From Alphaproteobacteria bacterium (GTDB taxonomy: Bacteria; Pseudomonadota; Alphaproteobacteria; UBA1280; UBA6503): a stretch of DNA of 64,000 nt. Shown here one piece after another: positions 1 to 64,000 of this stretch. Every line of letters starts with the position of its first letter. Position 1 is the first letter of the stretch. The DNA is taken from contig JAJFIW010000003.1 in NCBI GenBank assembly GCA_021774615.1, positions 7,867 to 71,866 of the forward strand. Reading direction: 5' to 3'. The notes under the pieces were generated by a model. That model made no database searches. It saw only the letters and a list, made by a program, of their open reading frames with translations, and was not told where the DNA came from. The position numbers and the translations under genes were made by a program.

Positions 1-412
1 CAAAACGGTAACCGCTACGGGCATTTTTTAGTAGGTAAGGGGCGTTGGTCATGCTTTCCATACCGCCAGCAATAGCATAGTCCATATCGCCAAGTTTTAG
101 CTGGTCGTGGGCTATCATCGTGGCGCGCATGCCCGAGCCACATACTTTGTTAATGGTAGTACAAGTGGTGGCTTTGTCTAGCCCTGCACCAAGAGCAGCT
201 TGCCTTGCGGGTGCTTGCCCTTGCCCTGCGGGCAGCACACAGCCCATAAGTACATCTTGGATTTTGTCAGCATTTAAGCCCGATTTTTTAACAGCATCTT
301 TAATAGCAAAAGCGCCAAGCTCGTGCCCTGCGAAAGAAGAAAGATCGCCCTGCATCCCACCCATTGGTGTACGAGATGCTGCAAGAATTACAATGTCATT
401 TTTAGCGTTCAT
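1..412 (-). CDS. acetyl-CoA C-acetyltransferase (thiolase), N-terminal part; gene runs off the window start
   Basis: Own translation of the minus strand from ATG at 412: [99 protein letters not shown]... This is a typical thiolase N-terminus, including the active-site region NKVCGSG. Not listed in the ORF track because it is truncated at the window edge. Confidence 0.8.
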
Positions 413-504
413 GGGACTTTTTCCTGTTTTATTTTAGCTATATAACGACGGTAGTATATCACCAGTTATCTTGTTGTGGACTATAAAAATATATTGAAGT
501 GCGA

Positions 505-612
505 AGCACCTTCGACATTCCGAGTCGCCGCAAGGCGAGAGGTTGTCGACAGTCTGCGGAACGCAGCACCAAGCATCTGGCTTTGCCAGTGCGCAGGTGG
601 ATTAAAAAATTG
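505..612 (-). repeat. about 100-nt structured repeat, copy A; directly abuts the 3' end and T-run of rnpB
   Basis: Minus strand reads ATTTTTTAATCCACCTGCGCACTGGCAAAGCCAGATGCTTGGTGCTGCGTTCCGCAGACTGTCGACAACCTCTCGCCTTGCGGCGACTCGGAATG... It is about 80% identical to 8605-8705 on the plus strand. The first hairpin shows compensatory changes: CTGGC/GCCAG here versus TAGGC/GCCTA in copy B. Confidence 0.5.
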
Positions 613-958
613 CAGTTCGCCGATAAGCCGGGTTTTGTCGAGAGCTGTCATTCATCTATGGTAAATGTTGCCATTTACCTTTAGCGACCTACCCGAACGC
701 CTCCTACAAGGGGCAGTCAAACAGCGTTCCTATTTGGTCTTGCACCAGATGGGGTTTTGCGTGCCTTGGGCTGTTACCAGCCAAGCGGTGGGCTCTTACC
801 CCGACCTTTTCACCCTTACCTACCAAAGGCAGGCGGTATATTTTCTGTGCCACTTTCCCTAGGGTTACCCCCGCCAGACGTTATCTGGCATCTTCCTTTA
901 TGGTGCCCGGACTTTCCTCGTTTATGTAAACACAAACGCGACAACTTAGCGAACTGCC
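605..958 (-). ncRNA. rnpB: RNase P RNA, bacterial type A
   Basis: Minus-strand reading contains GAGGAAAGTCCGGGCACCATAAAGGAAGATGCCAGATAACGTCTGGCGGGGGTAACC...GGTAAGGGTGAAAAGGTCGGGGTAAGAGCCCACC...GGTAACAGCCCAAGGCACG...ACCCGGCTTATCGGCGAACTGCAA. These are universally conserved RNase P blocks. P1 pairing is GCAGTTCGC (5', ~957) with GCGAACTGC (3', ~620-612). Ends are approximate to about 5 nt. Confidence 0.85.
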
Positions 959-1025
959 CTTTTTTATTAGCATATTAATAAAACAAGTACTGCAAAAAAA
1001 TGTGGTTTAGTTTAAACTAAAGGGT

Positions 1026-1739
1026 ATGGGACAAGAAAATACACAACAAGTAGAACTACCAGACTATATCCTACGCCGCACCGACCGCAGGCGTAGTGTC
1101 GCCATTTTGGTGTTGGCCGATGGCAGCCTAGAGGTACGTGCGCCACAACGAGTTAGCCAACGTTTTATCGAGGAATTTATCGTAGAGCGGATGGACTGGA
1201 TCGAGCGCAAAAAAAACGAGCGCAAAAAACGCCCCCAAACAGCTGCCCGCACATGGCAAACTGGCGATATATTTTATTTAACAGGGCAACCCTACCAGCT
1301 AATAGTTAAACCTAGTAGCCGTGTGTCGGTAGAGGTTAGCGACGGTGCTTTGGTTCTTTACCAAACCGACCCTACCAACACCGAACGAGTACGCCATAAC
1401 CTAATGCAATGGTACAAAGAACAAGCCGAGCAAGAATTTAAACCTCGCCTTGCAAGGTTTGCCAACGGCATGGAAGAGAAAATCCCCGAGCTTATCATCA
1501 GCAATGCTAAGCAACGCTGGGGGAGCTGTCAGGCTAAAAAACGGATTATCCGTTTGTCGGTACGGCTGTTGATGGCATCAAAAGAAGTGCAAGACTACGT
1601 AATTATCCACGAGCTAGCCCACCTAAAGCATATGGACCACTCGTCCGACTTTTGGGGCAGGGTCGCCCAGTTCTGCAAAAACTGGAAACAGCTAGAAGAA
1701 ACCCTAGGCCACCATGCGCAGTTGTGGCGGTTTGATTAA
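1026..1739 (+). CDS. YgjP-like (DUF45) / M48-family metal-dependent hydrolase
   Basis: 237-aa ORF with a C-terminal HELAHLKHMDHS (HExxH zinc motif) typical of the DUF45/SprT-like family. An RBS-like GGGTATGGG lies upstream. Confidence 0.7.
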   Translation: MGQENTQQVELPDYILRRTDRRRSVAILVLADGSLEVRAPQRVSQRFIEEFIVERMDWIERKKNERKKRPQTAARTWQTGDIFYLTGQPYQLIVKPSSRVSVEVSDGALVLYQTDPTNTERVRHNLMQWYKEQAEQEFKPRLARFANGMEEKIPELIISNAKQRWGSCQAKKRIIRLSVRLLMASKEVQDYVIIHELAHLKHMDHSSDFWGRVAQFCKNWKQLEETLGHHAQLWRFD

Positions 1740-3169
1740 TTAACTGCTGTTGCTAATTTTTTCGAGCTTCCCGCAAGCATACTTACACCATAAAAAACAA
1801 CCAGCCCCAACAACAAAGCAGGGATTGGTGAGCCAAAGTTATATGGTATCTCGAAAAGATTAAACTCGTGCGCTAGTTGGAACGAGAAGCCTGTTAACAT
1901 CCCAGAAATTGCGCCAGATGTGGTTGCTTTGTCCCAATACAGTGGGCCAATCAGAGGAATAAGCAGTAGTGTTGCAAGACCAACTCCTTTACTTGCTAAC
2001 ATAATAATTGGGCCTTGGCTTTCAGGGAGTAGAGCAAGAACTGTAATAACAGCTACCAACACAATTACTAAATAACGCCCTAAGAGCTTACCTTTATGGG
2101 GGTTAAGTTTATTTGTCATGGCAGGGCGGATGATATCGCGGGTAAATACCGACGAAACCGTTAAAAGTTGTGAATCTGTAGTAGACATCCCTGCTGCAAA
2201 AGTTGTTAAGACTAATAATGGTACTGCCCATGGTAAGTAGGTTGCAAATAGGGTTGGTACAAGCTTGTCCGAGTCCTCTAACCCTGTAACAAAGCCAATG
2301 CTTAATACCCCAATAATAACAGTCGCAACTGCAATTATAGAAACAATAAAAGCTTGGTAATAGATCGATTGGGCAAAGTCTTTTGCAGTTTTTGCCATAT
2401 AGGTGCGTTGCCACATATGGGGTAGTAGCAAAAAGCCTAAAATCCAAGAAAAACCAATAGTTATCGGAAAGCCCATGTTTTGGCTATCCATAACAAATAA
2501 GTCTGGTCGTGCTGCAACCGAGTTTTGTAACCCTGTTATTAGCCCGCCTGATGCATAAATGGCAATCCCTGCAGAAATAATAACAACAGCTAAAAATAAA
2601 GCACCTTGGATCCAGTCGGTTAAAATGATGGCGCGCATCCCGCCCAAAAAAACATAAAATGCAGCAACAGCTCCTGCTGTGATTACTGCCATTTCATAGG
2701 AGATAATACTATTGGTAGCACCCTCAACAACTTTACCAATAGCAATAACTTGGATAAGCACATAAGGCACTAAAGATACTATCGAGATAATTGCTACCAT
2801 ATAGCCAATTGGCTTATTTTTATAAAAATCTACCAGAAGTTCCGCAGGGGTAATGTAGTTGTTCTGACTCGAGATAAGCCATAATTTGCGCCCAATAAAC
2901 CATAAAAGAAAGAGCCCAGCTAAAGTAAAGAAAATAACCCCAAAACCCCAAGCAACACCTTTAGAATAGTAAAACCCTGGCGACCCTAAAAAGGCAAATG
3001 TGCTAAACCATGTAGCAAAAGTTGTTACAGCAAGGTGCTTAGAAGAAAGCGTTCTGCTTGCTAAAAAATAGTCGGTAACAGTATCTAAACTGCTTTTATT
3101 AGCACGAAAACCTAGGTAAACGATTAATAATATATAAGCTACTATCGTTGCGATGACTGCTGTAATCAT
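1736..3169 (-). CDS. sodium:solute symporter (SSS) family transporter
   Basis: 477-aa polytopic membrane protein with about 12-13 predicted helices and the SSS-family pattern. The DUF4212-like small subunit lies immediately upstream. Confidence 0.8.
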   Translation of the reverse strand: MITAVIATIVAYILLIVYLGFRANKSSLDTVTDYFLASRTLSSKHLAVTTFATWFSTFAFLGSPGFYYSKGVAWGFGVIFFTLAGLFLLWFIGRKLWLISSQNNYITPAELLVDFYKNKPIGYMVAIISIVSLVPYVLIQVIAIGKVVEGATNSIISYEMAVITAGAVAAFYVFLGGMRAIILTDWIQGALFLAVVIISAGIAIYASGGLITGLQNSVAARPDLFVMDSQNMGFPITIGFSWILGFLLLPHMWQRTYMAKTAKDFAQSIYYQAFIVSIIAVATVIIGVLSIGFVTGLEDSDKLVPTLFATYLPWAVPLLVLTTFAAGMSTTDSQLLTVSSVFTRDIIRPAMTNKLNPHKGKLLGRYLVIVLVAVITVLALLPESQGPIIMLASKGVGLATLLLIPLIGPLYWDKATTSGAISGMLTGFSFQLAHEFNLFEIPYNFGSPIPALLLGLVVFYGVSMLAGSSKKLATAVN

Positions 3170-3174
3170 GTTTC

Positions 3175-3456
3175 TTACCTTATAGAACTATTAGAGTTGT
3201 CTTGTGCATCGAACTTTTCTGCCCATGGTTTAAAAAGTATTTTATGAGCATAAACAGCAAGAGCCAGAAAAGAAAAAATAAAGCCAAAAATTAAATAAAT
3301 GGTTAGAGGTATTCCTGCAATTTCTTGCCCCTCTGCACCTAAAACACCAACCATTGTTAGTACCATTACAGCAACATATAGTGCAAAATAATAGGCGACC
3401 TTTTTGTTGTTGCAAGCTAGTTCTTTGTCTTGTGATAAAATTTGATCTTTAATCAT
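3175..3456 (-). CDS. small two-helix membrane protein, DUF4212-like SSS-transporter accessory subunit
   Basis: 93 aa with two hydrophobic helices, translationally coupled to the SSS gene (6-nt gap). This pairing is typical of DUF4212 with an SSS permease. Confidence 0.5.
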   Translation of the reverse strand: MIKDQILSQDKELACNNKKVAYYFALYVAVMVLTMVGVLGAEGQEIAGIPLTIYLIFGFIFSFLALAVYAHKILFKPWAEKFDAQDNSNSSIR

Positions 3457-3642
3457 GATTAGCCCTAATTTGGTCGTGATATATGATATTTCGAGCTTAA
3501 TATAGACTATATTATTGTTTTCTCAAGGTATAAATAATGCTGCTGTATTAGTTAAAATTTGCTTTGCATCTGAACCCATCCTTGGATACACTCGGAAATT
3601 GTAATAGTAGATAACGCAATGTTCCGAGACCGACAATAATAA

Positions 3643-4071
3643 ATGATTTATAAACTCCGCTTAGTGTTTGACTATCCTCTTGCATTACAAGAGGTTTCTC
3701 GTTGGTCTAAGCTACGGTTAGTGATGGTGCACCATTTGCTGGCAGTTGGGTTTTTTTTGCACCCATATACTTTAGCTGCAACAGCTTTGTTGGCATCATT
3801 CTTGCTTGTATTTGAGAGTATAAAAGCCGAACCATACACAGCAGACAATATTCGTTTTGGTTGGCAACGTATTATACTGGCTATGGCCGTAAATTTTGCT
3901 TTTATGGGGCTACAAGCTAGTGGCGCTGCTGAAGTTTCGCACTGGTGGTGGGTATCTTTAGTGGGTATTACAGTTAGCTTGTACGATGGTTATTTAGTAT
4001 GGCATGGGATAACAGGTATTTTTTATATAAACATAAAGCGGAAGAAGGCTTATGTCGGCACGACTGATTAA
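3643..4071 (+). CDS. hypothetical integral membrane protein
   Basis: 142-aa ORF with three to four hydrophobic helices, overlapping the start of the downstream EAL gene by 20 nt. No recognisable motif. Confidence 0.35.
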   Translation: MIYKLRLVFDYPLALQEVSRWSKLRLVMVHHLLAVGFFLHPYTLAATALLASFLLVFESIKAEPYTADNIRFGWQRIILAMAVNFAFMGLQASGAAEVSHWWWVSLVGITVSLYDGYLVWHGITGIFYINIKRKKAYVGTTD

Positions 4072-6082
4072 TTTATTCTGGCTTGTTGTGCTTCTTGCAG
4101 GGGCATTGGTAGCTGGCGGTTGGCTGGCCGAAAAACTTATCCACCTTGAAGACAGGAATACAGACTACTGGCAATCACAGCTACAAGAAGCTAGTAAAGA
4201 GCAATCTAGTGTTATTAATAAATGGTTGGTAGACCAAATTAATATCTCTAAAGAAATTGCCAAAGACGATAGAATTTATAATTTCCTCAAAAAAGCTAAT
4301 GATAGCGGGATGCTACCCCCTAAGGCTGAAGCAGTACGAGCTATACATGAATATGCAAAGCTAAAATATGGCCTTAACCATACATATTTATTTTCTAAAG
4401 ACGGTAGGCTGCTTTTATTCCAAGAAAATGCTAGAGAACTACCGTTAAAAATCAGAAAAACTCTAGCGGCTGCATACCAAACAAACTTGGATAGGTATTC
4501 ATTTATTTCCTTGGTTGATCATAAGAAGTGGTTGTTTGTTTCGTCTCGAGTTAAGCAAGACAATAAAAACCTTGGCTATGTAGTCTATATGATCGAGGTT
4601 AGCGCCGCTGCTAATATTCTAAAAGATAGCTCTTTTCGTTGGAGATATGTTGATTTTAACCTCGCACGCCGCAATGGCGATGATGGTGTTTTTATTATTA
4701 ATTGGGGTGAAAATAAAACTAGTGCCTTTTTATATAAATTATCCCAGATAGAAATACCTCTGTTTAATGGTAAAGCTGAAGAATTTGGTCTTTATAAATT
4801 ACCAAATGGCCAGGAACGGTTTATGTTTACCTCGATTATACCAGAATTTCCATTTTGGCAGCATGTTGGCTCTGTCCAGCTTGATGTTGCATATGAGCAA
4901 GTAAACAAAACACGTAATTTTTATTTGCTTAGTGCAGCTGTAGTTTTATTGTTCTTACTTACATTAGTAGCAAGGATTATGGGGCGGATTATCAACCCTG
5001 TAGCGCCTTTATTCCCTAGTTATATAACTAAAATTACTGGGAACAAAACCAAGCATACACCAGCCCCACAAAAGCAACCACAGAGTATGAAACCACAAGA
5101 ATTATTCAAAAAAATACGTGTTGCATTTACTGGTAGTAAGTCTCGGACTCTTTCAGAAGAAGAAAAAGAACTAATAAAGAAAAGAAACCAGCCACCGCAA
5201 CAAGAGCCTGCTACTAAAACAAAGCCAGCTGCTAAAGTTGAACCGGTACAAATTGCTAAAGAAGAACCAGCAGTAGCTACAAAGGTAGAAGAGCCTATAA
5301 TTGCACAGACCGAAGAAGAAAAAGCAGAAGCTGCCGAAAGAGAACAAATAAAACAAATCCATAGATGTATCGAAAATGAGCGTTTCCGTCTTTACTTCCA
5401 ATCCATTCTTGAAACAAAGAACAAGAAAAAGGTAATGTTCGAAACCTTATTGCGCTTGGTTTCAGATAATGGTGATTTGATGCAACCTAACGAATTCATC
5501 CCCTTGGCATTTAAACACAATTTTATTGACCAAATTGACGACATGGTAATTATTGCCTCATTAAGAAGGCATATGGAAATATTGTCTCAGGGTAAAGATA
5601 TTATGCTTAGCATAAACTTGTCTTATGGCGCATTTAGTAGCGTAAACTTTAAAAATACTTTTAAAGAAGGGCTCGATAGCGGGAAAATTCGTCCTGATTT
5701 AATTAACTTCGAGCTAAGCTCTAAAGAAATAATAGAAGATGATGCCGCCATGGGTTTTGTAAGAGACATGCAAGCAAAAGGGGCTAGGTTCTCTGTGGAT
5801 TATTTTGGTAATAATAAGCAAACAGTAGAAGCGGCCAAAAAACTAAAGTTTAATTACATGAAAATTAATGCTCTTAGGTTTGATGGCCTAGACCGAGGCT
5901 TGCCCGAGCAAATAGAGAAATTTCAGGAGATTATCCTTGCAGGCCAAGAAAACAGCCTACCAATGATAGTAGAAAAAATAGAAAATAAAGCAGTGCTAGA
6001 TTTGTGCGAGAAGCTTAAAGTACCTTATGTGCAAGGTTTCTATTTAGACGAACCATCACCTAAATTAACGCTAGGTTGGTAA
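4052..6082 (+). CDS. membrane-anchored EAL-domain protein with partly degenerate motifs: two TM helices, a periplasmic domain, a K/E/P/A-rich linker and an EAL domain
   Basis: An N-terminal TM helix, a periplasmic domain of about 260 aa, a second TM helix, a low-complexity linker (about residues 330-450) and a C-terminal EAL fold. EAL-domain motifs are altered: YQPI is YFQSI here, EALLR is ETLLR, DDFGTGYSS is DYFGNN (second Asp lost), and the Glu of EGVE and the QG are retained. Confidence 0.75.
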   Translation: MSARLINLFWLVVLLAGALVAGGWLAEKLIHLEDRNTDYWQSQLQEASKEQSSVINKWLVDQINISKEIAKDDRIYNFLKKANDSGMLPPKAEAVRAIHEYAKLKYGLNHTYLFSKDGRLLLFQENARELPLKIRKTLAAAYQTNLDRYSFISLVDHKKWLFVSSRVKQDNKNLGYVVYMIEVSAAANILKDSSFRWRYVDFNLARRNGDDGVFIINWGENKTSAFLYKLSQIEIPLFNGKAEEFGLYKLPNGQERFMFTSIIPEFPFWQHVGSVQLDVAYEQVNKTRNFYLLSAAVVLLFLLTLVARIMGRIINPVAPLFPSYITKITGNKTKHTPAPQKQPQSMKPQELFKKIRVAFTGSKSRTLSEEEKELIKKRNQPPQQEPATKTKPAAKVEPVQIAKEEPAVATKVEEPIIAQTEEEKAEAAEREQIKQIHRCIENERFRLYFQSILETKNKKKVMFETLLRLVSDNGDLMQPNEFIPLAFKHNFIDQIDDMVIIASLRRHMEILSQGKDIMLSINLSYGAFSSVNFKNTFKEGLDSGKIRPDLINFELSSKEIIEDDAAMGFVRDMQAKGARFSVDYFGNNKQTVEAAKKLKFNYMKINALRFDGLDRGLPEQIEKFQEIILAGQENSLPMIVEKIENKAVLDLCEKLKVPYVQGFYLDEPSPKLTLGW

Positions 6083-6170
6083 AACTTAATAAATGTTGTA
6101 GAATATCTGTGTATAGCTGTTCCTTTAGGCGGAACTTGGCGACAACTTAAGATAAGGAAAGAGATTTTCT

Positions 6171-6440
6171 ATGGCAGAAGGTAAAAACACAGACGCTTCT
6201 AGTAAGGGCTCAGGGGTAAAGTCGCGCCGTAAAACACCACCAAAGTCTGACGCAGAGCTATACCAGCTGCCTGAATCTATTTTTACTAAATTTATCCGAG
6301 CCGAGCGCCGCCAAGACGAGCGAGAGCGCCTCGAAGACATCCAAGAGCAAAAGAAAGACTGGCAAAAAACACTAACTTTCTATGCTGTTGTTATGGTTCT
6401 GCTAGTTCTTTTGTCTATGTGGGGTCTTGTATGGAAGTGA
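6171..6440 (+). CDS. small tail-anchored protein, paralog 1
   Basis: 89 aa with a basic N-terminus, conserved ELYQLPES..FIRAERRQDE..R.....QEQK..W block and a single C-terminal TM helix. Paralogous to the next ORF; a GGAAAGAG RBS lies upstream. Confidence 0.5.
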   Translation: MAEGKNTDASSKGSGVKSRRKTPPKSDAELYQLPESIFTKFIRAERRQDERERLEDIQEQKKDWQKTLTFYAVVMVLLVLLSMWGLVWK

Positions 6441-6451
6441 GAATTTCTTAG

Positions 6452-6697
6452 ATGACAAAAAATAAAAAAACGACAAGCGCACGTCGTAAGTCTGGTACAA
6501 AGTCAGAGGCTGAGCTATACAAACTACCTAAATCCACCGTTGACGAATTCATCAAATCCGAACGCCGCCACGACGAACTAGACCGCATGCGCGAAGTCCA
6601 AGAGCAGAAACAGACTTGGCGTAGGACTATGTTTTTATGTGGACTTTTAAATCTTATTTTCCTGATATTAGCATACATTGGGTGGATGAATGGTTGA
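6452..6697 (+). CDS. small tail-anchored protein, paralog 2
   Basis: 81 aa sharing the ELYKLPKS..FIKSERRHDE..R.....QEQK..W block and C-terminal TM helix with 6171-6440. Stop overlaps the start of the GGDEF gene. Confidence 0.5.
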   Translation: MTKNKKTTSARRKSGTKSEAELYKLPKSTVDEFIKSERRHDELDRMREVQEQKQTWRRTMFLCGLLNLIFLILAYIGWMNG

Positions 6698-8366
6698 ACC
6701 ACGTAAACACTATATTGGCTGGGCACAGGCATTCTTTAGTGTGATGGTGTTATGGGGTATAAGTAATGTATTTATGAGTTACTCCACTCAAGTTCTAGAA
6801 GTCCATAAAATTATTTTTGCCTGTACAACTTTCACAAGTTGTTCTTTTTGTCTTCTTTTCTATGCAGGTAGCGGTAAGCTCTCTAAGGAAACCCTTCGTA
6901 GTATAGACACTTGGGCTTATGGCATAATTATGCTTATAAATTACTTTATTACACTTAATTTATTTAGTGTTGTTACAGCTACAGAAGCGAGTCTTTTACA
7001 AAGGTTTAGTGTTATTTTTAGCTTATTTAGTAGCTGGGTATTTCTTATGCGTAAGCCCAATAAATGGCAGCTGATTGGAGTCTTTGCAATTGCAATTGGT
7101 TTGCTTGTTATTTGCGATGCAATACCAGAAGAAAAAGCAATGACAGTTTATATTCTAATGTTCTTGGCAGGGGTATTTCAATCACTTCGCTTATTTGTTG
7201 CAGAATTTCATCGTCCTCATCAAAAAGCTGTAGAGACGAATGATATAAAATCGAGATGTCGTGTCATCGGATATATAATGTTTGTAATTACCTTAATTTT
7301 TGTGGGCATTACAGCAGGAGTAGCTTTTTTACAGTCCTCTGTTGTACCAGAGAATCGAATTCTGTTTCTTATCCAACCAGAAAATTTCTTTCACATGCCA
7401 AGTATTATAGCAGGTATGGTTATGGGAATATTTATTTACACACCTATTCGCTATCTTGAATTTGCGAGTACACATATAATTAAAACAGAGAACTATCTTA
7501 CTATTACATCTTTCTCATTCTTCTCTACACTCTTTTGGGAGTGGGCTACAATGCCCTTAACAGGTTTATCCTTAAAAGAGTTGTCTAATACGGATATCAT
7601 AGCTGGTGTCATAATTACAGCTGGGGCTCTGATTATGGCTCTAAGTAAGCTTAGGGAAATCAAGAAAGAGGATAATAGCTTTGGTAGCTATATCTACCTA
7701 GAAACCCAAAACCTCACAGCCGTAGACGACAGCCGAGAAATAACGGCGAATACACTGGAGCATTTCGGGGGTGATGTTGTAAAGGCAGCAGGGGCGTTGG
7801 ACGTACCACCTAGTGTTATTACTGCATTTTTAGACGATAAGGAAAAGGTACTAGCCTTTAAAAACCTGCCCGATATTGCCCGTATTTACCGCCATAAAGT
7901 AGCAGGTTGTGACGCTCTGACAGGGTTAATAAACCGAGCAGGGTTTATGATTACCCTGCGCAATGCGCCTGCAGAATTTAAAATTTTTAGTATTTTGTAC
8001 CTAGACCTAGATAAATTTAAACCCGTTAACGATACCCACGGCCACGATGCTGGTGACGAAGTTTTAAAAGCTGTCGCCAACCGTCTAGAAGAAGCATGCC
8101 CGACAGATGCGATTATAACTAGGATGGGAGGTGATGAATATTGCATAATACTCCCTAATTCTGACAAGAAAATGGCTGATAGTAAAGCAAACTATTTGCA
8201 ACAAGTCATAGCTAAACCATTCAAAATCAGAGGTATTGCAGAGAAAATAGAGATTGGCGCCTCAATTGGCATTGCAACCTACCCTAAAGACGGCAAAAAC
8301 GTAGAAAAACTCCTCACAATAGCTGATGGCAGCATGTACGGGGTTAAACATTTAAAAGATAATTAA
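6690..8366 (+). CDS. integral-membrane diguanylate cyclase (GGDEF domain, GGDEY variant)
   Basis: About 8 N-terminal TM helices followed by a C-terminal GGDEF fold: LDLDKFKPVNDTHGHDAGDEVL ... RMGGDEYCIIL. No RxxD I-site upstream of the GGDEY motif. Confidence 0.8.
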   Translation: MVEPRKHYIGWAQAFFSVMVLWGISNVFMSYSTQVLEVHKIIFACTTFTSCSFCLLFYAGSGKLSKETLRSIDTWAYGIIMLINYFITLNLFSVVTATEASLLQRFSVIFSLFSSWVFLMRKPNKWQLIGVFAIAIGLLVICDAIPEEKAMTVYILMFLAGVFQSLRLFVAEFHRPHQKAVETNDIKSRCRVIGYIMFVITLIFVGITAGVAFLQSSVVPENRILFLIQPENFFHMPSIIAGMVMGIFIYTPIRYLEFASTHIIKTENYLTITSFSFFSTLFWEWATMPLTGLSLKELSNTDIIAGVIITAGALIMALSKLREIKKEDNSFGSYIYLETQNLTAVDDSREITANTLEHFGGDVVKAAGALDVPPSVITAFLDDKEKVLAFKNLPDIARIYRHKVAGCDALTGLINRAGFMITLRNAPAEFKIFSILYLDLDKFKPVNDTHGHDAGDEVLKAVANRLEEACPTDAIITRMGGDEYCIILPNSDKKMADSKANYLQQVIAKPFKIRGIAEKIEIGASIGIATYPKDGKNVEKLLTIADGSMYGVKHLKDN

Positions 8367-8505
8367 GTGCAAAGTTAAACTACTATAACGTAACGTTACA
8401 TCTTTTAACAAAATGTTATAACAATTCGTTGTATTATAAAAATTGCCATAAAATACAACTACCCTAACCTATTGTTTTTATTTATAAAAACTAACTGGTA
8501 AAAGT

Positions 8506-8521
8506 TGGCACTATGCTTGCA
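8506..8521 (+). promoter_or_regulatory. sigma54 (-24/-12) promoter TGGCAC-N5-TTGCA
   Basis: TTGGCACTATGCTTGCA is an exact match to the RpoN consensus GG-N10-GC spacing. No ORF follows; a Rho-independent terminator lies about 65 nt downstream. Confidence 0.45.
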
Positions 8522-8584
8522 CCTATACTAACTATGTGACCTTGCTATTATTTTAGTGAAGTACCCGACACACACAAAACTTTT

Positions 8585-8612
8585 GAGCCGCAATTAGCGG
8601 CTCTTTTTTTTG
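8585..8612 (+). terminator. Rho-independent terminator
   Basis: GAGCCGCAATTAGCGGCTC stem-loop followed by TTTTTTTT. Confidence 0.7.
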
Positions 8613-8705
8613 GTTTTTAATCCACCTGCGGTTAGGCAAAAGCCTAACTCTTGGTGCTGCGTTGGGCAGACTGTCGACAACCTCTCGTCTAGCGGCGACT
8701 CGGGA
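8605..8705 (+). repeat. about 100-nt structured repeat, copy B; directly follows the terminator T-run
   Basis: TTTTTAATCCACCTGCGGTTAGGCAAAAGCCTAACTCTTGGTGCTGCGTTGGGCAGACTGTCGACAACCTCTCGTCTAGCGGCGACTCGGGATG. Inverted relative to copy A at 505-612. Confidence 0.5.
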
Positions 8706-8710
8706 TGTCT

Positions 8711-10078
8711 CTAGGCTTGCCATTTCTTAAGCTTACGGTCAAGCGCTGGGCGAGAGATATTTAGAATATCGCAGGTTTTGCCTTTATGGTTACCTGTTGC
8801 TTCTAGAACGTTTAAGATATGCGCTTTTTCTACTTCTTCTAAAGAAATAAGCTGTGTTGAGGCTGTAGGGGCTAGGTCAAGGTCTGTTGTGGCTGCGGCT
8901 GTTGGTAGGTTAGGGTTAATGTCTTCAACGTCTATGTATGCTTGCTGTGCGTGGGCTGCGGCTCTGGTTAAAACGTTCTCTAGCTCGCGGATATTGCCTG
9001 TCCAAGGTTGTGCTTTTAGTTGTGTCATACCATCTAAGGTAATCCCCTTAATGGTTTTACCTAGGCTGTGGTTAATCCGCATTAGTAAGTTGCTTACAAT
9101 CGCGGTGAAGTCAGACATCCGCTCTTTTAAAGTTGGGATGTAAATATCAATAACATCAAGGCGGTAAAATAAATCTTCACGGAACTTGCCCGCCGCTACC
9201 ATTTTGCGTAAATCCCGATGAGTCGCAGCAATAATCCTAGCGTTAGTAGTTAATGTTTTATTGCTACCTACACGCTCAAAGGTTTGCTCTTGTAATACTC
9301 GTAGTAATTTTGCTTGTAAATGTGGCGACATTTCGCCAATTTCGTCAAGGAACAAAGTGCCATTTTCAGCAATCTCGAAACGCCCTTGTTTGGCTTGGTC
9401 AGCACCTGTAAAAGCACCTTTTTCATGCCCAAAAAGTTCGCTCTCGAGCAATGTATCAACAATTGAGGCACAGTTTACAGCAACAAAAGGGCCTTTATGT
9501 TCGCCATGGCTATGAATGGCTTTTGCCACTAGCTCTTTACCTGTTCCTGATGCACCTTGGATAAGTACATTGGCAGTATTTTGGGTGGCAATAGCAATTT
9601 TTTTGCATACTTCAATCATCTCGGCGCTGCTGCCAGTAATTTCAGGGGTAGTATCTTCTTGGGAAGGCGCAGTATTTACCGTAGCTTTTTTAGTGTCAGC
9701 TTTAAGAGCATGGTGAATAATAGTATCAAGCTTTTGTAGGTCTATAGGCTTATGGACATAATCAAAAGCACCTGTTTTCATGGCAGTGATGACTAATTTC
9801 ATATCGTGAAAACCAGTAACCATTACAACTGGCCGCTGGTTGTTGTCTTCCAAGAGCCATTGCAATAATTTTAGACCATTTGTATCGGGCAAGTGTTGGT
9901 CAAGGAGAACAAGCTTACAAGCATTTGTATCTAAAAACTTTTTGGCTTCAGCGCCTGTGTGTGCAATGTGGGTTGTAAGGCCTATATCATCAATGTGTAG
10001 GCTTAGCATTTCAGACAAAGATTCATCATCGTCAATAATTAGAATGTCGCAGGTACTCATTATTGTGGTTGCTCCCAC
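8711..10078 (-). CDS. sigma54-dependent response regulator, NtrC/NtrX family (REC + AAA+ + Fis-type HTH)
   Basis: N-terminal receiver with ILIIDDDES and a phospho-acceptor Asp, an AAA+ domain with GASGTGKE and the ESELFGHEKGAFTGA (GAFTGA) motif, and a C-terminal HTH. Confidence 0.85.
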   Translation of the reverse strand: MGATTIMSTCDILIIDDDESLSEMLSLHIDDIGLTTHIAHTGAEAKKFLDTNACKLVLLDQHLPDTNGLKLLQWLLEDNNQRPVVMVTGFHDMKLVITAMKTGAFDYVHKPIDLQKLDTIIHHALKADTKKATVNTAPSQEDTTPEITGSSAEMIEVCKKIAIATQNTANVLIQGASGTGKELVAKAIHSHGEHKGPFVAVNCASIVDTLLESELFGHEKGAFTGADQAKQGRFEIAENGTLFLDEIGEMSPHLQAKLLRVLQEQTFERVGSNKTLTTNARIIAATHRDLRKMVAAGKFREDLFYRLDVIDIYIPTLKERMSDFTAIVSNLLMRINHSLGKTIKGITLDGMTQLKAQPWTGNIRELENVLTRAAAHAQQAYIDVEDINPNLPTAAATTDLDLAPTASTQLISLEEVEKAHILNVLEATGNHKGKTCDILNISRPALDRKLKKWQA

Positions 10079-10338
10079 TCGTGCGGCGTATAAGCACGAA
10101 TACTAACAGCATGTATTTTATGGTTAGCCAAAAATTGGTCTAACGCTTTATATACTTCTCGATGGCGTTTAATATTATTTTTATTGGCAAAAACATCGCT
10201 AACAATTAGGACGTCGTAATGCCCGCCGCCATGCTCTTTAGCACCTGCATGGTTTTTGTGAAGGTGGCTTTTGTCGACAACATCTATCATCGTTGGATTA
10301 AAAGTATTGGTTAGGATGGTTTTAATTGTATCTAGCAT
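10060..10338 (-). CDS. bolA: BolA-family protein
   Basis: HLHKNHAGAKEHGGGHYDVLIVSDVFANK...RHREVYKALDQ matches the BolA signature. Likely start is MLDTIKTIL; the ORF track starts 18 nt earlier. Confidence 0.75.
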   Translation of the reverse strand: MLDTIKTILTNTFNPTMIDVVDKSHLHKNHAGAKEHGGGHYDVLIVSDVFANKNNIKRHREVYKALDQFLANHKIHAVSIRAYTPHEWEQPQ

Positions 10339-10384
10339 GTATATAATGATACACAATTTTTAAATGAATAACAAAGGCGATATA

Positions 10385-11152
10385 ATGAAAATTACTAGTT
10401 GGAATGTTAACTCTATCCGTGCGCGGCTCGAGCATGTTTTAGATTGGCTCGAGGAGAACGACCCAGATGTATTGTGCCTACAAGAAATAAAAGTGCAAGA
10501 CGAGCATTTCCCTGAGGAGTTATTTGTAGATGCAGGCTGGGAAGTATACCTAAATGGGCAACGCACCTATAATGGGGTTGCGTTGATTAGCAAGGAGCCT
10601 TTGGCTGGTGTTGTTACCAACACAAACATAGAAATCCTCGACGAACAAAGCCGCATTATTGCTGCAGATGTTGGCGATGTGCGGGTTTATAATGTATATG
10701 CACCTAATGGTAAAGCACCAGATACCCCATCATTTGCGTTTAAAGAGGCTTGGTATGCAGCCTTTACCGATTTTATTGCAGCTAACCATAAGCCAACCGA
10801 TAAATTAGTCATTTGCGGCGATTTTAATATTGCTCCCGCCGACATTGACGTTTGGGATGCAGACAAAATGCTAGGGCATTGCTGTTTCCACCCTAGCGAG
10901 CATAAATGGTTAAAACATTTAATGGACTTTGGGCTAATAGATAGCTTCCGTAACCTTTACCCTAACGAGCAAGCCTTCACATGGTGGGATTATCGCCAAG
11001 CTAGTTTCCAGCGTAATAGCGGGATGCGTATCGACCATCATCTAGTGTCGCAAAGCTTACTGCCACTAGTAAAAGATGTTGTGCTAGATAAAGCTGAACG
11101 AGCTAAAGAGCGCCCGTCGGACCATATCCCCGTAACATTAGTACTTAAATAA
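10385..11152 (+). CDS. xthA: exodeoxyribonuclease III
   Basis: MKITSWNVNSIRARLEHVLDWL..., CLQEIKV, ICGDFNIAP and SDHIPV are ExoIII/EEP-family catalytic motifs. ATG at 10385 preferred over the track start at 10364. Confidence 0.85.
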   Translation: MKITSWNVNSIRARLEHVLDWLEENDPDVLCLQEIKVQDEHFPEELFVDAGWEVYLNGQRTYNGVALISKEPLAGVVTNTNIEILDEQSRIIAADVGDVRVYNVYAPNGKAPDTPSFAFKEAWYAAFTDFIAANHKPTDKLVICGDFNIAPADIDVWDADKMLGHCCFHPSEHKWLKHLMDFGLIDSFRNLYPNEQAFTWWDYRQASFQRNSGMRIDHHLVSQSLLPLVKDVVLDKAERAKERPSDHIPVTLVLK

Positions 11153-11153
11153 T

Positions 11154-11183
11154 AAAAAAGCGCCCCACTGGGGGCGCTTTTAA
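11154..11183. terminator. bidirectional Rho-independent terminator between convergent xthA and rpmG
   Basis: AAAAAAGCGCCCCACTGGGGGCGCTTTT. Confidence 0.6.
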
Positions 11184-11199
11184 AATATGCGTAAAAGAA

Positions 11200-11373
11200 T
11201 TAGCTTTTTAGCTTAGTTTCTTTAAATAGAACGTGCTTACGAACAACTGGATCATATTTATTGATTTCCAATTTTTCAGTTGCAGTTCTTGGGTTCTTTT
11301 TAGTTGTATAATAATAGCCTGTATCAGCTGTTGAAACTAGCTTGATGTATTGGCTGTTTGTGCGCTTTGCCAC
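11200..11373 (-). CDS. rpmG: 50S ribosomal protein L33
   Basis: (M)[55 protein letters not shown] is an L33 sequence. There is no in-frame ATG; start inferred as GTG at 11373 preceded by AGAGGG 7 nt upstream. Confidence 0.8.
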
Positions 11374-11504
11374 GGTATTACCCTCTTTAAATCTCGGTTG
11401 TGTCGCATTTTTAAGGCAATATCCATCTAAAGTCAAAAGAAAATCGTAAATAATTGTTATTTTTATTGTATATTAGGCACATATAATAAATAGAAAGCTG
11501 CACC

Positions 11505-12413
11505 ATGACTACAATCGGGCAACAATTTCTTGACGCTATCTACGCCGAAACGGCTCCATTGCTTGTTCTTGGCGCTCCCACACCTTTTGTTGCAATGCAA
11601 ATGGAGGCTAAAGGCTATAAGGCTGCATATTTGTCGGGCGCAGGGATGAGCTATTTTAGCTATGGCATCCCCGATGTAGGTATTTTAGGGCTAGATGAAG
11701 TAGCGGCCGAAGTTCGTAAATTCTGCCGAGTGTGCGACCTACCATTATTGGTAGACGTAGACACAGGTTGGAATGACCCCGAAAAAACAACCCAAACAAT
11801 TATTGCAGCAGGTGCTGCAGGTTTCCATATCGAAGACCAAACCGAGGACAAACGCTGCGGCCATTTAGACGGCAAAAGCATAGTCCCAACCACCGAAATG
11901 GCAGAACGAATTAAAGCGGCTGTAAAAGGCAAAACCTCAGGGCAAATAAAAGACCCTAACTTTATGATTATGGCACGTACCGACGCCTTTGCTATCGAAG
12001 GGTTTGAAGGTGCAATAAAACGGATTGAAGCCTACATAGATGCAGGTGCTACCGCAATTTTCGCCGAAGCCATGACAGACCTAGAGCACTACCGCAAAAT
12101 TAGAGATGTTATCGGTAAAGATATTCCACTACTTGCTAATATGACTGAATACGGCAAAACTCCGCTGTTTTCACAAAGCGAACTCGCCAGCGTGGATGTA
12201 GACATTATGCTACTACCAGTATCCCTTAACCGAGCCATGCACGGCATGACAACAACATGGCTCGACGAAATCAAAAAAACAGGCACAACCCAAGGTATGG
12301 TAGACCGTGGTGAGCTGCGCCCTCGGCACGAATATAGCGATTTAATAGACTATAACCCTCAAACTGATAGCCGTGAGACTGTGCTAGCACGTCTAAATGC
12401 ACGGCATAAATAA
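11505..12413 (+). CDS. prpB: 2-methylisocitrate lyase
   Basis: 302 aa of the ICL/PEP-mutase superfamily with a KRCGH catalytic motif, directly upstream of prpC and prpD. Confidence 0.85.
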   Translation: MTTIGQQFLDAIYAETAPLLVLGAPTPFVAMQMEAKGYKAAYLSGAGMSYFSYGIPDVGILGLDEVAAEVRKFCRVCDLPLLVDVDTGWNDPEKTTQTIIAAGAAGFHIEDQTEDKRCGHLDGKSIVPTTEMAERIKAAVKGKTSGQIKDPNFMIMARTDAFAIEGFEGAIKRIEAYIDAGATAIFAEAMTDLEHYRKIRDVIGKDIPLLANMTEYGKTPLFSQSELASVDVDIMLLPVSLNRAMHGMTTTWLDEIKKTGTTQGMVDRGELRPRHEYSDLIDYNPQTDSRETVLARLNARHK

Positions 12414-12434
12414 AACAACCAAGGAGCTTACCTT

Positions 12435-13559
12435 ATGACAGCACTACCTAAAAAGAAAACAGGCGGACTTGCAGGCATTGTAGCAGGTCAAACAGCAATC
12501 TCATCGGCTGGCGGTGCCCACGAGCTGCGTTACCGTGGCTATAGCATTTATGATCTGGCCGAACATTGCACTTTTGAGGAAGTTGCCTATCTTGTTATTT
12601 ACGGTAAACTACCCGACAAAATTGACCTTACAGCATTTAACGAGCGTTTGCATAACGAGCGCGATATTCCAGACTCGCTAAAAGAAGTGCTGGAACGTAT
12701 CCCAGCTACAGCCCACCCTATGGACGTTTTGCGTACAGGGGTTAGCTTTCTAGGTAATATCGAACCCGAAACCACAACCCACGACCAATTCGCCATTACC
12801 GAGCGCTTGCTGGCATGTTTACCAAGCATGATGCTGTATTGGTGGCACTATACCCAAAAGGGCGAGAAAATAGAGTGCATTAGCGAGGCCGACGGCATCG
12901 CCGAACATTTCTTAACCCTGCTCCACGGTAAGTACCCGTCAGAGCTACATAAAAAGATGATGAATATATCGCTAACTCTTTATGCCGAGCACGAGTTTAA
13001 CGCTTCAACTTTCACTGGCCGTATTATTACCTCAACCTTGTCCGACTTTTACTCGGCAACAGTTGGCGCAATCGGTGCATTACGAGGGCCACTGCACGGC
13101 GGCGCAAACGAAGCCGCGATGGAGCTAATCGCAAGCTATCAAACTCCAGACGAAGCTAGCAAAGGCGTGCTAGATAAACTAGCCAAAAAAGAGCTAATAA
13201 TGGGCTTCGGGCATAGGGTTTATACCGAAGCTGACCCCCGTAACCGCGTAATCAAAGAGTGCTCACGCAAACTTGCAGCCGACCACGGCGACATGACCCT
13301 GTTCGACATTTCAGCAGCAATCGAAAAAGTGCTGTGGGACGAAAAACACATGTTCCCCAACCTAGATTTTTACTCGGCCAGCACCTATAACCTAATGGGC
13401 ATTCCAACTCCACTCTTTACCCCAATTTTCGTAATGAGCCGCATCAGCGGCTGGGCAGCCCACTTTATCGAACAACGCGCCAACAACAAACTAATCCGCC
13501 CCGGCGCCGACTACATCGGGCCAAGTGAATTACCGTTTGTGGCGTTGGAGAAGCGGTAG
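12435..13559 (+). CDS. prpC: 2-methylcitrate synthase
   Basis: 374 aa of the citrate synthase family (GFGHRVY, HGGANEAAM motifs) sitting between prpB and prpD. Confidence 0.85.
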   Translation: MTALPKKKTGGLAGIVAGQTAISSAGGAHELRYRGYSIYDLAEHCTFEEVAYLVIYGKLPDKIDLTAFNERLHNERDIPDSLKEVLERIPATAHPMDVLRTGVSFLGNIEPETTTHDQFAITERLLACLPSMMLYWWHYTQKGEKIECISEADGIAEHFLTLLHGKYPSELHKKMMNISLTLYAEHEFNASTFTGRIITSTLSDFYSATVGAIGALRGPLHGGANEAAMELIASYQTPDEASKGVLDKLAKKELIMGFGHRVYTEADPRNRVIKECSRKLAADHGDMTLFDISAAIEKVLWDEKHMFPNLDFYSASTYNLMGIPTPLFTPIFVMSRISGWAAHFIEQRANNKLIRPGADYIGPSELPFVALEKR

Positions 13560-13598
13560 ATAAAATAAAATAATTAATAGAAATAATAAGGAAATAGC

Positions 13599-15056
13599 AT
13601 GAGCAACCTAGCCCACAGCCTAACTGATGACAACACTCGTAAAGATTATGACGAGGTATTGATGAAAATTGCGGATTATGTTTGTGATTTTGTGCCTAGT
13701 TCGACGGAAGATTACGACACTGCTCGTAATTGTTTGATGGACACCCTTGGGTGTGGGTTTTTAGCGTTGAAGTTCCCGCAGTGCCAAGCAATGCTGGGGG
13801 CAGTGGTTGAGGGCGCAGACTTACCTATGGATAAGGGCGGCGTGCCAGTGCCGGGGACTTCCCATACACTTGACCCAATTAAAGCTGCGTTCGACATTGG
13901 CTGCATGGTGCGTTGGCTCGACTATAACGACACGTGGCTTGCTGCCGAGTGGGGGCATCCCAGCGACAACCTTGGTGCAATTTTAGCATCTTGCGACTAC
14001 ATGACCAGAACTGGCAAGAAAAACTATACTGTCCACGATGTGCTTACTTACATGATAAAATCCCATGAAATACAGGGTATTTTAGCACTAGAAAACAGCT
14101 TTAATAAAGTAGGGCTAGACCATGTGGTATTGGTTAAGGTGGCGTCTACTGCTGTTGCAACCCACATTATGGGTGGCACAAAACAACAAGTGCTTGATGC
14201 CGTAAGCCACGCATGGCTAGACGGGCAAAGCCTACGGACTTACCGCCATTCGCCAAATACAGGTAGCCGCAAAAGCTGGGCTGCGGGCGACGCTACCAGC
14301 CGTGCAGTACGCCTTGCATTAATTGTACTAAAAGGCGAAATGGGCTACCCAAGCGTGCTAACCGCACCTACTTGGGGCTTTTATGATGTGTTGTTTAAGG
14401 GTAAAGAGTTTAAATTCCAACGGGAGTTTTCTAGCTACGTAATGGAGAATATTCTATTTAAAATTAGCTTTCCTGCCGAGTTCCATAGCCAAACAGCAGT
14501 AGAAGCTGCGGTAAAACTGCATGATGTAGTTAAAAACCGCCTTGATGATATCGAACGGATTGAGCTAATAACCCACGAGGCCGCAATTCGGATTATTAGC
14601 AAGACTGGTGCACTCCATAACTTTGCCGACCGTGACCATTGCTTGCAATATATGGTGGCAGTGCCACTAATAAAAGGTAACCTTACCGAAGATGACTACT
14701 CGGACGAGGCAGCGTCTAACCCACAAATAGATGTTTTACGAGAAAAAATGGTAGTAAGTGAGGACAAACAATACTCGGTTGACTACCATGACCCCGAAAA
14801 ACGCAGCATTGCTAATGCTATCCAAATTTTCTTTACCAATGGCACAAGCAGCGAAAAAGTAGCGATTGAATACCCAATCGGCCACCGCCGCCGCCGAGAC
14901 GAGGGGATACCAGTGCTAGAAGAAAAGTTTAAACGTAACCTACGAGTTGTTTTTGACGATACCCAAGCCAACAACATTTTCGCACTGTGTAAAGACGTGG
15001 ATAGGCTGAATAAAACACTAGTAACAGACTTTAGCGAGATGCTTATTCGCAGATAA
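13599..15056 (+). CDS. prpD: 2-methylcitrate dehydratase
   Basis: 485-aa MmgE/PrpD-family protein in the prpBCD gene order. Confidence 0.85.
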   Translation: MSNLAHSLTDDNTRKDYDEVLMKIADYVCDFVPSSTEDYDTARNCLMDTLGCGFLALKFPQCQAMLGAVVEGADLPMDKGGVPVPGTSHTLDPIKAAFDIGCMVRWLDYNDTWLAAEWGHPSDNLGAILASCDYMTRTGKKNYTVHDVLTYMIKSHEIQGILALENSFNKVGLDHVVLVKVASTAVATHIMGGTKQQVLDAVSHAWLDGQSLRTYRHSPNTGSRKSWAAGDATSRAVRLALIVLKGEMGYPSVLTAPTWGFYDVLFKGKEFKFQREFSSYVMENILFKISFPAEFHSQTAVEAAVKLHDVVKNRLDDIERIELITHEAAIRIISKTGALHNFADRDHCLQYMVAVPLIKGNLTEDDYSDEAASNPQIDVLREKMVVSEDKQYSVDYHDPEKRSIANAIQIFFTNGTSSEKVAIEYPIGHRRRRDEGIPVLEEKFKRNLRVVFDDTQANNIFALCKDVDRLNKTLVTDFSEMLIRR

Positions 15057-15474
15057 AGCTAACAACACCCCAGCCAAAGTCTTTTTTGACTTCTATTTTT
15101 AGGGGGAGTTCTAAAGTAGGTAGGTGTAGAGTTTGTTCGATAGGTAAGGTTGTAATTACTTGTGCGTAGCTAAATTCTTCAGGTGGGTTATCTATTTCTA
15201 GGGTTAGTACTTCGTCGATAATTCGTAAATGCACAGAATATCCAGGTGACGGCACAACAATTTTACCCCTGGCGTTGATTGCACCGTTCTGAAGGCGGGT
15301 TAATGACAGGCTGTTCTCGTCTTGGGCATGGTCTGGGGTGCAAATTGCAGTTTTTGTTTGTGCCATTACTATAGGCGCAACATACCAGCTACTTAAAAAA
15401 ACAAATGCTAGCAAAAACCTAGTCAATACAGACCTTGTAGCGTGATGTTCTGGCACTTGCAGGTTGTGGTGCAT
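15043..15474 (-). CDS. hypothetical secreted protein
   Basis: Signal-peptide-like segment ...FLLAFVFLSSWYVAPIVMA and two Cys residues. The start is uncertain because it overlaps the tail of the next ORF. Confidence 0.4.
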   Translation of the reverse strand: MHHNLQVPEHHATRSVLTRFLLAFVFLSSWYVAPIVMAQTKTAICTPDHAQDENSLSLTRLQNGAINARGKIVVPSPGYSVHLRIIDEVLTLEIDNPPEEFSYAQVITTLPIEQTLHLPTLELPLKIEVKKDFGWGVVSFICE

Positions 15475-15715
15475 AAACCTTTGGCTGGATAGATGCAGTG
15501 CGTTGTTGCTGCATTCTCTTATTTTTTAATTGCTGCTGTTTTGACGGTTTTATACGGTGCCCGTTAGATGTATAAGTACTTATATAAGTAGGTGCAATAG
15601 CACGTACTGCTTGTGGCTGTGCATCACTACAGCGTACTTTCATGGCATTGGCATTGGGGGTTACAAAGCCAACCATAGCAATGGTTACAATAATAATTAC
15701 GACTAGGTTCTTCAT
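15419..15715 (-). CDS. small secreted Cys-pair protein, paralog A
   Basis: Signal peptide MKNLVVIIIVTIAMVGFVTPNANA, then MKVRCSDAQPQ..., a basic Q-rich middle, and a C-terminus of YKVCID. Confidence 0.5.
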   Translation of the reverse strand: MKNLVVIIIVTIAMVGFVTPNANAMKVRCSDAQPQAVRAIAPTYISTYTSNGHRIKPSKQQQLKNKRMQQQRTASIQPKVYAPQPASARTSRYKVCID

Positions 15716-15747
15716 TTTAAGCTCTTATCTTGGAATGTTTAAATAAA

Positions 15748-16062
15748 TTAGTTGTTACAAACTTTGTAGTTAAGGTTTTTCTGGTCTGCAATCTCAAATT
15801 TCATTGGTGCGTAGCTGTCTTGAGGTTGCGTGGTACCTTTTTTACGGGCTTGTTCTCTATTCTTGCGCTGTAAATCTTTTTTCTCTCTAAGAGTAAGCCT
15901 GTTATTAGCTTTTCTTTCGGCAGCAGGGATTATATTAACGTTACCATTTGTTGTACGTGTTTGTGGGTCGCTACAACGTACTTTTAAGGCAGAAGCATCA
16001 GGGATAGAAACCATAGTAGCAATGGCTACGGTAACAATTGTAAGTATAATTTTGCTTCTCAT
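15748..16062 (-). CDS. small secreted Cys-pair protein, paralog B
   Basis: Signal peptide MRSKIILTIVTVAIATMVSIPDASA, then LKVRCSDPQT..., ending NYKVCNN. Same architecture as 15419-15715. ATG at 16062 preferred over the track start. Confidence 0.5.
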   Translation of the reverse strand: MRSKIILTIVTVAIATMVSIPDASALKVRCSDPQTRTTNGNVNIIPAAERKANNRLTLREKKDLQRKNREQARKKGTTQPQDSYAPMKFEIADQKNLNYKVCNN

Positions 16063-16140
16063 AATTTTGCCTCTAAATAAATATGTAAAATCCAATAACG
16101 CCTCATACATGGGGATGATTTATTATTTTTCAAGTGGTAG

Positions 16141-17289
16141 CTAGCAACCTATTTGCCGCGAGATAACAATTCTTTGCACTTCGCTGGTACCTTCGCCAAT
16201 CTGTAAAATCCGTTGGTCGCGCCATAGGCGCTCTACATCGTACTCGCGCATTAGGCCGTAGCCACCATGGATTTGGATTGCTTGGTCGGTAACTCTGCCT
16301 GCCATTTCGGTGCAGAATAGTTTAGCAATAGCTGCTTGTTTGGTGTAATTCTCGTCGTTGTCACGCATTTTAGCTACACTGTAAAGGTAGGTGCGGGCAA
16401 GGTCTATTTCCATTGCCATGTCGGCAAGTTTAAATGATATTGCTTGGTGTTTTGAAATAGGCTTGCCAAACTGCTTGCGTTCTTTTGCATATGCTAGTGC
16501 TAGCTCGTAGGCACCTTGTGCGTGCCCTAGGCCCATTGCAGCAATACCAAGGCGGCCATAGTCTAGTGCGGTAAACATTTGTTTGCTGCCATTGCCAATT
16601 TCACCGATGATAGCATCATCAGCTACTTCTACATTATCGAAATATACTTCGGCGGTGTCAGACGCTCGCCACATTAGTTTACCATGCATTGGTTTTACGG
16701 TTAGCCCTGGGGTATCTTTTTCGACCAGAAAGCATGTAAGCTCGGGGTTGCCATTTTCTTGGGTACCAGTGCGTGCTTGCACGGTAAGGCCGCCAGAAAG
16801 TTGGTTTGCTACATTGGTAATAAATATTTTAGCGCCATTAATAGCCCAACCACTATTAGTTTTGGTAGCAGTCGTTTCGGTTGCACGGCTGTCTGAGCCT
16901 GCATTAGGCTCGGTTAAACCGAAGCCCCATAGCATTTCGCCAGTGCACATTTTAGGTAGGTATTTTTGTTTTTGTTCTTCTGTCCCGAACATGTACAAAG
17001 GGCCAATCCCAATCGAGTTATGGGCGGTAACGGTTGCTGCTTGCGAGCCATCAATACGGCTTATTTCTTCCATAGCAATAACATAAGAAAGGCTGTCGAG
17101 ACCATGCCCACCATATTCTGGGGCAATGGTCATGCCGAATAGGCCCATTTCACCCATTTTTTTAGTAAGCTCAACCGAGAACTCTTCTTTTTCGTCTAGT
17201 TTTTGGGCAAGGGGTTTTATTTCTTCCTCGGCAAAACGGCGGATAGAGTCCCTAATCATGCGGTGTTCATCGTTTAAAAGAATATCCAT
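16141..17289 (-). CDS. acyl-CoA dehydrogenase
   Basis: ACAD-family motifs across the length (GLTEPNAGSD, YGGYG-like C-terminus). Start taken as ATG at 17289 with AAGAGG 5 nt upstream (MDILLNDEHRM...). Confidence 0.85.
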   Translation of the reverse strand: MDILLNDEHRMIRDSIRRFAEEEIKPLAQKLDEKEEFSVELTKKMGEMGLFGMTIAPEYGGHGLDSLSYVIAMEEISRIDGSQAATVTAHNSIGIGPLYMFGTEEQKQKYLPKMCTGEMLWGFGLTEPNAGSDSRATETTATKTNSGWAINGAKIFITNVANQLSGGLTVQARTGTQENGNPELTCFLVEKDTPGLTVKPMHGKLMWRASDTAEVYFDNVEVADDAIIGEIGNGSKQMFTALDYGRLGIAAMGLGHAQGAYELALAYAKERKQFGKPISKHQAISFKLADMAMEIDLARTYLYSVAKMRDNDENYTKQAAIAKLFCTEMAGRVTDQAIQIHGGYGLMREYDVERLWRDQRILQIGEGTSEVQRIVISRQIGC

Positions 17290-17305
17290 GCTAGACCTCT
17301 TTTCT

Positions 17306-20300
17306 TTAGCTAATAGCGATTTTAATTTTTTGCTTTGTTTTACTATTTGGCAAATGTGCTCCAGGGAGGTGGACTTCGCCAAGTTTTTCTATTTTATCGG
17401 GGTTCTTAAATGCTTCTAGCAGAGTATGTTGTTTTTGTAGAGCTAGTTCTATATGGCGTTCTTTTACATGCCCAAAACCGCGTATTTCTTCGGGGATACG
17501 GGCTAATGCAACGGCTAGTGTATGGTTTTTATTGTTTAGAGCCGTGCAAATTTCGCTAATTAGCTTGATGTAGTCTGTTAGCAATTTACGCTCGGTTTTG
17601 CGTTCGGCTGTATAGTTAAATATATCTAGAGGTGTTCCACGTAAGCCTTTTAATTTAGCAAGAACACGAAATGCTGGTAGCATCCACGAGTTAAACTCCA
17701 TTTTTTGTAGCTCGCCTTTGCTATTCTTTTTAGAAAGCAATGGTGGCGCTAGGTGGAATTTAAGCTTGTAGTCGCCAGTAAATGTATCTTTTAGGCGTTG
17801 CTCAAACTCGCCTGAGGTATATAGGCGTGCTACTTCGTACTCGTCTTTATAGCTCATAAGTTTAAATGCATAGCGGGCTACAGCCTCGGTAAGCATGGTG
17901 CTACCATCTATGGCTTTTTGTTCTGCCTTGGCTACTTTCTCGACTAATTCTTGGTATTTGCTGGCATAGCTAGCATCTTGGTAGCCAGTTAAGTATGTAA
18001 TACGCTTAGAGATTAAGTCCTCGAGTGTTTCAGAGATGCTGTCTTCTTCGATATTATTTGCTTTATGGACAATTTGTTTCACTTGGTTAGGGTCGTGAGC
18101 GGCAAGCCTGCCCCAATTAAACGAGCTAATGTTGCTCTCGACTGCAACCCCGTTAAGAGTAAGAGCTTCGATAATAGATTTATGTGAAACAGGGATTAAA
18201 CCTTGTTGCCAAGCATAACCAAGCATAAACATATTAGTTGCAATAGCGTCACCCATCAGAGTTGTAGCAAGGTGAGTTGCTTCTATAAAAGTGGAGCTAT
18301 CTTTACCAATAGCACCCGCAATTTTTGCCATTGTTTCAGTCTCATGGAAGTTGGTGTCCGGGTCTAGGGTAAAGTTAGCAGTTGGTGTCATGTGGCTATT
18401 AATTATTGCGGTTGTACGCTTAGCCGACATACGGCTTAATGCTTTAGAATTACCAGACACAACCATATCGCAACCTAGAACAAGGTCGGCATTACCAATT
18501 GCAATGCGTACTGCGTGTAAATCTTCTGGGTTCTCGGCAATGCGTAGATGGCTCATTACAGCACCATTTTTTTGTGCTAACCCTGTTTGGTCAAGTATAG
18601 TAACGCCTTTGCCGTCAATATGAGCAGCCATACCCAAAATAGCGCCAATGGTAATAACACCTGTACCGCCAATACCAGTAATCAGCATGTTATAGGAGCC
18701 AGATATATTAGGTATTTTTGGCTCGGGTATTTGGGTAAATTTTTGGCTGCTACTGTCTTGTTTCTCACCTTTTTTAAGTGTGCCACCTTCAACCGTAACA
18801 AAGCTAGGGCAAAAACCATTAGTACAAGAGTAATCTTTATTACAGCTAGATTGGTTAATTTGGCGTTTGCGGCCAAACTCTGTTTCCAGAGGCTCAACTG
18901 CAACACAGTTTGATTTTTCAGAACAATCGCCACAACCTTCGCAAACTAGCGGGTTAATAAAAGCACGTTTTGCTGGGTCTGGGTATTTGCCACGCTTACG
19001 GCGGCGGCGTTTTTCGGCCGCACAAGTTTGGTCATAAATAAGGATAGATGTGCCTTTGGTATCGCGTAGGTCTTTTTGCACGTCTTCTAAACTATCGCGG
19101 TGCTTAATAATAGTCCCGGCTGCAAATTCTGATTTTGAGGTATATTTCTCTGGCTCGTCAGACATTACGTAGATTTTGCTAACACCTTCAGCAGCCATTT
19201 GTTGGCTTACACGCTGTACCGATAATGGGCCTTCAACAGTTTGCCCACCTGTCATGGCGATAACATCGTTATAAAGGATTTTGTAGGTTATATTAACCCC
19301 ACTAGCAACCGCTTGGCGGACTGCTAAACTGCCCGAGTGGTAATAAGTGCCGTCACCAAGGTTTGCAAAAACATGTGGTTCGCTAGTAAATGGCGCATGG
19401 CCAACCCAGTTAACACCCTCGCCACCCATATGGGTGATGATATTAGAGCTACGGTTCATCCATTGTACCATATAGTGGCAGCCAATACCTGCAATAGCAC
19501 GGCTTCCCTCTATAACTTTGGTAGATATATTATGTGGGCAACCAGCGCAGTAATATGGCAAACGTACTACTTTGTCTTCATAGCTTATTTGCTGCTGTTT
19601 TAGAGTTTCTATGTAGGCAGCATTTTTCTTTATGTCTGTATCGTTGAACATTTTCTCGATACGCTTAGCAATAACTTCCGCCACCATTCGTGGGGTGTGT
19701 CCACCAGCAAATGGTAGTAGTTGTTCGCCGGTTTCATCGTACTTACCAACAACAATAGGTTTTTGGTTTGCAGGTAGGTTAAACATTAATGATTTTAGCT
19801 GTTGCTCAATCATTTCACGTTTTTCTTCGACTACTAAAATTTCTTCTAGGCCTTCGGCAAACTCTAGTGCTCCTTGTGGCTCAATCGGCCAGACTAGACC
19901 AACCTTATAGACACGAATACCTAATTTTTCGGCTTTTTTGTGGCTAATCCCAAGGTCATCAAAAGCTTGCAATACATCTTTATAAGATTTACCGCTAGTA
20001 ATAATGCCAAGCCGCGCTTTTTTACTGTCAATTATGGTTTGGTCAACCTTGTTTGCACGAGCATAAGCAATAGCAGCATTTGCCTTGTCTTGGAGGCGCA
20101 TTTCCTGTGCTAGTGGCGGGTCTGGCATCCGAATACTAAGCCCACCCTCGGGTATGCTATGGTCGGTAGGGGTTTGTAGTTTTATGCGGTCGGGCGATGT
20201 TTCGATGCTGGCCGAGCTTTCTACAACTTCGGTAGCGCATTTCATGCTGACCCAGCAACCTGCATAGCGGCTCATGCCCCAGCCAATAAGGCCAAAGTCG

Positions 20301-20845
20301 ATAAATTCTTGCACGGTAGATGGGTATAAAACAGGTACCATTGCTGCTATCATGTCTTGTTCAGACTGGTGGCCTAGGGTTGATGATACGCAGTCGTGGT
20401 CGTCGCCCATAAGTGCTAGCACGCCACCATATTGAGAAGTGCCAGCAGCATTGGCATGTTTAAAAACATCCATGCTGCGGTCAACACCAGGGCCTTTGCC
20501 GTACCACATACCGAATACGCCGTCGTATTTTGCACCTGGAAAAAGGGTTGTTTGCTGTGTTCCCCAAACAGCAGTAGCGCCTAAATCTTCGTTAATACCA
20601 GGGGTGAATTTAATTTGGTGGTTTTCTAGGTATTTACTGGCATAGCTTAACTGCTTGTCGAGCCCCGCTAAAGGAGAGCCACGGTAGCCGCTAACAAAGC
20701 CTGCGGTATTAAGGCCATTTGCCAAGTCCATATCCCGTTGGAGCATTGGTAGGCGGACTAGTGCTTGCGAACCTGAAACAAAAATACGCCCTTTTATGAG
20801 GGTGTATTTATCTTCTAGAGATACTTTGTGTAGACTTTGAGCCAT
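17306..20845 (-). CDS. fused indolepyruvate/2-oxoacid:ferredoxin oxidoreductase family protein (alpha-beta-gamma fusion)
   Basis: 1179 aa. N-terminus DKYTLIKGRIFVSGSQALVRLPMLQ is characteristic of the fused IOR/OFOR family. Contains a TPP-binding region, two 4Fe-4S Cys clusters (CAGCPHN..., CEGCGDCSEKSNC) and a C-terminal gamma-like domain. Confidence 0.8.
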   Translation of the reverse strand: MAQSLHKVSLEDKYTLIKGRIFVSGSQALVRLPMLQRDMDLANGLNTAGFVSGYRGSPLAGLDKQLSYASKYLENHQIKFTPGINEDLGATAVWGTQQTTLFPGAKYDGVFGMWYGKGPGVDRSMDVFKHANAAGTSQYGGVLALMGDDHDCVSSTLGHQSEQDMIAAMVPVLYPSTVQEFIDFGLIGWGMSRYAGCWVSMKCATEVVESSASIETSPDRIKLQTPTDHSIPEGGLSIRMPDPPLAQEMRLQDKANAAIAYARANKVDQTIIDSKKARLGIITSGKSYKDVLQAFDDLGISHKKAEKLGIRVYKVGLVWPIEPQGALEFAEGLEEILVVEEKREMIEQQLKSLMFNLPANQKPIVVGKYDETGEQLLPFAGGHTPRMVAEVIAKRIEKMFNDTDIKKNAAYIETLKQQQISYEDKVVRLPYYCAGCPHNISTKVIEGSRAIAGIGCHYMVQWMNRSSNIITHMGGEGVNWVGHAPFTSEPHVFANLGDGTYYHSGSLAVRQAVASGVNITYKILYNDVIAMTGGQTVEGPLSVQRVSQQMAAEGVSKIYVMSDEPEKYTSKSEFAAGTIIKHRDSLEDVQKDLRDTKGTSILIYDQTCAAEKRRRRKRGKYPDPAKRAFINPLVCEGCGDCSEKSNCVAVEPLETEFGRKRQINQSSCNKDYSCTNGFCPSFVTVEGGTLKKGEKQDSSSQKFTQIPEPKIPNISGSYNMLITGIGGTGVITIGAILGMAAHIDGKGVTILDQTGLAQKNGAVMSHLRIAENPEDLHAVRIAIGNADLVLGCDMVVSGNSKALSRMSAKRTTAIINSHMTPTANFTLDPDTNFHETETMAKIAGAIGKDSSTFIEATHLATTLMGDAIATNMFMLGYAWQQGLIPVSHKSIIEALTLNGVAVESNISSFNWGRLAAHDPNQVKQIVHKANNIEEDSISETLEDLISKRITYLTGYQDASYASKYQELVEKVAKAEQKAIDGSTMLTEAVARYAFKLMSYKDEYEVARLYTSGEFEQRLKDTFTGDYKLKFHLAPPLLSKKNSKGELQKMEFNSWMLPAFRVLAKLKGLRGTPLDIFNYTAERKTERKLLTDYIKLISEICTALNNKNHTLAVALARIPEEIRGFGHVKERHIELALQKQHTLLEAFKNPDKIEKLGEVHLPGAHLPNSKTKQKIKIAIS

Positions 20846-20922
20846 CGTAAGGAGACCTTTTAATCATTCACTTTAAAAGAAAATATACCCAAAGTAATAT
20901 AAATACAAATAATTTTAATATT

Positions 20923-22710
20923 TTAAGCTGCAGGGCACTCTTGAGCGCGAGTTAGCATTTTTTGTGGGGCGTCTATTCCAAGTAAGTCTAGGCAAACTAA
21001 TTGGTGGTGTTTTACCAATGCTGCAAGGGTTAAACGAGATTGGCGGATGGAGGTGTTTTCTTCTCCTAAAACTTGGCACGCACTATAAAAAGTAGAGAAT
21101 TTTTGTGCAACTGTATAAACCTGCTCGCATAGTGCGCTTGGCTCGAGGCGATCTATAGAACGAGTAAGAGAATCTGCAAAAGATGTTATAGCTAAAACTA
21201 GCTCACGCTCGGTTTTATGAGTAATAATAATTGGTTGGTTGTATTCGGTCTCGGAGGCTTTATCGAATAATGAGTTAACCCGTGCTACAGAATATTGTAA
21301 ATAAGGCCCTGTTTTACCTTCAAAACGAGAGAATTGCTCAAGGTCGAAGATATAATCGGTATTGCGATTATTATGTAAATCTTGGAATTTAATAGTAGCA
21401 ACACCTATTTGCTTTGCTAAATGGTCAAGATCTTTATCTGACATTTCAGGTGATGTTTCGGGGAGTCTTTCTCGTGCTTTATTAATAGCATCTTGTAATA
21501 AATCTTCTAGCTTTGGTGGGGCACCTGTACGGCTCTTTAGTGGTGTGCCGTCAGGTCCATTAATGGTACCAAATGGTGCATATGCAAGCTCGCAATTTTC
21601 TGCATATTTTGCACGTTTGCTTGCTTCAAACACTTGCTGGAAGTGCTGGCTTTGGCGACGGTCTACAACATAGATAATTTTATCTGCATGGAGTTGCTCT
21701 GTGCGCTGCTTAATAGTTGCAAGGTCGGTTGTGCCATAAGTATAGCCACCGTCAGATTTCTCTAGCATGAGGGGTGGTATATTTTCAATGTCGGCAAAAG
21801 GAAAAACAATTGCTCCTTGGCTTCTTTCGGCTAATCCTGCTGTTTGTAGCTCTGTAACCATGGGCTCGAGGATGTTGCGGGTGTCACTTTCGCCTAGCCA
21901 TAAATCAAAAAATACATTTAGGCTCGCAAAATTTTCTTTTGCGGCTGTAAAAGACTCTTTGCGTAGTAATTTCCATAAAGCCATATAGCCTGCATGCCCA
22001 TCTTGTAGGGCTGCGGCTGTTAGGCGAGCTTGTTGGCGTACTTCTTCATCTTCTTTACCACGAGCTGCAGACTTGCGGTAGATTTCGCCAATTTGATCGA
22101 TATTAAGTGGGCTAACAGTTGGGAAGTCTGTAGTGCTGTTTGTATCAAAAAATGGTAGATTTGGTTGCTCATGCTCAATTTCAGCAATAATCATACCCAT
22201 TGGCATGCCCCAGTCACCAAAGTGAACATCACCTAGTGCATCGTGGCCAGCAAAGCAAAGCATACGGCGGATGCTCTCGCCAATAATAGCAGGACGAAGA
22301 TGGCCTGTATGCATAGGTTTGCCCATATTAGGCCCACCATAGTCGATAATAATTTTGCAAGGGTCTTTTACTTTAGCAAACCCAAGAGTAGTGCTATTTA
22401 GTAGCTGTTGGGCATGCTCTACTAAAAAAGTATCGGTTAGCTTTAGGTTTATAAAGCCAGCACCAGCAATCGATACTTCAGAAAATATTTCTTTAGCTTC
22501 GGTGAGGTTATTTAATTCGTCTACTAGGGCATTAGCAATTTCACGAGGGTTTTTACCTAGTGGTTTTGCTAATGCTAGTGCACCATTACATTGATAGTCT
22601 GCCAACTCTGGGCGGTTTGATGGCACCACAACTGCGTGCTTAACGTCGAGCCCTTGGTTTTCAAAGGCAGTATGGAGGAATTTGTTTAGGGTATCTGATA
22701 TTGCTAACAT
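20923..22710 (-). CDS. argS: arginine--tRNA ligase
   Basis: 595 aa with the class I HIGH-type motif PNMGKPMHTGHLR and an anticodon-binding C-terminal domain. Confidence 0.9.
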   Translation of the reverse strand: MLAISDTLNKFLHTAFENQGLDVKHAVVVPSNRPELADYQCNGALALAKPLGKNPREIANALVDELNNLTEAKEIFSEVSIAGAGFINLKLTDTFLVEHAQQLLNSTTLGFAKVKDPCKIIIDYGGPNMGKPMHTGHLRPAIIGESIRRMLCFAGHDALGDVHFGDWGMPMGMIIAEIEHEQPNLPFFDTNSTTDFPTVSPLNIDQIGEIYRKSAARGKEDEEVRQQARLTAAALQDGHAGYMALWKLLRKESFTAAKENFASLNVFFDLWLGESDTRNILEPMVTELQTAGLAERSQGAIVFPFADIENIPPLMLEKSDGGYTYGTTDLATIKQRTEQLHADKIIYVVDRRQSQHFQQVFEASKRAKYAENCELAYAPFGTINGPDGTPLKSRTGAPPKLEDLLQDAINKARERLPETSPEMSDKDLDHLAKQIGVATIKFQDLHNNRNTDYIFDLEQFSRFEGKTGPYLQYSVARVNSLFDKASETEYNQPIIITHKTERELVLAITSFADSLTRSIDRLEPSALCEQVYTVAQKFSTFYSACQVLGEENTSIRQSRLTLAALVKHHQLVCLDLLGIDAPQKMLTRAQECPAA

Positions 22711-22771
22711 AATAGCGGTAGATTACGTCTACTCACCTACATAATCAAGACATTTTGTTAAATATCTAGTA

Positions 22772-23521
22772 GTGGTTAGATGCGATGCATCTTTTAAGTG
22801 TGAATATTATACTATACTACCAAAGGTTGAATATGCTAAACTTACTAGTATGAGGTATAATGATAGTAAAAATAATCAGCTTTTATTAAATGTAGGTCAT
22901 ATGTTGCATGATGCTATAGCTCCGCAGATTTTTATTAGTAGAATGCAGATGGAGGTATTTATTAATAGCTTTGAAGAAGACGAACTCTCAGAAAAGCAGC
23001 AGAAGGTACTTCATACTGTATGGGGTAATCTTGACTTAGGTTATAAAAATATTCGTAAGGTTATAAGCGGTATCCATGAGGGGAACATTGGAGATGAAGA
23101 TTTATTATTTCCAACAATAGAAGAGTCTATAAGCTCATTTAAAATATTATTACCTATTAAAATAGACTCAGAGTTAGATTATTTAGATGAAGTAACCAAT
23201 AAGCGTTTAGGCGTATGTTTATTTGAATTATTAACAAATGCATACAAATACACAAAGTTGTCAGATGTTGATATTTGTGTTTCTCTGCGTCATGATAATA
23301 ATATGGTTTGTATGACCGTAGCCGTTATTGGGGAAAGTGGCTACTGTGATAATACTAAAGAAGGGGGAGGAAAAGGTCTGTATTTAATGGCACAAAGAGT
23401 GTCGCAATGGCAGGGGGTTCAGACTATAACAACCGATGGTACTGCATATAGGTGTGTTGAAATTAAATTACCAATGCCAGTGGTATCTATTTGTAATATA
23501 GGATTTCTAGAAAATGAATAA
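22772..23521 (+). CDS. sensor-less histidine kinase (HisKA_3-like H-box + HATPase_c)
   Basis: H-box-like VGHMLHDAIAPQI, N-box LFELLTNAYKYT and a G-rich GGGKGLYLM segment; no TM or sensor domain. The track start is GTG; the true start is probably at MRYNDS (~22850). Overlaps the downstream response regulator by 8 nt. Confidence 0.6.
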   Translation: MVRCDASFKCEYYTILPKVEYAKLTSMRYNDSKNNQLLLNVGHMLHDAIAPQIFISRMQMEVFINSFEEDELSEKQQKVLHTVWGNLDLGYKNIRKVISGIHEGNIGDEDLLFPTIEESISSFKILLPIKIDSELDYLDEVTNKRLGVCLFELLTNAYKYTKLSDVDICVSLRHDNNMVCMTVAVIGESGYCDNTKEGGGKGLYLMAQRVSQWQGVQTITTDGTAYRCVEIKLPMPVVSICNIGFLENE

Positions 23522-24188
23522 GAATAACTCTAAGAACACAGATTTACCAAGTATCCTTATAGTGGATGATCACCGAATGCTTGCAGAAAGTATCGGTTTA
23601 TCATTAGAAGAAGAAGGGTTTGGGGAAATTAGTATTGCAAATAGCTCTGAAGAAGCTATTGCAATGATTACTGAAGACCATCCCGACATAATTATTAGCG
23701 ATGTTTCTATGCCAGAACAAGATGGGTTTAACCTTGCTCGTCAAGTCAAAAGGTATTGGCCAAATATTAAAATACTGTTTTTAACAATGCACGGCTCTAC
23801 GGATTATATTTATGATGCAATGTCTAGTGGTGCTCAGGGGTATGTAAATAAAACAGCGTCAATAAAGTCTTTAGTACGTACAATTTCGCTTATTGCTGAT
23901 GGAGAGTCTGTTTTCCCTGCTGAGTGTTTACAAAACTACCATAGTGAAAATCGGGGCAAAAATACTAATTCATTACACCTTACAGGGAGAGAACAAGAAA
24001 TTCTTGCTCAGTTAGGTGAGGGGTTATCCAATAAAGAAATAGCGCGTATGCTTGATATGGCAGAAGGTACTGTTAAGGTTCATGTAAAAACAGTTCTAAA
24101 GAAATTGGGTGCTAAAAATAGAACACAAGCAGCTATTTATGCGCATGAGCAAGGGTATAATTCATTATTAGCTATTTCTAGTAAATAG
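23514..24188 (+). CDS. LuxR/NarL-family response regulator (REC + LuxR HTH)
   Basis: ILIVDDHRML ... phospho-acceptor in IISDVSMP; C-terminal LTGREQEILAQLGEGLSNKEIARMLDMAEGTVKVHVKTVLKKLGAKNRTQA is a LuxR-type HTH. Confidence 0.8.
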   Translation: MNKNNSKNTDLPSILIVDDHRMLAESIGLSLEEEGFGEISIANSSEEAIAMITEDHPDIIISDVSMPEQDGFNLARQVKRYWPNIKILFLTMHGSTDYIYDAMSSGAQGYVNKTASIKSLVRTISLIADGESVFPAECLQNYHSENRGKNTNSLHLTGREQEILAQLGEGLSNKEIARMLDMAEGTVKVHVKTVLKKLGAKNRTQAAIYAHEQGYNSLLAISSK

Positions 24189-24250
24189 CTGCATTTTAAG
24201 TGAGTGATGTGCCTTTGTGAACATGTTTACAGAAATTACTATATCCAGAG

Positions 24251-26515
24251 TTATTTAGGCATATTAGCTATATCCTGTAGGCTTGTATTACTATCCGTTT
24301 GGCCATAATCAGGGTCATTATCCATTATATCTTCAGCATAAGATTTTAAGGAAGATGATATTGAGCGGCCTTTACGAATAGCCAAAAACCCCCCACTAAT
24401 AAGAACACTTACTATTATAACTAGTATAAATGTTTTAGCACCTTGCTCAAAAGTATCGGACGATGCAGTAATGGCAAATGCAGCCAGAGACGCTGGAATA
24501 ATAATTAAGAAGAACCACCACATCTCAGCAAATAATTTTTGTAAATAATCTTGGTTATTAGTGGACGCCTGCTGGCTTTTGTCTTGCATGTTGGTATATC
24601 TTTTCCATGCTTTGTTTTGGCGTTCTTTAATTCCATAAGTTTTGTCATATAACAGTTCATAGGCTCCTTCAAAAGCAGCTTGTATTTCTCTTGTACTGGC
24701 AAATGCCCCAGCTCTGGCACGTTGCTCTATTATATCTGAAATAAGCAGCCCTTGCGGCCGCCCTACACCCCACACTTGGTAGTGCGATTTTAATGATGGA
24801 GCCATAGGGGCAAATGTAGTTTGTGTAAAAGAACGTTTAATACCAACTTCCATTAAGTTTTCGTAATTAAATGGTGTTTGGTAATAATGGCTAAGAGACC
24901 ATTTCTCTTTATCTATTATCTTAGTTTCTTCTTGTTTTAGTTCTGCTAATGCTTTCTCATATTCTTCTAAAACAGGTTTTTCGTCTATAACTAACCAATT
25001 TGGTATTGACTCTGGCATAAAAGATGCCGCTTTAAAATTAAGCTTTGCTACCCATAAAGGCCAATATTCACCTATTTTTAGTTCTTTTTCGCGGAGTATC
25101 CGGTCTAGCGTCTCTGTTGGTCCATATTGTCTGCCATCAAGCGATGTGTTTGTTAGTATATCGCTAAGCTCTGGTATTGGGATATGCTTTATACACTCTT
25201 GTAGTAGATGTTTATTAATAGTCCACATATGTGCGGTATTTTTCTTTTCATCTTCTAAGGTGTTTTTACTAATAGTTTCATGAAAAGAGGCTAAGTTGTT
25301 TTGGATTATCCTTATAGTTTCTTGTACTTCTTTTAGTGGTTCAAATAGAATACGTGTGTCTTCTTTTTCATTAAAAAGAAGAGACAAAATCTTTTGTTCG
25401 AAAAATAAGCAGTATAATAACCCACCACCTAAAGCACATTCGGCAAACTCTTTTATGGCGATTATTTCTTCTTTTTGCCATTTATTATGGTTTGTCATAG
25501 ATAGAAGAATCATAGACTTTACATAGATAATATAATCATCATTATCTAATTCTTGTATCTCTGGTATTTTGTAAAGTGCATGTTCTCTTAATAAGCTAAT
25601 GGTTTTGTCTGGAGCAAAGGCACTGTCTGTTGCAATATAATGGTATTTAAATCGGCGCAGTATATTAGCATTAAATTTTTTGCTATCTGATGCTGCCTTT
25701 TTACCTTCTTGCCTTGCTTCTGGTAAAAATTTATTATTACCATGGGCTGTACGGTGGTACAAAATATTTGCTAGTACAAAAGATAACAACCTATTGTGCG
25801 GGTCTTCATTCCTAATATTTTTTAGAATTGTTAAAGAATCTGCTGCGCGACCTTCTTGATATACTTGGATAGCACGTTGTATTTTTTGTACAGTAATAGT
25901 TGTTGTTTGGTAATCAGAAGGGTTTGCTCGGGCTAGGTCTGTTTCATGGCTTAACATCCTAGATAATAACTGCCCATCAAGACCAATTTCTTCTTTGGTA
26001 GTATTATCAAACCTTGATAGTGCTGTTTTTGGGAAAAATTCTGATTTTAGATTAAGTCCAGCTAGGCATAAGCCTGTAGTGTGCTGTTTTTCGTTGATAG
26101 AACTAGGCAAAGGGGCAATAGCCCGTAGAATAAACTGAGTGAGAGGAGCACTTAAATCTGGAGGAGGAGGCGTTAAGTCATCCTTTTTAAGGCTTTCTAA
26201 CTCTTCATTTTCTTCAATTTCATCATCAGCAGGACTATGACTTTCTAATGTCTTTATGGTGTCTCTATGTAACTGAATTCTAGGGTCTTCAGTTGGTATA
26301 TAAGAAACTCTATCTACTTGGACTGCTGCAAGTAGCATTCTTCCAATAGCAATGCTTTCTTCTGGAAGCTCGGTGGGTATGTTCTCTATACCTGCGATTG
26401 GCTGTGCAGTACGGCGTTTAACGTAAGCAGAATGCTGCTTTTTTAGCATAACCTTTGTTTTATTTAGAGTGCTTTTAAGAGCTACCATTTTGCTACCTTT
26501 TTTGTAGCCTCGCAT
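24251..26515 (-). CDS. large hypothetical protein with C-terminal membrane anchor (two TM helices)
   Basis: 754 aa, AT-rich codon usage, a proline-rich segment (LTPPPPDLSAPL), no recognisable catalytic motif, and two hydrophobic helices near the C-terminus (WWFFLIIIPASLAAFAI...FILVIIVSVLISGGFLAI). Confidence 0.55.
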   Translation of the reverse strand: MRGYKKGSKMVALKSTLNKTKVMLKKQHSAYVKRRTAQPIAGIENIPTELPEESIAIGRMLLAAVQVDRVSYIPTEDPRIQLHRDTIKTLESHSPADDEIEENEELESLKKDDLTPPPPDLSAPLTQFILRAIAPLPSSINEKQHTTGLCLAGLNLKSEFFPKTALSRFDNTTKEEIGLDGQLLSRMLSHETDLARANPSDYQTTTITVQKIQRAIQVYQEGRAADSLTILKNIRNEDPHNRLLSFVLANILYHRTAHGNNKFLPEARQEGKKAASDSKKFNANILRRFKYHYIATDSAFAPDKTISLLREHALYKIPEIQELDNDDYIIYVKSMILLSMTNHNKWQKEEIIAIKEFAECALGGGLLYCLFFEQKILSLLFNEKEDTRILFEPLKEVQETIRIIQNNLASFHETISKNTLEDEKKNTAHMWTINKHLLQECIKHIPIPELSDILTNTSLDGRQYGPTETLDRILREKELKIGEYWPLWVAKLNFKAASFMPESIPNWLVIDEKPVLEEYEKALAELKQEETKIIDKEKWSLSHYYQTPFNYENLMEVGIKRSFTQTTFAPMAPSLKSHYQVWGVGRPQGLLISDIIEQRARAGAFASTREIQAAFEGAYELLYDKTYGIKERQNKAWKRYTNMQDKSQQASTNNQDYLQKLFAEMWWFFLIIIPASLAAFAITASSDTFEQGAKTFILVIIVSVLISGGFLAIRKGRSISSSLKSYAEDIMDNDPDYGQTDSNTSLQDIANMPK

Positions 26516-26521
26516 AAAATG

Positions 26522-27373
26522 TTACTTGTCATGAGCAGGCTCCTCAAGTGATGCAATATTGATTTTTTTACGGTGCAGCTCGTAAAGGATTAGGTCATTT
26601 AATGCATCAAATGGGATGCTAGCTCCTATCTGAATCCCATTAACAAGCATAATTGGTAGTTTCCCTAGTTTTATGGACTTATTTAGAGATGCATCAGCAT
26701 CAATCTCACGGTATACATCTCTTGCGTTTAGGCGCACCATTTGTTGTGAGTTCCTAATAGCAAGCCCTGCATTTTTTAAAGCCAGTAATAGAGTTTCATC
26801 ATCCTGAACTTTAACCTGACTAAGCTCTTCTCTGAATTTCCAAAATAGTCCATGACGATTGGCAATTTTACTATAAAAAGCAGCTAGGTTATCAGTTGCA
26901 AAAGGGTTGTCAGATGCATGTTTATGTATATGGCGAATATGGTTAGGGTATTTGTCCATTAATTCTTTAATAATAGGCGTTATATTTGAGCAGCTTGTGC
27001 AGCCTATATTACTAAATTCGATAATTGTTATAGGTGCTTTTAAGTTGCCAGCCATGGGGTTGTGTTGGTAAATAGGAACATGGATTCTTCTAATAAGACT
27101 ATCTTTTGCTGCAATGTCAGACAGCGACTTAGGTAAATTATTAAATACTTCGCCTTTATGGATCTCTTGTTTTTTTATTTCAGGGTTCTGATTAAATGAG
27201 GTAACCCTTGCTAGTACTCTTGCACGGTCTTCTTCTGTAACTGTTGGCTCTGTCTTTTTTTGTGCAGCAGCTTCTGCAAAAGGTACGTATACCATCCACG
27301 AAAATGCCACAATGGTTTGTAAAAAAATAACTTTATACATATAATTTATTTTTAACAGAACCATATCCCCCAT
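26522..27373 (-). CDS. thioredoxin-fold protein, DsbA-like (CxxC = CTSC)
   Basis: N-terminal signal/anchor, then ITIIEFSNIGCTSCSNITPIIKEL, typical of the DsbA-like thiol:disulfide oxidoreductase fold. Seven nt downstream of the 754-aa gene on the same strand. Confidence 0.5.
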   Translation of the reverse strand: MGDMVLLKINYMYKVIFLQTIVAFSWMVYVPFAEAAAQKKTEPTVTEEDRARVLARVTSFNQNPEIKKQEIHKGEVFNNLPKSLSDIAAKDSLIRRIHVPIYQHNPMAGNLKAPITIIEFSNIGCTSCSNITPIIKELMDKYPNHIRHIHKHASDNPFATDNLAAFYSKIANRHGLFWKFREELSQVKVQDDETLLLALKNAGLAIRNSQQMVRLNARDVYREIDADASLNKSIKLGKLPIMLVNGIQIGASIPFDALNDLILYELHRKKINIASLEEPAHDK

Positions 27374-27559
27374 ACTTATTCTTATTAATGTGTTTTCCCC
27401 GACAATACCTTATCAGTGTCGGCACAAATAATAAAATGTCAGATTATTAATAATAATACGTTTAATATATAAAATAGTTACGTGTAGTTGCAAAATAGCC
27501 CTATTTAAGCTAAATATAGCGATGTACTTTAATTATCTTAAGTAATAAGGAATACTGAC

Positions 27560-27904
27560 ATGACATTTGTGGTGACAGAAGAATGCATTAAATGCAAATA
27601 CACCGATTGCGTAAGCGTATGCCCTGTGGATTGCTTTTATGAGGGTGAAAACATGTTAGTTATTGACCCTGACGAATGCATAGACTGCGGTGTATGCGAG
27701 CCAGAATGCCCTGTAGAAGCTATTAAAAGCGATGAAGAGCTTGCCGCTGGTGAAGAGAAATGGCTGGTATTAAATACTAAATACTCAGCTTTATGGCCAA
27801 ACCTTACAGTAGCAAAGGCTGCACCTGCTGATGCTGATGAATGGGCGGAGAAAAAAGACAAGGCTGGTGAGTTCTCAGAAAAGCCAGGTGAAGGAAACCT
27901 TTAA
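27560..27904 (+). CDS. fdxA: 7Fe ferredoxin (FdxA type)
   Basis: [55 protein letters not shown] carries the CxxCxxxCP + CxxCxxCxxxCP cluster ligands. AAGGAATA RBS upstream. Confidence 0.85.
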
Positions 27905-29025
27905 AGGCTCTTATATAACTTATGATAAGCTTGGAGCATCTTCCCCAGAGAAAACTCTTTACGGACATAAGCCCTAGTATTAATAGAGCGACCTTGGCGG
28001 TATGATGGGTCATCGAGTAGTTTATCAAAGGCTTGTTTTGCTAAAGGGTTGTTGGGGTATAAAACCACACCACAACGGTTACCATTACTAAGCATTAAAG
28101 CATTTGCTGATGGCGCTAAAATAACTGGTAAGCCTGCGCTTTGTGCTTCTAAAATAGTAGTGTGGCGTTCTTCTATTCCACCTAGTAATATAAAAACGTC
28201 AGATGCTTTAAGGTATTCTTCAGGGTTATCTACGGCATCAATAAAATGTACAAAATCAGTCATTCTGTGCTGGGTTATAGATTTTTTTAGTTGTCTAATG
28301 TATTGTTTATCGGTGACTTTTCCAATAAAAAATAAGTGTTTACCTTCTGATAAAGGCAAACATTTTTCTAGTGTCTCTAGTTGGGCGTTATCTGGGTTTA
28401 TTTCAGCCATACAGCAAATAAGCGTTGCTTTTTCAGGTAAGCCTAATTCGCGCCTTATTGGGCGTTTTGATAATACAGGCTTAAACTGTTCGGTCTGGAT
28501 ACCGTAAGGAATATAAGCAACGTCTGACAAATTTTGTTTTCTGGCTGTCTCGAGTAAATTATTACTGCTAACAATCAATGGTTTAGATGCAAGAAGGGCT
28601 TTTTTATGAAGGCTTTTCTGCCAAAAATTTAGGGCATCCCCTGTAATGTCTTGTTCAGAGTTTGCATTAGAAATGGTTGGGATTTGTAATTTCTCAGGTA
28701 CCTTTGCAAGGAGACTGTAAGGCCATTTGCAACAAGTAAAATGTACAATATCAACAGTATGGTCTTTTGAAAGATATTTTTTAAGACGGCGCCGCATGTG
28801 TAGTGGCTGCTGAACAATATTAGGGAACCAACCATTTTTCTTGTTTATATGGATAGTGTTAATATTAGGGTGGATATTGTTAAGAGGGCTAGTGTTGACT
28901 TGCCCCACCATGATACTAACTTGTATTTCTGCAGCTGCAAAGGCAAGCGCTAACGTACCTGTTTGTTTTATCAGGTTAAAGTTATTTCCATCGGGGCATA
29001 CAAACAAAATGTGTAGTTTATCCAT
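27901..29025 (-). CDS. glycosyltransferase family 4 (GT-B fold)
   Basis: 374 aa with the C-terminal [14 protein letters not shown]... E-x7-E-like donor-binding region typical of GT4 enzymes. Confidence 0.7.
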
Positions 29026-29119
29026 CGAGGTGGAGAATAGCAGCCCGTAATCTATTCTACAATTGATTATTGGGGGGAATTTTATTATCCTGCAATTATA
29101 TAATAAAAAGGTTATCCAA

Positions 29120-29749
29120 ATGACAATTTCTGCTCAAGACTTCCGCCATTTTGCACATGATAGTTTAAACTATGTTGGGCGCATTCAAAGTGTGTCAGAC
29201 TTACTTGCATCTGATGATGAGGTAGATGCCGCTGAAAAGGCTCTTATCGAGCAAATAATTAATAAAGATGGGGCTAATATTACCAAAGCAATTCGTTTAT
29301 TTTGTTGGTGGGGGTGGGCAAGCTCAAAGCCAACATTGGAGATGTCTCAAATAGACCTAGCAATTACCATACAAGAGCTAATCCTAACCCACGCCGAGGA
29401 GAGGGTTAATACAGACATTGCTACTAATTTGCCAGAGATTAAAGCTGAAAAACAATTACTAGAAACTATATTCATGGAGCTTCTAAATAATGCTCTATTG
29501 CATCGAGAAGCCGAGTCAGAAGTTTCGCTAAAGCTAGAAAATACAGCAGGCGGAATTGCTTTATCTATTAAAAATAAAATAGTAACCCCACCACCACCAG
29601 ACTTCGAAAAACCATTTATTAAACAAGATGGTAGCACTGGTATGGGGATTGGTCTTGCCATGGTGGCAGCATCTACAGAATTATTCGGCATGCAGTTTAC
29701 TACCAAAGTTGAGGATGACAACTTTGTAGCACGGATTGTTATTAAATGA
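29120..29749 (+). CDS. minimal soluble histidine kinase (HisKA H-box + HATPase_c), orphan
   Basis: H-box FRHFAHDSLNYVGRI, N-box LLNNALLH and G-box GMGIGLAM; about 210 aa with no sensor or TM domain. ATG at 29120 with AAAGG upstream preferred over the track start. Confidence 0.55.
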   Translation: MTISAQDFRHFAHDSLNYVGRIQSVSDLLASDDEVDAAEKALIEQIINKDGANITKAIRLFCWWGWASSKPTLEMSQIDLAITIQELILTHAEERVNTDIATNLPEIKAEKQLLETIFMELLNNALLHREAESEVSLKLENTAGGIALSIKNKIVTPPPPDFEKPFIKQDGSTGMGIGLAMVAASTELFGMQFTTKVEDDNFVARIVIK

Positions 29750-29766
29750 AGTAGTATAAATTATTA

Positions 29767-29795
29767 AAGCCCAGCATTAGATGCTGGGCTTTAAT
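29767..29795. terminator. bidirectional Rho-independent terminator
   Basis: AAAGCCCAGCATTAGATGCTGGGCTTT. Confidence 0.5.
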
Positions 29796-29812
29796 AGTAA
29801 AACGTTAATAAG

Positions 29813-30058
29813 CTATTCTTTTTTCGGGAAGCATGCTTCCCGATGCTCAGGTTTGAGGTGTTCAACCTCAACCATTTCGCAAATCTTTGCTGTTGTTCTA
29901 TCTTCATGGGCATATTCCCAATACACCCAACTTACTGCATGGAACATGCCTATAATAAAGGCTATTCCAAGAGCTATGGATGCTAAGTTGATGCCGATTT
30001 TTTTTACTAAAGCTTCATTTCGGGCTAGTTTTGCTAAAGCTTCGTCTCGTGTAGACAT
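29813..30058 (-). CDS. hypothetical small membrane protein
   Basis: 81 aa with one hydrophobic helix (INLASIALGIAFIIGMFHAVSWVYW). No identifiable motif. Confidence 0.35.
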   Translation of the reverse strand: MSTRDEALAKLARNEALVKKIGINLASIALGIAFIIGMFHAVSWVYWEYAHEDRTTAKICEMVEVEHLKPEHREACFPKKE

Positions 30059-30156
30059 GGTTGTTTCCTTTGAAAAGATAAATAAGATTTCCCGTATAGG
30101 GAATAAAACAAAAAAGATATGGATATTAAAATTAATATTTCAAGGGTTATTGGATG

Positions 30157-31986
30157 CTACTCAACCGTAACCGACTTTGCGAGGTTTCGTGGTTGGTCAA
30201 CGTCAGTGCCTTTAATTACGGCCACATGGTAAGCTAGTAATTGTACTGGTAGTGCCATTAGAATTGGGGCAACAAATGGGTGGGCATCAGGGGTAATAAA
30301 TTTACCGCCGCTCATTTCTCCTGCTGTATCAGCAGCTGTTTTATCTGAGAGTAAATATACTCTGCCTTTTCTGGCTTGTACCTCGTGGATATTAGAGAGT
30401 GTTTTTTCTAGTAGCGCGCCACCAGTTGCTAATGCAATAATTGGCATTTTCTCGTCTACTAGGGCAATTAAACCGTGCTTCATTTCGCCAGCGGCAGCAC
30501 CTTCGGCGTGGATATAGCTAATCTCTTTTAACTTTAATGCGCCTTCTTGGGCAATGGGGAACAACGAATTGCGCCCTAAGTACAAGGCTGATGTTGCTGG
30601 TGCAATGGCTTCCGCCATTTCTAAAATTTCATTTTCTTTGTCTAAAATTTGCATCATCCGCTGTGGTGTTTGGATAAGTGCTTGTAGTAGGCTATGGCGA
30701 GTTTTATCGTCGAGCTTGCCCTTTGCTTCAGCTAGCTTAATTGCAAATAGTGCTAGCACTACTAGTTGGGTGGTAAACGCTTTGGTAGATGCCACGCCAA
30801 TCTCAGGGCCAGCAAAAGTTGTTAGTACTCCGCTAGCTTCTCTTGCAATAGTACTAGTTGGCACGTTTACAAGGCCTAAGGTGTGTTGGTTTTGTTCTTT
30901 AGCAAGCTCTAGCCCTGCAAGTGTGTCAGCAGTTTCGCCGCTTTGGGATATAAAAATACTAAGGCTATTTTTTATAAAAGGTGGCTTACGGTAGCGAAAC
31001 TCTGATGCTACATCTACATTAACTGGTGTGTCTGCTAATTCTTCAAACCAATAGCGGGCTACCATTGCTGCATAAGACGATGTACCACAAGCAATTAGGT
31101 TTATTTGCGCTATGTCGGCAAGGTTAAAAGGCATATTTGGTAATATAATATCTTGGTGGTTATCGCTAAGGTAGGCTTCAAGTGTTTTACTAATAGCATG
31201 TGGTTGTTCGTGGATCTCTTTAAGCATAAAATGCCGATAACCATCTTTACCAGTAATACTTGCCGATACATCTACAATGTTTTCTTGGCGAATAATTGTT
31301 TTGCCATCTGGGCGGTAAATTTTAATTTCATCGGTGCTTATAACTGCAATGTCATCGTTATCAAGATAAGTAATTTTATTGGTAAAAGGTGCTAAGGCAA
31401 TGGCGTCTGATGCAATATAGTTTGTACCATTCCCACGACCTGCTAAAAGAGGGCTACCACGGCGAGCAGCGAATAAAGTATTTGGTGTTTTATTAAAAAC
31501 AACCCCTAAAGCAAATGCACCCTCAACTTGGTTTAAGGTTTTAATAACAGCATCAAGCTCGTTCATACCATTTTTTAGGTTTTCGCTAATAAGAATTGGC
31601 AAAACTTCGGTATCAGTCTCAGACTTGAAAATATGCCCTTTAGCAATAAGTTTATCTTTAATCTCTTGGTAGTTTTCGATAATGCCATTGTGTACTACAG
31701 CGCATTTTTCAGACATATGGGGGTGGGCATTTTCTGTGGTTGGCTCACCATGGGTTGCCCAACGGGTGTGGCCAATAGCTAAAGAGCTACCTGCAGTAAA
31801 GGGGTTTTCAATAAATGCTTGCTTAAGGTTTAGTAATTTACCAACTCGGCGTGTTACGTCTATATTACCATTATGGATAGTGGCAATCCCAGCCGAGTCG
31901 TAACCACGGTATTCTAGCCGTTCTAAGCCAGTTAGAACATCATCGGTTGGATGGTCTGAACCTACAACACCAAAAATCCCGCACAT
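30157..31986 (-). CDS. glmS: glutamine--fructose-6-phosphate aminotransferase
   Basis: Starts MCGIFGVVG (N-terminal Cys nucleophile) and ends ...VDQPRNLAKSVTVE, both GlmS hallmarks. ATG at 31986; the track shows an upstream TTG. Confidence 0.9.
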   Translation of the reverse strand: MCGIFGVVGSDHPTDDVLTGLERLEYRGYDSAGIATIHNGNIDVTRRVGKLLNLKQAFIENPFTAGSSLAIGHTRWATHGEPTTENAHPHMSEKCAVVHNGIIENYQEIKDKLIAKGHIFKSETDTEVLPILISENLKNGMNELDAVIKTLNQVEGAFALGVVFNKTPNTLFAARRGSPLLAGRGNGTNYIASDAIALAPFTNKITYLDNDDIAVISTDEIKIYRPDGKTIIRQENIVDVSASITGKDGYRHFMLKEIHEQPHAISKTLEAYLSDNHQDIILPNMPFNLADIAQINLIACGTSSYAAMVARYWFEELADTPVNVDVASEFRYRKPPFIKNSLSIFISQSGETADTLAGLELAKEQNQHTLGLVNVPTSTIAREASGVLTTFAGPEIGVASTKAFTTQLVVLALFAIKLAEAKGKLDDKTRHSLLQALIQTPQRMMQILDKENEILEMAEAIAPATSALYLGRNSLFPIAQEGALKLKEISYIHAEGAAAGEMKHGLIALVDEKMPIIALATGGALLEKTLSNIHEVQARKGRVYLLSDKTAADTAGEMSGGKFITPDAHPFVAPILMALPVQLLAYHVAVIKGTDVDQPRNLAKSVTVE

Positions 31987-31990
31987 GGTA

Positions 31991-32758
31991 TTATGCCTCT
32001 TTTTTAACAAGGCAGCGTTGCTGGTAAATGGCTTCTGCTTCTTTTAATTGGCTTGGAGAGTTAACCCCTAATAATGCAAGCCCATCATCAACATGCAAAG
32101 TGTTTACGGCTAAGCCTCGGTCGCTAGCTAAAGCAATAATATCGGTAAGGTAAAACTCGCCACTGGCATTATCGTTAGATACATCTTTTAATAATTCAAA
32201 AATTAGGGGTGCTTTTACCATGTAAATCCCTGTGTTGATCTCATGGATTTGGCGTTGGGTTTCACTAGCGTCCCTATGTTCAATGATTTTTTTGAAATTA
32301 CCATTCTTATCGCGGATAATTCTACCAAGGCCTGTAGCATCATCAAGAGTGGTCGTGAGTACGGTAATAGCTTCGTTTTTAGAAATATGTTGAGTTTGCA
32401 AGTTTCTAACAAGGTGTGGCGTTACTAGCGGTACATCACCACTAAGGATGATTACATCACCAACAAAACCTTTAAGAGCTTGTTCTGTTTGTTGTACGGC
32501 GTGGCCTGTGCCTAATTGCTCGGCTTGGTACGCAAATTTAACTCCAGGGAAAGTAGCAGCAACATTACTTTTAACAGCATCTGCCTGATGGCCTACAATC
32601 ATAACAATTGGCTCTAGCCCTTTTGCAGCTTCTAGTACGTGGTGCACCATTGGGGTGTCTGCTAATGGGTGTAATACTTTAGCAAGGTCAGACTCCATAC
32701 GGCGCCCTTTGCCACCAGCAAGTACAATAACAGCTGTTGGGTGGTTTGATGTATTCAT
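31991..32758 (-). CDS. glmU: UDP-N-acetylglucosamine pyrophosphorylase: GlmU N-terminal uridyltransferase domain only, LbetaH acetyltransferase domain absent
   Basis: AVIVLAGGKGRRMESDLAKVLHPLADTPMVHHV..., QAEQLGTGHA, LSGDVPLV, EHRDASETQRQIHEINTGIY and GEFYLTDIIAL are collinear with the GlmU pyrophosphorylase domain (established family knowledge). The protein stops after the linker helix at residue 255. The glmS ATG follows 4 nt later. Confidence 0.8.
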   Translation of the reverse strand: MNTSNHPTAVIVLAGGKGRRMESDLAKVLHPLADTPMVHHVLEAAKGLEPIVMIVGHQADAVKSNVAATFPGVKFAYQAEQLGTGHAVQQTEQALKGFVGDVIILSGDVPLVTPHLVRNLQTQHISKNEAITVLTTTLDDATGLGRIIRDKNGNFKKIIEHRDASETQRQIHEINTGIYMVKAPLIFELLKDVSNDNASGEFYLTDIIALASDRGLAVNTLHVDDGLALLGVNSPSQLKEAEAIYQQRCLVKKEA

Positions 32759-32887
32759 ATAATTATCTATTTCCTATACTTTATAAAAAACGTGTTGGCA
32801 TCATACCGCACTGGAAGATTATTTTAAACATTAAACCCACTATTGTTGACAGCGTACTATAGGTTGTGCGATAAAATCAGGAGATAT

Positions 32888-33018
32888 AGTCAATTCTGGT
32901 TCAAACTGAATTGACTATGACTACAAGCCATCTTGTAGTCCATTAGCGAGTCTAAATGTAGCTTTGCTGCATTTTAAACGAGTGTAGTGCAATTTCAAAT
33001 GTGTAGCATTTGAAATTG
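32888..33018. promoter_or_regulatory. cluster of three perfect palindromes upstream of the methyltransferase gene (candidate operators)
   Basis: AGTCAATTC-N11-GAATTGACT (32888-32916), CTACAAG-N4-CTTGTAG (32921-32938) and CAATTTCAAAT-N7-ATTTGAAATTG (32990-33018). Confidence 0.3.
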
Positions 33019-33046
33019 ATATTTATATAATTAATGGTAGGTTGCA

Positions 33047-33637
33047 ATGCATCAGCACACACAAGATTACTACAATACAAACGCAGAAGAGTACTCCAAG
33101 CGGACATTAGCTATTAGTATGTCGGATGAGATTGACAGATTTGTTCCATATTTAAAGCATGGGGTAAGTATTCTTGATATTGGCTGCGGCTCTGGGCGAG
33201 ACTTACAAGCATTTGCAGATAAAGGCTTTGATGCTGCAGGTGTAGATGGCTCTAAAGAAATGTGCCAAATTGCTCGCCTTTTTACAGGGCGCAGGGTTTA
33301 TAACTACAAGTTTGAAGATTTCACCCCACCACGCCAATTTGATGGTCTTTGGGCTGGTGGCTCGCTAGTGCATACCCTAGATACTGACCTACCTGCATTG
33401 TTAACCAAAGTCTGGTCATGGTTAAAGCCGGGTGGCGTAATGTACGCCTCATTTAAAGATAGTAACGCCGCAGGTGTCGCAGCAGATGGCCGCTTTTTTA
33501 ATGGCTTTTCTCTTGACGAGCTAAAGCAATTATTTAGTACCCTTGAAGGTGTAGAAATTGTAGAAGTGTGGTCGGCTGCATCAAAAGTTAAAGAAAAAAT
33601 GTGGCATAACATTATTCTCCGTAAGAAAATATCATAG
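33047..33637 (+). CDS. class I SAM-dependent methyltransferase
   Basis: ILDIGCGSGRDLQAFADKGFDAAGVDGSKEM is a Rossmann-fold motif I (GxGxG) followed by an acidic motif II residue. 196 aa. Confidence 0.7.
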   Translation: MHQHTQDYYNTNAEEYSKRTLAISMSDEIDRFVPYLKHGVSILDIGCGSGRDLQAFADKGFDAAGVDGSKEMCQIARLFTGRRVYNYKFEDFTPPRQFDGLWAGGSLVHTLDTDLPALLTKVWSWLKPGGVMYASFKDSNAAGVAADGRFFNGFSLDELKQLFSTLEGVEIVEVWSAASKVKEKMWHNIILRKKIS

Positions 33638-33750
33638 TTTTGCCTTTCGTAAATTCTATTGTACATAAGCATCGAATATGTTTATAAGAAGGTAATGATT
33701 TAGTCGTTACCTTCCTTTCCTTTTTCTTCTTACTTTTTTGGAGACTTTTT

Positions 33751-34362
33751 ATGGAACCTGTATCCTTAGCTTTAGGGTTAGTGTTATCCTTAATTTTGGC
33801 CACTATGTTGGCAGTATTCATTCTAATACCAAACCCAATTAGAGATTTAATAATTGTTACCACAATTCTTTTTGTAAAAGCGCACGAGCGAGATGTCCCC
33901 AGCAATATGGTACATGTTGTGTACTACCATTGGTTTGGTAAAATAAAAACTTATTTAGGTGGCAGTAGCTATTATTATTTTACATCACGGTATTTACCAT
34001 TTCTTAGGGTTAAGAGAGTAATTAATTTGTCTATAAAAGAACCTCTCTCTCTTTCTACCTCTATGACTCAAGGTGGTAGAACTACAGAGTTAGAGACAAC
34101 ATTAAAAGTTATAGATTACATACTCTTAGCTAACCATGCTCGGAAGGTTCTCAAACAAGATGGTTGTCATGACGACATATACCGAGGTTATGATATCTCA
34201 GCAATTTTTATAAAAAGTATAGAATTAATAAGATCTATAACGCCAGAGTTATTAAACGCACACCACCTTAGTGGTTGCGTAAAAAATGAATTAGCAGCTA
34301 TAGGGCTCGCAATAGATGGCGAGCTAACTATTACTATTAAAGAAGATGAAGCTAGCAAGTAA
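33751..34362 (+). CDS. hypothetical protein with N-terminal hydrophobic segment
   Basis: 203 aa with GGAGAC RBS 7 nt upstream, an N-terminal TM-like segment and no recognisable motif; AT-rich. Confidence 0.35.
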   Translation: MEPVSLALGLVLSLILATMLAVFILIPNPIRDLIIVTTILFVKAHERDVPSNMVHVVYYHWFGKIKTYLGGSSYYYFTSRYLPFLRVKRVINLSIKEPLSLSTSMTQGGRTTELETTLKVIDYILLANHARKVLKQDGCHDDIYRGYDISAIFIKSIELIRSITPELLNAHHLSGCVKNELAAIGLAIDGELTITIKEDEASK

Positions 34363-34381
34363 ATATTAAAATTAGCGAAGC

Positions 34382-34415
34382 AAAAGAGCCATGTGTAACC
34401 CACATGGCTCTTTTG
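34382..34415. terminator. bidirectional Rho-independent terminator
   Basis: AAAAGAGCCATGTGTAACCCACATGGCTCTTTTG. Confidence 0.6.
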
Positions 34416-34419
34416 TTAT

Positions 34420-36555
34420 TTAAAATTTGAAAGATGCCTTAACTTGCCCAGTATGGCTTAAAAATTCGTCTTTAATCTGGGCATCATAACCAAATTGCAG
34501 AGTTATCATTTTATTTGCCGACTCAAAAGTAAAAGACGTACCTAGGTTAAGCGATTCTTCAGCTATTTGTACCTGTTGGTCAGACACAAACGCGCCACCA
34601 CCAAAAGCACGAGTGCTTTGTACTTCATCGCTAGCAAAGTCGTACATTAGGTTGGCATGTATTTCGGGGCGGTATGTATTCATATTGTATTTGTATGACC
34701 CCTCTAACCTAGCACCTATTTTACCTACCAAGGAATTTTTACTAGAGATAAGGTCTTGCACAGTGTTTACATTATCGCGCAGGGTAACTTTATCTTTGGT
34801 AATATGGGTGTAGTTTAAACCAGCCTCTGGGATAATATAAGTAGTATTTGCTACGTTAAACTTTTTACCAAACTTAATGTCAGCTCCATATTGATTGGTC
34901 GAGTAATCCCCCGACATCCGCCCAAAACCAAGTACATTTTGTGCTGTATTAACATCGTTAATACCAAAATGAACTGACCCTGTTATAAATGAGTCATCTA
35001 TTGTTTTGTCGCCATATAAAGCTAAAATATAGGTATTAACTTTAGCGTCAGAGTTTGCAAAGCTTTCGCCATTAATATCGGCATAGTTATAGCTAAATGC
35101 TAAGCCTGCACGGGTCCCTGTAGTAACTTCGTTATCGTAACCAATTGTGCCGCCAATGCTGTTGGCCTCGTAGCCTGCAATTCCTTTGCGTGCTCCTTGG
35201 TCAAGGGTGCTTGCAGTGCCTTGGAACCACATTTTATTATTTGCAGTAATATCACCTGCAGAAACACCTAAACTACCACCTCGTAAACTAGCAAGGCGAT
35301 TAGCAATACTTGTAGTAGTCACATGGAAAACTTCTGTCGCAGCATTGTTAATAGCACCTGCAACAACGTTTGCATCCCCTAGTTTGCCTACAGCTTCTTG
35401 AATTTGGGAGGGCGTACCAGCAACAGCAGTGTTTATAGCAGTTTGAACCGTAGCAGGAAGAGTAGCACCACTAGTAAGTTGGATTATTTTACCTGCATCA
35501 GTAGTGCTAACGCCTAAAGTTGTAGCAATTTGAGTTGTTGGTTTAGCAGCTCCTGCTGTAATTTCAACATTGGTACCATTAACAGCAACTGTGAAATTAC
35601 GAAACAAGTTATCAGCGTTAATGTTAGCTACATTTTCATCGGCATTACCAACTAGGTTATCAACTAGCACAACTGTCCCTGAACCAAAAGCAACATCAGG
35701 AATAACTGCAACATTACCTGTCATGTTTAAGGTTGTGCCTGTAAATACAGTTGTTGCATTAATAAATCCATCGCCAAGGTTAAGAGTACCCGTTTGTAAA
35801 GCAACGCTTGATAGGTCAACAGTTCCATTAAATGAAGCCGATGCCGCAGGGTTAGAAATATTAATTGTACCTGAATTATTTAGTATGCTTCCTGCCGTAA
35901 TGCCGTAAGTTCCTGCAGTTAGGTTGCCATTATTATTTATAATAGTGTTTGAAGTGGTAGCTAATGAATTTACAATAGAGGTTGTTCCACCAAGATCAAT
36001 CTGAGCAACAGCTGTAGCTGAATTACCAACCAAAGTAATACCTCCAGTTGTAATATCTCCTGAGACTAATAACGATGCATCTTTATCTGCTATTGTATTA
36101 TTAGATATAATAGTAATAAATCCTTCTCCAAGGTTTAGATCACCAGTAACATCAACAATAATGTCACTATTAGCTGCACCAAACCCACCTATTGCGGCTA
36201 TAGTTAAATTTAAATCCTGTCCAGTAGCTGCATTAATATTACCAATAACTTGTAAGGTTTGTGGCATAGCTACAGCTGATTGTAGTATGCTTAGGGATGA
36301 TGGCCCTGTATTGAAAAGCGTATTAATAGCATCAGGATCAACAGCTGTTTCACCAACAGTTCTATTGTTATCTATAAATATGGTTTCACCAGCGCCTGTA
36401 ATATTTAAATCTTTATTCTCATCACCAGCAATAAGTGGGGAATTAACAGCGAGCATCGCATCATCTACAACATCAGCAAAAGCTATGCTTGGCAAAGTGC
36501 TTATACCAATAAGAGCTGTTGTTGCTAGCAGTAGTGGCATTTGCTTAATTTTCAT
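34420..36555 (-). CDS. autotransporter (type Va) outer-membrane protein with T/N/G-rich passenger
   Basis: Signal peptide MKIKQMPLLLATTALIGISTLPSIAFA, a repetitive T/G/N/A-rich passenger of about 400 aa, and a C-terminal beta-barrel translocator ending ...GQVKASFKF (terminal aromatic residue). Confidence 0.75.
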   Translation of the reverse strand: MKIKQMPLLLATTALIGISTLPSIAFADVVDDAMLAVNSPLIAGDENKDLNITGAGETIFIDNNRTVGETAVDPDAINTLFNTGPSSLSILQSAVAMPQTLQVIGNINAATGQDLNLTIAAIGGFGAANSDIIVDVTGDLNLGEGFITIISNNTIADKDASLLVSGDITTGGITLVGNSATAVAQIDLGGTTSIVNSLATTSNTIINNNGNLTAGTYGITAGSILNNSGTINISNPAASASFNGTVDLSSVALQTGTLNLGDGFINATTVFTGTTLNMTGNVAVIPDVAFGSGTVVLVDNLVGNADENVANINADNLFRNFTVAVNGTNVEITAGAAKPTTQIATTLGVSTTDAGKIIQLTSGATLPATVQTAINTAVAGTPSQIQEAVGKLGDANVVAGAINNAATEVFHVTTTSIANRLASLRGGSLGVSAGDITANNKMWFQGTASTLDQGARKGIAGYEANSIGGTIGYDNEVTTGTRAGLAFSYNYADINGESFANSDAKVNTYILALYGDKTIDDSFITGSVHFGINDVNTAQNVLGFGRMSGDYSTNQYGADIKFGKKFNVANTTYIIPEAGLNYTHITKDKVTLRDNVNTVQDLISSKNSLVGKIGARLEGSYKYNMNTYRPEIHANLMYDFASDEVQSTRAFGGGAFVSDQQVQIAEESLNLGTSFTFESANKMITLQFGYDAQIKDEFLSHTGQVKASFKF

Positions 36556-36967
36556 TGGTAGTCTCCTGAATATTGTTTACTTCGTGAGACTTTTGCCAGT
36601 CTTCGTAGGTTTTATCAAGGTCGCCAAAAAACCAGACTGAAAATAATATTTGGGCAAAAAACAATATCCACATCGGGATAATAAAGCCCATTTTACTGGT
36701 TTTGTGGTTAAAAAACTTGCGCCCAACCAAAATAGCAGGGAAGCCACCTAGTAAGCCTAAGGTATGGAATGTCATCTCAGGGGTGCGGCTACCACCAAAT
36801 TTCGCGAATAGTTTATCAACCCCAAAACTAACAAACACAATAATGTTAATGGCAAAAAACCAACTGTAGATATATTCGATAATGATTACTTCAGACGCCA
36901 CCCAAGCTAAAAGAGCCACCAAGGTTAGGTGGTAGATAAGGGATCTGATTTTAAGACTTGTTAACAT
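36545..36967 (-). CDS. DUF1294-family membrane protein
   Basis: VDKLFAKFGGSRTPEMTFHTLGLLGGFPAILVGRKFFNHKTSKMGF matches the DUF1294 core (RIPE/GG.PGA...F.HKT.K). Confidence 0.6.
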   Translation of the reverse strand: MLTSLKIRSLIYHLTLVALLAWVASEVIIIEYIYSWFFAINIIVFVSFGVDKLFAKFGGSRTPEMTFHTLGLLGGFPAILVGRKFFNHKTSKMGFIIPMWILFFAQILFSVWFFGDLDKTYEDWQKSHEVNNIQETTNEN

Positions 36968-37035
36968 GATACGTAGTATAAACGAAAAATAGTTTTTTAT
37001 AAAGATAGAGTGTCTAATTATATGTATTTATTTAC

Positions 37036-37962
37036 TTATATTGTGACTTTTTCGTCAAGAGTAAGGGTGGTCTTATTGGTTCCAACACTAAGGGTTGCTT
37101 GTGCACCTAGAGGGAAGGTTGCCATGTGTTTGCCGTGGCCACAGGGGGCATTGCCTACAATCGGCAGGTCTCGACCTTCGGTTAACTCTTGGATAACATC
37201 ATGGAGGTGTAATACGTAAGGGGGTGTTCCGTCGGTAGAGTCATTAATATCGGTTAACTCGCCAACTATAACCCCTTTAACATTTTGTAGTTTGCCAGCA
37301 CGGTGCAAATGCCATATGAGGCGGTCTACTTTGTATAGTTCTTCGCCAATATCTTCGATAAATAATAAAGTGTTATCGGTAGAAAAATCGTGTTGTGTAC
37401 CAAGTAGAGTACTTAATAAACTTAGGCTGCCACCAATTAGCTGCCCACTAGCTGTACCTGTTGCAAGGGGTATAGCCTCGGGGAAGGTAAGCTCGGGCTG
37501 CTTCCCTGCTGCAACTGCCATAAAGTGGTTAAAAGAATATTCGTCACTCTCTTGAAAGCTGGTTAACATTGGGCCGTGGAAAGTTGTTAGGTCTGTTTCA
37601 GACTCGATTGCATGTAAAAGTAGGGTTACATCGCTATAGCCACAAAAGAATTTTGGATTATATCTAATAATATCATAGTCAATATGGTGCTCGGTGCGCA
37701 TACAGCCGCTGCCACCACGAGTGCACATAATGCCGTCAATTTCTGGGTCTTCGAACATATCCATTAAAGCTGCAGCTCGTTCTATGTCGGTACCTGCAAA
37801 ACGATGGTGGTTGGCAAAACATTGAGGGTGAACCACAACGTTAAAGCCATGAGCTTCTAATTCGGTAACGCCACGCTTTATTTCGTCATCAGCCATGCGC
37901 GAGCCCGGCGAGACAATACCCACCGTGCTCCCCACATGTAATGATTTTGGCTTAATAAGCAC
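37036..37962 (-). CDS. LD-carboxypeptidase (peptidase S66)
   Basis: LHVGSTVGIVSPGS N-terminus, with the Ser/His/Glu-containing regions at typical S66 spacing (GYSDVTLL, ...GHGKHMATFPLG). Confidence 0.75.
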   Translation of the reverse strand: MLIKPKSLHVGSTVGIVSPGSRMADDEIKRGVTELEAHGFNVVVHPQCFANHHRFAGTDIERAAALMDMFEDPEIDGIMCTRGGSGCMRTEHHIDYDIIRYNPKFFCGYSDVTLLLHAIESETDLTTFHGPMLTSFQESDEYSFNHFMAVAAGKQPELTFPEAIPLATGTASGQLIGGSLSLLSTLLGTQHDFSTDNTLLFIEDIGEELYKVDRLIWHLHRAGKLQNVKGVIVGELTDINDSTDGTPPYVLHLHDVIQELTEGRDLPIVGNAPCGHGKHMATFPLGAQATLSVGTNKTTLTLDEKVTI

Positions 37963-37969
37963 GTTTAAA

Positions 37970-38473
37970 CTAAGCCTTCTTTGCCGCAGCTTGTTGGGCT
38001 TGGGCTTGTTGTTGTGCTGTTACCATCATTTGGTTAAGCAGTTGGTGCCTGAACCAGTCAACACAGAAGCTTGTCATCATAAAGTTAACATCTTTAGATG
38101 TTGCCATTGTTAGCTCTTGGTCTTCAGTTAGGCCTGCAACAATAACATGCTCGATGTTTTGCATTTGTTTTACTGCTTGGGCTGTAACAGGGTGCTGTTG
38201 GCTCTCGTCTGTAAGAGCATCACCCATGTTTTTATAAGTTTCTTCTAAAAGTGGCATTGGGTCTTCAGATTCGGCAATAGCGTCCCAGTCCATAGCTTTC
38301 AAAATCCACATTAATGACATTGGCGTAGAGTTGCTTGTAAAAAGTGTTCCAACACTGCCATTTTCAAAAACAGCAAAAACAATAAGGTTTTGCAGGTCTT
38401 TATATAAATGACCAGCTGCTTTTAGAGTTTGTTCAGGCGATAAAGCTGCCCATGATTGATCTTTTTCTGACAT
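37970..38473 (-). CDS. hypothetical protein
   Basis: 167-aa acidic protein with a Q/A-rich C-terminal tail; possibly YbjN-like, but I cannot confirm it. Confidence 0.4.
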   Translation of the reverse strand: MSEKDQSWAALSPEQTLKAAGHLYKDLQNLIVFAVFENGSVGTLFTSNSTPMSLMWILKAMDWDAIAESEDPMPLLEETYKNMGDALTDESQQHPVTAQAVKQMQNIEHVIVAGLTEDQELTMATSKDVNFMMTSFCVDWFRHQLLNQMMVTAQQQAQAQQAAAKKA

Positions 38474-38494
38474 AATATCTCTTCCTTTTCCTAT

Positions 38495-41461
38495 TTAGTC
38501 ATTTTTTGGTGCAAAGCCGCGGCGCATTGTATTTTCAGTTACAACACGGGGCTCTACAAAGTTTAGAAGGTAATCTTTCCCCCCGGCTTTTGTGCCAGTA
38601 CCAGACAGCCCACCGCCACCAAAAGGTTGGCGAGCTACTAATGCACCAGTACTACCACGATTTATATATAAATTACCAACCCGAAAATGCTCTTTTACGT
38701 AACTAATTGTATTAGGATTACGAGTAAACACAGCTCCGGTTAGGCGGTAATTAGAGTTTAATGCCATTTTTACTGCTTGCTCGACTGTTTTGGCACGATG
38801 AATGGTTAGCACAGGGCCAAATATTTCGTCGCTAGCAACGGTGCTATCTTCATTTAGGTCAACAAATACACTCGGCGCGATAAAATGCCCTTGGGTTGCA
38901 GTGTTCTCATCAAGGAAAGCTTGTGCCAAAAGTCTGCCATCTTCTTTCCCTATTTTAATGTAACTTTCAATTTTATCTCTAGCATCCATGTCAATAACAG
39001 CGTTAGTGTCATTGGTTGGCTCGTCAGCTCCTCCAACTCGTAAGTCAACTACTGTTTCCGAAAGCCTCTTAATAAAAGTGTCATAAGCACTACCAACCAC
39101 AATTACTCGTGAAGTAGCAGAACATTTCTGCCCTTGGAAACCAAATGCAGCATGTACTACAGCGGGGATAGCTTCGTCTAGGTCAGCATCAGCATCAATG
39201 ATGGTAGCATTTTTGCCGCCCATTTCGATGACACATTTTTTGATTTGTCCTTGGTTGTCGGTTACTTTGCCTGCTTGCTCTAAAATTTTTAAGCCAACTT
39301 CTTTTGAACCAGTAAAAGTAATAGATGCTACATCAGGGTGTTCTACAAGCCTAGCTCCAACTTCGGCTCCGTCACCAGGTAAGAAATGCAGAACTCCTTG
39401 GGGGACACCAGCTTCACGCAAGATAGAATACATTTGTAAACCAATCCCCGAGGTTTGCTCGGCTGGTTTATAAATTACAGGGTTTCCTGCAACTAAGTTA
39501 GCCGCAGTCATCCCTACAGAAATAGCTAATGGAAAGTTCCATGGTGCAATTACGGCAGCTACACCTCTTGGCTCGTAACGTAAAGTGTTATTCTCACCCC
39601 ATACGCTGTTTGGCTGGAAGTCTTCCTCTAAAGTGCGGGCTTGTTGGGCGTAGTAACGTAAGAAATCGGTAGCTTCGGCAATGTCTCCATCGGCAGAAGC
39701 CCAGTCTTTACCAGCCTCGTAAACTTGCATGGCGAATAATTCTTGCCAGTTTTGTTGCATAATGTCGGCGGCTTTATCGAGGATGTCAGCTCGGGCAGCA
39801 AAACCCATTTTATGCCATGCAGGTAAAGCTTCTTTTGCAATAGCAACAGCTTGGTCGGCATGTTGGGCTGTAGCGCAAGTAACTCGTGTTACCAAAGTAT
39901 TGGTTTGCCATGGGCAGGTGTGGTCTATGGTGGTGTTAGTTTTGGTAACTTTACCATTTAAAACAGGCTCGGCACTAAATGGGAGTTTTTGTTTTATATC
40001 TTCAATCGCATCTTCTGCGTTTGCACGGTCTAATATTCTAGAGAAATCGCGTAGAGGTTGGTTTGTAAAAGAAGATCTTTCTTTACCAACAATAACCTCT
40101 GGCATTTGCGGCGGGGCTAGTAAGGTGTCTACGTCAACCTCACCTTTTGCTTTTTGTGCTACGAATGATTGGTTAGCAGTGTTCTCTAGCAGTCTTCTAA
40201 CTAAATAGCTCATCCCGGGGATAAATGCACCCACAGGGCAATATTGCCGCACTCTATAGCCCATATCACGTAATGCATCGCGGAAATTAGGTGCCATACC
40301 GTTTAGCACTTGGAATTCTATATCTTGCTTTTCTAGGCCAAATTCTCTTTGTAAAGTAATAGCTACAGCTAAGCTCCTAGCATTGTGGCTACCTATTAAA
40401 GGACGTACTGTAGGGAAGGCTTCTATAAGTACTCTTAGTAATTTCTCATAGTTAATATCGGTTTCCTCTTTGTAGTCAAAAACTGGGCAGTCCCAGCCCA
40501 TTTGCTCGGCATAAGCTTGTTCATAGTCCCAATAAGCACCTTTAACTAGGCGGATTGAAAACGGTGTGCCTCGTTGTTGGGCAAGGTCTATTAATGTTTG
40601 TAAAAATTTATCACTCTCACGCAGGTAAGCTTGGCAAACAATACCAACATGGGGGTAATCGCGGAAACGTTCGTCCATTAATACATTGTGGAATACTTCG
40701 GTAGTAATTGGCAGTAGCTCCCATTGCTCAGTATCGATATGGACATAAGCATTGTGGATTTTTGCATTTGCCATAAGGTCGGCAAAACGTTGGGTAAGAA
40801 CTTCTACCGAGTGGTCATGCGCCATTGGTGATATATGCTCGTAAAGTGCAGATAATTTAACCGACACATTAGCACGGGCAATTATTCCGATTTTATCTTG
40901 CTCGGGGTATTTAGCACCACCCCATTTTTGGGTGGCTTTTGCAATTTGCTCAATAGCATCATGGTAAGACTGGGTAAATGCTTCGGCTTCGGTTTTGCTG
41001 ATGACTGCTTCCCCTAATAAATCAATAGAGCAAGCAAGCCCATCAGAGTGCAGGCCTTTAAATGTTTTAATGCCATCGGCAATTGTTTCGCCAGCAATAA
41101 ACGTACCTGCCATACCACGGATATTTTGCCGCACAACTGGTGCAATAACTTTGCCTAAAAATTTCCCTGCAGGGATGCCGTTACCTAAAAATTTCTCCAT
41201 ACCATCTATTTGGCCATAATAGGCTGTTAGATGCTCCATAAAATCACCATCGTTACGCAGAGTAGGGGCAACATCGGTAAATCGTAAAGATGCAACGCGG
41301 AATGGTTCGCTGCCCATCATTTTATCAAGCAATGCTTGGCTCCATTTATGAGGGCTTAGAAAGCCAAAGCCCTTAGCCCCATCATAAGAGAGAAGCGACT
41401 TACCAGTTTGTAATACTTGTGATTCGAAATTGTCATTAGAGCTCATGGGCACAATCCTCAT
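38495..41461 (-). CDS. putA: bifunctional proline dehydrogenase / L-glutamate gamma-semialdehyde dehydrogenase
   Basis: 988 aa with an N-terminal PRODH TIM-barrel region and a C-terminal ALDH domain with catalytic Cys (FGFQGQKCSATSR) and Glu (CVIEMGGKNA). No N-terminal ribbon-helix-helix DNA-binding domain is evident. Confidence 0.85.
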   Translation of the reverse strand: MRIVPMSSNDNFESQVLQTGKSLLSYDGAKGFGFLSPHKWSQALLDKMMGSEPFRVASLRFTDVAPTLRNDGDFMEHLTAYYGQIDGMEKFLGNGIPAGKFLGKVIAPVVRQNIRGMAGTFIAGETIADGIKTFKGLHSDGLACSIDLLGEAVISKTEAEAFTQSYHDAIEQIAKATQKWGGAKYPEQDKIGIIARANVSVKLSALYEHISPMAHDHSVEVLTQRFADLMANAKIHNAYVHIDTEQWELLPITTEVFHNVLMDERFRDYPHVGIVCQAYLRESDKFLQTLIDLAQQRGTPFSIRLVKGAYWDYEQAYAEQMGWDCPVFDYKEETDINYEKLLRVLIEAFPTVRPLIGSHNARSLAVAITLQREFGLEKQDIEFQVLNGMAPNFRDALRDMGYRVRQYCPVGAFIPGMSYLVRRLLENTANQSFVAQKAKGEVDVDTLLAPPQMPEVIVGKERSSFTNQPLRDFSRILDRANAEDAIEDIKQKLPFSAEPVLNGKVTKTNTTIDHTCPWQTNTLVTRVTCATAQHADQAVAIAKEALPAWHKMGFAARADILDKAADIMQQNWQELFAMQVYEAGKDWASADGDIAEATDFLRYYAQQARTLEEDFQPNSVWGENNTLRYEPRGVAAVIAPWNFPLAISVGMTAANLVAGNPVIYKPAEQTSGIGLQMYSILREAGVPQGVLHFLPGDGAEVGARLVEHPDVASITFTGSKEVGLKILEQAGKVTDNQGQIKKCVIEMGGKNATIIDADADLDEAIPAVVHAAFGFQGQKCSATSRVIVVGSAYDTFIKRLSETVVDLRVGGADEPTNDTNAVIDMDARDKIESYIKIGKEDGRLLAQAFLDENTATQGHFIAPSVFVDLNEDSTVASDEIFGPVLTIHRAKTVEQAVKMALNSNYRLTGAVFTRNPNTISYVKEHFRVGNLYINRGSTGALVARQPFGGGGLSGTGTKAGGKDYLLNFVEPRVVTENTMRRGFAPKND

Positions 41462-41636
41462 TTAGAAATTTGTGGTTTATAGAGTACAGCGTTTATCAAA
41501 TGGTTTCAAAATGTTTCGTGCTTTATAATAGTGTTTGATATGCAACATACGTTACCTCTCTTTATTGGGGGAGCAACAACTGTTGGTGTACTTAAATGGG
41601 AGTATCAGTTATCGTGTGTAAGGGAGATATATACCA

Positions 41637-42368
41637 ATGAATTTTAAAATGTTTGTTTTCTTGTTAGGTCTGAGTGCTATGTTTGGTAGCATTTCTGCGT
41701 ATGCTCAAGAAGAACAAGATTTATTGCCACCACCATTGCCAAGTTCTTTGGAGGTTGCAAGTAAACCTGTTGTTGAATACCTCCCAGAACAAGATTTAGA
41801 AAAACTGTTTGAAGATGCACACCGTAATTTTGGACAGGATTTTGGCGAATTAAAAGGGGAGCTCCCTGTTAATAATATTCAAGAAGATATAAAAGTAGAA
41901 GATGCTAAACCTACTGTTATTCCAGAGCCAACAGCCATTGTTAAAAAAGATGAGGTAGATAGCGCTGCTCCTAAACCTGCTATAGTTAAGAAAGCTGAAC
42001 AACCTAAAGCTAGGCAGCTTGATAAAAAGCAGGATGTTAAAATGGTTAGAGGTAGGAATATAAAACAAGATTTTATCTCGCTTGGGGATGTGCGTGTTAA
42101 CGTATCGCTTGAGAATATTACTTTAGAAGAAGTTATATCGTCAGTTGTTAGCAAGGCTGAAAAACAAACAGGGCCATGGAAAGTTCGTTGGAGATTAAAA
42201 GATGAAAACCAAGTATTGAGGCATGAGCGGGTTAACATTAATGCTGAGAGCGACTTTGAAACATTTATGGCAAACCTGATGGCTAAAGTAAATAATACTA
42301 CTGGAACAAAATTATTTATTAAAGTATTTGAAACATCACGAATTATTATAATAGCTGATAATTTTTAG
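41637..42368 (+). CDS. secreted protein, possible TcpQ/BfpG-like secretin partner
   Basis: Signal peptide MNFKMFVFLLGLSAMFGSISAYA, an acidic P/K-rich linker, and a conserved C-terminal domain (~110 aa; ...GPWKVRWRLKDENQVL...). Lies 17 nt upstream of the liposecretin. The family assignment is inference only. Confidence 0.4.
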   Translation: MNFKMFVFLLGLSAMFGSISAYAQEEQDLLPPPLPSSLEVASKPVVEYLPEQDLEKLFEDAHRNFGQDFGELKGELPVNNIQEDIKVEDAKPTVIPEPTAIVKKDEVDSAAPKPAIVKKAEQPKARQLDKKQDVKMVRGRNIKQDFISLGDVRVNVSLENITLEEVISSVVSKAEKQTGPWKVRWRLKDENQVLRHERVNINAESDFETFMANLMAKVNNTTGTKLFIKVFETSRIIIIADNF

Positions 42369-42384
42369 GGAGAAATTTAGTATA

Positions 42385-44148
42385 ATGCGAGGGTTATTTA
42401 CACCAATTAAGAGTATTTTACTTTATACGGTTCTTATTGTATCGGCTGTATACTTGTCTGCTTGTACGGCTATTTACCGTGATACTGTTAAAGCCCCTAC
42501 AAAACAAGAAATTGTAGAATTAAAAACAATGCAACCGCGTAGTGTTCTTAAAAAAGGCACATTCCATATGCAAAGAGTTAGTGACCGCTCGAGCGTTTTG
42601 GTTGACCCTGCTATTAAGCTGAAACGGCCAGAACTACCACCGTTTGATGTAGTATATATTTCGCAACCTGTAGAAGATATCCTTATTGAGCTTGCAAACA
42701 CTGCTGGCGAATCTATTGTGATTCCATCAAGCGTACGAGAGCAAACAATTACTGTTGTTCACTCTGGCTCTAACTTTAAGGGTATGCTCGATATTGTATT
42801 GTCTAAGGTAGGCTATCATTATAACTATGTAGAAGGTGTATGGTATATTACCCGTTTCCCAGTTCGTAATTACCAGCTTGAGATATCGCAGTCAGACAGA
42901 GGTGGTTCTCTTAATACTGCTTTAGAACCTAAACAGATTATAAGCGATGCTGCTACAGTAGAAGCTAGTGGTGGTATTGAAGAATTATCAACTTCTTATA
43001 CTGATGAGTTGTGGGAACAAGTTTCTGATACTTTAGAGCAGCTTGTTTTGGTAGGTACGGGCTCGTCTGCATTAGCAGACTCTGGAAGTGATGAAACATT
43101 TGGCGGAGTTAGCGCTGCTTCTGGATCTGTAGTCGGTTCAAATACAGAGCAAAGCAGGCTTATCCCTGAAGCAGGTTTTTCGGGTGGAAGTGGTGATACA
43201 ACCCGTCCTGAAGATTTGCCAGCAGTACAAGGTAGTGACCATTTATCTTCTGGCGATGATGCACAGCCTTTCTTACAAATAACACCTAGTGCAGGTATTA
43301 TTACAGTTAGGACTTCTCCTGAAGCACACCGGATGATTGAAACATACCTTGAGCAAGTTCAACAATCACTATTACGTCAAATATTTGTTGAAGCAAGGAT
43401 TGTTGCAATTGTGACGGATAAAGAAACTAACCGTGGGAGTAACTTATCTGGTAGTTCTTTAGATTTAGGTATTCCGGGGCTTAAATCTTTAGGTGGTGCG
43501 CTTGGGTTTAGTGGCCAGCCTGCTGTACCAACTGGTGTTAACGAGCAATTGGGTGGGTTCTTAAACCTAACGTTTAATAATAATAATATTCAATCGGTAG
43601 TACAAATGCTTAACCAAGTTGGTGATGTTTATACTATTTCTAGCCCATCTCTTCTTGCTAGAAATAACCAAATATCACGAGTGGCGATTACCCAACAAAT
43701 TGGTTATGCAGAAACAACTGTTGAAACTAACACAAACTCTGACGGTAATGTTGTTATTGGTCAGCGTACAGATGAAGCGCAGTTCCGTAATGCGGGTACA
43801 GTTTTGTCAATTATCCCATTTATTGGTAAAAATAAAGTACAAATGCGGATGCGCCTCTCCATATCTAACCAGTCTGGGGCTGTTTCTATCTTTACTGCTG
43901 TGGGTGTTGGTGACCCTGTAAGAAATGATGTACCAGAGTTAAGCACAAACTTAATCGACCAAGACATGATCATGGACTACGGCCGTGTGCATGCAATTGG
44001 TGGTGTTATCCAATCTAGTACAAACCTAGATAGTTCGTATGTTCCTGGGTTTAACCATGTACCAGGCTTACGCGAGATATTCTCAACTGCAAATAATAAG
44101 AAAACAAATACCGAGTTTATGGTATTAATGCGGGTGTCTAGATCATAA
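42385..44148 (+). CDS. secretin (GspD/PilQ superfamily) with lipoprotein signal (liposecretin)
   Basis: Lipobox LSAC at the signal-peptide end, an N0/STN-like domain, a 120-aa G/S/D-rich disordered linker, and a C-terminal secretin domain ending ...VPGFNHVPGLREIFSTANNKKTNTEFMVLMRV. Confidence 0.75.
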   Translation: MRGLFTPIKSILLYTVLIVSAVYLSACTAIYRDTVKAPTKQEIVELKTMQPRSVLKKGTFHMQRVSDRSSVLVDPAIKLKRPELPPFDVVYISQPVEDILIELANTAGESIVIPSSVREQTITVVHSGSNFKGMLDIVLSKVGYHYNYVEGVWYITRFPVRNYQLEISQSDRGGSLNTALEPKQIISDAATVEASGGIEELSTSYTDELWEQVSDTLEQLVLVGTGSSALADSGSDETFGGVSAASGSVVGSNTEQSRLIPEAGFSGGSGDTTRPEDLPAVQGSDHLSSGDDAQPFLQITPSAGIITVRTSPEAHRMIETYLEQVQQSLLRQIFVEARIVAIVTDKETNRGSNLSGSSLDLGIPGLKSLGGALGFSGQPAVPTGVNEQLGGFLNLTFNNNNIQSVVQMLNQVGDVYTISSPSLLARNNQISRVAITQQIGYAETTVETNTNSDGNVVIGQRTDEAQFRNAGTVLSIIPFIGKNKVQMRMRLSISNQSGAVSIFTAVGVGDPVRNDVPELSTNLIDQDMIMDYGRVHAIGGVIQSSTNLDSSYVPGFNHVPGLREIFSTANNKKTNTEFMVLMRVSRS

Positions 44149-44162
44149 GATTTTTCTAACAA

Positions 44163-44195
44163 ATAAAAAAAGCCCCGCAATATGCGGGGCTTTTT
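44163..44195. terminator. bidirectional Rho-independent terminator between secretin and rpsD
   Basis: AAAAAAAGCCCCGCAATATGCGGGGCTTTTT. Confidence 0.65.
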
Positions 44196-44211
44196 GCAGT
44201 AGTAACTCAAC

Positions 44212-44829
44212 TTATCGTGAGTAGAACTCAATAACTAGGTTCGGGTTCATTTGTACTGGGTATGGCACTTCGTCTGCTTGTGGCATACGGTTAAAAGTAC
44301 CTTTAAATGTTCTAGCATCAAAAGTGATGTAGTCTGGTAGCTCACGCTCTGTTTTAGCTACAGCTTCAATAACTTGTGGTAATTGACGAGAACGTTCACG
44401 TACTTCGATAACGTCACCAGGTTTACAACGGTATGATGGAATGTTTACAACTTTACCATTAACCATAACGTGTTTGTGGTTAACTAGTTGGCGAGCAGCA
44501 AATACAGTTGCTACTATGTTCATGCGGTAAACAAGTGCATCAAGACGAGACTCAAGAAGTCTCAACAAGTTTTCAGACTTATCGCCCTTCATCCGTGATG
44601 CTTTGTCGTAAATAGTGCGGAATTGGCTTTCGCTAACGTTACCGTAGTAACCTTTAAGCTTTTGCTTCTCGCGTAATTGGATACCGTAATCGGTCATTTT
44701 TTTGCGGCGAGCACCGTGCATACCTGGGCCTGTTGGCTTGGTATTGGTTGGCGACTTGTCGCGTCCCCATAGGTTTTCACCCATGCGGCGGCAAATTTTA
44801 TACTTAGAATGTTGGCGTTTATTTGGCAT
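44212..44829 (-). CDS. rpsD: 30S ribosomal protein S4
   Basis: 205 aa; [20 protein letters not shown]...[13 protein letters not shown]... is an alphaproteobacterial-type S4. Confidence 0.9.
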
Positions 44830-45140
44830 ATCTGCTCTCCTGAATCCACGCTGTTTTAATAAATTAAAGGCTGACCATTCACCCTTTAATGTTGCGGTTG
44901 TCTAAGGTAAAAAACTTTACCTCTGGCGTGACAGCTACCAGCGTCTGGAGTTAAGACACGTCGATATCTGTACCACAACGGCGAATTATTAAGACATTTC
45001 AAAGTATTCGTCAAGTAATTTATCATTAATACAATATTTTACTTGAAACTACAGCAATCAGTAGTTAACTTGTTTATTACATAGTAATTTTTCTTACTTT
45101 TCTTTTCCTATTCTTTTTTCTCTCTTTTGGAGAACACATT

Positions 45141-46319
45141 ATGAATACTTTTCTTAAAATTTTAAGAAGCTTTAAGAAATTAGCATTTTATGTACCATTA
45201 ATTATTTTAGTGGTTTTCTTGAGCAACCAAGCGATTGACTTTATCAAGCTAACGCTTGAAAAACAAATTCCACAAGTACCAATTAGGGTTTATAACCAAA
45301 ACCCAGAACCAGTAAAGTTTACGCCATTGGCGGAAATTGACATGAGCCAAAGCACCGCTGCTGAAGGGTTAACCCCTGATGAACGCATGGAGCGGATGTT
45401 GCGTGCTACTGTAGAAGTAAACGTATCCTTGCAAGTTTCTAATATGCAGGGCATGGGTAATGGCTCTGGGTTTATTATTGATAACCAACAGTGCTTAGTT
45501 TTAACTAATGAGCATGTTACAGCAGTTGATGGCGACATTATGGTAAGAGTTATTGATGAGATTTTGCCAAATGGCGACCAGATTGCTCGCAACATTGAAG
45601 CAAAGATCGTTGGCTTGCCAAACCGAGATGATGATCTGGCACTTTTAAAAATGGAAAGCTGCGAAGGCCTTCCTTGGGCAGCTATTGGTGACAGTTCCTT
45701 GTTGAAATATGGGGATGCCTTGTATGCTTTTGGCCAGCCATACGGTTTAGGCTGGACTTTAACAAAAGGTATTGTCTCTAACCCTAATAGATACTGGCTA
45801 GATTTTAGCAATGGCTCAGGCTATTCACTAATTCAGACAGATGCAGCTATTAACAAAGGTAATTCTGGCGGCCCACTATTTACTGAAAATGGTGTGTTGG
45901 TTGGGGTTAATAGCATGATTAATGATAATTCCAATAACCTTGGGTTTGCTCGCTCAAGTAATTTACTTACAGCTTTTTTAGGTCACATGGCTGTTTATGG
46001 CCAAGTGTACTCACGAGACCTTGGTATAGAGGTTGAGGAAGTTGAGCTTGCAGATGGCAATGGAGTATTAGAAGTAACAAATATTCCAGAGTCAAGTAAT
46101 GCAAACCGAGTAGGTATCGAAGTTGGCGACAAAATATTTGCCGTTAATGATGAACCTATTATTCATGTTATGGACTTTAAGCGTAAGCTTTATAGTGACT
46201 TGGATGGTATTGTAACTATATCGTTATTACGCGGCGACAAGGTGATGAAAGCAACCATGTCGTTTGCACCATTACCTGAAGAACCCGAAGTTGAAACTGA
46301 ACCAGAACCAGCTAGCTAA
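45141..46319 (+). CDS. periplasmic trypsin-like serine protease, DegP/HtrA family (protease + PDZ)
   Basis: N-terminal anchor, catalytic-triad regions (LTNEHV, DDDLALLK, GNSGGPLF) and one C-terminal PDZ domain. Confidence 0.8.
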   Translation: MNTFLKILRSFKKLAFYVPLIILVVFLSNQAIDFIKLTLEKQIPQVPIRVYNQNPEPVKFTPLAEIDMSQSTAAEGLTPDERMERMLRATVEVNVSLQVSNMQGMGNGSGFIIDNQQCLVLTNEHVTAVDGDIMVRVIDEILPNGDQIARNIEAKIVGLPNRDDDLALLKMESCEGLPWAAIGDSSLLKYGDALYAFGQPYGLGWTLTKGIVSNPNRYWLDFSNGSGYSLIQTDAAINKGNSGGPLFTENGVLVGVNSMINDNSNNLGFARSSNLLTAFLGHMAVYGQVYSRDLGIEVEEVELADGNGVLEVTNIPESSNANRVGIEVGDKIFAVNDEPIIHVMDFKRKLYSDLDGIVTISLLRGDKVMKATMSFAPLPEEPEVETEPEPAS

Positions 46320-46339
46320 GCTAGCCTAGAAACGAGAGG

Positions 46340-46368
46340 AACCCCGTGCAGTTTGCATGGGGTTTCCT
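46340..46368 (+). terminator. Rho-independent terminator
   Basis: GGAACCCCGTGCAGTTTGCATGGGGTTTCC followed by TTTTTTG. Confidence 0.5.
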
Positions 46369-46391
46369 TTTTTGTTAGACTGCGCAGCATT

Positions 46392-48407
46392 ATGCCAACA
46401 AAATTTAAATTATCTAGCTCTTACGCGCCTGCTGGCGACCAGCCACAGGCGATAGATTTTTTGACCCATAGCATTGACGATGGTAATCGTGACCAAGTAC
46501 TACTTGGGGTTACAGGCTCGGGCAAAACTTTTACTATGGCAAATATTATTGCCAATACTGGTAGGCCTGCCTTGATTATGGCGCATAATAAGGTACTTGC
46601 AGGGCAGTTGTATGAAGAATTTAAAGAGTTTTTCCCCGATAGCGCAGTTGAATATTTCGTGTCGTACTACGACTATTACCAGCCCGAGGCTTACGTGCCT
46701 CGGAGCAGCACTTTTATCGAGAAAGAAGCCACAGTTAACGAACAAATCGACCGGATGCGCCATAGCGCAACCCGTGCGCTTTTAGAACGGCGCGATGTTA
46801 TTATTGTGGCGTCAGTATCATGCATTTATGGTATCGGCAGCCCTGAGGGGTACTCGAGCATGATAGTGCCCATCGCCATTGGTGACAGCTTAGATAGACA
46901 ATCGCTATTGCATCGCTTAGTAGAGCTCCAATACAGCCGTAATGATTTATATTTAACTCGTGGTACGTTCAGAGCTAGAGGCGACACGGTGGAAATTTTC
47001 CCCAGCCATTTAGAAGACGCCGCATGGCGGATATATATGTTTGATGATGAAATAGAGCGAATAACTGTTTTTGACCCCCTAACAGGCAAAGTTTTTGAAG
47101 AGCTAAACAAAACCGTAATTTATCCAAACAGCCATTATGTCGTGCCAAAACCACAGATAAAAAGTGCGATAGAGTCGATTAAGGCTGAGCTTTCCGAACG
47201 CCTCGCATTTTTGGAAAGCAATAACCAACTAGTAGAAGCACAACGCCTAAACGAGCGCACTAGCTTTGATTTGGAAATGATGAAAACCACAGGGTATTGT
47301 AACGGGATTGAGAATTACTCTCGGCATTTACTAGGGCGCAACACTGGCGAGCCTCCGTCTACATTGTTCGATTATTTACCCCCTGATGCTTTGCTTTTTG
47401 TAGACGAGTCGCACGTAAGTGTGCCCCAAGTCCGAGGGATGAGCAAAGGCGACAGAGCGCGTAAGGAAACACTAGTTAATTATGGCTTTAGGCTGCCGTC
47501 GGCAATAGATAACCGCCCACTTACTTTTGAAGAATGGTTTGCCCGCCGCCCACAAACTGTTTACGTATCGGCTACACCTGCCGCTTTCGAGCTAGAGCAA
47601 GCAGGAGAACAAGTGGTAGAACAAATTATTCGTCCAACTGGCTTAGTTGACCCTGTGGTGGAAATCCACCCTGCAGGACAACAAGTAGATGACCTGATGG
47701 CAGAGATTAAGCTAACTACAGCTAAAGGTTTTAGAACACTAGTAACAACCCTTACCAAAAAAATGGCGGAACAGCTTACAGAGTACCTTGACGAAAACGG
47801 GATGAAAGTACGTTACATGCACGCCGATATCGAAACACTAGAGCGTGCCGAGCTCGTCCGAGAACTGCGTTTGGGTAGTTACGATGTGCTAGTAGGGATT
47901 AACTTACTTAGAGAAGGGTTAGATATCCCAGAAGTAGCATTAGTTGCGGTATTGGATGCCGATAAGGAAGGTTATTTACGTTCAGCAACTTCGCTTATTC
48001 AAACAATTGGTAGGGCAGCACGCAATGCTGAGGGCCGAGTGATATGCTACGCCGACCATATAACAAACTCGCTTAATGTTGCAATAAGCGAAACCGAGCG
48101 CCGCCGTAGTAAGCAGCTATCATATAATAAAGAACATAACATTACCCCCACAACTATTAATAAAAAGGTTCGGAATTACCTTGAAAAAGATAGCCAAGAA
48201 AACGAACAAAAAGCGAACGAAAAAAGCCTCAGCCAATTTGCTTCACGGGTGAATGAGGAAAAATCGTTATTAGCAGATTTGCCAAGTAATCTTGCGACTC
48301 TTAAAAAGCAAATGCAAGAGGCGTCAGAAAATCTAGAATTTGAACGAGCAGCAGCCTTGCGTGACCGAATTAAAGATCTTGAAAAAGTAGAGCTAAAATT
48401 TAAGTAA
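46392..48407 (+). CDS. uvrB: excinuclease ABC subunit B
   Basis: [24 protein letters not shown]..., Walker A GVTGSGKT, helicase motifs and the C-terminal UvrC-interaction coiled coil. ATG at 46392 preferred over the earlier track start. Confidence 0.9.
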
Positions 48408-48450
48408 TTGATACATTTTGTTGTAATTGTTGACTAATATTTCTATCTGC

Positions 48451-48638
48451 TTATCCACACCTATGGCAAGATAAATAAAAATTAATTTTTAAGTGCGTTA
48501 ACTGCTTGTGTTTACTAGTTAACTATTTGTATTTAAATAGTAAAAAAAGTATGGTCAATTTTTGGGCAATATGCAGAATAGGTGGCTAGGTGTCGTTTAT
48601 TTGCCATACAAAGTTACTTGTGCACAGAGTTATCCACA
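48451..48638 (+). promoter_or_regulatory. two perfect DnaA-box 9-mers (TTATCCACA) in the uvrB-uvrC intergenic region
   Basis: TTATCCACA at 48451-48459 and again at 48630-48638, same orientation, about 179 bp apart in a 277-bp AT-rich intergenic spacer. Confidence 0.35.
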
Positions 48639-48684
48639 TCTTTGGGGGATAAGTGTATAACAAGCTGTTTTTATAGGAAAATTT

Positions 48685-50538
48685 ATGAGTAAAGATGGAA
48701 TAGCTTTTATTAAAGATAAAGTGCAGCACCTGCCACAACGGCCGGGCGTATACCGTATGTATGGGGAAAATGGCGAACTTTTGTATGTGGGTAAAGCTGC
48801 AAACCTGAAGAATAGAGTTAGCCAATATACCCAAGCAAATGGTTTAAGCCGTCGTATTCGGCAAATGGTTTATTTAACTAGGCAGCTAGAAGTGTTCGAG
48901 ACTACGTCGGAAGCTGAAGCATTATTACTTGAAGCAAATCTAATTAAAGAGCTAAAACCTCGTTATAATATTAGGCTTAAAGACGACAGCAGCTACCCCA
49001 GTATTGTCATCACTGCCCCTGTTGACGGTGGAATTGCGCCACAACTAAGGCTACATCGTGGTAAAAAGCCAAAAAATGGTTGGTGCTTTGGGCCGTACCC
49101 ATCGGCGCAAAGTGTGCGGCAAATGCTAGACCTTTTAGAGCAGATATTTAACCTGCGGACTTGCAGTGACGGTTTTTATAAAGCACGTAAACGCCCTTGC
49201 CTTAAATACCATATCAAGCGTTGTTCTGCACCTTGTGTGGGGAAGGTTTCTTTAGTTGAATACCAGCACCAAGTAGAGGAAGCAGTGCTATTTTTACAAG
49301 GCAAAGCAAAGCACATCCAGCAGCAAATACAAAATAAGATGTTACTTGCCGCTGAAACAGAAGATTTTGAACTAGCAGCCCGTCAACGTGACCGCTTAGC
49401 ATTGTTGGCTAAAAATACATCTAGCCAAACTGTTATAACCGAAGGCCTTAAGGATGTGGATGTTATCGCACTACTACAAAAAGCAGATTGCACAGTTGTG
49501 CAGATATTTTCGTATCGGCATGGATACCATGTAGGTAATTTACGCCTGTTCCCCGAACAAATTGACGAGCTAGCAGCAGCTGATGCCATGCAGGCTTTTT
49601 TATCTATATATTATGCCGACAAACCCCTTCCGCATGATTTATTGTTAAATGTCATGCCGACTCAGAAAGATATTGTCATAGAGGTATTGCAGCAGCGTAG
49701 GGGTGGGGTAGTGTCACTGGCTGTTCCTAAACGTGGGCAAAAAGCAGAAATTATTAAACAAGCCGAAAGTAATGCATTAGCCGAGGTTGCCCGCCGCCAG
49801 TCTGAAACTAGGCAACAACAACAGGTGTTGGCCGAGTTTGCAACCTTACTAGAGCTTGATACAAAAATAGAACGGATAGAATGTTTTGATGTGTCAAACA
49901 CTCAAGGGCAACAGCCTGTAGCAAGTATGGTAGTTGCAGGGGGCGAGGGGATGGTTAAAAATCAATCTCGTAAATTTGCAGTTAAAAGTAAAAATACCCC
50001 CGACGATTATGCCATGATGCGCGAAATACTAACCCGCCGTTATGGACGACTGCTTAAAGAAAACCCTGACGGGGCAAATTGGCCCCAAGTAATAATGGTC
50101 GATGGCGGTAAAGGGCATCTGCGGGTACTAGTAGAAGTTTTTGCCACACTTAATATAGACCCATCTGCTTATGGTGTTGCTTTATGCGCAATAGCCAAAG
50201 GCAAAGAGCGAGACAAAGGTCTAGAGCGGATATTTATACCAAATAAGCCCCAGCCTTTGGCTGTAGAGTATAACTCGCCACTTATATTTATGCTGCAACG
50301 AATCAGAGACGAATCGCACCGAGTAGCAATTGGCTACCACCGGTTAAAACGTGCCAAAAACCTAGTTAAGTCAGAGCTGGATGAAATTGCAGGTATTGGC
50401 AGTAAGCGTAAAAAAGCATTGCTCCACCACTTTGGCTCGGTAGCACAAATTAAGAAAGCCTCTATCATTGATCTTGCGCAGGTTGAGGGTATATCAAGCA
50501 CATTAGCGCAACAAATTTATAATTTCTTTGCGGAATAA
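48685..50538 (+). CDS. uvrC: excinuclease ABC subunit C
   Basis: An N-terminal GIY-YIG domain (PGVYRMYGENGELLYVGKAANLKNRVSQY), a central Cys cluster, and C-terminal RNaseH-like and (HhH)2 domains (LDEIAGIGSKRKKALLHHFGS). Confidence 0.9.
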   Translation: MSKDGIAFIKDKVQHLPQRPGVYRMYGENGELLYVGKAANLKNRVSQYTQANGLSRRIRQMVYLTRQLEVFETTSEAEALLLEANLIKELKPRYNIRLKDDSSYPSIVITAPVDGGIAPQLRLHRGKKPKNGWCFGPYPSAQSVRQMLDLLEQIFNLRTCSDGFYKARKRPCLKYHIKRCSAPCVGKVSLVEYQHQVEEAVLFLQGKAKHIQQQIQNKMLLAAETEDFELAARQRDRLALLAKNTSSQTVITEGLKDVDVIALLQKADCTVVQIFSYRHGYHVGNLRLFPEQIDELAAADAMQAFLSIYYADKPLPHDLLLNVMPTQKDIVIEVLQQRRGGVVSLAVPKRGQKAEIIKQAESNALAEVARRQSETRQQQQVLAEFATLLELDTKIERIECFDVSNTQGQQPVASMVVAGGEGMVKNQSRKFAVKSKNTPDDYAMMREILTRRYGRLLKENPDGANWPQVIMVDGGKGHLRVLVEVFATLNIDPSAYGVALCAIAKGKERDKGLERIFIPNKPQPLAVEYNSPLIFMLQRIRDESHRVAIGYHRLKRAKNLVKSELDEIAGIGSKRKKALLHHFGSVAQIKKASIIDLAQVEGISSTLAQQIYNFFAE

Positions 50539-50540
50539 AT

Positions 50541-52445
50541 TTATTTACCCAAAAACCCGCCTAAAGCTTTCTGTAAGTCTTTAACAGGGTTGACCTCTTC
50601 TTGAGGGGGTGTGTCTTCTGTAGGTTCTGTATTGTTAGTATTGGTTATATTTTTAATAATACCGCCTAATACGCCCATAGCACTGCTGCCTGATTCCGCA
50701 GCTTTTTGTAATATTTTTTTTGCACCAGACTTAGCTGTTTGTTTGATAACTTCTTTAGCAATGGCATCTTTATTGGGTTTAATAGCAATGTCATTAAATG
50801 GCCCACGGATAAAAAATGGTAGTGTAATGTCTTGTATGGCTCCTTTAAGGGTGGGTTTCATGTTTAGGCTAATATTAGCTGACGATAAATTTATTGGGCC
50901 TTTACCACCACCTTGCAAAACTGGTCCTGCAAAAGAAATAGTAGTTGCAGCAACGCCCTTTTCAATTGTAGACATAACCGCAGCAGTTGTTACACGATCT
51001 TTAATAAAAGCCACCATTTCTGGCGATATCTTGCTAGCAACAATAGGGCCTAGTTCTCCAAATTGCTGTTGGGCAAACTCTTTAGGCTCGATATTAGCTA
51101 CACCAATTTCGGTGGTTTTTATTTCTAGTGAGCCTGCCATTGCATCCATAAGTGTTTTAATGCTACGGCCTTGTGTTTCTAAATTAATAGTACCATTAAT
51201 AATACTAGATATGCCGTATGGTTTGAGGCTTTCGGGCATGGCATAATTACCGTTAATGTTTTCTATGTCATAAGAAATAGTACCTGACAAAGGCCAATTG
51301 CGGCCATTAGCAACCATTTTACCAGTAATACTACCACCAAAAATATCAAACTCTTTAAGGGTTACTGTAAGTAGTTTATTTTGTAGTAATATATTAGTTT
51401 TTAACGGGCCAAGAGCTTTCCCTGATATATGGATGCTATCGACAATTATGTTAATGTTAGTGTCAGCTGCTGCTAGTACTCCAATATTTAATGGTTCTTC
51501 TGGCCATATTATTGGAGTTGGGGTTTTGGCTATTGCTTCTGCTGTTGGTGCAGTTTTTATATCTTCAAAGTCAATATGGTTTAGGTTCAGTTTAGCTTTT
51601 ATCTCAGGGCGAGTGCTGCCCATAATAACCTGCATAATACCTGTCCCAGCAATATTAATAGTGGGGCTAGCAAAGTTTATTTGGGTTAATTTAGCCTCTA
51701 ATACAGGGGCATTGAACGAGAATAAGCCCTCGCTAATAATATCGCCAAATGGGGTGCTAGCATCGACATGTAATAATGTAGCTTCACCTGTAATTAACTT
51801 GGCGACAGAGTCCAGCGTAAGGTTACCACTTACTGGTTGGCCATTTAACTTTGCTTGCCCTGACATGGTAAGTAGGTCTCTCATGGTGGGCATAGTTAGT
51901 TCTACATTAATACTGTTGATTTGTTGTTTATCACCGCTGGTACGGTCTTGGTAGCTTAACCGCCCATTCTTGATAGCAACCTTACCAATGCGTAGCTCGC
52001 TAAGTGGTAGCTCTGCTGCTGGTAATTCTTGCTCGGGGTTTATAGGGGTAGGGGCTGGTGCGCCTAATACCCAATTTGGTTCGCCTTTTGTTGGCTTAAT
52101 AAGGAAAAATTCTGGTTGATATAAAATAAATTGTGATATTTCCACACTCCCACCAAGAAGTGGCAATACTGCAATTGCTACGTCAACCTTACTAATATTA
52201 ACCATGTGTTTAGGGCTCATCTTTGGTGCATTTGCAACAGAGACTTGCTCTAGTGATATACCAAAATTAGGAAAAAGTTCTAGACCAATATCGCCATTAA
52301 TTTTAACTTCTCTGCCCAATGCGTCAGACAATGTTGGTAATATAGATGTTTTAACCCGCTCGGGTGTTAGCCACAAGCCTAGTGATGAAACTATAACAAC
52401 TACTAAAGCTATAAATACACCTAAGGAAATCAATACTTTTTTCAT
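50541..52445 (-). CDS. AsmA-family outer-membrane assembly protein
   Basis: N-terminal anchor MKKVLISLGVFIALVVVIVSSLG followed by a long beta-rich periplasmic region typical of the AsmA family. Confidence 0.7.
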   Translation of the reverse strand: MKKVLISLGVFIALVVVIVSSLGLWLTPERVKTSILPTLSDALGREVKINGDIGLELFPNFGISLEQVSVANAPKMSPKHMVNISKVDVAIAVLPLLGGSVEISQFILYQPEFFLIKPTKGEPNWVLGAPAPTPINPEQELPAAELPLSELRIGKVAIKNGRLSYQDRTSGDKQQINSINVELTMPTMRDLLTMSGQAKLNGQPVSGNLTLDSVAKLITGEATLLHVDASTPFGDIISEGLFSFNAPVLEAKLTQINFASPTINIAGTGIMQVIMGSTRPEIKAKLNLNHIDFEDIKTAPTAEAIAKTPTPIIWPEEPLNIGVLAAADTNINIIVDSIHISGKALGPLKTNILLQNKLLTVTLKEFDIFGGSITGKMVANGRNWPLSGTISYDIENINGNYAMPESLKPYGISSIINGTINLETQGRSIKTLMDAMAGSLEIKTTEIGVANIEPKEFAQQQFGELGPIVASKISPEMVAFIKDRVTTAAVMSTIEKGVAATTISFAGPVLQGGGKGPINLSSANISLNMKPTLKGAIQDITLPFFIRGPFNDIAIKPNKDAIAKEVIKQTAKSGAKKILQKAAESGSSAMGVLGGIIKNITNTNNTEPTEDTPPQEEVNPVKDLQKALGGFLGK

Positions 52446-52460
52446 AACTAATATACTTCT

Positions 52461-53156
52461 TTACATCATAATTGATCGTTGTTGCTTGCGGCGAATAAGC
52501 GATGGCTGGACTTGCTTTGCCTCGCCACTTTTTTTACTACGACGGTAAGAAAAGAAACGTTTATCGGAGAATGTGTCAATCCCGCAGTCAAATATATTAA
52601 GGTCAAGGACGCCTACATCTTTAGCCTGCTGGCGGGCGATAGCGGGTAAGTCCATTAATAGGTGCCCTTTTTTTGTAGAAGGTTTAAAAAACTTATCATC
52701 AAATATTGTGGCAAAGCTTTCTTCTACTTCGTAGTTATATTGGCGAATGCACGGCCCTACAGATAGGAAAACTTTGGTAGGGTCTTGGGCAAACTCTTCC
52801 ATAATCATTAATAAAGTTTTTGGTAGTAACTCTTTTTGTAAACCTCTCCATCCTGCGTGGACAACTGCAATAGCTTCAGGGGATGAAATTAGTATCGGTA
52901 AACAATCGGCAGTATTAACTGCAAGCCATATGTCGGGGCGATCAGTAAATAGGGCATCTGTCTCTTCATAGATGCCAGGCTTTGCTGCATACTGTAGTTT
53001 TGAACCATGCACTTGGCGCATGTAGGCAATTGGGCCTAGTTTGTCTACCAGCATCGGGATGTTATCTTCAATACTAGGTTTTGCGCCTTCTGTAGTACCA
53101 AATTGGTACTCAGCATGAGGTGCTGATGGTTTTGTTAGGTCATCAATAGTTAGCAT
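52461..53156 (-). CDS. pgeF: peptidoglycan editing factor PgeF / YfiH (DUF152, laccase-domain) family
   Basis: AVVHAGWRG, with conserved His/Cys regions at typical YfiH spacing. Confidence 0.75.
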   Translation of the reverse strand: MLTIDDLTKPSAPHAEYQFGTTEGAKPSIEDNIPMLVDKLGPIAYMRQVHGSKLQYAAKPGIYEETDALFTDRPDIWLAVNTADCLPILISSPEAIAVVHAGWRGLQKELLPKTLLMIMEEFAQDPTKVFLSVGPCIRQYNYEVEESFATIFDDKFFKPSTKKGHLLMDLPAIARQQAKDVGVLDLNIFDCGIDTFSDKRFFSYRRSKKSGEAKQVQPSLIRRKQQRSIMM

Positions 53157-53314
53157 AATGTAGTAAGTCCTAATTTTATTTCAATATTTTTCAGTCCCAA
53201 AAAGCATGATATTTCCCATTGCTCATCAGTCATAGAGTGTATGCTATATTCTTTCTTCCTAATAAAAAACTTCATAATTTTGGGATAGTTTCCTACAAAA
53301 TCACCTAAATAAAA

Positions 53315-54376
53315 TTAGGATTTACTACAGTGATTAAATCCCGATAGCTGTTGTTGTTTATTACTCCGCCAACCAATAACCTTAAAGTGGTGCCCCATCA
53401 TGTTGGGGTCAAGTAGGCGGCGTGTAGTTTGCTCTATATGCTCTTTTTGTTCGCTTGTTGCTGCTGCTCTATGAGCTTGCTCTGCTCGTATTGGTAGGCC
53501 AAGTTCGGTCAAAAACAATGACATATCAGCTACTGGTGTTGCATGTTGCCCTAGTATATCACAAACTTCGGTAAAATTAATATGCCATGTAAGGTCTGCA
53601 TGTGCTGGAGTTGCAAATATATCTTCGTAAATGTGGTTACGCATTGCTTGTAGGGTTTCGCCTGTACCTTGTGGGGTTTGCGAGGTGCCATAGTCTAGCA
53701 GTAATAAAGCACCTTGTTTTATGTTGCTAGTAATTGTTTTTAAGAAATTAACCATTACTGGGCTATGCTCTACAATATCTGTACTAGTTTTATTTATAGG
53801 TGTTGGTTTGTCGGCATTTATAAAGAACAAGGAGTTACCATCGGTTGTTATAAGCCTCTCATAGTGGTTACCTTCTATTTTTTCGTATTGATGAACAGGC
53901 AATGCATCTAATATTTCGTTACCAATAACAATAGTGGGGAGGGTAAAGTCAGCATTCTCGATACTTTTATGCCATTGTAAAGGGCAGGGGGTGTTTACTA
54001 AGGTTTGCTGCTGTATTTTGGTTAATAAGGGGCTTATTTCAACAATTTGCCCCCGACATGCCTCTAGACAAGTAGGTAAAGCTTTATTTATCGCGCGGAG
54101 CATATCTAAAAACAAAGTTCCTTTTCCTGCGCCTATCTCTAGTAAGGTAAATTCTTTTGGTGAGCCCATTTTCTGCCAAGTATCTGCTACCCATAAACCT
54201 AGCATTTCACCAAATAGTGGGGTTAGCTCGGGGGCGGTAATAAAGTCGCCATCTTTACCAAAGGGTTGTTTGGTCATATAGTAGCCTTGCTTTGGGTCGT
54301 AAAGGCACATAGACATATATTCGGCAACGGTAATAGCACCATGGCTACTGATATGTTTAATAATTTTATTGCGCAT
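53315..54376 (-). CDS. MidA/NDUFAF7-like class I SAM-dependent methyltransferase
   Basis: HGAITVAEYMSMCLYDPKQGYYMTKQPFGKDGDFITAPELTPLFGEMLGLW is the COG1565/MidA signature. Overlaps lgt by 11 nt, as in the conserved alphaproteobacterial lgt-MidA-pgeF arrangement. Confidence 0.7.
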   Translation of the reverse strand: MRNKIIKHISSHGAITVAEYMSMCLYDPKQGYYMTKQPFGKDGDFITAPELTPLFGEMLGLWVADTWQKMGSPKEFTLLEIGAGKGTLFLDMLRAINKALPTCLEACRGQIVEISPLLTKIQQQTLVNTPCPLQWHKSIENADFTLPTIVIGNEILDALPVHQYEKIEGNHYERLITTDGNSLFFINADKPTPINKTSTDIVEHSPVMVNFLKTITSNIKQGALLLLDYGTSQTPQGTGETLQAMRNHIYEDIFATPAHADLTWHINFTEVCDILGQHATPVADMSLFLTELGLPIRAEQAHRAAATSEQKEHIEQTTRRLLDPNMMGHHFKVIGWRSNKQQQLSGFNHCSKS

Positions 54377-55169
54377 ATTGGGTAGGGTTCTTTCGTGACC
54401 AATTCCATATCAGCATTCCTACAATTACCATTGGTAGGCTTAGTAACTGCCCCATAGTGATAGATGTAAATATCCCCTCATGAAGATGGGTAATGTTGTC
54501 GGGTTGGCGAACAAACTCGATACCAAACCTAGATAAACCATAGCCAATTAAAAATAAGCCCGATACTTCGCCTTTTTTAAGGCGTTTACTTATTACAAGG
54601 TGGAGGATAACAAATAGTAATACACCTTCTAAAAAAGCTTCATAAAGCTGTGAAGGGTGGCGAGGTAAATACCCACCTGCAGGAAATGCCACTGCCCACG
54701 GAACATCTGTTACACGGCCATAAAGCTCGCCATTAATAAAGTTTGCAATTCTGCCTAAAAACAACCCAATACAAACCCCAGGTGCAAGCCGGTCTGAAAT
54801 AGTAAATAAGCTAACATTATGGCTTCTTGCAAAAACTGCCATCGCCAGAATAACCCCTAACATACCACCATGGTACGACATACCACCTTGCCATGTTTTG
54901 AATATTTCAACAGGGTTAGCAAAATAAAAAGAAGGATTGTAAAACAGTGTGTACCCAAGCCTACCACCAATAATTACACCTAAAACTAACCAAATAAATA
55001 AGTTGTCTAGGTGGTCTTTAGTAAGTGGTGAGGGGTAGCGTTTATTTTGCCAAGCTAAGTACTGCATAGCACTAAAAAATGCTGCAATGTAGGCAATCCC
55101 ATACCAATGCACATCAACCTGAGCAATTGAAAAAGCCACGGGGTCTATATTAGGGAATGCTAACGTCAT
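54366..55169 (-). CDS. lgt: prolipoprotein diacylglyceryl transferase
   Basis: Lgt signature region GGRLGYTLFYNP...WQGGMSYHGGMLG...GRIANFINGELYG. Confidence 0.85.
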   Translation of the reverse strand: MTLAFPNIDPVAFSIAQVDVHWYGIAYIAAFFSAMQYLAWQNKRYPSPLTKDHLDNLFIWLVLGVIIGGRLGYTLFYNPSFYFANPVEIFKTWQGGMSYHGGMLGVILAMAVFARSHNVSLFTISDRLAPGVCIGLFLGRIANFINGELYGRVTDVPWAVAFPAGGYLPRHPSQLYEAFLEGVLLFVILHLVISKRLKKGEVSGLFLIGYGLSRFGIEFVRQPDNITHLHEGIFTSITMGQLLSLPMVIVGMLIWNWSRKNPTQYAQ

Positions 55170-55361
55170 AAGTTAAAAACCTTATGCAAGCTGGGGCTAA
55201 TTTCTGTTACTGCTTGTAATCGCATTTAGTATATTGTCCATATATAGTATATTTATACAAGCAACTACTATACTCTAATTTGTTAATAGTTTCATTAGTT
55301 ATTGCCTTTTTTATTTCATAGGCTTAACTTAACTTAAGCAGAAAATACTGGGGAATACAAC

Positions 55362-56177
55362 ATGATACATAGCGCACGAATTGCCATCATCGGTTTTGGT
55401 AATATGGGAAAAGCCTTGGCTGAGGGGTTTATTAATAATGGTATCAACAAAAGCCGCATTCATGCTGTAGACCCTAGCGAGAAAGCTGAAAAATTAGCTA
55501 AAGAACTAGGTATTGATTTTTCTTATGGAATAAAAGGTCTGGCCCGCCCTCCGAGTGTATTCATCCTTGCAGTTAAACCACAAATAATGGCAGAAACTCT
55601 ATTGGAACTTAAAGACAGAGTGTCTGAAACAACTTGTTTCTTGTCAATAGCAGCGGGGGTTAGTATCAAAACCTTGCAGAATAATCTGGGTGATGATGCA
55701 AGAATTATACGTGCTATGCCAAATACACCAGTTTCAGTAGGGCTTGGTGCAACAGGTTTGTGTCATTCTGGTAATTTAGCCTTTGAGCAAATGGCATTGG
55801 CTGAAATGCTAATGCAATGTGTAGGCAGATGTGACTGGGTTGATGATGAGTCTCTAATAGATGTAGTTACTGCTATTTCTGGTTCTGGGACAGCGTATTT
55901 CTTTTTATTAATGGAAGAAATGATAGCAGCAGCTATTACTAAAGGGATGGATGAAGAACTAGCTCGTAAACTAGTTGTAGAGACTTGCCGTGGTGCAGGA
56001 GAGTTAGCCAAGGTTAAAAGCAGTGAAATGACGGTTTCAGAACTACGTGAGTCGGTTACAAGTAAAGGTGGAACCACTGAAGCTGCATTAAAAGTATTCG
56101 AAGACAGTAAATTTAAGGTTGTAGTTAATAAAGCAATAACTGCAGCAGTTGATCGGTGTAAGCAATTGAATTCATAG
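55362..56177 (+). CDS. proC: pyrroline-5-carboxylate reductase
   Basis: RIAIIGFGNMGKALAEGF NADP-binding N-terminus and a P5CR C-terminal dimerisation domain. Confidence 0.85.
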   Translation: MIHSARIAIIGFGNMGKALAEGFINNGINKSRIHAVDPSEKAEKLAKELGIDFSYGIKGLARPPSVFILAVKPQIMAETLLELKDRVSETTCFLSIAAGVSIKTLQNNLGDDARIIRAMPNTPVSVGLGATGLCHSGNLAFEQMALAEMLMQCVGRCDWVDDESLIDVVTAISGSGTAYFFLLMEEMIAAAITKGMDEELARKLVVETCRGAGELAKVKSSEMTVSELRESVTSKGGTTEAALKVFEDSKFKVVVNKAITAAVDRCKQLNS

Positions 56178-56387
56178 AATAAACCCCCACCTGTATACCT
56201 ATTAAGGTGTAATAGAAATACTAATTATTATCTTTTATTGCACCTATTTTGCTTGTTTTACACAACTAGTAATTGTATGGTTGAATGCAATACAACGTAA
56301 ATTAGTATTATAATCTGCTGTTTGATAAACACACATTTATTGCTAATACCTTATTATAAAATATAAAATAGATTTAAGGATGTATAA

Positions 56388-57089
56388 TTGATGCGCGAAA
56401 CTGTAAACCTCCCAGAAGTAGAAAAACACCAAAAAGTAAGAAGATCAGCTGTAATTGCTGAGCATTTAAGAGGAATGATTAGCTCAGGGCAATTAAAACC
56501 AGGTGATAGATTACCAACAGAAGAAAAATTATGTACCCATTTGGGTGTTTCCAGAACAACATTGCGTGAGTCCATCCAGATGCTGCGTGTTTCTGGTATA
56601 CTGGAGGTTACCCCTGGTCGTGGTAGCTTTATCCGTTCTCCAAATTTAGATGATATGATGCGTGATTTGTCTCTTGCTGGCCAACATGCTGATATTGACA
56701 GCTTAGAAATAGATTATTTAGTGTCAGTACTATGCCAAGAGGTTGTGATGCTAGCTTGCAGAGCAAGCCAAGGTAGTAAAAGATCATTGCACAGCTCTGT
56801 TATCGAGCGTGACACTGACGCTGAAACCAACGAAAAGCTAGAGTCTCGCTGGCATAGAGATATTGCTATTCTTGCTGGTAAAGAAATGACAGCACGCCTT
56901 ATTGAAGCATTCTTAGGCATGAAAATAAACGAACGCCTAGAAATGTTCTCTGATAGAGATGCTATTATGCGCTTAATGCAGCTACAAATTCGGATTAATG
57001 CTGCGATTGAAAGCTGTGATGAAGAAGGTGCTGCTAGACTAATGAAGAGCTACACTCGTTCAGGTATATACGGGAATGTTAATAACTAA
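56388..57089 (+). CDS. GntR-family transcriptional regulator, FadR/FCD subfamily
   Basis: N-terminal winged HTH (PGDRLPTEEKLCTHLGVSRTTLRESIQMLRVSGILEV) and a C-terminal all-helical FCD-like domain. Confidence 0.75.
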   Translation: MMRETVNLPEVEKHQKVRRSAVIAEHLRGMISSGQLKPGDRLPTEEKLCTHLGVSRTTLRESIQMLRVSGILEVTPGRGSFIRSPNLDDMMRDLSLAGQHADIDSLEIDYLVSVLCQEVVMLACRASQGSKRSLHSSVIERDTDAETNEKLESRWHRDIAILAGKEMTARLIEAFLGMKINERLEMFSDRDAIMRLMQLQIRINAAIESCDEEGAARLMKSYTRSGIYGNVNN

Positions 57090-57091
57090 TG

Positions 57092-57676
57092 CTACTTTTG
57101 CCTTTGGGCATAAGTAAGTAGAATTTTATATGCGTCATTAATGCGCTGGATGCGCTCAACAGCATCTGGCGCATTTTGATGTAAATCTGGGTGATATTTT
57201 TTAGCTAATTGGCGATAAGCAGTTTTAACCTTATTAAGGTCTCGAGGTGTAGAAATACCTAAAGTTTGGCATGCTTTACGGATCTGCCCGGGCACCATAT
57301 CTTGTTTTGGCTCGGGCTTATGAGTATCTTGTTGGCGCATATGTTCACCAAAAACACGGTAGGGGTCTGTTATTTTCTCGTCTATAGTTGCGCTTTTGTA
57401 AGAGTGGCTCCCGACGCCCATTTTCCAAGTTGGTCTATTCCAGTAACCACCTTGTTGCATGGTGAATATCTCATCGCTAGATAGGCCTTCAAGCCCATTC
57501 CAATGTTTATTATATTCTTTTACGTGCTCTAGGCAGAAATAAATACGTTGCCCTAGTTTTTGGGCATCACGTGGCGCTGGAAATTCGCCTTCTTTTCCAC
57601 AATCTGGATAAGCACAAATGCGTTTGAAAGTCATGCAGCTACCTCTTTTTAAAAACAACGAAGTATAAGAGAGCAA
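57092..57676 (-). CDS. J-domain protein with N-terminal Cys/His zinc-ribbon-like segment
   Basis: C-terminal J domain with HPD (AYRQLAKKYHPDLHQ); N-terminal C-x2-C ... C-x2-H (CAYPDCGKEG...FCLEH). Confidence 0.65.
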   Translation of the reverse strand: MLSYTSLFLKRGSCMTFKRICAYPDCGKEGEFPAPRDAQKLGQRIYFCLEHVKEYNKHWNGLEGLSSDEIFTMQQGGYWNRPTWKMGVGSHSYKSATIDEKITDPYRVFGEHMRQQDTHKPEPKQDMVPGQIRKACQTLGISTPRDLNKVKTAYRQLAKKYHPDLHQNAPDAVERIQRINDAYKILLTYAQRQK

Positions 57677-57694
57677 ATGGTTTAAAGCAAGTAC

Positions 57695-58309
57695 TTATCC
57701 TAAAATAAAGAATATCATATCCATGAGTGGTTGTTGTAGAGTAACCATAACCCATAAGCCAATGCTTAGCCCAAAGCCAAAGGGAATAGCCTGCCCACGT
57801 GGTATTACTAGCGATAATACTAGGTTGCTCATAAAAGCAATTGCAAGTGCAAAGGGTAGTGCTGGTAAGCCCACCCATGCGCCTAGTACGGCAAGCATTT
57901 TTACATCGCCAAAGCCTAAGTCACCTTCACCTTTGTGCAAAGCTTTAAGGATAAGGTCTATCACAACTCCAATGCTAGCAGCTACCAATATACCAAGTAT
58001 ACTTTCGATGATTGTAACTTCTAGAATTAAAGGCGCATAAATCAGACCTAAAATTAAGAGAGGGATAGTATAGATATTTAGAAGTAAAAAATGGCATAAA
58101 TCAACAGCAGTCATCCGCCCTAGTAGTACTGCAATTGGTATAAGTAATATAGACTGTAGTGCTGTTAATCCACCATAAATAAACCCTGCCAATAAAAGGC
58201 TACAAAGCCCAACACTTAATAATGCCCAAGCTCGATTTATAAAGCGTACAGGTAGTATGCCGTCGTCAATTTCCTCAGGCAGCACATACCTTTTTTCTAG
58301 TTCCCACAT
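57695..58309 (-). CDS. A24-family prepilin peptidase, short form with no N-terminal Zn/methyltransferase domain
   Basis: Multi-pass membrane protein with the two catalytic Asp motifs (RMTAVDLCHF and GEGDLGFGDVKMLAVLGAWVG). About 200 aa, so comparable to the TadV/CpaA-type. Confidence 0.75.
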   Translation of the reverse strand: MWELEKRYVLPEEIDDGILPVRFINRAWALLSVGLCSLLLAGFIYGGLTALQSILLIPIAVLLGRMTAVDLCHFLLLNIYTIPLLILGLIYAPLILEVTIIESILGILVAASIGVVIDLILKALHKGEGDLGFGDVKMLAVLGAWVGLPALPFALAIAFMSNLVLSLVIPRGQAIPFGFGLSIGLWVMVTLQQPLMDMIFFILG

Positions 58310-58335
58310 GGCTTATGTTATTTGTCCTATTATGG

Positions 58336-59376
58336 TTATGGGCAGTTTGTGACATAGCTAATTTTAACTGTAAATGGTGCTTTTAGCACATTATTATAGT
58401 TTGATCTGTAGCATAATCTCCTTAGATCTGGGAATGTATTATATTTTGAGGGTGGTAGGTTTAATAAAGTAAGTAAATCACTATCGTTAACCTCGTCTAG
58501 CTCTGGCGCAACTGCTGCTCTTCCATGAGGGATATAATAATAATTATTTGGTGCAATAACCCCGTCATTAGCATCATGAATAGAATTAGGGAAATAATTT
58601 AGATTTTGCTCCTCCCCAGGCTGGTAAGCACCATCATTATTAAAGTCACAACGAGGGTGTAATAATTCTGGGTTTGCAGTTGTGGCACAGAATATTTTAT
58701 TTTCAATACGAAGAGTTCTCTCGTACTCTTGGAGACGTTTTTGTACGGTTGCAGCTCTTCTATGAGTTTCTAGTGCAGCTTTCTTAACATGTTCAATTGT
58801 AGAGAATTTAACACCAATATCATCACTCATAGGTTTCCAGTTTGTATAATCTGTAATACAGTTAGCTTCAGTATCTTTTCTTAGTATTACACTAGTAGTA
58901 CCGTCATCAGAGCTAATTCCCGAGTCATAGTTTTTATCAGGTCCAGAAGAGTATATAACTACATTATCAACACCAAATAATGTCCCTCCCACATTAATAG
59001 TAGTGTTGCACATACCGAACATCCAGTCATGTCCCCAAGGGTCTTTCTCTAAGGATGAATCCTTTAGATAGTCAACGTCATTTCCTGTAACAACTCTTCC
59101 ATTTACCCAGTCCCTAAGGTTAACTGTAGTCCTAGGTATTAATACGGTATAATTAACGAAATTAGTCCTATCAATGCCTGGGGTAGAAATAAACATTTCT
59201 TCAAGGGCATCAGCTATTTTTTGTACGCCAATATCTGATGACTCAACCCGATTTTTTTCTATTTTACTAACTACTTGTGTTCCGACAACACCAGCCAATA
59301 CACTTACAATTACAAGGGCAACACGAGTGTCCATCGAGAACATCGCACCTCTTTGTGAAGACAGTAATTTAAACAT
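58336..59376 (-). CDS. large prepilin-like protein (class III signal peptide), paralog 1
   Basis: Leader MFKLLSSQRG followed by AMFSMDTRVALVIVSVLAGVVGTQVV (a basic residue + Gly cleavage context, then a 22-aa hydrophobic helix). A Cys-rich C-terminal half shares blocks with the next ORF (DDIG.KFSTI, PRCDFNNDGAYQ.GEE, PNNYYYIP.GRAA). Confidence 0.5.
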   Translation of the reverse strand: MFKLLSSQRGAMFSMDTRVALVIVSVLAGVVGTQVVSKIEKNRVESSDIGVQKIADALEEMFISTPGIDRTNFVNYTVLIPRTTVNLRDWVNGRVVTGNDVDYLKDSSLEKDPWGHDWMFGMCNTTINVGGTLFGVDNVVIYSSGPDKNYDSGISSDDGTTSVILRKDTEANCITDYTNWKPMSDDIGVKFSTIEHVKKAALETHRRAATVQKRLQEYERTLRIENKIFCATTANPELLHPRCDFNNDGAYQPGEEQNLNYFPNSIHDANDGVIAPNNYYYIPHGRAAVAPELDEVNDSDLLTLLNLPPSKYNTFPDLRRLCYRSNYNNVLKAPFTVKISYVTNCP

Positions 59377-59394
59377 TATATTACTATTCCTTGT

Positions 59395-60432
59395 TTATGG
59401 TGTTGGGCAAACTGCCGCATAACTTAATTTAATTGTAAAAGGGGACTGCATATTGCCAGTACGGTTTGACTCGTAGCACAATAATTTACCCCATGGGTCA
59501 GTTGCATAGCTTGCATCTAGACCTAAAGAAATAACAAAAGCTTGCATGCCTGCAAGGTTAAATGCTACATCACCAACCTCGGTACCAGCTGCTGCTCTGC
59601 CATAAGGTATATAGTAATAATTGTTTGGAGGTACCGCTGTATCTACTGTATCAGTAGCCGAACGAGGGAAATAATTTGACCCTATTTCTTCACCTGTTTG
59701 GTAGGCTCCATCATTATTAAAATCGCAGCGTGGGTTTAAAGTCTCAGGGTTTAGTGTAGTAGAACAAAAATCTTGGTTTTCCATAACTTTTGTTGCTTCA
59801 TATGCTTGTAAGGATTCTTGTATAATAATAAGCTTATTCTTCATTTCAGTAATATAAGCTCGCTCAATATCTATAGTGCTAAATTTCATACCAATATCGT
59901 CATTAATTGTGTTCCAAGCTGCAAAATTTGCTACACAAGTAGCATTAGCAAGGATATCACCTGTTCCAGAACTAAGTGTTCGGTCTGGGCCACCAGAATA
60001 TATAACGGCATAATGTACGGTTACTTGAACTCCTTCAATAGTTTGTGTAGCTACACATTTATCAAACGCCCAAGTTTGCCCCCAAGGCTCTTCTACTAAG
60101 GCTGCAGATACTAACCCTGCGTCTATAACTCTGGTTTGGTAGCTACCTAAACCTGTATTAAAGTTAGTTGGTAGAGGGACCAGGGCTGTGTGGCCAGCAG
60201 GTAAACCATTAAGAGCAGTTACAGTAGGTTGAGATTTATAATAGGTCTCAAGCCCATCAACAAGTGCACTTACACTAATTTCGGCTGCTTCTACCCGATT
60301 ACGCTCAACCTTTTGGATAACCTGAGTCCCCACTACGCCAGCTAGCACGCTTGCAATTATTAATGCAATCCGAGCGTCCATCGAGAACATCGCACCTTTT
60401 TGTAGTTTTATTAGGTTTTCAATCATCTTCAT
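59395..60432 (-). CDS. large prepilin-like protein (class III signal peptide), paralog 2
   Basis: Leader MKMIENLIKLQKG then AMFSMDARIALIIASVLAGVVGTQVI. C-terminal conserved Cys-containing blocks are shared with 58336-59376. Confidence 0.5.
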   Translation of the reverse strand: MKMIENLIKLQKGAMFSMDARIALIIASVLAGVVGTQVIQKVERNRVEAAEISVSALVDGLETYYKSQPTVTALNGLPAGHTALVPLPTNFNTGLGSYQTRVIDAGLVSAALVEEPWGQTWAFDKCVATQTIEGVQVTVHYAVIYSGGPDRTLSSGTGDILANATCVANFAAWNTINDDIGMKFSTIDIERAYITEMKNKLIIIQESLQAYEATKVMENQDFCSTTLNPETLNPRCDFNNDGAYQTGEEIGSNYFPRSATDTVDTAVPPNNYYYIPYGRAAAGTEVGDVAFNLAGMQAFVISLGLDASYATDPWGKLLCYESNRTGNMQSPFTIKLSYAAVCPTP

Positions 60433-60447
60433 GCCTTTTTATAAGAG

Positions 60448-61656
60448 TTAATTACCTTTTCTAACGCAACGTGTATTGATACCTAGGCTGCCTTTACCAG
60501 ACTGATAGATAAGCCCGTCACCGAAAGATACTGTGTTTGCAGCACTGTCAGTAGCTTCAGTTGATGTCCAGTATAATTCCCAATCGGTAAATCCACCAAT
60601 AGTGGCTTTGTTTGTATAAAGAGTGCTTAGTTCATTTCTTGATGGTAAGTACCAGTCATCAAAACCATTTAAAACAAGGTTGTGGCATAGTGCTGCTACT
60701 GGGTATTTGGCTGCACCAAGCCCTATATAAGTATCAGTATTTGCTGCACCATCTAGTAGGCTAGTTGCACCAGTTATAACATTCTCAGTAGAAAATACAG
60801 GTGTGCCTGCTTCATCTTGTTCTGCAGATACTAAAGCACCTACACCAGCTGCAAGGCAAATGCCTCCTTGGGCATTGTTGCCTAGGCCTGCACATGAATC
60901 TGGCATTACTATAACGTTATCCATATTCATCGGTACAGTTAAAACTTGTGCCCATGGGGTTGTAGCTTGAAGCTGCGCTATGTTGTCTGAAGTAATAGCA
61001 TAGGTAAATGCTCCTCCCCAGAAATCAGTAGTACTTGATTGTGCTGCAATAGCGGGGTATTCTACAAGTGTTGGGAATCTACCATTCTTTCCCCAGAACG
61101 AATATAATATTTCAGAATATTTTTCCATTCTATCTATAGTTTCTGCAATTTGCTTAGTTCTAATTCCAGATGTATCAATGGTTATAACATCATCACGATT
61201 GTTTATTGTGTCAGCTGCCATTGCAGCTGCATCACCAGCAGTTTCTAGAGCAGTTATTTGTGTGCGAACAAGGTTGTCATCACTTGTTGAAATTATAATT
61301 TGCTGAGAATTGGTACCAACATCTGTTGTAATTGTACCTATAGCAATATTTTGACCAGACCTAGTGCCACCACCAATACTTTTTGCAACAAAGCTATTAA
61401 TAGCGTTGGTATCAACAGCTCCAAATGTACCTGTTGTTTCTGCCATTAGTGCGCCTTCAACGGCTCTTCGGTAAGTATCAGCTGTTTCTTTTGAACGCTG
61501 CTCTTGCTGCTCTTGGATACGCTTCATTTCTAGGTCTGCTTGTATTTTTATACCACCAGAAAGCACTGCCACACCAGCAAGCATACCAAATAGGAACGGA
61601 GAAACCGCCCCTCTTTGACGCACAATAGCGCATTTAATGTAATTTATTAGATCCAA
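60448..61656 (-). CDS. prepilin-like N-terminus fused to a C-terminal DUF1566 (Lcl C-terminal) domain
   Basis: Leader ...IVRQRG then AVSPFLFGMLAGVAVLSGG. C-terminus DWYLPSRNELSTLY...WELYWTSTEATDSAANTVSFGDG...INTRCVRKG matches the DUF1566 consensus (W.LP...EL..L ... YWSST ... VRCVR). Confidence 0.55.
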   Translation of the reverse strand: MDLINYIKCAIVRQRGAVSPFLFGMLAGVAVLSGGIKIQADLEMKRIQEQQEQRSKETADTYRRAVEGALMAETTGTFGAVDTNAINSFVAKSIGGGTRSGQNIAIGTITTDVGTNSQQIIISTSDDNLVRTQITALETAGDAAAMAADTINNRDDVITIDTSGIRTKQIAETIDRMEKYSEILYSFWGKNGRFPTLVEYPAIAAQSSTTDFWGGAFTYAITSDNIAQLQATTPWAQVLTVPMNMDNVIVMPDSCAGLGNNAQGGICLAAGVGALVSAEQDEAGTPVFSTENVITGATSLLDGAANTDTYIGLGAAKYPVAALCHNLVLNGFDDWYLPSRNELSTLYTNKATIGGFTDWELYWTSTEATDSAANTVSFGDGLIYQSGKGSLGINTRCVRKGN

Positions 61657-61682
61657 AATTCCCCCAAACTACTTCTTTTGCT

Positions 61683-62522
61683 TTATAAAGCCATCTTGAT
61701 TGGTAGCACATATTCCACACCATCAACTGACAACATAACTTTACGATGCTTTATAGCAGTTATTGTCACACTTATATTATGTGCATTAGCATTAGAATCT
61801 GCCTGACGTTTTGCTTTCTCTATCCTGTAGTTATTGATTGCTTCATCTCTCAATAATTCAAATTGTTTGTATGTTTTTTCTGAGATGTTCTCACTCGAGG
61901 GCATTTGTGCATTTATAAGTTCGATTATTTTAGGCTCATTATCGGTAATGTGGATTGGCATTAAGAATCTGTCACCAATAGAGAAACGTTGGTTGTTTAT
62001 AACTACATAAGGTGTTGGTGTAACCATCATTGACGATATAACAATTTTGCTTAAATCTTTCTTAAAATCCCTTTGAACTACCTCTGGAGAGGATTGTAGA
62101 GATTCTGTTGTAACAATTGTTCTTAGATAATTACGAAATTCTTCTAAATCCAATTTTTCTTGAATAAATTCCATTGGTAGATCTGGTACCGTAATATCTA
62201 CAGGTAATTGCGGTAATAAAGGTAAAGTTTCTTGTTTCTCTTCAATATTAAATGGATCTATTAAGTCGCGCCTAATAAGCATAGACATTGTTGGCGTGCC
62301 GATCTCTCTGGCGGTTACCTTACCTCTTGCCGCAGGAGTTATGGTGGTAGTATCAGCTTTATCTAGATCTTTTCTTGTAAACTCGAACTCAGCTTGTCCA
62401 GAAGTAAATGAAGACGGCCAGTCAATAGCATTAACCGTTGGTACAGTTATAATAATAAGTAGTAGTATAAAACTACCATTTACTATAGTTGTTTTATTAA
62501 GCTTTATCTGGGTTAGATACAT
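61683..62522 (-). CDS. bitopic periplasmic protein, possible GspC/PilP-like assembly component
   Basis: N-terminal TM/signal segment (SFILLLIIITVPTVNA) and a small beta-rich C-terminal domain (NISVTITAIKHRKVMLSVDGVEYVLPI). The assignment is inferred from position only. Confidence 0.35.
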   Translation of the reverse strand: MYLTQIKLNKTTIVNGSFILLLIIITVPTVNAIDWPSSFTSGQAEFEFTRKDLDKADTTTITPAARGKVTAREIGTPTMSMLIRRDLIDPFNIEEKQETLPLLPQLPVDITVPDLPMEFIQEKLDLEEFRNYLRTIVTTESLQSSPEVVQRDFKKDLSKIVISSMMVTPTPYVVINNQRFSIGDRFLMPIHITDNEPKIIELINAQMPSSENISEKTYKQFELLRDEAINNYRIEKAKRQADSNANAHNISVTITAIKHRKVMLSVDGVEYVLPIKMAL

Positions 62523-62997
62523 AAATTAGCCCTCTAATTAAGATAGGATATTTTCCTTCTTCTTTTGCTACTCCCGACAAACCACATTTAAAACATATAT
62601 GAGTTATAATAAAGCCTGGTGTATTTTCCATTTTCTGCATAAGTTTTATGGTTTCAAAGTAACTAGCATTTCCTCTTATATTAAATTCATGAATATAGAA
62701 AAATCTATTTGCAGGAGCATCTGGTTTTATGTTGGAAGAAAATCTAAATGATAAACTAGTACCACCAAGCTCCAGTGTTCTTTCTATATTTGCTTTTTGG
62801 TCATCACCAGTACGCATTACTAAATTATCTATTTTCGCCTTTCTTTTTTCAAGGTGCTTCATTTCGTCTATTTGGCTTTGCATATGTTTGAACATTTGCT
62901 GCGATTTGTATAAGGCGTCTTTGTCCTCAAAAAATTGGAATGAGCCAATTATTATTGATAAAATAAGCAATGATAATCCTAAAGGAAATTTTATCAT
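62497..62997 (-). CDS. bitopic protein, GspM/PilO-like (TM + coiled coil + periplasmic domain)
   Basis: N-terminal TM helix LGLSLLILSIIIGSF, a coiled-coil region, and a periplasmic domain of about 90 aa. Overlaps neighbouring genes on both sides (operon). Confidence 0.4.
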   Translation of the reverse strand: MIKFPLGLSLLILSIIIGSFQFFEDKDALYKSQQMFKHMQSQIDEMKHLEKRKAKIDNLVMRTGDDQKANIERTLELGGTSLSFRFSSNIKPDAPANRFFYIHEFNIRGNASYFETIKLMQKMENTPGFIITHICFKCGLSGVAKEEGKYPILIRGLIYVSNPDKA

Positions 62998-63977
62998 TTC
63001 GAACTACCTTTACTTGTTGCTGGCTGCTTTGTAGCACCTTGAATTGAGAGGAAATCCAAATACGACTTAGCTACTTTTTCTAATGGTATAAGCCCCTCAA
63101 TCATAAAATCTGTGGGGTTACCTGTAATTGGTGGTTTTCTAATTTTATTTATAGTTAGGCTTGAAGATAGAAACTTCTTGGCAATAGGCTCTTGCTCTTC
63201 ATATGTTGCATAATGTTTTGTACTTGATTTAATCTTCGTTATAAATGCATCAGGCGGTGTTTTCGGATTTGGGTTCTCAAGAATATAGCTAGTTACAACA
63301 AAATTGGTATCTGCTAAAGCAAGGCTTATATCTTTAAAAATTAGAGAGAACAAAGATTGGTATTTTGAATAGCTCTCAATAGTTTGGATATGGTTTACAA
63401 TTGTTCTAAAATCTGGGTTTTGATTGGTCTGAGTTGATAATTTCTTTATTGCATAAGATGATTTTATAATTTGCTGTTGTTGGTATTCAGACACTGTATA
63501 TGCTAATGCTGCTGCTAAAACTCCAGCTAGTAGCATGTAGTCGCCGTATTTCTCTTGTAGGGTAGGTCTATTTATCCACATGTTTGTATTAATAGGCATG
63601 CTTAATAAAGGGTGGAGCTCAATATCCTGTATATCTTTTGCTGGCGATGTGTCCCAATTTGTATAAATATTTTTTTTTGTTGTTCTTGGGTAAGTTTTTA
63701 AAATTAGCTCTAAATCTTGAGGCCAAGTTTCTGGCGATGTGGGCTGTATATAATTATCTTGGCTATCCCAGTGGAAGATAACATCAGCAACAATAATCGC
63801 ATACATAGTATTAGGCGCAGATCTTCCTGAACGACAAAAGTCAAACATAGAAATAGACTTCATTTCTTGAAGCATTTGCTGAGTAGTAATGTCGTCAAGG
63901 TCATCACCAATAATGGTAGATGCAGGGTCCATAGGTTCACCATGAAGGTCTCGAGGAGAGAAAAACCCGAGCATCAT
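62994..63977 (-). CDS. bitopic protein, GspL/PilN-like (cytoplasmic domain, central TM, periplasmic domain); start may lie at or beyond the window edge
   Basis: A cytoplasmic segment of about 140 aa, a TM helix YGDYMLLAGVLAAALAYTV, and a periplasmic domain of about 170 aa. The gene order resembles gspL-M-(C)-pseudopilins-O. Confidence 0.4.
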   Translation of the reverse strand: MMLGFFSPRDLHGEPMDPASTIIGDDLDDITTQQMLQEMKSISMFDFCRSGRSAPNTMYAIIVADVIFHWDSQDNYIQPTSPETWPQDLELILKTYPRTTKKNIYTNWDTSPAKDIQDIELHPLLSMPINTNMWINRPTLQEKYGDYMLLAGVLAAALAYTVSEYQQQQIIKSSYAIKKLSTQTNQNPDFRTIVNHIQTIESYSKYQSLFSLIFKDISLALADTNFVVTSYILENPNPKTPPDAFITKIKSSTKHYATYEEQEPIAKKFLSSSLTINKIRKPPITGNPTDFMIEGLIPLEKVAKSYLDFLSIQGATKQPATSKGSSK

Positions 63978-64000
63978 ATTACGCCGTGACTGCTCATCTG

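Follow-up and report, generated by a model that had tools for sequence, protein, structure and literature searches.

The locus described here lies in a 64-kb window of alphaproteobacterial DNA (by the window we mean the whole stretch that was analysed). It holds a short glmU gene, which we term glmU-N, followed directly by glmS on the same strand. Its features, by position in the window, are:

31991..32758 (-), glmU-N: stand-alone protein of 255 aa made up of the GlcNAc-1-P uridylyltransferase domain and the linker helix, without the left-handed beta-helix (LbH) acetyltransferase domain
31987..31990 (-), spacer of 4 nt between the glmU-N stop codon and the glmS ATG (sequence reading)
31996..32001 (-), Shine-Dalgarno-like AAGAGG for glmS, within the last glmU-N codons, 9 nt before the glmS ATG (sequence reading)
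30157..31986 (-), glmS: complete glutamine--fructose-6-phosphate aminotransferase, 609 aa (NCBIfam PRK00331)
29813..30058 (-), small ORF of 81 aa, 3' of glmS, with no family match
29762..29796 (-), strong terminator-like hairpin of 16 pairs after the 81-aa ORF (consensus scan only)
32759..33046, divergent intergenic region between glmU-N and the methyltransferase gene, with sigma-70-like matches on the minus strand (e.g., 32849..32821)
33047..33637 (+), class I SAM methyltransferase, 196 aa, divergent from glmU-N

The short gene encodes GlmU cut down to its uridyltransferase domain

The product of 31991..32758 is a GlmU cut down to the uridyltransferase domain and the inter-domain helix. Pfam detected nucleotidyltransferase domains only in the 255-aa product, and no Hexapep repeats. 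The product matched eleven GlmU equivalog models of NCBIfam (E 1e-52 to 1e-78), yet always over profile positions ~1-245 of ~450 only, and it scored below every full-length cut-off of these models (e.g., 262 bits against 366.85 for TIGR01173, and 262.3 bits against 450 for PRK14354). In comparisons with solved structures, its alignment covered residues 3-242 of E. coli GlmU and residues 5-243 of the S. pneumoniae protein (E 1e-49 to 1e-53). Since the linker helix of E. coli GlmU spans residues 230-250 (PMC10087520), the protein stops at the end of this helix. Its AlphaFold2 model (pLDDT 94) likewise terminates in a long helix, at residues 235-254, and superposes on the GlmU N-domain with an rmsd of 1.4 A and a TM-score of 0.92 by the query, but of only ~0.5 by the target.

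These profile and structure alignments, together with the model, agree with an earlier sequence-only reading of this DNA, which had identified the ORF as the GlmU N-terminal domain from five motifs (all of which are found in the 255-aa translation) and had placed its end after the inter-domain helix, at residue 255. That reading had also stated that the LbH domain is missing and that a frameshift, merging the ORF with an LbH-encoding frame downstream, was unlikely. Both statements were borne out by a search with an HMM of the GlmU C-domain, run on the six frames of the window and of four further loci (L002, L005, L019 and L013): none of the six window frames gave an LbH hit (best E 0.44), whereas the control locus, L013, yielded a partial LbH at 5e-24. 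A frameshifted or split gene was rejected on these grounds.

glmU-N and glmS probably form one transcription unit

The TAA stop codon of glmU-N occupies 31993-31991 and the ATG of glmS 31986-31984, which leaves the 4-nt spacer that had been noted from the sequence. The glmS gene is complete (789 bits against a PRK00331 cut-off of 381, aligned over 1-609), and its dN/dS is 0.04-0.12 in pairs of the clade described below. AAGGAG stands at the place of the Shine-Dalgarno-like AAGAGG in two of the orthologues (UBA6503 and L026). As the last codons of glmU-N contain the putative glmS ribosome-binding site, the two genes appear to be co-transcribed and are probably translationally coupled.

The 81-aa ORF that follows glmS is possibly the operon's last gene; it is not conserved in the relatives, which have DUF805 genes there instead. 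The hairpin behind it is the probable end of the transcription unit. Upstream of glmU-N, the promoter scan gave 13 sigma-70-like matches against 9.6 +/- 3.3 expected, i.e., not above chance, and we claim no promoter in 32759..33046. An Rfam scan found no glmS ribozyme in the window, as expected in a proteobacterium. The sole Rfam family in the window was RNase P RNA of bacterial class A (608-957, minus strand), which is complete (314 bits).

The N-only architecture is conserved across a clade

An independent Logan assembly of SRR15505519 contains an identical glmU-N/glmS pair. Among the species-representative genomes, the nearest is 'Proteobacteria bacterium UBA6503' (L002); it encodes a 253-aa orthologue of 63% identity, with glmS 2 nt after its stop codon and the same neighbours, and four metagenomic loci (L024, L026, L031 and L032) carry orthologues that are 61-65% identical to the window protein. 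Together with the window these make up a clade of six assemblies/species, in all of which glmU-N encodes 249-271 aa, ends in a stop codon and is followed by glmS 2-20 nt downstream. Alignment to the GlmU of related genomes had been proposed as a check from the sequence alone; within the clade, the same N-only architecture upstream of glmS recurs in all six.

The C-terminal tail QRQLxAKGA is common to UBA6503 and L026, and the tails of the window protein (QRCLVKKEA) and of L024 are related to it but diverged. In the least saturated pair (L002 vs L026, dS 0.84) the dN/dS of glmU-N was 0.098, and in the other non-saturated pairs it was 0.08-0.19; by this measure glmU-N is under purifying selection (dN/dS ~0.1). 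These data bear on whether the short gene could be an artefact or a recent pseudogene, produced by a frameshift or deletion in one assembly. All that speaks for this is the prior that truncated genes in metagenome-assembled genomes (MAGs) are often errors. Against it stand the same architecture in six assemblies/species, the tail shared by UBA6503 and L026 and its related forms in other orthologues, the dN/dS ratios, and the lack of an LbH remnant in any window frame, and we give it practically no weight. An assembly error was rejected, as the same junction occurs in the independent Logan assembly and in five other species.

The active site is retained

In glmU-N the signature region L-x2-G-x-G-T-x-M-x4-P-K reads LAGGKGRRMESDLAK, with R20 and K27 conserved and with variants at G15, R19 and A26. 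We compared 27 columns that are at least 85% conserved in full-length GlmUs and also in other, unrelated short GlmUs. All ten clade members are identical at 26 of them, which take in the catalytic Arg and Lys along with the residues that bind uridine, Mg2+ and the sugar; the sole deviation is A15G, in the window protein alone. Residues R20, K27, Q78, G83, T84, D108, G145, E160, N175 and N233 are invariant in the ten. The last eight we take to be Q76, G81, T82, D105, G140, E154, N169 and N227 of E. coli GlmU, a map based on alignment offsets and on the known structures. Judged by this conservation, the active site of glmU-N is intact. Neofunctionalisation of the active site was rejected, there being no clade-specific change at any GlmU-invariant column.

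Of note, residues 13-21 of the window protein (32696-32722, minus strand) read LAGGKGRRM, where all relatives, including those of its own clade, have LAAGKG(T/S)RM. The window protein has G15 for an otherwise invariant Ala and R19 for Thr/Ser in the nucleotide-binding loop.

The acetyltransferase domain was most likely lost in place

A sister lineage, represented by two loci (L021/L022), retains a full glmU of 440 aa with Hexapep domains, likewise followed by glmS. Its gene order is uvrB, rpsD, YkuD, secretin, x, DUF1294, glmU (full), glmS, and the two closest full-length GlmUs (P0010 and P0018; 440 aa) each share a contig with a UvrB relative of 67% identity. UvrB itself places the organism of the window among uncultured Alphaproteobacteria. 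The window shows the same backbone and orientations, with an orthologous secretin (50% identity) and DUF1294 (37%), and differs from the sister lineage by the insertion of PutA, LdcA, an autotransporter and the methyltransferase. In a neighbour-joining (NJ) tree of 135 N-domains, the short clade was monophyletic in 100/100 bootstraps. Its sister group included these two full-length GlmUs in 68/100, and the short form of a Rickettsiaceae MAG (L019) in 0/100.

Because the syntenic sister lineage keeps a 440-aa glmU before glmS, and the NJ tree agrees, the LbH domain was most likely deleted in place from the lineage's own glmU. This loss is most likely separate both from the Rickettsiaceae short form and from the ~245-aa family of Chlorobiales, Syntrophales, Nitrospinae and others. 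Transfer of the widespread FCB-type short GlmU is disfavoured by synteny and by the NJ tree, in which the sister support is only 68%. We infer that one ancestral truncation, absorbed into the translation signals of the operon, would explain the shared tails and Shine-Dalgarno sequence.

The methyltransferase gene adjoins glmU-N in five of the six clade loci, the sixth (L032) being too short to show it. As it is not at that position in the sister lineage with full-length glmU, its insertion and the loss of the domain fall at the same point of the phylogeny. The methyltransferase has no evident functional link to glmU-N.

Where the GlcNAc-1-P may come from

Taken as a whole, the data are probably best explained by a functional, monofunctional uridylyltransferase that arose by in-place loss of the LbH domain and is served by acetylation in trans. 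By this account, an ancestral glmU-glmS operon would have lost the C-terminal LbH acetyltransferase domain in place, leaving a gene that stops at the end of the inter-domain helix and whose last codons would serve as the glmS ribosome-binding site. GlmS would still make GlcN-6-P de novo, a putative separate acetyltransferase encoded elsewhere in the genome would carry out the N-acetylation in trans, and the glmU-N product would convert GlcNAc-1-P and UTP to UDP-GlcNAc (the EC 2.7.7.23 half of GlmU). This activity and substrate are predicted on two grounds, namely the conservation of the active site and the activity shown for GlmUCc, the enzyme of Capnocytophaga canimorsus (PMC4358021). The trans-acting acetyltransferase, both its existence and its identity, is a prediction of the proposed pathway.

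The sequence-only reading had named a separate acetyltransferase or an import of GlcNAc phosphates as the two possibilities, which is a reasonable inference. De novo synthesis with acetylation in trans is favoured over import or salvage because glmS is intact, coupled and constrained, and because the window does not suggest an obligately intracellular life. Its genes include those of c-di-GMP enzymes, a sigma-54 regulator, prpBCD (methylcitrate cycle), PutA, LdcA and a pilus secretin, a set that is unlike that of a strongly reduced parasite and suggests a free-living type. An intact glmS is, however, no proof of a complete de novo route, since Capnocytophaga combines an N-only GlmU and inferred GlmS activity with GlcNAc auxotrophy (PMC4358021). 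Neither the 64-kb window nor the relatives' loci of ~11-20 kb contained a GNAT or hexapeptide acetyltransferase, glmM, nagA or nagK; such nearby partners were rejected after Pfam or NCBIfam searches of 54 window ORFs. Three neighbours are conserved, the class I methyltransferase, a GT4 glycosyltransferase and a HATPase-like orphan protein, with no acetyltransferase among them. Our more specific proposal is tentative: the clade may make UDP-GlcNAc de novo by an acetylation other than that of GlmU, either by a GNAT acting on GlcN-6-P and then a mutase, as in eukaryotes, or by a novel GlcN-1-P acetyltransferase.

Alternatively, glucosamine phosphates might not be N-acetylated at all, the short GlmU only activating salvaged GlcNAc-1-P; GlcNAc or GlcNAc phosphates would then be supplied by a host, by glycans or chitin in the environment, or by the cell's own peptidoglycan turnover. 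Such a life would resemble that of bacteria with the same domain loss, for which import has been proposed (Rickettsia, PMC5615194) or auxotrophy shown (Capnocytophaga, where it coexists with inferred GlmS activity, PMC4358021). Moreover, the genes of the window include those of the peptidoglycan-recycling enzyme LdcA and of an autotransporter whose barrel shows a weak rOmpA-like match, and the largest contig of UBA6503 is ~1 Mb, so a host-associated lifestyle is possible. Yet in each of the six loci glmS is intact and tightly coupled, and purifying selection on it is stronger than on glmU-N, which one would hardly expect if GlcN-6-P could not be turned into UDP-GlcNAc; in Rickettsia, on the other hand, the upstream pathway is missing (PMC5615194). 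The window and the relatives' loci contain no GlcNAc transporter, kinase or GlcNAc-phosphate mutase, and the gene content of the window looks free-living. On balance, we consider dependence on salvage rather unlikely, though the Capnocytophaga precedent gives it real weight.

Two further alternatives concern what else the genome or the enzyme might do. Some bacteria carry a full-length GlmU plus separate truncated domains (bioRxiv 10.64898/2026.06.23.733835), and a normal bifunctional glmU elsewhere in the genome would render the short gene redundant or specialised. The short gene, however, stands directly before glmS in the ancestral glmU position, in synteny with the sister lineage's full-length gene, and groups as its orthologue (68/100 bootstraps), while no full-length protein among the best 120 homologues is closer than 49% identity; a role as accessory paralogue is thus quite improbable. 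A C-domain relocated elsewhere in the genome is unlikely as well, given that the event was most likely an in-place deletion and not a fission. As for the enzyme, it could uridylylate GlcN-1-P, and the resulting UDP-GlcN could then be N-acetylated by another enzyme, an order in which E. coli GlmU can work, if with greatly reduced efficiency (PMC10087520). However, the clade has kept every sugar-pocket residue that does not vary among the GlmUs that use GlcNAc-1-P, with no sign of respecialisation. We know of no precedent for a UDP-GlcN-first route as main pathway, and of the routes considered here it seems the least likely.

Other features of the window

Several other genes of the window drew our attention. 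An LdcA-type muramoyltetrapeptide carboxypeptidase (Peptidase_S66; 37036-37962, minus strand) indicates peptidoglycan recycling, which is relevant to a possible salvage of amino sugars. At 34420-36555 (minus strand) lies the gene of the 711-aa autotransporter, whose beta-barrel shows a weak match to the rOmpA model of Rickettsia; the gene separates DUF1294 from the methyltransferase in the window genome only, none of the relatives having this insertion.

On the other side of glmS, 29063-29749 (plus strand) encodes a protein whose match to sensor histidine kinases is limited to their C-terminal HATPase part, and which has no sensor or transmembrane region. Proteins of this kind (~201-228 aa) are found beside glmS in four clade loci, namely the window, L002 (13041-13652), L024 (3435-4040) and L026 (8816-9433). 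The HATPase-like gene is followed by that of the conserved GT4 glycosyltransferase (374 aa, 27901-29025).

Three tandem paralogous ORFs of 346, 345 and 402 aa occupy 58336-61656 (minus strand). Their N-terminus, ...(K/R)GAMFSMD(A/T)R(I/V)AL(I/V)I(A/V)SVLAGVVGTQV..., resembles a prepilin-type leader with a hydrophobic helix, and they have no Pfam match except for an Lcl C-terminal domain in the third. They are adjoined by the gene of a short type IV leader peptidase (Peptidase_A24, 204 aa; 57695-58309, minus strand). Three adjacent small ORFs at 15043-16110 (minus strand; 143, 98 and 120 aa) have apparent signal peptides and no family match, and the motif MKVRCSD(A/P)QPQ is common to two of them; they may represent a lineage-specific family of secreted proteins.

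Implications

GlmU is treated as an essential, universal and bifunctional antibiotic target, and each independent loss of its acetyltransferase half shows another bacterial way to GlcNAc-1-P. The case described here adds an in-place loss, independent of the others, in a non-Rickettsiales alphaproteobacterium that keeps glmS in the operon. These two properties, the retained glmS and the in-place loss, argue for an alternative acetyltransferase more than for dependence on a host. If acetylation in trans is indeed what serves glmU-N, the N-only clade and its syntenic, LbH-keeping sister lineage would offer a clean phylogenetic-profiling contrast for the missing hexosamine N-acetyltransferase, which is equally unexplained in Chlorobi, Bacteroidetes and Planctomycetes. 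Alone, the finding leaves current understanding unchanged, because the phenomenon has been published for several phyla; its added value is modest and lies in the comparative handle given by an N-only GlmU, an operonic glmS and a syntenic sister lineage.

Comparison with known GlmU systems

The sequence-only reading had called bacterial GlmU almost universally bifunctional. This proved overstated: ~106 of the best 120 database relatives of glmU-N, from many phyla, are stand-alone proteins of 230-270 aa, and N-only cases have been published. Many of the short relatives are not truncated gene calls, as the contigs that carry them measure tens to hundreds of kb. N-only GlmU as a phenomenon is therefore already on record in several phyla, and the clade is a further, independent example.

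With the bifunctional GlmUs of E. coli, S. pneumoniae and M. tuberculosis (TIGR01173), the window protein shares 38-44% identity in the N-domain over the superposed region, a superposable fold (rmsd 1.4-2 A), the catalytic and uridine- and sugar-binding residues and the inter-domain helix; its gene also lies upstream of glmS, as in proteobacterial glmUS operons. What it lacks is the entire ~200-aa LbH domain, which in those proteins provides GlcN-1-P acetyltransferase activity and trimerisation.

The closest parallel within the Alphaproteobacteria is Rickettsia, whose GlmU is also cut to the uridyltransferase domain, without the C-terminal acetyltransferase domain, and for which import of host GlcNAc-1-P has been predicted (Driscoll et al. 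2017, PMC5615194). A similar short GlmU of ~261 aa is encoded by L019, from an uncultured Rickettsiaceae MAG. Whereas a host-dependent pathway of the Rickettsia type would imply the absence of glmS and glmM, the window clade has a complete glmS, under strong purifying selection, directly behind glmU-N in a shared operon, and the genes of the window do not point to an obligately intracellular life.

GlmUCc of C. canimorsus (Ccan_15070) sets the functional precedent for N-only enzymes: this naturally monofunctional GlcNAc-1-P uridylyltransferase is essential and produces UDP-GlcNAc in vitro (Renzi et al. 2015, PMC4358021). C. canimorsus has no GlmM and is a GlcNAc auxotroph in which GlmS activity is inferred, and the N-only architecture was found in 30/45 Bacteroidetes genera (PMC4358021). 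GlmUCc is, however, very divergent from bifunctional GlmU, with 27% similarity to its closest bifunctional relative (PMC4358021), while the window protein is a typical GlmU N-domain.

N-only GlmUs have further been described in Chlorobaculum limnaeum (PMC7725333) and in Polystyrenella longa, for which it was concluded that 'an unidentified acetyltransferase' must exist (bioRxiv 10.64898/2026.06.23.733835); both resemble the window clade and pose the same acetyltransferase question. Of the GlmU of Planctopirus limnophila, the N-domain alone is essential (PMC10632474). The short GlmUs of Chlorobiales, Syntrophales, Nitrospinae and others (~245-255 aa) match the window protein in length and domain content at 45-51% identity and raise that question too, but they are found with pan and tRNA-modification genes, in place of the glmS of the window clade, and by the NJ tree are of separate origin. 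In one Chlorobiales locus (L030, MAG GCA_052746635.1), a 201-aa GNAT (8738-9343) starts 6 nt beyond the end of a stand-alone GlmU-N of 243 aa, with the gene of a PGM/PMM-type mutase 6.6 kb downstream. The GNAT of this one locus, which has no counterpart at the loci of the window clade, may be a candidate for the missing hexosamine acetyltransferase of organisms with an N-only GlmU.

Follow-up and report, generated by a model that had tools for sequence, protein, structure and literature searches.

The window, a 64,000-nt stretch of a single contig, carries two adjacent genes on the forward strand between putA and rpsD. The upstream gene (41637–42368, + strand), delimited from the open reading frame list and from alignments, encodes a 243-residue protein, the partner, predicted to be Sec-exported to the periplasm by a signal peptide at residues 1–23 (nt 41637–41705, + strand). 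The downstream gene (42385–44148, + strand) encodes a 587-residue MshL-like lipoprotein secretin, as assigned from PF00263, NCBIfam, hhalign and AlphaFold. The first-pass annotation had called the pair a two-gene operon, and both reading frames were recovered at these coordinates, separated by a 16-nt spacer (42369–42384, + strand) with a Shine-Dalgarno-type ribosome-binding site, GGAGA, 11 nt before the secretin ATG. This spacing fits an operon, and translation of the two genes is possibly coupled. The 175-nt spacer between putA and the partner gene showed no sigma-70-like promoter. Beyond the secretin, a GC-rich hairpin between runs of A and T (44167–44195) is placed as a bidirectional terminator for the converging secretin and rpsD genes. 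The surroundings are housekeeping genes on both sides (putA, an LD-carboxypeptidase and DUF1294 upstream; rpsD, an htrA-like gene, uvrB and uvrC downstream), and pilus or secretion genes are absent around the operon, as the first reading had it.

The gene pair is conserved well beyond this genome. In all 31 related loci that are complete, the reading frame immediately upstream of the secretin is of the partner type and ends in the same conserved domain; the distance between the two ranges from −44 to +38 nt. The secretin and partner genes are kept at 45–70% identity in more than 120 protein clusters, which places the pair far beyond chance. The related loci always set the pair amid housekeeping genes (DUF1294/putA upstream; rpsD/uvrB downstream), and in none of the 34 related genome loci does the secretin adjoin a filament operon. 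The secretin family has so far been found only in uncultured Alphaproteobacteria-like genomes, the hosts being lineages represented by metagenome-assembled genomes (MAGs) only.

Membership of the secretin superfamily is clear. PF00263 matches residues 409–583 (E 8e-23; 81.3 bits against a gathering score of 27.5 bits), in agreement with the canonical secretin C-terminus noted earlier, and Foldseek matched the model to secretin structures with E-values down to 3.5e-15. The β-barrel domain was assigned to residues 392–586 (43558–44142, + strand) from Pfam, the AlphaFold model, Foldseek and conservation. The model (mean pLDDT 71.6) shows, in order, a pre-N0 tether, an N0 domain, one split N3-type domain, and the secretin barrel. 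At the N-terminus, a lipoprotein signal peptide (42385–42465, + strand) ends in the lipobox L-S-A-C, with the Cys27 codon TGT at 42463–42465. The lipobox, already recognized in the first reading, is borne out by the homologues: the cysteine is invariant in 75 of 75, the residue before it is A, G or S in all 75, and the +2 residue is T, S, A or G. The S-domain is absent, because the secretin ends one residue past its last strand. The sequence prerequisites of a self-piloting liposecretin are present: the lipobox is conserved, the +2 residue is not Asp, and there is no S-domain. From these sequence features the secretin is predicted to be lipidated and targeted by the Lol pathway.

The pre-N0 tether (residues 28–86; 42466–42642, + strand), delimited from conserved columns and the AlphaFold model, contains a helix at residues 40–48 and two conserved motifs, G58-x-F-H-M-Q63 and I77-x-L-K-x-P-x-L-P-P-F-D-V89. 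By position, it would be the equivalent of the "LG domain" of BfpB, a concept (LG/GBR) taken from the study of that secretin (PMC12531336), and by this analogy it is a candidate partner-binding region. The N0/STN-like domain that follows (residues 87–156; 42643–42852, + strand) rests on the model, conservation, the MshL alignment, and Foldseek. Its b-a-b-b-a-b-b order, modeled at pLDDT >90, agrees with the N0-like domain proposed earlier; it is the best conserved part of the protein (mean majority fraction 0.81), and N0 structures of PilQ, GspD, and EscC were among the Foldseek matches. The Pfam STN model did not match the secretin. The single N3-type ring-building domain (residues 202–344; 42988–43416, + strand) was placed from secondary structure and pLDDT, and its motif ITVRxxPEAHRxIExYLxQVQ aligns with VVVRATPKEHKQIEAYLDLVQ of MshL. 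A Gly/Ser/Asp-rich segment (residues 230–294, nt 43072–43266, + strand; 12 Ser, 11 Gly, and 7 Asp of 65 residues) has pLDDT <50 and varies from 51 to 117 residues among homologues. Such a disordered segment had been noted earlier as a linker; the segment is present, but it lies between helix 209–220 and strand 296–300, and is an insertion inside the N3-type domain rather than an inter-domain linker.

The secretin falls short of every curated subfamily cut-off in NCBIfam, and its closest known class, judged from sequence comparisons, is MshL, the lipidated secretin of the MSHA type. The MshL model scored best (TIGR02519; 116.8 bits), followed by GspD (73.6 bits), PilQ (56), SctC (41), PilN (33.2), and HofQ (21), the cut-offs being 250.2 bits for MshL, 287.65 bits for PilN (TIGR02520), and 351 bits for GspD (TIGR02517). 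An hhalign comparison of the family profile with Legionella MshL gave E 2.4e-21 over 450 columns (72–586 against 62–549), taking in the N0 domain, the shared N3 motif VRAxPxxHxxIExYLxxVQ, and the barrel, whereas other single sequences aligned far less well (GspD, 4.2e-6; HofQ, 7.2e-6; BfpB, 4.1e-4 over 120 columns). In MshL, too, N3 is interrupted by a low-complexity insertion at this position; Legionella MshL has an N-terminal lipobox (LFAC), and a listing of Shewanella outer-membrane lipoproteins includes MshL (PMC3223724). The two differ in several respects, however. Identity is about 23%, and the score of 117 bits against 250 misses the equivalog cut-off; the secretin lacks the ~55-residue C-terminal tail of Legionella MshL; and it is preceded by a TcpQ-like gene that is absent from the MSHA locus examined. 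Rather than lying between mshK and mshM in an MSHA-type cluster (mshI-J-K-L-M-N-E-G), it has putA and rpsD as neighbors, and is detached in 34 of 34 related loci.

Other secretin classes were considered and rejected. The competence and T3SS models (NF010083, TIGR02515, and TIGR02516) gave 21, 56, and 41 bits, far under their cut-offs and below MshL; the secretin does not group with these classes. Grouping with them was the outcome that the first-pass annotation had named as contrary to its reading. For GspD, the models matched only the C-terminal half of the secretin (74 against 351 bits), E. coli GspD aligned with the barrel alone, and the structural model has one N0 and one N3 domain, with no N1 or N2. 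In a tblastn search against plasmids, too, the alignments were confined to the C-terminal half of the secretin; the proteins matched were GspD, MshL, and hypothetical ones, with ~25% identity. The likeness to "liposecretins" of the HxcQ type, known from type II secretion (Viarre et al. 2009, as cited by PMC2996285 and PMC4471445), lies elsewhere: the secretin is predicted to be lipidated and probably self-piloting, with no pilotin, and the platform and pseudopilin-like proteins of the operon that it may serve score best against GspF and GspG, but the GspC-D-E-F gene order and the five-pseudopilin set are missing.

The partner was correctly predicted to be secreted: it starts with a Sec signal peptide (..SISAYA|QEE), and a conserved domain of ~95 residues makes up its C-terminus. 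Its middle region is Pro/Lys/Glu-rich, poorly conserved, and probably disordered. The C-terminal domain (residues ~150–243; 42084–42365, + strand), with a predicted secondary structure order of (b)-a-b-b-a-b-b, is considered TcpQ/BfpG-like from sub-threshold Pfam matches and hhalign. At the level of the single protein, the TcpQ/BfpG likeness suggested earlier did not emerge: the window partner gave no PF10671 match at E ≤ 1 (gathering score 27 bits). At the family level it did. Sub-threshold TcpQ matches were found in 16 of 31 family members, all collinear (profile positions 7–79 of 80), the best-scoring member reaching 19.2 bits (E 1.3e-3), and an hhalign comparison of the partner profile (A9) with a profile of seven type-IVb TcpQ-domain proteins (A5) gave a probability of 87.8% and E 3.4e-6 over 72 columns, against E 0.19–0.55 for control comparisons. 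Distant members were also tried as a bridge, and none of 64 further family representatives matched TcpQ at E ≤ 0.01, so that the link rests only on the profile–profile comparison, which points to a remote homologue of the TcpQ/BfpG type. In the alignment, the BfpG strands ..NYTLNAS.. and ..VFIKFYN.., which bind BfpB (PMC12531336), face the most conserved partner segments, ERVNLTAE and LFIKVFE. The AlphaFold model of the partner was poor (pLDDT 46), with fold searches returning only generic α/β folds, and searches against solved structures gave no sequence match at the protein or profile level. A duplication of the secretin's own N0 domain was also considered as the origin of the partner, and the comparison gave no signal.

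These features recall the BfpB-BfpG, TcpC-TcpQ, and PilN systems. The TcpQ gene lies directly upstream of a lipoprotein secretin, a few nucleotides away, in seven of seven type-IVb loci, the same order and spacing as here; the type-IVb secretins share the lipobox, the lipid-to-N0 tether, the single N0 and N3 domains, and the absence of an S-domain, and their partners are likewise non-lipidated, Sec-exported, and end in a TcpQ-like domain. The first-pass annotation had likened the secretin to the type IVb group, and it was right about the lipoprotein and the upstream TcpQ/BfpG-like partner. The secretin itself, however, does not group with BfpB, TcpC, or PilN: TIGR02520 reached 33 of the 288 bits that its cut-off requires, less than any other pilus or secretion secretin model, and the best model, MshL, itself a lipoprotein class, had been left out of the list of candidates. 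If a type IVb pilus locus had donated a genuine type IVb secretin and its TcpQ partner as one module, this would account for the best full-length Foldseek match, BfpB of the BfpB-BfpG complex (9u5s), and for the end-to-end profile alignment, from lipobox to barrel, with seven type-IVb secretins (E 8.7e-18). We regard such an acquisition as improbable. BfpB alone (E 4e-4) and the seven-sequence profile both align far less well than one MshL sequence does, a profile search of the Protein Data Bank ranked GspD above BfpB, the probable client operon is unlike type IVb, and the housekeeping context is conserved across 45–70% identity, with no sign of recent transfer. The pair also differs from the type-IVb systems in that its partner is only a remote homologue, below the Pfam threshold, and in that the remainder of the machine is encoded 13.5 kb away.

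The machine that the secretin probably serves is represented in the window by the tail of a secretin-less type IV filament operon on the minus strand (57695–64000). It comprises, all on the same strand, a short A24 prepilin peptidase (57695–58309), two paralogous 345-residue GspG-like pilin-like proteins (58336–59376 and 59395–60432), a 402-residue pilin-like protein with a DUF1566/Lcl_C domain (60448–61656), a 279-residue protein (61683–62522), a 166-residue protein (62497–62997), and a reading frame listed as 327 residues that runs past the end of the window (62994–64000). Genes for the ATPase and the platform are expected to lie shortly past position 64000. In two relatives (L005 and L006), the full operons comprise a pilin-like protein, a PilB/GspE-like ATPase, a GspF-like platform protein, proteins of ~370, ~167, and ~277 residues, further pilin-like proteins, and the A24 peptidase. 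No MshM- or MshN-like genes were found in the related full operons, and those of L005 and L006 contain no secretin. The A24 peptidase lacks the methyltransferase domain, and a J-domain protein is attached to the operon. The operon is of a divergent PilB/GspE-GspF type, and its components look PilB/GspE-, GspF-, and GspG-like, not type IVb. The 279-residue protein is the operon's candidate for binding the secretin's N0 domain, but its assignment as MshK-, GspB-, GspC-, or PilP-like was rejected, with only faint T2SSB matches (E ~0.05–0.07) and an hhalign E of 0.32 against MshK. The 327-residue protein, used as a query in the genome scan, gave no match.

Several observations connect the pore indirectly with this operon, which lies ~13.5 kb from the secretin pair. 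Secretin and pilin-like homologues occur together on contigs of 85356, 41255, 280847, 109055, and 144478 bp; on NODE_24 they are ~19 kb apart, and in L002 an A24-DnaJ pair lies 9.5 kb from the secretin. A metagenome scan, queried with the sub-family alignment A10, revealed three distant loci (L052–L054) of the same operon architecture, with two genes ending in the partner's domain directly behind the operon. The N-terminus of the 896-residue lipoprotein of L053 did not align significantly with the secretin tether (hhalign E 0.05). The absence of a secretin from the relatives' operon, together with the partner's domain behind the operon in distant relatives, makes service in trans, as proposed in the first reading, well supported though unproven.

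The pore might instead belong to another type II secretion or type IV pilus system outside the 64-kb window, with the operon at 57.7–64 kb using a different secretin or none. Only one 64-kb stretch of the genome was seen, the secretin adjoins the operon in none of 34 loci, and L052 and L053, where the related operon has partner-domain genes and no secretin nearby, indicate that such operons need not have a secretin close by. This arrangement is nevertheless unlikely, given that the full-length operons of relatives are secretin-less, that secretin and operon share a contig within 10–19 kb in several relatives, that genes with the partner's domain accompany operons of this type (L052–L054), and that the window holds no second secretin and no other filament genes. 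Less likely still is an orphan secretin that works independently of any pilin-based machine, in polymer or slime export or in the extrusion of filamentous phage. The secretin does stand alone among housekeeping genes, and a role of secretins in slime secretion has been reported (PMC12475490), but no phage or polysaccharide genes were found beside it, it forms a strict pair with a TcpQ-like protein, the domain of which joins filament operons in other lineages, and its N0 docking domain is intact and highly conserved. Most likely, the secretin and partner form the exit channel for the secretin-less machine ~13.5 kb away, and the full model, in which a single operon of two genes supplies the outer-membrane gate for a type IV filament machine with its genes elsewhere, is probably correct.

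In this model, the secretin would be exported by Sec, lipidated on Cys27, and carried to the outer membrane by the Lol pathway, a route that would require neither a pilotin nor an S-domain. Such self-piloting has been demonstrated for HxcQ and BfpB. The secretin would then multimerize into a gated β-barrel, with a single N3 ring and an N0 ring projecting into the periplasm and a tether of ~60 residues leading from N0 back to the lipid anchor. The soluble periplasmic protein made from the upstream gene would be the partner, its TcpQ/BfpG-like domain probably clamping the conserved tether motifs by β-strand addition and thereby stabilizing the multimer, as BfpG does for BfpB. The N0 ring would be the expected dock for the inner-membrane assembly platform of the operon at 57.7 to >64 kb, so that the pore would serve a PilB/GspE-GspF-type machine in trans; docking to the distant operon is plausible, and the machine may make a pilus or secrete proteins.

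Known parts are combined here in an unusual way, and they do not amount to a new kind of system. Tentatively, the MshL-like liposecretin, the TcpQ-like partner, and the divergent secretin-less operon could together define a distinct, unclassified class of type IV filament machine, although we hold this to be rather doubtful. Features of that operon are the giant GspG-like "pilins", the attached J-domain protein, and the A24 peptidase without a methyltransferase domain, and the class may be confined to uncultured Alphaproteobacteria-like lineages, including MarineProteo1. There may also be a sister version, in which the TcpQ-like domain sits on two lipoproteins of 500–900 residues at the end of the operon; these might replace or extend the periplasmic tether of the secretin.

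The general view of how secretins work is unchanged by these findings. They provide a clean natural case of a secretin gene held apart from its operon over long evolutionary distances, and system-finding programs that require co-localization would miss the secretin, or call the system incomplete. One member lineage, MarineProteo1, is used in debates on mitochondrial ancestry, and, to our knowledge, the surface machines of the MAG-only host lineages are otherwise uncharacterized. A 2025 cryo-EM study presented BfpG/TcpQ-type proteins as the typical secretin-binding partners of type IVb pili (PMC12531336). In the present case, the secretin that goes strictly with a remote TcpQ relative belongs to the MshL lineage and probably serves a machine with inner components of T2SS or type IVa appearance. 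This suggests that a lipid-anchored tether combined with an N0-fold clamp, as a way of assembling secretins, predates the type IVb class or is more mobile than it.

The partner gene (243 aa, 41637-42368, + strand) and the secretin gene (587 aa, 42385-44148, + strand) were found exactly at the positions assigned by the first-pass annotation, separated by a 16-nt spacer that contains a GGAGA ribosome-binding site and followed by a strong bidirectional hairpin terminator (44167-44195) just before the converging rpsD. The pair is flanked on its 5′ side by putA, an LD-carboxypeptidase gene and a DUF1294 gene, and on its 3′ side by rpsD, an HtrA-like protease gene, uvrB and uvrC. No pilus gene or other secretin adjoins it, in agreement with the stand-alone position claimed earlier, and tblastn searches across the whole window found no second secretin, ATPase or platform gene. 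In related loci with a complete secretin, a partner-domain ORF lies directly 5′ of it in every case (31/31; gaps of -44 to +38 nt). Elsewhere the window holds ordinary chromosomal content: the class A bacterial RNase P RNA (608-957, - strand), a prpB-prpC-prpD-like methylcitrate set (11505-15056, + strand; a member of the PEP mutase/isocitrate lyase family, a citrate synthase and an MmgE/PrpD protein) and a 711-aa autotransporter (34420-36555, - strand).

The Pfam secretin domain was detected at residues 409-583 (E 8e-23), and more than 120 full-length homologues were found at 45-70 % identity, all from uncultured bacteria. In an alignment of 75 homologues, Cys27 is invariant, always follows A, G or S in a lipobox behind a hydrophobic leader, and is itself followed by T, S, A or G, never Asp, which upholds the description of the protein as a liposecretin. 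The AlphaFold model built on this alignment (mean pLDDT 71.6) consists of a short helix (residues 40-48) followed by an extended segment, an N0-type β-α-β-β-α-β-β domain (87-156, pLDDT >90), a single N3-type ring-building domain (202-220 and 296-344) split by a disordered Gly/Ser/Asp-rich insertion (230-294), and a barrel (392-586). The insertion ranges from 51 to 117 residues across homologues, N0 is the most conserved part of the protein, and two motifs, GxFHMQ and IxLKxPxLPPFDV, are almost invariant in the tether that joins the lipid anchor to N0. Because the protein ends one residue past the last strand, it lacks an S-domain.

Among the curated NCBIfam models, MshL, the secretin of MSHA-type pili, ranked first (117 bits), followed by GspD (74), PilQ (56), SctC (41), type IVb PilN (33) and HofQ (21), with the secretin far below the cut-offs of all six. 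When hhalign was used under the same conditions to set the family profile against individual references, the MshL of Legionella adelaidensis, which itself starts with a lipobox (LLLFAC), aligned over 450 columns covering tether, N0, N3 and barrel (E 2.4e-21), whereas E. coli GspD matched over 222 columns of the barrel only (E 4.2e-6), HofQ over 249 columns (E 7.2e-6) and BfpB over 120 columns (E 4.1e-4). The first-pass annotation had associated the secretin with type IVb pili and some T2SS variants; the type IVb assignment failed because the closest class, MshL, had not been considered. The type IVb secretins do share its overall build, namely lipid anchor, tether, N0, one N3, barrel and no S-domain, and a seven-sequence type IVb profile aligned end to end with the family (E 8.7e-18), worse than the single MshL. 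The top full-length Foldseek match was BfpB in the BfpB-BfpG complex (9u5s, E 3.5e-15), with all secretin classes close behind. Shewanella MshL is also listed as an outer-membrane lipoprotein (PMC3223724). Our reading is that the protein is a divergent MshL-like liposecretin. The Legionella reference comes from a 365-kb record labelled plasmid, on which a complete MSHA-like locus (L048:406-11830) adjoins uvrB and contains four pseudopilin genes, PilM/PilN-like genes, a 241-aa gene, a 115-aa MshK-like gene, mshL (lipobox LFAC), an AAA ATPase, a 351-aa hypothetical protein and a GspE/PulE-family ATPase.

The partner starts with a Sec signal peptide (..SISAYA|QEE) and ends in a conserved domain of ~95 residues, with a variable stretch in between. 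The proposed TcpQ identity of this upstream ORF was not recovered for the window's own protein, which has no Pfam or NCBIfam match, but stood at the family level: sub-threshold Pfam TcpQ matches covering nearly the whole 80-position model were found in 16 of 31 family members (best E 1.3e-3), while none of 64 additional representatives scanned with Pfam matched TcpQ at E<=0.01, and the family remains below the Pfam threshold. In profile-profile comparisons, BfpG by itself matched at E 1.8e-3 and seven TcpQ-domain proteins of type IVb plasmid loci at E 4.5e-4; a more diverse domain alignment (182 clusters from an exhaustive phmmer search) gave a probability of 87.8 % and E 3.4e-6 over 72 columns. 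Control comparisons of the partner with the secretin's N0, with type IVb secretins and with the two genes upstream of Legionella mshL, and of TcpQ with the secretin, were negative (E 0.03-0.63). A TcpQ-domain gene lies directly 5′ of the lipoprotein secretin in 7/7 fetched type IVb loci, the same order as in the present pair, and two of these seven proteins (~275 aa) resemble the partner in carrying the domain at the C-terminus. In the BfpB-BfpG cryo-EM report (PMC12531336), BfpG has an N0-like fold, and its β3 (..NYTLN..) and β5 (..IKFYN..) bind two short BfpB tether strands; hhalign places β3 and β5 opposite ERVNLTAE and LFIKVFE, the partner segments with the highest conservation. The partner's structure model, based on only three admissible sequences, was poor (pLDDT 46), and fold searches were uninformative. 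At the level of sequence profiles, the partner is TcpQ-like. One representative from the domain search (P0237), a 3829-aa protein with ten stretches matching domain residues 14-63, is possibly a repeat protein, or else an artefact of low complexity.

The candidate client is the operon at 57.7-64 kb (- strand). It encodes a short A24 prepilin peptidase, two 345-aa paralogues and a 402-aa protein that share prepilin-like N-termini and weak similarity to GspG, and three proteins to which no family was assigned. The three pilin-like proteins (58336-61656, - strand) are unusually large. The tandem paralogues (345/346 aa) are 43 % identical, and their leaders (..QRGAMFSMD.. and ..QKGAMFSMD..) have Asp where classical type IV pilins carry Glu5; the 402-aa protein ends in an Lcl_C/DUF1566 domain. 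At 204 aa, the peptidase is too short for the N-terminal methyltransferase part of longer A24 peptidases, and it matches only Peptidase_A24 in Pfam. Directly downstream of it lies a 194-aa protein (57092-57676, - strand) with a C-terminal J-domain and a Cys-rich N-terminal segment, an adjacency that is conserved, since the same pairing occurs in the related loci L002 (28-1032) and L005 (11047-12319). An ORF listed as 327 aa (62994-64000, - strand) runs off the window and is probably truncated by its end; a 370-aa homologue in L005 can be aligned as far as position 63998, and the operon's platform and ATPase genes are expected just past 64000. The whole operon in relatives comprises a small pilin-like gene, a PilB/GspE-like ATPase, a GspF-like platform, genes of ~370, ~167 and ~277 aa, the pilin-like genes and the A24 peptidase, and contains no secretin. 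Its ATPase and platform score far below curated cut-offs (PilB 251, GspE 235, GspF 97 bits), which marks the machine as very divergent; the operon has neither a set of five pseudopilins nor a retraction ATPase. The ATPase of the related operons shows a weak match to an MshEN-type N-terminal domain, a c-di-GMP-binding module; the window carries a signalling cluster (4052-10078) with an EAL-domain protein (4052-6082), an EamA-GGDEF protein (6690-8366) and a sigma-54-dependent response regulator (8711-10078, - strand), and any link between the two is speculative.

In five cases, the source contig among them, secretin and pilin-like homologues occur on contigs of equal length. Both were confirmed on one contig of 280,847 bp, where ~19 kb separates them and, as in the window, they lie on opposite strands; in L002 the distance between the A24-DnaJ pair and the secretin is 9.5 kb. 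The earlier proposal that the pore serves this operon in trans thus holds as likely, given the secretin-less operons of relatives and this proximity. The strongest contextual link was provided by scanning metagenomes for the partner domain: in three distantly related loci (L052, L053 and L054), an operon that matches in gene order and gene sizes has a pair of lipoprotein genes directly behind it (L053:7601-11830; L052:7952-11767; L054:39-1858). These encode tandem proteins (782/896 aa and 484/512 aa) with the partner's TcpQ-like domain at their extreme C-termini; the domain family is therefore tied to this operon type. The partner domain is present there even though none of the three loci contains a secretin. 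The 896-aa L053 lipoprotein (lipobox IIGC) has a long internal helical repeat, and the likeness of its N-terminus (..LSKGSVFMKRK..) to the secretin tether (..LKKGTFHMQRV..) is faint and not significant (hhalign E 0.05).

We infer that the secretin would be exported by Sec, lipidated at Cys27 and delivered to the outer membrane by the Lol pathway without needing a pilotin, as reported for lipoprotein secretins (PMC4471445; Viarre et al.). The partner would clamp the tether and promote or stabilise the multimer, and the N0 ring would dock onto the periplasmic portion of the inner-membrane platform encoded by the distant operon. The machine may extrude a pilus or secrete proteins. The 34 genome loci all stem from MAGs of uncultured 'Alphaproteobacteria', 'Proteobacteria' or 'Magnetococcales', including MarineProteo1_Bin2 (PMC10411912), and the pair is permanently detached from its likely client operon, within a conserved housekeeping neighbourhood. 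The pair brings no new principle; what is new is the combination of a secretin and a partner that are, at profile level, MshL-like and TcpQ-like, its permanent detachment and its restriction to MAG-only lineages.

Follow-up and report, generated by a model that had tools for sequence, protein, structure and literature searches.

A divergent type IV filament locus with large two-domain pilins in uncultured Alphaproteobacteria

We consider it likely that the minus-strand block at 57695-64000 of the window (the whole stretch of 64,000 nucleotides analysed here) forms the distal portion of an operon encoding a divergent type IV filament machine of the T2SS / type IVa pilus (T4aP) / MSH branch, whose product is probably a surface fibre for attachment. 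The machine itself was confirmed to be real, very divergent and conserved in uncultured Alphaproteobacteria; metagenome assemblies are the source of every member found. The block carries seven co-directional genes, labelled A to G from 57695 upward, which either overlap slightly or lie 15-26 nt apart. A secretin and its partner (41637-44148) are encoded on the plus strand, 13.5 kb from the operon. The features are as follows.

41637-42368, plus strand: secretin partner, 243 aa (signal peptide; conserved domain of about 100 aa at the C-terminus)
42385-44148, plus strand: lipoprotein secretin, 587 aa (Pfam Secretin, E 8.1e-23)
57695-58309, minus strand: A, short A24 prepilin peptidase, 204 aa (Pfam Peptidase_A24)
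58336-59376, minus strand: B, large two-domain pilin paralog, 346 aa (leader, identity to C)
59395-60432, minus strand: C, large two-domain pilin paralog, 345 aa (AlphaFold2 model, hhalign)
60448-61656, minus strand: D, modular pilin, 402 aa (pilin-like module, Lcl_C)
61683-62522, minus strand: E, periplasmic assembly protein, 279 aa (signal-peptide-like N-terminus, GspB-type C-terminal beta domain)
62497-62997, minus strand: F, bitopic protein, 166 aa (membrane helix at the N-terminus, predicted coiled coil, small C-terminal domain)
62994-64000, minus strand, cut by the window end: G, GspL-like assembly protein, 377 aa in full (fold and architecture)

The sequence-only reading had listed these seven minus-strand genes in the order G to A, and all seven open reading frames were verified at their positions. 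The same order is kept in about 25 loci of related genomes, each from a different species-level genome; hence the A-G arrangement is far beyond chance. That reading had also expected the locus to continue past the window end. As expected, a GspE/PilB-type ATPase (T2SSE) and a GspF/PilC-type platform protein (T2SSF) lie directly upstream of G in each of the 22 loci whose sequence extends to that point. The source genome's own ATPase, platform and small pilin would thus lie beyond the window, as placed from the relatives. The relatives' ATPase matched GspE (9e-50) and PilF/PilB (1e-49) equally, the T4b ATPase BfpD only at 1e-16, and a CxxC...CxxC motif was read by eye in the sequence from locus L002. 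Its best NCBIfam match was PilB (250.7 bits, cut-off 675), followed by GspE (235, cut-off 630) and ComGA (152), while the platform matched GspF best (96.6 bits, cut-off 424) and also ComGB. No PilT-like gene was found within 10 kb at any locus, and the sole additional ATPase seen looked VirB11/TrbB-like by eye.

Peptidase A, the final gene product of the operon, matched Pfam Peptidase_A24 over residues 60-166 (E 2.7e-11, 44.3 bits, cut-off 26.5), in agreement with its initial assignment as a short A24 prepilin peptidase. No Pfam match to A24_N_bact was obtained, and the N-terminal methyltransferase / zinc domain is absent. Asp70 and Asp135 (the latter within GFGDVK) line up with the catalytic Asp residues of E. 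coli GspO and do not vary among 17 sequences.

The leaders of B (...SSQRG-AMFSMDTRVAL) and C (...LQKG-AMFSMDARIAL), where the hyphen marks the putative cleavage site, and that of D are each followed by one hydrophobic segment of about 20-25 residues, so the claim of prepilin leaders ending in a basic residue and Gly was confirmed. In the large pilins the consensus G-AMF(S/G)MDAR replaces the N-methyl motif and Glu5; Pfam N_methyl found no match in the putative pilins, and Glu5 is missing. B and C share 44% identity with six Cys at equivalent positions, as paralogs with conserved Cys should, and adjacent copies of the two occur in the source genome only, among the loci examined. The AlphaFold2 model of C (mean pLDDT 83) found its best structural matches in type IV pilins and pseudopilins, and hhalign paired the N-terminal half of the big pilin, which carries DPWG / GPY-type motifs, with E. 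coli GspG (105 columns, probability 90.7%, E 1.3e-6). The proposal that the 345-aa proteins are pilin-like is accordingly favoured by the predicted fold, its structural neighbours and the GspG-like N-half. B itself matched the GspG model TIGR01710 weakly (E 4.3e-5). The C-terminal half of C comprises a second helix and beta domain; this second globular half of B and C is apparently an internal duplication of the GspG-like domain, with the second DPWG motif degenerated in B. The two-domain family is conserved, with 89 clusters (50% identity) at E <= 1e-10.

D joins a pilin-like module (roughly residues 1-245, with the leader ...RQRG-AVSPFLFGM and no acidic residue) to an Lcl_C domain (formerly DUF1566) at residues 322-399, the latter at 36.3 bits against a Pfam cut-off of 34.9, which substantiates the DUF1566 assignment made from the sequence. 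Its orthologs (n=27) are about 245 aa long and conserve Q.G.FSPFMFGL at the N-terminus and D.WG...Y / TTPW at the C-terminus. Of 28 D orthologs only that of the source genome carries the Lcl_C module, so this adhesin-type module says little on the general function of the family. The pilins have a nearly invariant Gly at -1, and the residue next to it varies in family D (A, N, M, G, Y), a pattern that fits cleavage after the Gly and not one residue later. A third pilin family, additional to those of the sequence-only reading, was also seen: in 9 of the 22 syntenic loci with upstream DNA, a pilin of about 190 aa that shares the leader is encoded upstream of the ATPase, and it is probably the major subunit. 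The D and small-pilin families aligned with each other over the N-terminal 60 columns (hhalign 80.5%, E 1.3e-5).

Among the assembly proteins, G displays the expected GspL/PilN-like character in the form of a GspL architecture, namely an actin-like domain on the cytoplasmic side, a helix that spans the membrane and a periplasmic ferredoxin-like domain matching PilO and the corresponding domains of GspL proteins. The frame of G remains open as far as base 63998, and the full-length protein on the same contig (P0036) extends about 43 residues beyond the window end. F had been described as GspM/PilO-like. Its size, position and topology (hydrophobic segment at residues 1-24) agree with that, whereas no match was obtained in Pfam, PDB-sequence or hhalign searches and GspM / PilO similarity was not detected; its 26 orthologs (165-171 aa) keep C135 and C138 invariant within the small C-terminal domain. 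For E, a GspC/PilP-like bitopic protein had been proposed. The sole N-terminal hydrophobic segment (residues 8-37) stands, but no GspC HR/PDZ architecture was detectable, and a GspB-type domain was found instead: Pfam T2SSB (PF16537) was matched by 15 of 24 E orthologs (best E 7.6e-6) and weakly by the window copy (E 0.071). E is thus a candidate for the link to the secretin.

The secretin, which is absent from the sequence-only reading, matched MshL best in NCBIfam (116.8 bits, cut-off 250.2), ahead of GspD (73.6, cut-off 351) and PilQ (55.9). It carries the lipobox LSAC at Cys27, and 107 of 120 homologs also have a lipobox. Relatives carry secretin homologs on the same contigs as the operon, and the two are co-present in the same genomes, about 800 kb apart in distant relatives. 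Since both occur in the same genomes, and since the secretin adjoins the operon in one cousin locus (L036), the window secretin is the probable outer-membrane channel serving the operon. The partner gene immediately precedes the secretin gene in the window and in loci L033 and L035, and its C-terminal domain matches three L036 genes, one of them just upstream of the L036 secretin. This domain is possibly TcpQ-like, judging from a sub-threshold match of the L035 ortholog to PF10671 (E 0.005, profile positions 7-79 of 80); the 243-aa window copy had no Pfam match. The distant cousin loci have the same gene order, and their pilins carry the canonical G-FTLxE. Together with the adjacent secretin, these features tie the family to true type IV pilins.

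The idea that the 345-402-aa proteins are ordinary exported proteins with a coincidental Gly-Ala context, or in a variant that the operon is a decaying relic, is scarcely credible. It would account for the unmatched Pfam N_methyl and the missing Glu5. Against it, a pilin fold was predicted with good confidence with pilins as structural neighbours, the leader and helix form the most conserved part of three different pilin gene families, the pilin genes of the related loci always sit between the assembly genes and the prepilin peptidase, and distant homologs carry the canonical N_methyl motif. The relic variant is at odds with A-G genes that are intact throughout about 25 species-level genomes with catalytic residues kept. 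A competence pilus for DNA uptake in natural transformation, T4aP-derived or Com-type, is also improbable. The system is compact, lacks a retraction ATPase nearby and matches ComGA and ComGB, and uvrB and uvrC in the neighbourhood give a weak hint. However, the ComGA / ComGB scores are below those of PilB/GspE and GspF, the pilins are without any hint of DNA binding, and no comEA, comEC or dprA-type gene was found in the scanned window ORFs or the locus flanks.

The main rival to a surface fibre is secretion, namely a true type II secretion system whose short periplasmic pseudopilus pushes folded proteins through the secretin with no surface fibre; we rate it as rather unlikely. Such a system would fit the GspL-type fusion of G (typical of T2SS, PilM and PilN being separate in T4aP), the GspG-like pilin N-half with its motifs, the GspB-type domain of E and the absence of PilT nearby. 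Also shared with the Gsp/Eps/Pul/Xcp systems are the GspE-type ATPase with CxxC...CxxC, the GspF-type platform, a secretin, and a peptidase last in the operon, like gspO in E. coli. Nevertheless, the bit scores are far below the Gsp equivalog cut-offs (GspG 23.6/88.85, GspE 235/630, GspF 96.6/424, GspD 73.6/351), and with hhalign neither GspC nor any relative of GspH, I, J or K was recognised. Moreover, the lipoprotein secretin is encoded away from the operon and matches the pilus secretin MshL best. The pilins have neither the N-methyl motif nor Glu5, and they measure 190-400 aa, whereas E. coli GspG has about 145 aa. The analysis turned up no candidate substrates, and an adhesin-type module on a pilin makes more sense on an exposed fibre. 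We consider a surface fibre for attachment the most likely product.

Other known systems resemble the locus in part. MshL is described as a lipoprotein, and the MSH pilus and type IVa pili give the best ATPase and secretin matches, yet at scores well below the cut-offs of 675 (PilB) and 250 (MshL) bits; PilM and PilN are fused into one protein in the locus, the leader is non-canonical, the peptidase is without a methyltransferase domain and no PilT was seen nearby. The conclusion that no canonical system fits was upheld, as every component misses the NCBIfam equivalog cut-offs for the T2SS, T4aP and MSH families by far. In processing only, the locus is like Tad/Flp and archaeal type IV pili: the short A24 peptidase lacks a methyltransferase domain, as in TadV/CpaA and FlaK/PibD, a small residue follows the Gly, and no N-methylation is expected. 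Unlike in Tad/Flp, the ATPase and platform are of GspE/PilB and GspF/PilC type and not TadA/TadBC (the TadA-family model gave only 20.9 bits), and the pilins, which measure 190-400 aa and have globular domains, are much longer than Flp pilins.

If a surface fibre is indeed made, the three kinds of prepilin (about 190 aa, the D type of about 245 aa and the B/C type of about 340 aa) would enter the inner membrane by their single N-terminal hydrophobic helix. The short A24 peptidase would cut them after the conserved Gly, and because it has no methyltransferase domain the new N-terminal Ala may stay unmethylated. Polymerisation of the pilins would then fall to a hexameric ATPase of GspE/PilB type and a platform of GspF/PilC type, both held by G and F. 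Through its GspB-type domain, E could bridge to the self-piloting lipoprotein secretin, aided by the small partner protein, and the fibre would exit the cell there. The large B/C and D pilins may be minor or tip subunits, with D displaying its Lcl_C module in the source genome. The latter would fit the published "modular pilin" design, in which adhesins are displayed at the tip (PMC8179133); the main text of that paper makes no mention of DUF1566. In contrast to the modular or dual-domain pilins PilB/PilC of S. sanguinis and PilJ of C. difficile, the second domain of B and C is an apparent GspG-like duplication conserved in the family.

Denise, Abby and Rocha 2019 (PMC6668835) reported 884 unassigned "generic" type IV filament systems, defined by an ATPase, a platform and a pilin with peptidase and secretin optional, and the present locus type falls within that definition. 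It is a variant of a well-known nanomachine and not a new kind, and its large two-domain pilins without the usual N-terminal motif are what makes it unusual.

The locus at 57695-64000 is, close to certainly, a type IV filament machine. Its seven genes, designated A to G, are densely packed on the minus strand, with gaps of 15-26 nt or slight overlaps between them:

57695-58309, minus strand: gene A, A24 peptidase, 204 aa
58336-59376, minus strand: gene B, large pilin, 346 aa
59395-60432, minus strand: gene C, large pilin and paralog of B, 345 aa
60448-61656, minus strand: gene D, modular pilin, 402 aa
61683-62522, minus strand: gene E, assembly protein, 279 aa
62497-62997, minus strand: gene F, candidate assembly protein, 166 aa
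62994 onward, minus strand: gene G, assembly protein, truncated at the window end

The frame of G is still open at base 63998, and the complete protein (P0036, encoded on the same 85,356-nt contig) is 377 aa long. The truncation is thus caused by the window and not by biology, and the locus does run past the window end, as the sequence-only reading had supposed. Promoter and terminator scans gave background-level results and were uninformative. After A, following a short gap, a gene on the same strand (57092-57676) encodes a DnaJ-domain protein whose N-terminus bears a Cys/His zinc-ribbon-like motif. A DnaJ-domain gene follows the operon in 17 loci, in some of which the context further downstream is entirely different; the gene may share a transcript with the filament operon or may be merely a sticky syntenic neighbour.

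Homologs of pilin C were all metagenome-derived sequences. When the genome collection (one genome per species) was scanned, a single-sequence query retrieved no locus, and an alignment-based query retrieved 29 loci, all from uncultured "Alphaproteobacteria/Proteobacteria" MAGs, some of which bear clearly wrong species labels. As established by tblastn and ORF clustering, the gene order is conserved as ATPase (~565-590 aa), platform (~365 aa), G, F, E, D, large pilin and A24 peptidase; the order read from the window was thus found again across the relatives' loci. In all 22 loci with enough upstream sequence, the G ortholog is directly preceded by a T2SSE ATPase and a T2SSF platform. In nine loci, including the closest relatives of the window locus (L002, L003 and L004), the ATPase is preceded by a ~190-aa pilin with the common leader and by a membrane-anchored c-type cytochrome. 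Judging from these relatives, there is strong reason to expect that the window genome likewise has the ATPase, platform and small pilin upstream of G. The cytochrome is c-550-like with a CxxCH motif (2403-2936 in L002, and in eight other loci); its gene is immediately upstream of the small pilin gene in all nine small-pilin loci, an adjacency that is probably synteny only. Two related loci, L006 (19347-20267) and L008 (19647-20618), carry a ~310-aa ATPase about 9 kb downstream of the filament operon, which was clustered with the filament ATPase by BLAST and by eye looks VirB11/TrbB-like, not PilT-like.

For the ATPase and the platform, the sequences compared were taken from L002, a syntenic relative. 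The ATPase matched GspE (9e-50) and PilF/PilB (1e-49) equally, and PilT and the T4b protein BfpD much worse. An affiliation with T4b was rejected, as the match was 1e-50 against GspE/PilB but 1e-16 against BfpD. In NCBIfam, the same ATPase scored 250.7 bits for PilB (cut-off 675.65) and 235.1 bits for GspE (cut-off 630.25), while the TadA-family model gave 20.9 bits only. The best NCBIfam match of the platform was GspF, at 96.6 bits against a cut-off of 424. In relatives, the filament ATPase starts with a weak MshEN-type domain.

E, F and G gave no significant match in Pfam or NCBIfam, and Pfam scans of every G and F ortholog returned nothing consistent. At the level of fold and architecture only, G consists of a GspL-type cytoplasmic actin-like domain, one membrane helix and a periplasmic ferredoxin-like domain; at the sequence level it matched nothing in Pfam, the PDB or E. 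coli GspL. F is a bitopic protein of 166 aa with two invariant Cys residues, whose likeness to GspM/PilO lies in size, topology and position only: Pfam, PDB profile search and hhalign all gave nothing for F against GspM/PilO, and hhalign found no match between the F family and the periplasmic part of G. E starts with a signal-peptide-like N-terminus, and 15 of its 24 orthologs end in a Pfam T2SSB (GspB-type) domain (best E 7.6e-6). The E family found no counterpart in GspC by hhalign, nor did the G, F and E families in single E. coli GspL, GspM, GspC and GspB sequences. Profile searches of PDB sequences with G, F, E and the large pilin yielded noise only.

A was identified as a Peptidase_A24 (E 2.7e-11, above the Pfam cut-off), whose domain spans residues 60-166 of the 204. 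The two catalytic residues, Asp70 and Asp135, show no variation and line up with E. coli GspO. Pfam found this domain only, and the A24_N_bact (methyltransferase/zinc) domain was absent. The leaders of B, C and D, which had been described as ending in a basic residue and Gly, are exactly as first stated, each with a single N-terminal hydrophobic segment. Pfam N_methyl (PF07963) matched none of the three at E <= 1. The N-terminus of the large-pilin family is extremely conserved as Q-(R/K)-G-A-M-F-(S/G)-M-D-A-R-(I/V)-A-L, with Phe, Asp and Arg invariant and Gly nearly invariant. The position that follows the conserved Gly varies among the members of family D (A, N, M, G, Y), so cleavage is placed after Gly. 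Mature B and C would then start with Ala, as A-M-F-S-M-D; Asp would be residue +6 and Arg residue +8, and Glu5 would be missing. A cut after Gly-Ala, shifted by one residue and setting Asp at +5, was rejected because a -1 position would not tolerate the variation seen in family D.

B and C showed weak matches to the GspG equivalog TIGR01710 (23.6 and 19.1 bits, respectively, against a cut-off of 88.85), a likeness that stands at profile and fold level only. Over 105 alignment columns, the N-terminal half of C matched GspG of E. coli (probability 90.7%, E 1.3e-6). In the structure model of C (pLDDT 83), a 49-residue N-terminal helix is followed by a beta-sheet domain, a second long helix (residues 187-223) and a second small domain. 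The sole meaningful Foldseek match of this model was a type IVb pilin, so that the pilin fold supposed for the 345-aa protein is backed by prediction. The first half's helix recurs where the second half begins (E 3e-7), and a DPWG motif occurs in both halves. We read the large pilin as probably GspG-like, with a second globular domain that is duplicated and anchored by a helix. By hhalign, the pilin families had no match to GspH, GspI, GspJ or GspK. Six Cys residues occupy equivalent positions in B and C, and among the loci compared, neighbouring B and C copies are found in the window genome only.

The orthologs of D are ~245 aa long; their N-terminus is of the pilin type but contains no acidic residue, and at the C-terminus they carry a D.WG..F.Y...TTPW motif. 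D of the window ends in Lcl_C (formerly DUF1566), above the Pfam cut-off, and the extra 150 residues with this domain occur in the window's D only, among its orthologs. In modular pilins, the pilin module at the N-terminus is joined to one that has no specific tie to pilus biology (PMC8179133). As judged from the family alignment and the Pfam match, D, with a pilin-like module and Lcl_C, is a modular pilin in this sense.

A secretin-less system was considered and dropped, since a divergent Pfam Secretin (E 8.1e-23) is present in the window:

42385-44148, plus strand: secretin, 587 aa
41637-42368, plus strand: small exported partner protein, 243 aa

The failure of tblastn with E. coli GspD to recover a secretin was thus a false negative, the window secretin being found later by Pfam. 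Its NCBIfam scores are 116.8 bits for MshL (cut-off 250.2), 73.6 for GspD (351.35) and 55.9 for PilQ (284.35). The protein opens with a lipoprotein signal, LSAC, and at least 107 of 120 homologs have the lipobox. The partner, with its conserved C-terminal domain, precedes the secretin in the window and in the related loci L033 and L035; one partner ortholog gave a sub-threshold TcpQ match. In relatives, secretin homologs of 45-70% identity share contigs with the operon, from which they are separated by ~19 kb on the L002 contig and by ~800 kb in a less closely related genome. The occurrence of both in the same genomes and in one cousin locus suggests that the secretin serves the operon.

Searching 1.84 billion representative proteins with the large-pilin profile gave 455 matches at E <= 1e-3, 89 at E <= 1e-10 and 29 at E <= 1e-30. 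The weaker full-length matches (300-430 aa) share the two-domain layout and have a canonical G|F-T-L-x-E leader (the bar marks cleavage), and Pfam N_methyl is recognised in them. One of these weaker matches is encoded in the distant cousin locus L036, which runs in the order partner-like gene, secretin, small pilin, T2SSE, T2SSF, proteins of 369, 161, 208 and 268 aa, two-domain pilin and a 132-aa A24_N_bact protein. The window secretin matched the L036 secretin at E 1e-16, and the C-terminal domain of the partner matched three L036 genes, one of them just upstream of the L036 secretin. This layout and these matches support the view that the secretin pair belongs to the filament system. The L036 evidence also supports a window clade that would be a descendant or a sister of systems whose type IV pilins are processed in the ordinary way. 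The window clade itself lacks the N-methyl motif, and its peptidase is without a methyltransferase domain.

A24_N_bact is carried by a separate gene in L036. The gene after the two-domain pilin (11095-11493; also 2858-3256 in L037) encodes the 132-aa A24_N_bact-only protein, beside which no Peptidase_A24 domain was called in L036; it mirrors the window's A, which is the protease domain only. Downstream of the cousin operon, 11601-19797 of L036 encodes two ~480-aa paralogs that contain the domain of the secretin partner, along with several small membrane proteins, an SLT lytic transglycosylase and a UvrD-type helicase; this stretch may belong to a mobile or conjugative element.

Several other features were observed in the window:

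608-957, minus strand: bacterial RNase P RNA class A, 314 bits, the window's only Rfam match
4052-6082, plus strand: EAL-domain protein (cyclic-di-GMP turnover), also in the syntenic region of L033
6690-8366, plus strand: EamA-GGDEF fusion (cyclic-di-GMP turnover)
17306-20845, minus strand: 1179-aa 2-oxoacid:ferredoxin oxidoreductase-type protein (TPP_enzyme_C, POR, DUF6537)
24251-26515, minus strand: ORF of 754 aa, unmatched in Pfam at E <= 0.01 and located upstream of a thioredoxin-like protein (26522-27373)
34420-36555, minus strand: 711-aa protein with a C-terminal Autotransporter beta-domain, E 1.4e-37

The 711-aa protein is a second candidate surface or adhesion factor nearby, and the 1179-aa oxidoreductase hints at low-oxygen or ferredoxin-linked metabolism.

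That no canonical set fits the locus, as had been claimed from the sequence, held throughout: every T2SS, T4aP and MSH equivalog tested was missed, and Tad-type parts are absent. Compared with T2SS, the filament system does not reach the GspG, GspE, GspF and GspD equivalogs and has the GspL architecture, in G, at fold level only. By hhalign, GspC (HR, PDZ/coiled-coil) and GspH, I, J and K were not recognised, and E has a T2SSB-type domain instead. As for T4aP and MSH, the PilB, PilQ and MshL equivalogs are not reached, and the canonical G|F/M-x-x-x-E N-methylation motif is absent from B, C and D, although the distant double-domain homologs have it. No PilT was found within ~10 kb of the operon in any locus. 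Unlike Tad/Flp systems, the pilins are 190-400 aa and not of the short Flp type, and the ATPase is PilB/GspE-like, not TadA/CpaF. A also differs from a bifunctional PilD-type peptidase in that the A24_N_bact domain is missing. The system falls under the generic type IV filament definition of PMC6668835, having pilins with a class III-type N-terminal signal and a pilin fold, an A24 peptidase with two catalytic Asp residues and, as is usual for bacteria with two membranes, a secretin that probably serves the operon. The definition also calls for an assembly ATPase and a platform in the locus, which for the window genome are expected from the relatives.

One distinctive trait is the combination, in a T2SS/T4aP-branch system, of a predicted unmethylated A-M-F-x-M-D-x-R N-terminus with a methyltransferase-less peptidase. 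The tandem GspG-like pilin family, the DUF1566 modular pilin and the detached lipoprotein secretin are distinctive as well. Tentatively, and at somewhat less than an even chance, the loci may represent a class of type IV filament system in its own right, so far undescribed and equal in rank to MSH or Com. Such a class would, as one joint proposal, be confined to an uncultured, probably small-genome lineage of Alphaproteobacteria. Its pilins would be unmethylated and make their contacts via the invariant Asp+6/Arg+8, not via N-methyl-Phe1/Glu5, and it would have a family-specific tandem-GspG pilin and a detached, self-piloting lipoprotein secretin. A further possibility, and a very improbable one, is that the mitochondrial T2SS-derived apparatus, whose bacterial source is still unassigned (PMC8134430), could be traced with the help of this alphaproteobacterial branch.

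In the proposed mechanism, the short A24 peptidase would cleave the prepilins after Gly, with no methylation. The ATPase and platform, held by G and F, would polymerise the pilins, and E would connect the inner-membrane platform with the lipoprotein secretin and its partner, so that the fibre would leave through the secretin. We lean modestly towards a surface fibre for attachment as the product, because an adhesin-type module on a pilin makes more sense if exposed, because the secretin most resembles pilus secretins, and because three classes of pilin, with subunits that are large and decorated, would suit a shaft with a tip complex. The main rival, a true secretion function, would agree with the T2SS-like inner-membrane platform and with there being no retraction ATPase nearby, and we consider it rather unlikely beside the attachment fibre.

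Type IV filaments are among the most widespread prokaryotic surface machines, and prevailing ideas on the processing and packing of their subunits rest on the G|F-x-x-x-E motif and N-methylation. The loci described here would provide a conserved bacterial system of the T2SS/T4aP branch with neither this motif nor, as predicted, N-methylation. The window clade and its same-order cousins that keep the canonical motif thus offer a natural comparison for the role of motif and methylation, and the tandem GspG-like and DUF1566-bearing pilins are further cases for the "modular pilin" idea. No new principle is involved: filament systems of the "generic", unassigned kind are common (PMC6668835 lists 884), and their number makes the surprise for a specialist moderate. 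For the poorly known alphaproteobacterial lineage that carries it, the system may be the main attachment or secretion device.

Follow-up and report, generated by a model that had tools for sequence, protein, structure and literature searches.

Genes at the Locus

The protein described here is a 402-aa product with a prepilin-like N-terminus and a C-terminal DUF1566 domain of the Lcl type (Lcl_C). Its gene lies on the minus strand within the window, i.e., the whole 64-kb stretch of DNA that was analyzed, and is surrounded by genes that point to a filament-assembly operon. The relevant genes are listed below.

60448–61656, minus strand: whole gene for the modular pilin-like protein of 402 aa, with a TTG start in the list of open reading frames
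59395–60432, minus strand: large pilin-like protein of 345 aa, with a leader ending in LQKG, followed by AMFSMDARIAL
58336–59376, minus strand: 346-aa paralogue of the 345-aa gene (46% identity), with a leader ending in SQRG, followed by AMFSMDTRVAL
57695–58309, minus strand: prepilin peptidase of family A24, 204 aa (PF01478, E 2.7e-11, 44.3 bits)
61683–62522, minus strand: conserved operon member of 279 aa with an N-terminal signal-like segment
62497–62997, minus strand: bitopic protein of 166 aa, a conserved operon member by synteny
62994–64000, minus strand: 3′ part of the gene for a conserved operon protein of 370–393 aa, with the frame open to the end of the window
42385–44148, plus strand: secretin of 587 aa, candidate outer-membrane channel of the filament (PF00263, 81 bits)

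The 402-aa ORF is real, as claimed in the initial annotation, and holds the stretches RQRG, AVSPFLFGMLAGVAVLSGG, DWYLPSRNELSTLY, YWTSTEA and NTRCVRKG that were quoted from it. The NCBI product of the same gene (P0001), to which it is 100% identical, is shorter (391 aa), with a GTG start at 61623. The TTG start is favored over this GTG start, because homologues have leaders of 14–16 aa with a pattern similar to that of the TTG-start leader.

The two genes directly downstream encode GspG-like proteins. The 346-aa protein matches TIGR01710 (GspG) with E 4.3e-5, and the matches of the 345-aa protein are weak (TIGR01710, E 1e-3; PF08334, E 0.06). Between the latter and the 196-aa class, the N-termini are homologous (hhalign, 97.5%). 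In relatives the large pilin gene is present in a single copy, compared to the 345/346-aa pair found here. The third downstream gene encodes the A24 peptidase, whose candidate catalytic aspartates are D70 (in TAVDL) and D135 (in GFGDVK). At 204 aa, this peptidase is too short to contain an N-terminal methyltransferase domain.

Upstream lie three conserved assembly genes, none of which matches a known family. Syntenic orthologues of 267–293 aa exist for the 279-aa protein in the related loci L002–L005 and L010, and its family matches are sub-threshold only (T2SSB, CdsD_C). An orthologue of the 166-aa protein gives a weak GspM match (E 0.03), and the protein is possibly a GspM/PilO-like assembly protein. 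In relatives, the T2SSF gene is immediately followed by a full-length orthologue of the 370–393-aa protein. The gene order recurring in the same five loci is a PilB/GspE-type ATPase, a GspF/PilC-type platform protein, the three conserved genes, the protein family studied here (hereafter the carrier), the large pilin and the A24 peptidase. The carrier of L010 is only 29% identical, yet the three protein classes and the gene order are kept. Each operon has one conserved copy of the carrier, and its position beside the assembly genes is conserved as well. The ATPase of the relatives belongs to the PilB/GspE family and has an MshEN domain. ATPase and platform genes are known only from these syntenic operons, as the copies of the source genome fall outside the window. 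Look-ups by exact sequence, with both start variants of the 402-aa protein and with the 279-aa and 166-aa proteins, yielded either nothing or contigs of no more than 1–2.3 kb, which did not extend the sequence past 64000. Only part of the filament-assembly operon initially proposed lies inside the window, as the gene at 62994–63977 runs off its end.

A secretin gene is located 16 kb from the operon. MshL is the best NCBIfam match of its product (117 bits), although the score is below the cutoff. The gene rules out the argument that the system lacks a secretin and hence cannot form a surface filament. Its link to the operon is inferred.

The Carrier Module and Its Heads

Within the 402-aa protein the following parts can be distinguished.

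61609–61656, minus strand: basic leader MDLINYIKCAIVRQRG, residues 1–16, with a prepilin-peptidase cleavage site predicted after G16
61549–61608, minus strand: hydrophobic segment AVSPFLFGMLAGVAVLSGGI, residues 17–36, putative α1-N, without acidic residue
60916–61608, minus strand: conserved carrier (base) module, residues 17–247
60772–60915, minus strand: acidic low-confidence linker, residues 248–295, with the Cys pair C255 and C267
60451–60771, minus strand: C-type-lectin-like Lcl_C/DUF1566 head, residues 296–402 (Pfam part: residues 322–399, nt 60460–60693)

The N-terminus has the layout of a class III signal, i.e., a short basic leader ending in Gly and then about 20 hydrophobic residues; AVSPFLFGMLAGVAVLSGGI, which follows the leader immediately, has a mean hydropathy of 1.83. 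A six-frame scan of the window (143 long frames) for [KRQ][KR]G with 20 hydrophobic residues behind it returned only three sites. These lie at 61617, 60402 and 59355 in adjacent genes, directly upstream of the Peptidase_A24 gene, and such clustering is far from chance. The leader ending Q[RK]G is shared with the two downstream pilin-like genes, and in the related loci it occurs in each of the three protein classes. Among 44 representatives of the carrier family the Gly at position 16 is near-invariant, while the leader in front of it is 6–37 aa long. Conservation in the family peaks in the region G16–S33, with a mean column value of 0.73, compared to 0.35–0.48 elsewhere. In close relatives S19, P20, F21, L22, F23 and G24, among others, are invariant, and the family-wide form of this SPFLFG motif is SPF[LM]FG. 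To our knowledge, neither this motif nor a Pro at +4 has a precedent in characterized pilins.

The signal is nevertheless non-canonical. No acidic residue is present at positions +1 to +20 of the predicted mature protein, including +5 and +6, and the N-terminal segment lacks one in 44 out of 44 family members. In contrast, both other pilin classes of the operon retain an Asp at +6. Neither the 402-aa protein nor any of the 44 representatives has an HMM match at E ≤ 1 to N_methyl (PF07963/IPR012902) or TIGR02532, and none of them matches the pilin HMMs T2SSG and T2SSK. The prepilin signal that had been read from the sequence therefore stands as far as the shared leader motif, the two GspG-like neighbors and the A24 peptidase are concerned, but it has no Glu5 and no N_methyl match. 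A lipoprotein signal was rejected, as the sequence lacks a lipobox and has no N-terminal Cys outside the leader.

In the structure models the carrier consists of an N-terminal helix of 53 residues, an inserted α/β region, a helix at residues 162–191 and a three-stranded sheet at residues 218–244, with an FWGxxFxY motif in the sheet region. The long N-terminal α-helix and the antiparallel β-sheet correspond to a pilin fold, with pLDDT values below 50 for the N-terminal region in both models. The "pilin-like stalk" of the initial annotation is thus found back as a pilin fold, but one embedded in a conserved carrier module of about 230 aa, which is no simple pilin. The protein neither matches the T2SSK family nor structurally resembles GspK with its inserted α-domain.

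The carrier family is rare. A profile-based homologue search brought in no new member but P0080, and an exhaustive HMMER search was required to reveal the full family, comprising 50 clusters among 1.84 billion representatives. Most members are a base alone of about 245 aa. Others carry heads, being Lcl_C, endostatin/DUF1554, DUF285, or a propeller of the FG-GAP or RCC1 type. Besides the 402-aa protein, P0042 and P0072 also combine the carrier with Lcl_C; compared to the base of the 402-aa protein, the identity is only 32% for P0042 and 22% for P0072. A near-canonical pilin gene adjoins P0072; no type IV filament (T4F) genes are present beside the distant RCC1-bearing member P0075 on its 9-kb contig. 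As the family swaps such different heads, or has none, Lcl_C appears to be one of several interchangeable binding modules. When compared with the family of the neighboring large pilins, the carrier gives a weak profile-profile match (probability 18%, covering the N-terminal 63 columns only). Homology is therefore not claimed, and the two families are taken to have a common signal architecture.

Carrier and head are connected by a linker with pLDDT values below 50 (residues 249–295), in which a C...GG.C hairpin is kept in the Lcl_C-bearing relatives P0042 and P0072. The head itself is a genuine DUF1566 domain, as initially assigned. Its PF07603 match lies above the gathering threshold (36.3 bits versus 34.9, E 7.9e-9) and covers residues 322–399, corresponding to profile positions 29–117 out of 117. 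The predicted fold is C-type-lectin-like, as in the crystal structure of the C-terminal domain of Lcl. Two predicted disulfide-capable Cys pairs are present in the head. A phmmer search against PDB sequences returned nothing beyond a weak match to Lcl and a spurious one to a beta-lactam synthetase. DUF1566 domains are known targets of diversity-generating retroelements. However, this explanation was rejected for the present head, because the 3′ 460 nt of the gene, the query with which a template repeat was sought, occur only once in the window.

Proposed Position in the Filament and Alternatives

The reading that we favor, at a probability of roughly 60%, is that the 402-aa protein is a modular minor pilin without acidic residue, which caps the tip of a divergent, compact T4F system and displays a lectin head there. 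The N-terminal hydrophobic segment would insert the protein into the inner membrane, after which the A24 aspartic peptidase of the operon would cut off the 16-residue basic leader behind Gly16. The resulting N-terminus probably lacks N-methylation, since the peptidase is too short for a methyltransferase domain. The mature protein would then behave like the Glu5-less capping and priming subunit of known T4F and end up at the filament tip. This position is proposed because the carrier has no counterpart of the acidic residue, Asp at +6, of both other pilin classes. Tip complexes are indeed capped by a Glu5-less subunit in known systems, whose filaments assemble tip first (PMC10191384). Modular pilins are widespread and have been proposed to be tip-exposed; they include fusions of IPR012902 and IPR011460 (PMC8179133). 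The carrier module, with its pilin fold, would dock onto the filament, and the flexible linker of about 50 residues would hold the Lcl_C head outward to bind a ligand, probably a glycan. The filament may reach the cell surface through the MshL-like secretin.

A first alternative, which we regard as rather unlikely, is a minor pilin along the filament body, or one that is only occasionally incorporated, whose head projects sideways on the linker. All pilin evidence applies equally to such a protein. Moreover, the long low-confidence linker would permit lateral display, and Raynaud et al. note that modular pilins with a flexible linker might also be located in the filament body (PMC8179133). What argues for a cap instead is the absence of an acidic residue from all 44 N-termini of the family next to the Asp at +6 in both other classes, which is the signature of a capping subunit. 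The single conserved copy per operon, at its conserved place beside the assembly genes, points in the same direction.

Slightly less probable still is a bitopic inner-membrane assembly component of the PilN/PilO/GspM/GspC type, with an uncleaved signal anchor, a coiled-coil helix and a lectin-like domain in the periplasm that binds, for example, cell-wall glycan or cargo. Its attraction is that a short basic N-terminus, a transmembrane segment, a long helix up to residue 72 and α/β domains make up a PilN/PilO-type topology too. Furthermore, the gene sits among assembly genes that belong to no known family, and the protein has no pilin HMM match.

Very improbable is a Sec-exported soluble or surface cargo, comparable to Lcl, which is a T2SS substrate in Legionella (PMC11162425), with a signal peptide cleaved near SGG/I (the slash marks the cut): the small-x-small site S33-G34-G35 does follow the hydrophobic stretch in the 402-aa protein and its close relatives, but it is not conserved in more distant members (e.g., FSNLAM, FSTISL), the signal motif is common to the pilin-like neighbors, and most family members are a base alone without any cargo-like domain. 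In addition, a conventional Sec signal, against which the initial annotation had set its prepilin reading, is unlikely because G16–S33 is conserved to a degree unlike that of Sec signal peptides, the Gly is near-invariant despite a variable leader and the hydrophobic stretch continues into the single 53-residue helix of the predicted model. Of the two roles put forward at first, a tip adhesin or a secreted substrate, the tip adhesin hence fits better.

A more far-reaching proposal concerns the operon as a whole, and we offer it tentatively, as somewhat doubtful. The operon could represent an undescribed T4F subtype of small-genome marine proteobacteria, characterized by G/AMF[SG][LM]DAR pilins with Asp at +6, a short peptidase, three assembly proteins without known family and a dedicated acid-less capping carrier (G/xxSPF[LM]FG) that serves as a plug-in platform for heads. 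The Lcl_C head would then have been acquired by module exchange within the family.

The combination of a pilin and DUF1566 is already known; the new part is the rare, non-canonical carrier. If the favored reading of a tip-capping modular pilin is true, the modular-pilin principle extends to a carrier that is invisible to the current pilin signature IPR012902, and surveys of modular pilins would therefore undercount. The family would offer a compact natural case of one carrier exchanging very different heads, useful for understanding how tips gain specificities, with display engineering as a possible application. DUF1566/Lcl_C, a domain that is still poorly understood, would have a filament tip as its second defined delivery context besides a collagen stalk, which could help to define its general role. 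For the uncultured marine hosts it would imply attachment to surfaces or particles via a lectin-tipped filament. As the modular-pilin concept is already established, the advance remains incremental if the machinery does not turn out to be a filament subtype of its own.

Comparison with Known Systems

The machinery resembles those of MSH pili, the T2SS and type IVa pili (T4aP). The relatives have a PilB/GspE ATPase and a GspF/PilC platform, and the window contains an A24 peptidase, GspG-like pilins and an MshL-like secretin. However, all components score far below equivalog cutoffs. The pilins start with G/AMF[SG][LM]DAR and carry Asp at +6, in place of G/FTLIE. The operon further differs by its 204-aa peptidase, by having only three pilin classes and by its three assembly genes without known family.

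With Lcl of Legionella pneumophila, the 402-aa protein has the C-type-lectin-like fold of the C-terminal DUF1566/Lcl_C domain in common. In contrast to Lcl, it has neither collagen repeats nor an amphipathic N-terminal anchor helix, and the export route differs. The Lcl equivalog NF046116 is matched by the C-terminal 58 residues only, at 20.4 bits versus a cutoff of 500. In Lcl, the C-terminal domain is free of disulfides and uses a basic surface to bind glycosaminoglycans (PMC11162425), whereas the present head has two predicted Cys pairs and is acidic overall (K+R 7, D+E 10, pI 4.8). This acidity argues against an Lcl-like charge mechanism, so that the glycosaminoglycan-binding mode of Lcl may not be simply transferable.

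GspK- and PilK-type minor (pseudo)pilins, which cap the tip, likewise combine a class-III-type leader ending in (Q)RG with the absence of an acidic residue at +5. Like the 402-aa protein, they exceed the ordinary pilin size by an extra domain, and the proposed role is to cap and prime the filament (PMC8179133; PMC10191384).

CofB and TcpB of type IVb pili are another parallel. In these systems, which have few minor pilins, one large minor pilin bears extra domains at its C-terminus, attached by a flexible linker, and takes the tip position, much as proposed for the 402-aa protein. No sequence similarity to these proteins was detected, and with a PilB/GspE-like ATPase and an MshL-like secretin the present machinery is not of type IVb. 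CofB forms a trimer at the tip (PMC10191384; PMC8179133), and the C-terminal domain of Lcl is a trimer as well (PMC11162425). By analogy, a trimeric cap is conceivable for the 402-aa protein.

The closest concept is that of the modular type IV pilins, such as PilB (vWA module) and PilC (lectin module) of Streptococcus sanguinis. These also consist of a pilin-type carrier, a linker and a binding module that is not restricted to pilus biology, and their lectin-type head is proposed to be located at the tip, as here. The pilin and DUF1566 architecture (IPR012902-IPR011460, the latter being DUF1566) is already listed for 7 + 2 = 9 proteins in Dataset S1 of Raynaud et al. (2021; PMC8179133). In the literature searched, no experimental characterization of these catalogued DUF1566 pilins was found. 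With a pilin-fold base in the models, a linker and an Lcl_C head, the 402-aa protein falls within the definition of a modular pilin given by these authors, although it lacks the IPR012902 match that they used operationally. Indeed, the catalogued proteins carry IPR012902/N_methyl, whereas the present carrier has neither this match nor Glu5. The machinery is that of a divergent diderm system, whose peptidase is too short for a methyltransferase domain, and the carrier, with its inserted domain and its own invariant SPF[LM]FG, represents a rare family next to the modular pilins described so far.

The target protein and its C-terminal head

The minus-strand ORF at 60448-61656 encodes a protein of 402 aa with a TTG start and contains every string quoted in the initial annotation. 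The C-terminal DUF1566 domain proposed there was borne out by a Pfam search, in which Lcl_C (PF07603, formerly DUF1566) matched residues 322-399 (E 7.9e-9) with 36.3 bits, barely exceeding the gathering cutoff of 34.9 bits. The NCBIfam equivalog for full-length Lcl, the Legionella collagen-like adhesin, reached 20 bits, with its cutoff at 500. The target has the Lcl domain in common with this adhesin, but is not an Lcl orthologue.

In the NCBI annotation the same product (P0001) has 391 aa and a GTG start, 11 codons downstream of the TTG (window 61621-61656, minus strand), which would leave MRQRG alone as leader. The 402-aa form with the TTG start appears preferable, because the closest homologues have leaders of 14-16 residues with a like pattern (MKLKQYLYRLYKRQRG versus MDLINYIKCAIVRQRG) and a G-rich Shine–Dalgarno-like run lies 5′ of the TTG. 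The RQRG ending of the leader results from both starts alike.

The AlphaFold model of the full-length protein, which had been proposed as a check, has a mean pLDDT of 69 and consists of a base module, whose residues 170-240 reach pLDDT 84-93, an acidic linker (residues 249-295) that is disordered, and a globular C-terminal head (pLDDT 75-88). Judged by their lengths, helix 162-191 and strands 218-244 probably form the pilin-like unit; their FWGxxFxY motif recalls the DPWG motif of GspG.

A compact filament operon and its relatives

The target gene is part of a minus-strand operon whose genes overlap or lie apart by no more than 26 nt:

Gene 1, from 62994, running past the window end, minus strand
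Gene 2, minus strand, 166 aa
Gene 3, minus strand, 279 aa
Gene 4, 60448-61656, minus strand, the target
Gene 5, 59395-60432, minus strand, 345-aa pilin-like protein, weak GspG match
Gene 6, 58336-59376, minus strand, 346-aa paralogue, weak GspG match
Gene 7, 57695-58309, minus strand, Peptidase_A24 (prepilin peptidase), 204 aa, E 2.7e-11
Gene 8, 57092-57676, minus strand, DnaJ-domain protein with a Cys-rich N-terminus

The 345- and 346-aa proteins have their design in common with the target: the leaders end in QKG/QRG, after which come AMFSMD(A/T)R(I/V)AL and a run of hydrophobic residues. They are 46% identical and represent a tandem duplication of the large pilin-like gene, of which related loci have a single copy. 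The canonical pilin signal is G|FTLIE, with Glu5. The pilin-like proteins of this system have the conserved signal Q[RK]G|AMF[SG][LM]DAR, with Asp +6 and Arg +8, at the following sites:

Window, 59355-59376 and 60402-60432, minus strand
Related locus L002, 3961-4551
Related locus L004, 3900-4511
Related locus L010, 1984-2526

The candidate catalytic Asp residues of the peptidase are found in TAVDL and GFGDVK. Because the length of this enzyme accommodates the A24 domain but not the N-terminal methyltransferase domain, which belongs to PilD-type enzymes, the pilins of the operon are probably not N-methylated.

One gene order is common to the related loci L002, L003, L004 and L005, which come from marine metagenomes and 'Proteobacteria bacterium UBA6503' and encode homologues (carriers) about 50% identical to the target. 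L010 keeps this order with a carrier of only 29% identity. The order runs from a ~200-aa pilin-like protein, an ATPase, a platform protein and a 370-393-aa protein, via a ~166-aa protein, a 267-293-aa protein and the carrier, to the large pilin, the A24 peptidase, DnaJ and GntR. The ~200-aa protein has a leader ending in SQRG, followed by AMFGLDAR. Its N-terminus is clearly homologous to that of the ~340-aa class (hhalign 97.5%), whereas the carrier N-terminus is weakly similar to both classes (18% in the profile comparison). The platform protein is GspF/PilC-like, and the ATPase is of the PilB/GspE type (TIGR02538 262 bits, TIGR02533 244 bits, both far under cutoff) and additionally contains an MshEN domain. 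Because of this domain, a 676-aa EAL-domain protein in the window (4052-6082, plus strand), linked to c-di-GMP turnover, may be relevant to the filament system.

All related loci, the distant L010 among them, have a DnaJ-domain gene behind that for the peptidase (L002 12561-13115; L010 12279-12812), which could reflect a conserved neighbourhood or a functional link. In L010, a 325-aa T2SSE-family ATPase adjoins the operon (13802-14779, minus strand); its size suggests a retraction-type enzyme, and the examined part of the window showed no counterpart to it. L003 has a 183-aa gene (11312-11863, plus strand) and a small antisense ORF between the carrier and large pilin genes.

About 16 kb from the operon, the window encodes a secretin of 587 aa (42385-44148, plus strand; PF00263 81 bits; best NCBIfam match MshL, under cutoff), preceded by a 243-aa ORF without family match (41637-42368, plus strand). 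This secretin may be the outer-membrane channel of the filament, and with it the objection that such a structure could not be exposed by a diderm no longer holds. Another surface protein in the window is an autotransporter (34420-36555, minus strand; beta-domain 130 bits). A 754-aa ORF (24251-26515, minus strand) had no Pfam match at E <= 1e-5 and no NCBIfam match at E <= 0.01. The sole Rfam match in the window is a class A bacterial RNase P RNA (608-957, minus strand; 314 bits).

Interchangeable heads in a small carrier family

A first homology search with the target yielded 14 proteins of ~245 aa that aligned with no more than the first 61% of the query at 46-58% identity, and two proteins of 414-420 aa with a C-terminal extension unlike that of the target. 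When 1.84 billion cluster representatives were searched exhaustively with HMMER, the carrier family grew to only 50 members. Most consist of the base alone (~245 aa), while the longer ones bear various heads:

Lcl_C: P0001 (the target), P0042, P0072
Endostatin/DUF1554: P0033, P0005, P0006
FG-GAP repeats: P0069, P0070
RCC1 propeller: P0074, P0075, P0076, P0078
DUF285: P0080

The bases of P0042 and P0072 share only 32% and 22% identity with that of the target. Over the whole ~150 residues of the extensions, identity amounts to 41% and 37%, and a Cys-x(n)-Cys hairpin is conserved. The fusion of carrier and Lcl_C is thus not a one-off; either it is old and often lost, or heads move among family members. 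At the locus of P0072 (L009), a gene for a near-canonical pilin lies two genes downstream, and a distant RCC1 member (L008) does not adjoin type IV filament (T4F) genes on its short contig. P0061 (663 aa) is highly repetitive, with carrier profile positions 185-241 matched by 12 tandem copies; this match looks like a spurious hit or an assembly artefact. DUF1566 is known in literature as a DGR target; a template repeat for the head of the target was looked for in the window and none was found.

Proposed function and comparison with known systems

The initial annotation had assigned a prepilin signal to the target. A Pfam/NCBIfam search with pilin HMMs (N_methyl, TIGR02532, T2SSG, T2SSK) gave no match, but several independent observations point to a class III architecture of the N-terminus. 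Among 143 long frames from all six reading frames of the window, [KRQ][KR]G followed by 20 hydrophobic residues occurred at exactly three sites, i.e., in the target and the two adjoining genes. Among 44 representatives of the carrier family, the signal Gly is near-invariant, and the leader ahead of it is between 6 and 37 residues long. The segment that follows the Gly, with the consensus G|xx[SAT]P[FY][ML]xG[LM], is the best-conserved part of the carrier (mean column conservation 0.73 versus 0.35-0.48 elsewhere). Such a pattern is the opposite of that of Sec signal peptides, and the small-x-small site SGG|I after the hydrophobic stretch of the target is not conserved in distant members. In the model, the hydrophobic stretch continues into the soluble part as a single 53-residue helix (residues 20-72; 14-35 at low confidence), matching the length of pilin alpha-1.

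The target would thus be a prepilin-like subunit, processed by the peptidase of the operon after Gly16 and incorporated into the filament. It is best explained as a capping subunit from which assembly would start, presumably located at the tip, because both other pilin classes keep Asp +6, whereas the N-terminal segment of the carrier family never contains an acidic residue. This missing residue also makes a minor pilin in the filament body less likely, although the flexible linker would allow such a location. The example of Lcl would suggest a Sec-dependent secreted substrate, but the N-terminal conservation pattern contradicts this reading. As a capping subunit, the target would display its head on the ~50-residue flexible linker at the tip as a binding module, probably for a glycan, and the secretin would provide the route to the surface. 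The initial interpretation as a whole is supported with these refinements.

The DUF1566-containing domain of Lcl forms a C-type-lectin-like trimer whose basic surface binds sulphated glycosaminoglycans (PMC11162425). In contrast, the head of the target is acidic (pI 4.8) and contains Cys pairs that the C-terminal domain of Lcl does not have; neither ligand nor mechanism is assumed to be the same. Modular pilins are an established concept, represented by over 1,200 proteins in 264 architectures (Raynaud et al., PMC8179133), and the combination of pilin and DUF1566 is already catalogued, as Dataset S1 of that survey lists IPR012902-IPR011460 (n=7) and IPR012902-IPR011460-IPR011460 (n=2), IPR011460 being DUF1566. 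A literature search found no paper characterising a pilin-DUF1566 protein. Compared to the surveyed modular pilins, the carrier of the target is different in that it lacks the N_methyl signature, has an invariant motif of its own, comprises ~230 aa and comes from a family of very few members. A second difference is the swapping of heads within this family. Furthermore, the surrounding T4F is divergent and compact; its pilin signal (Asp +6) is unusual, and its short peptidase leaves no room for a methyltransferase domain.
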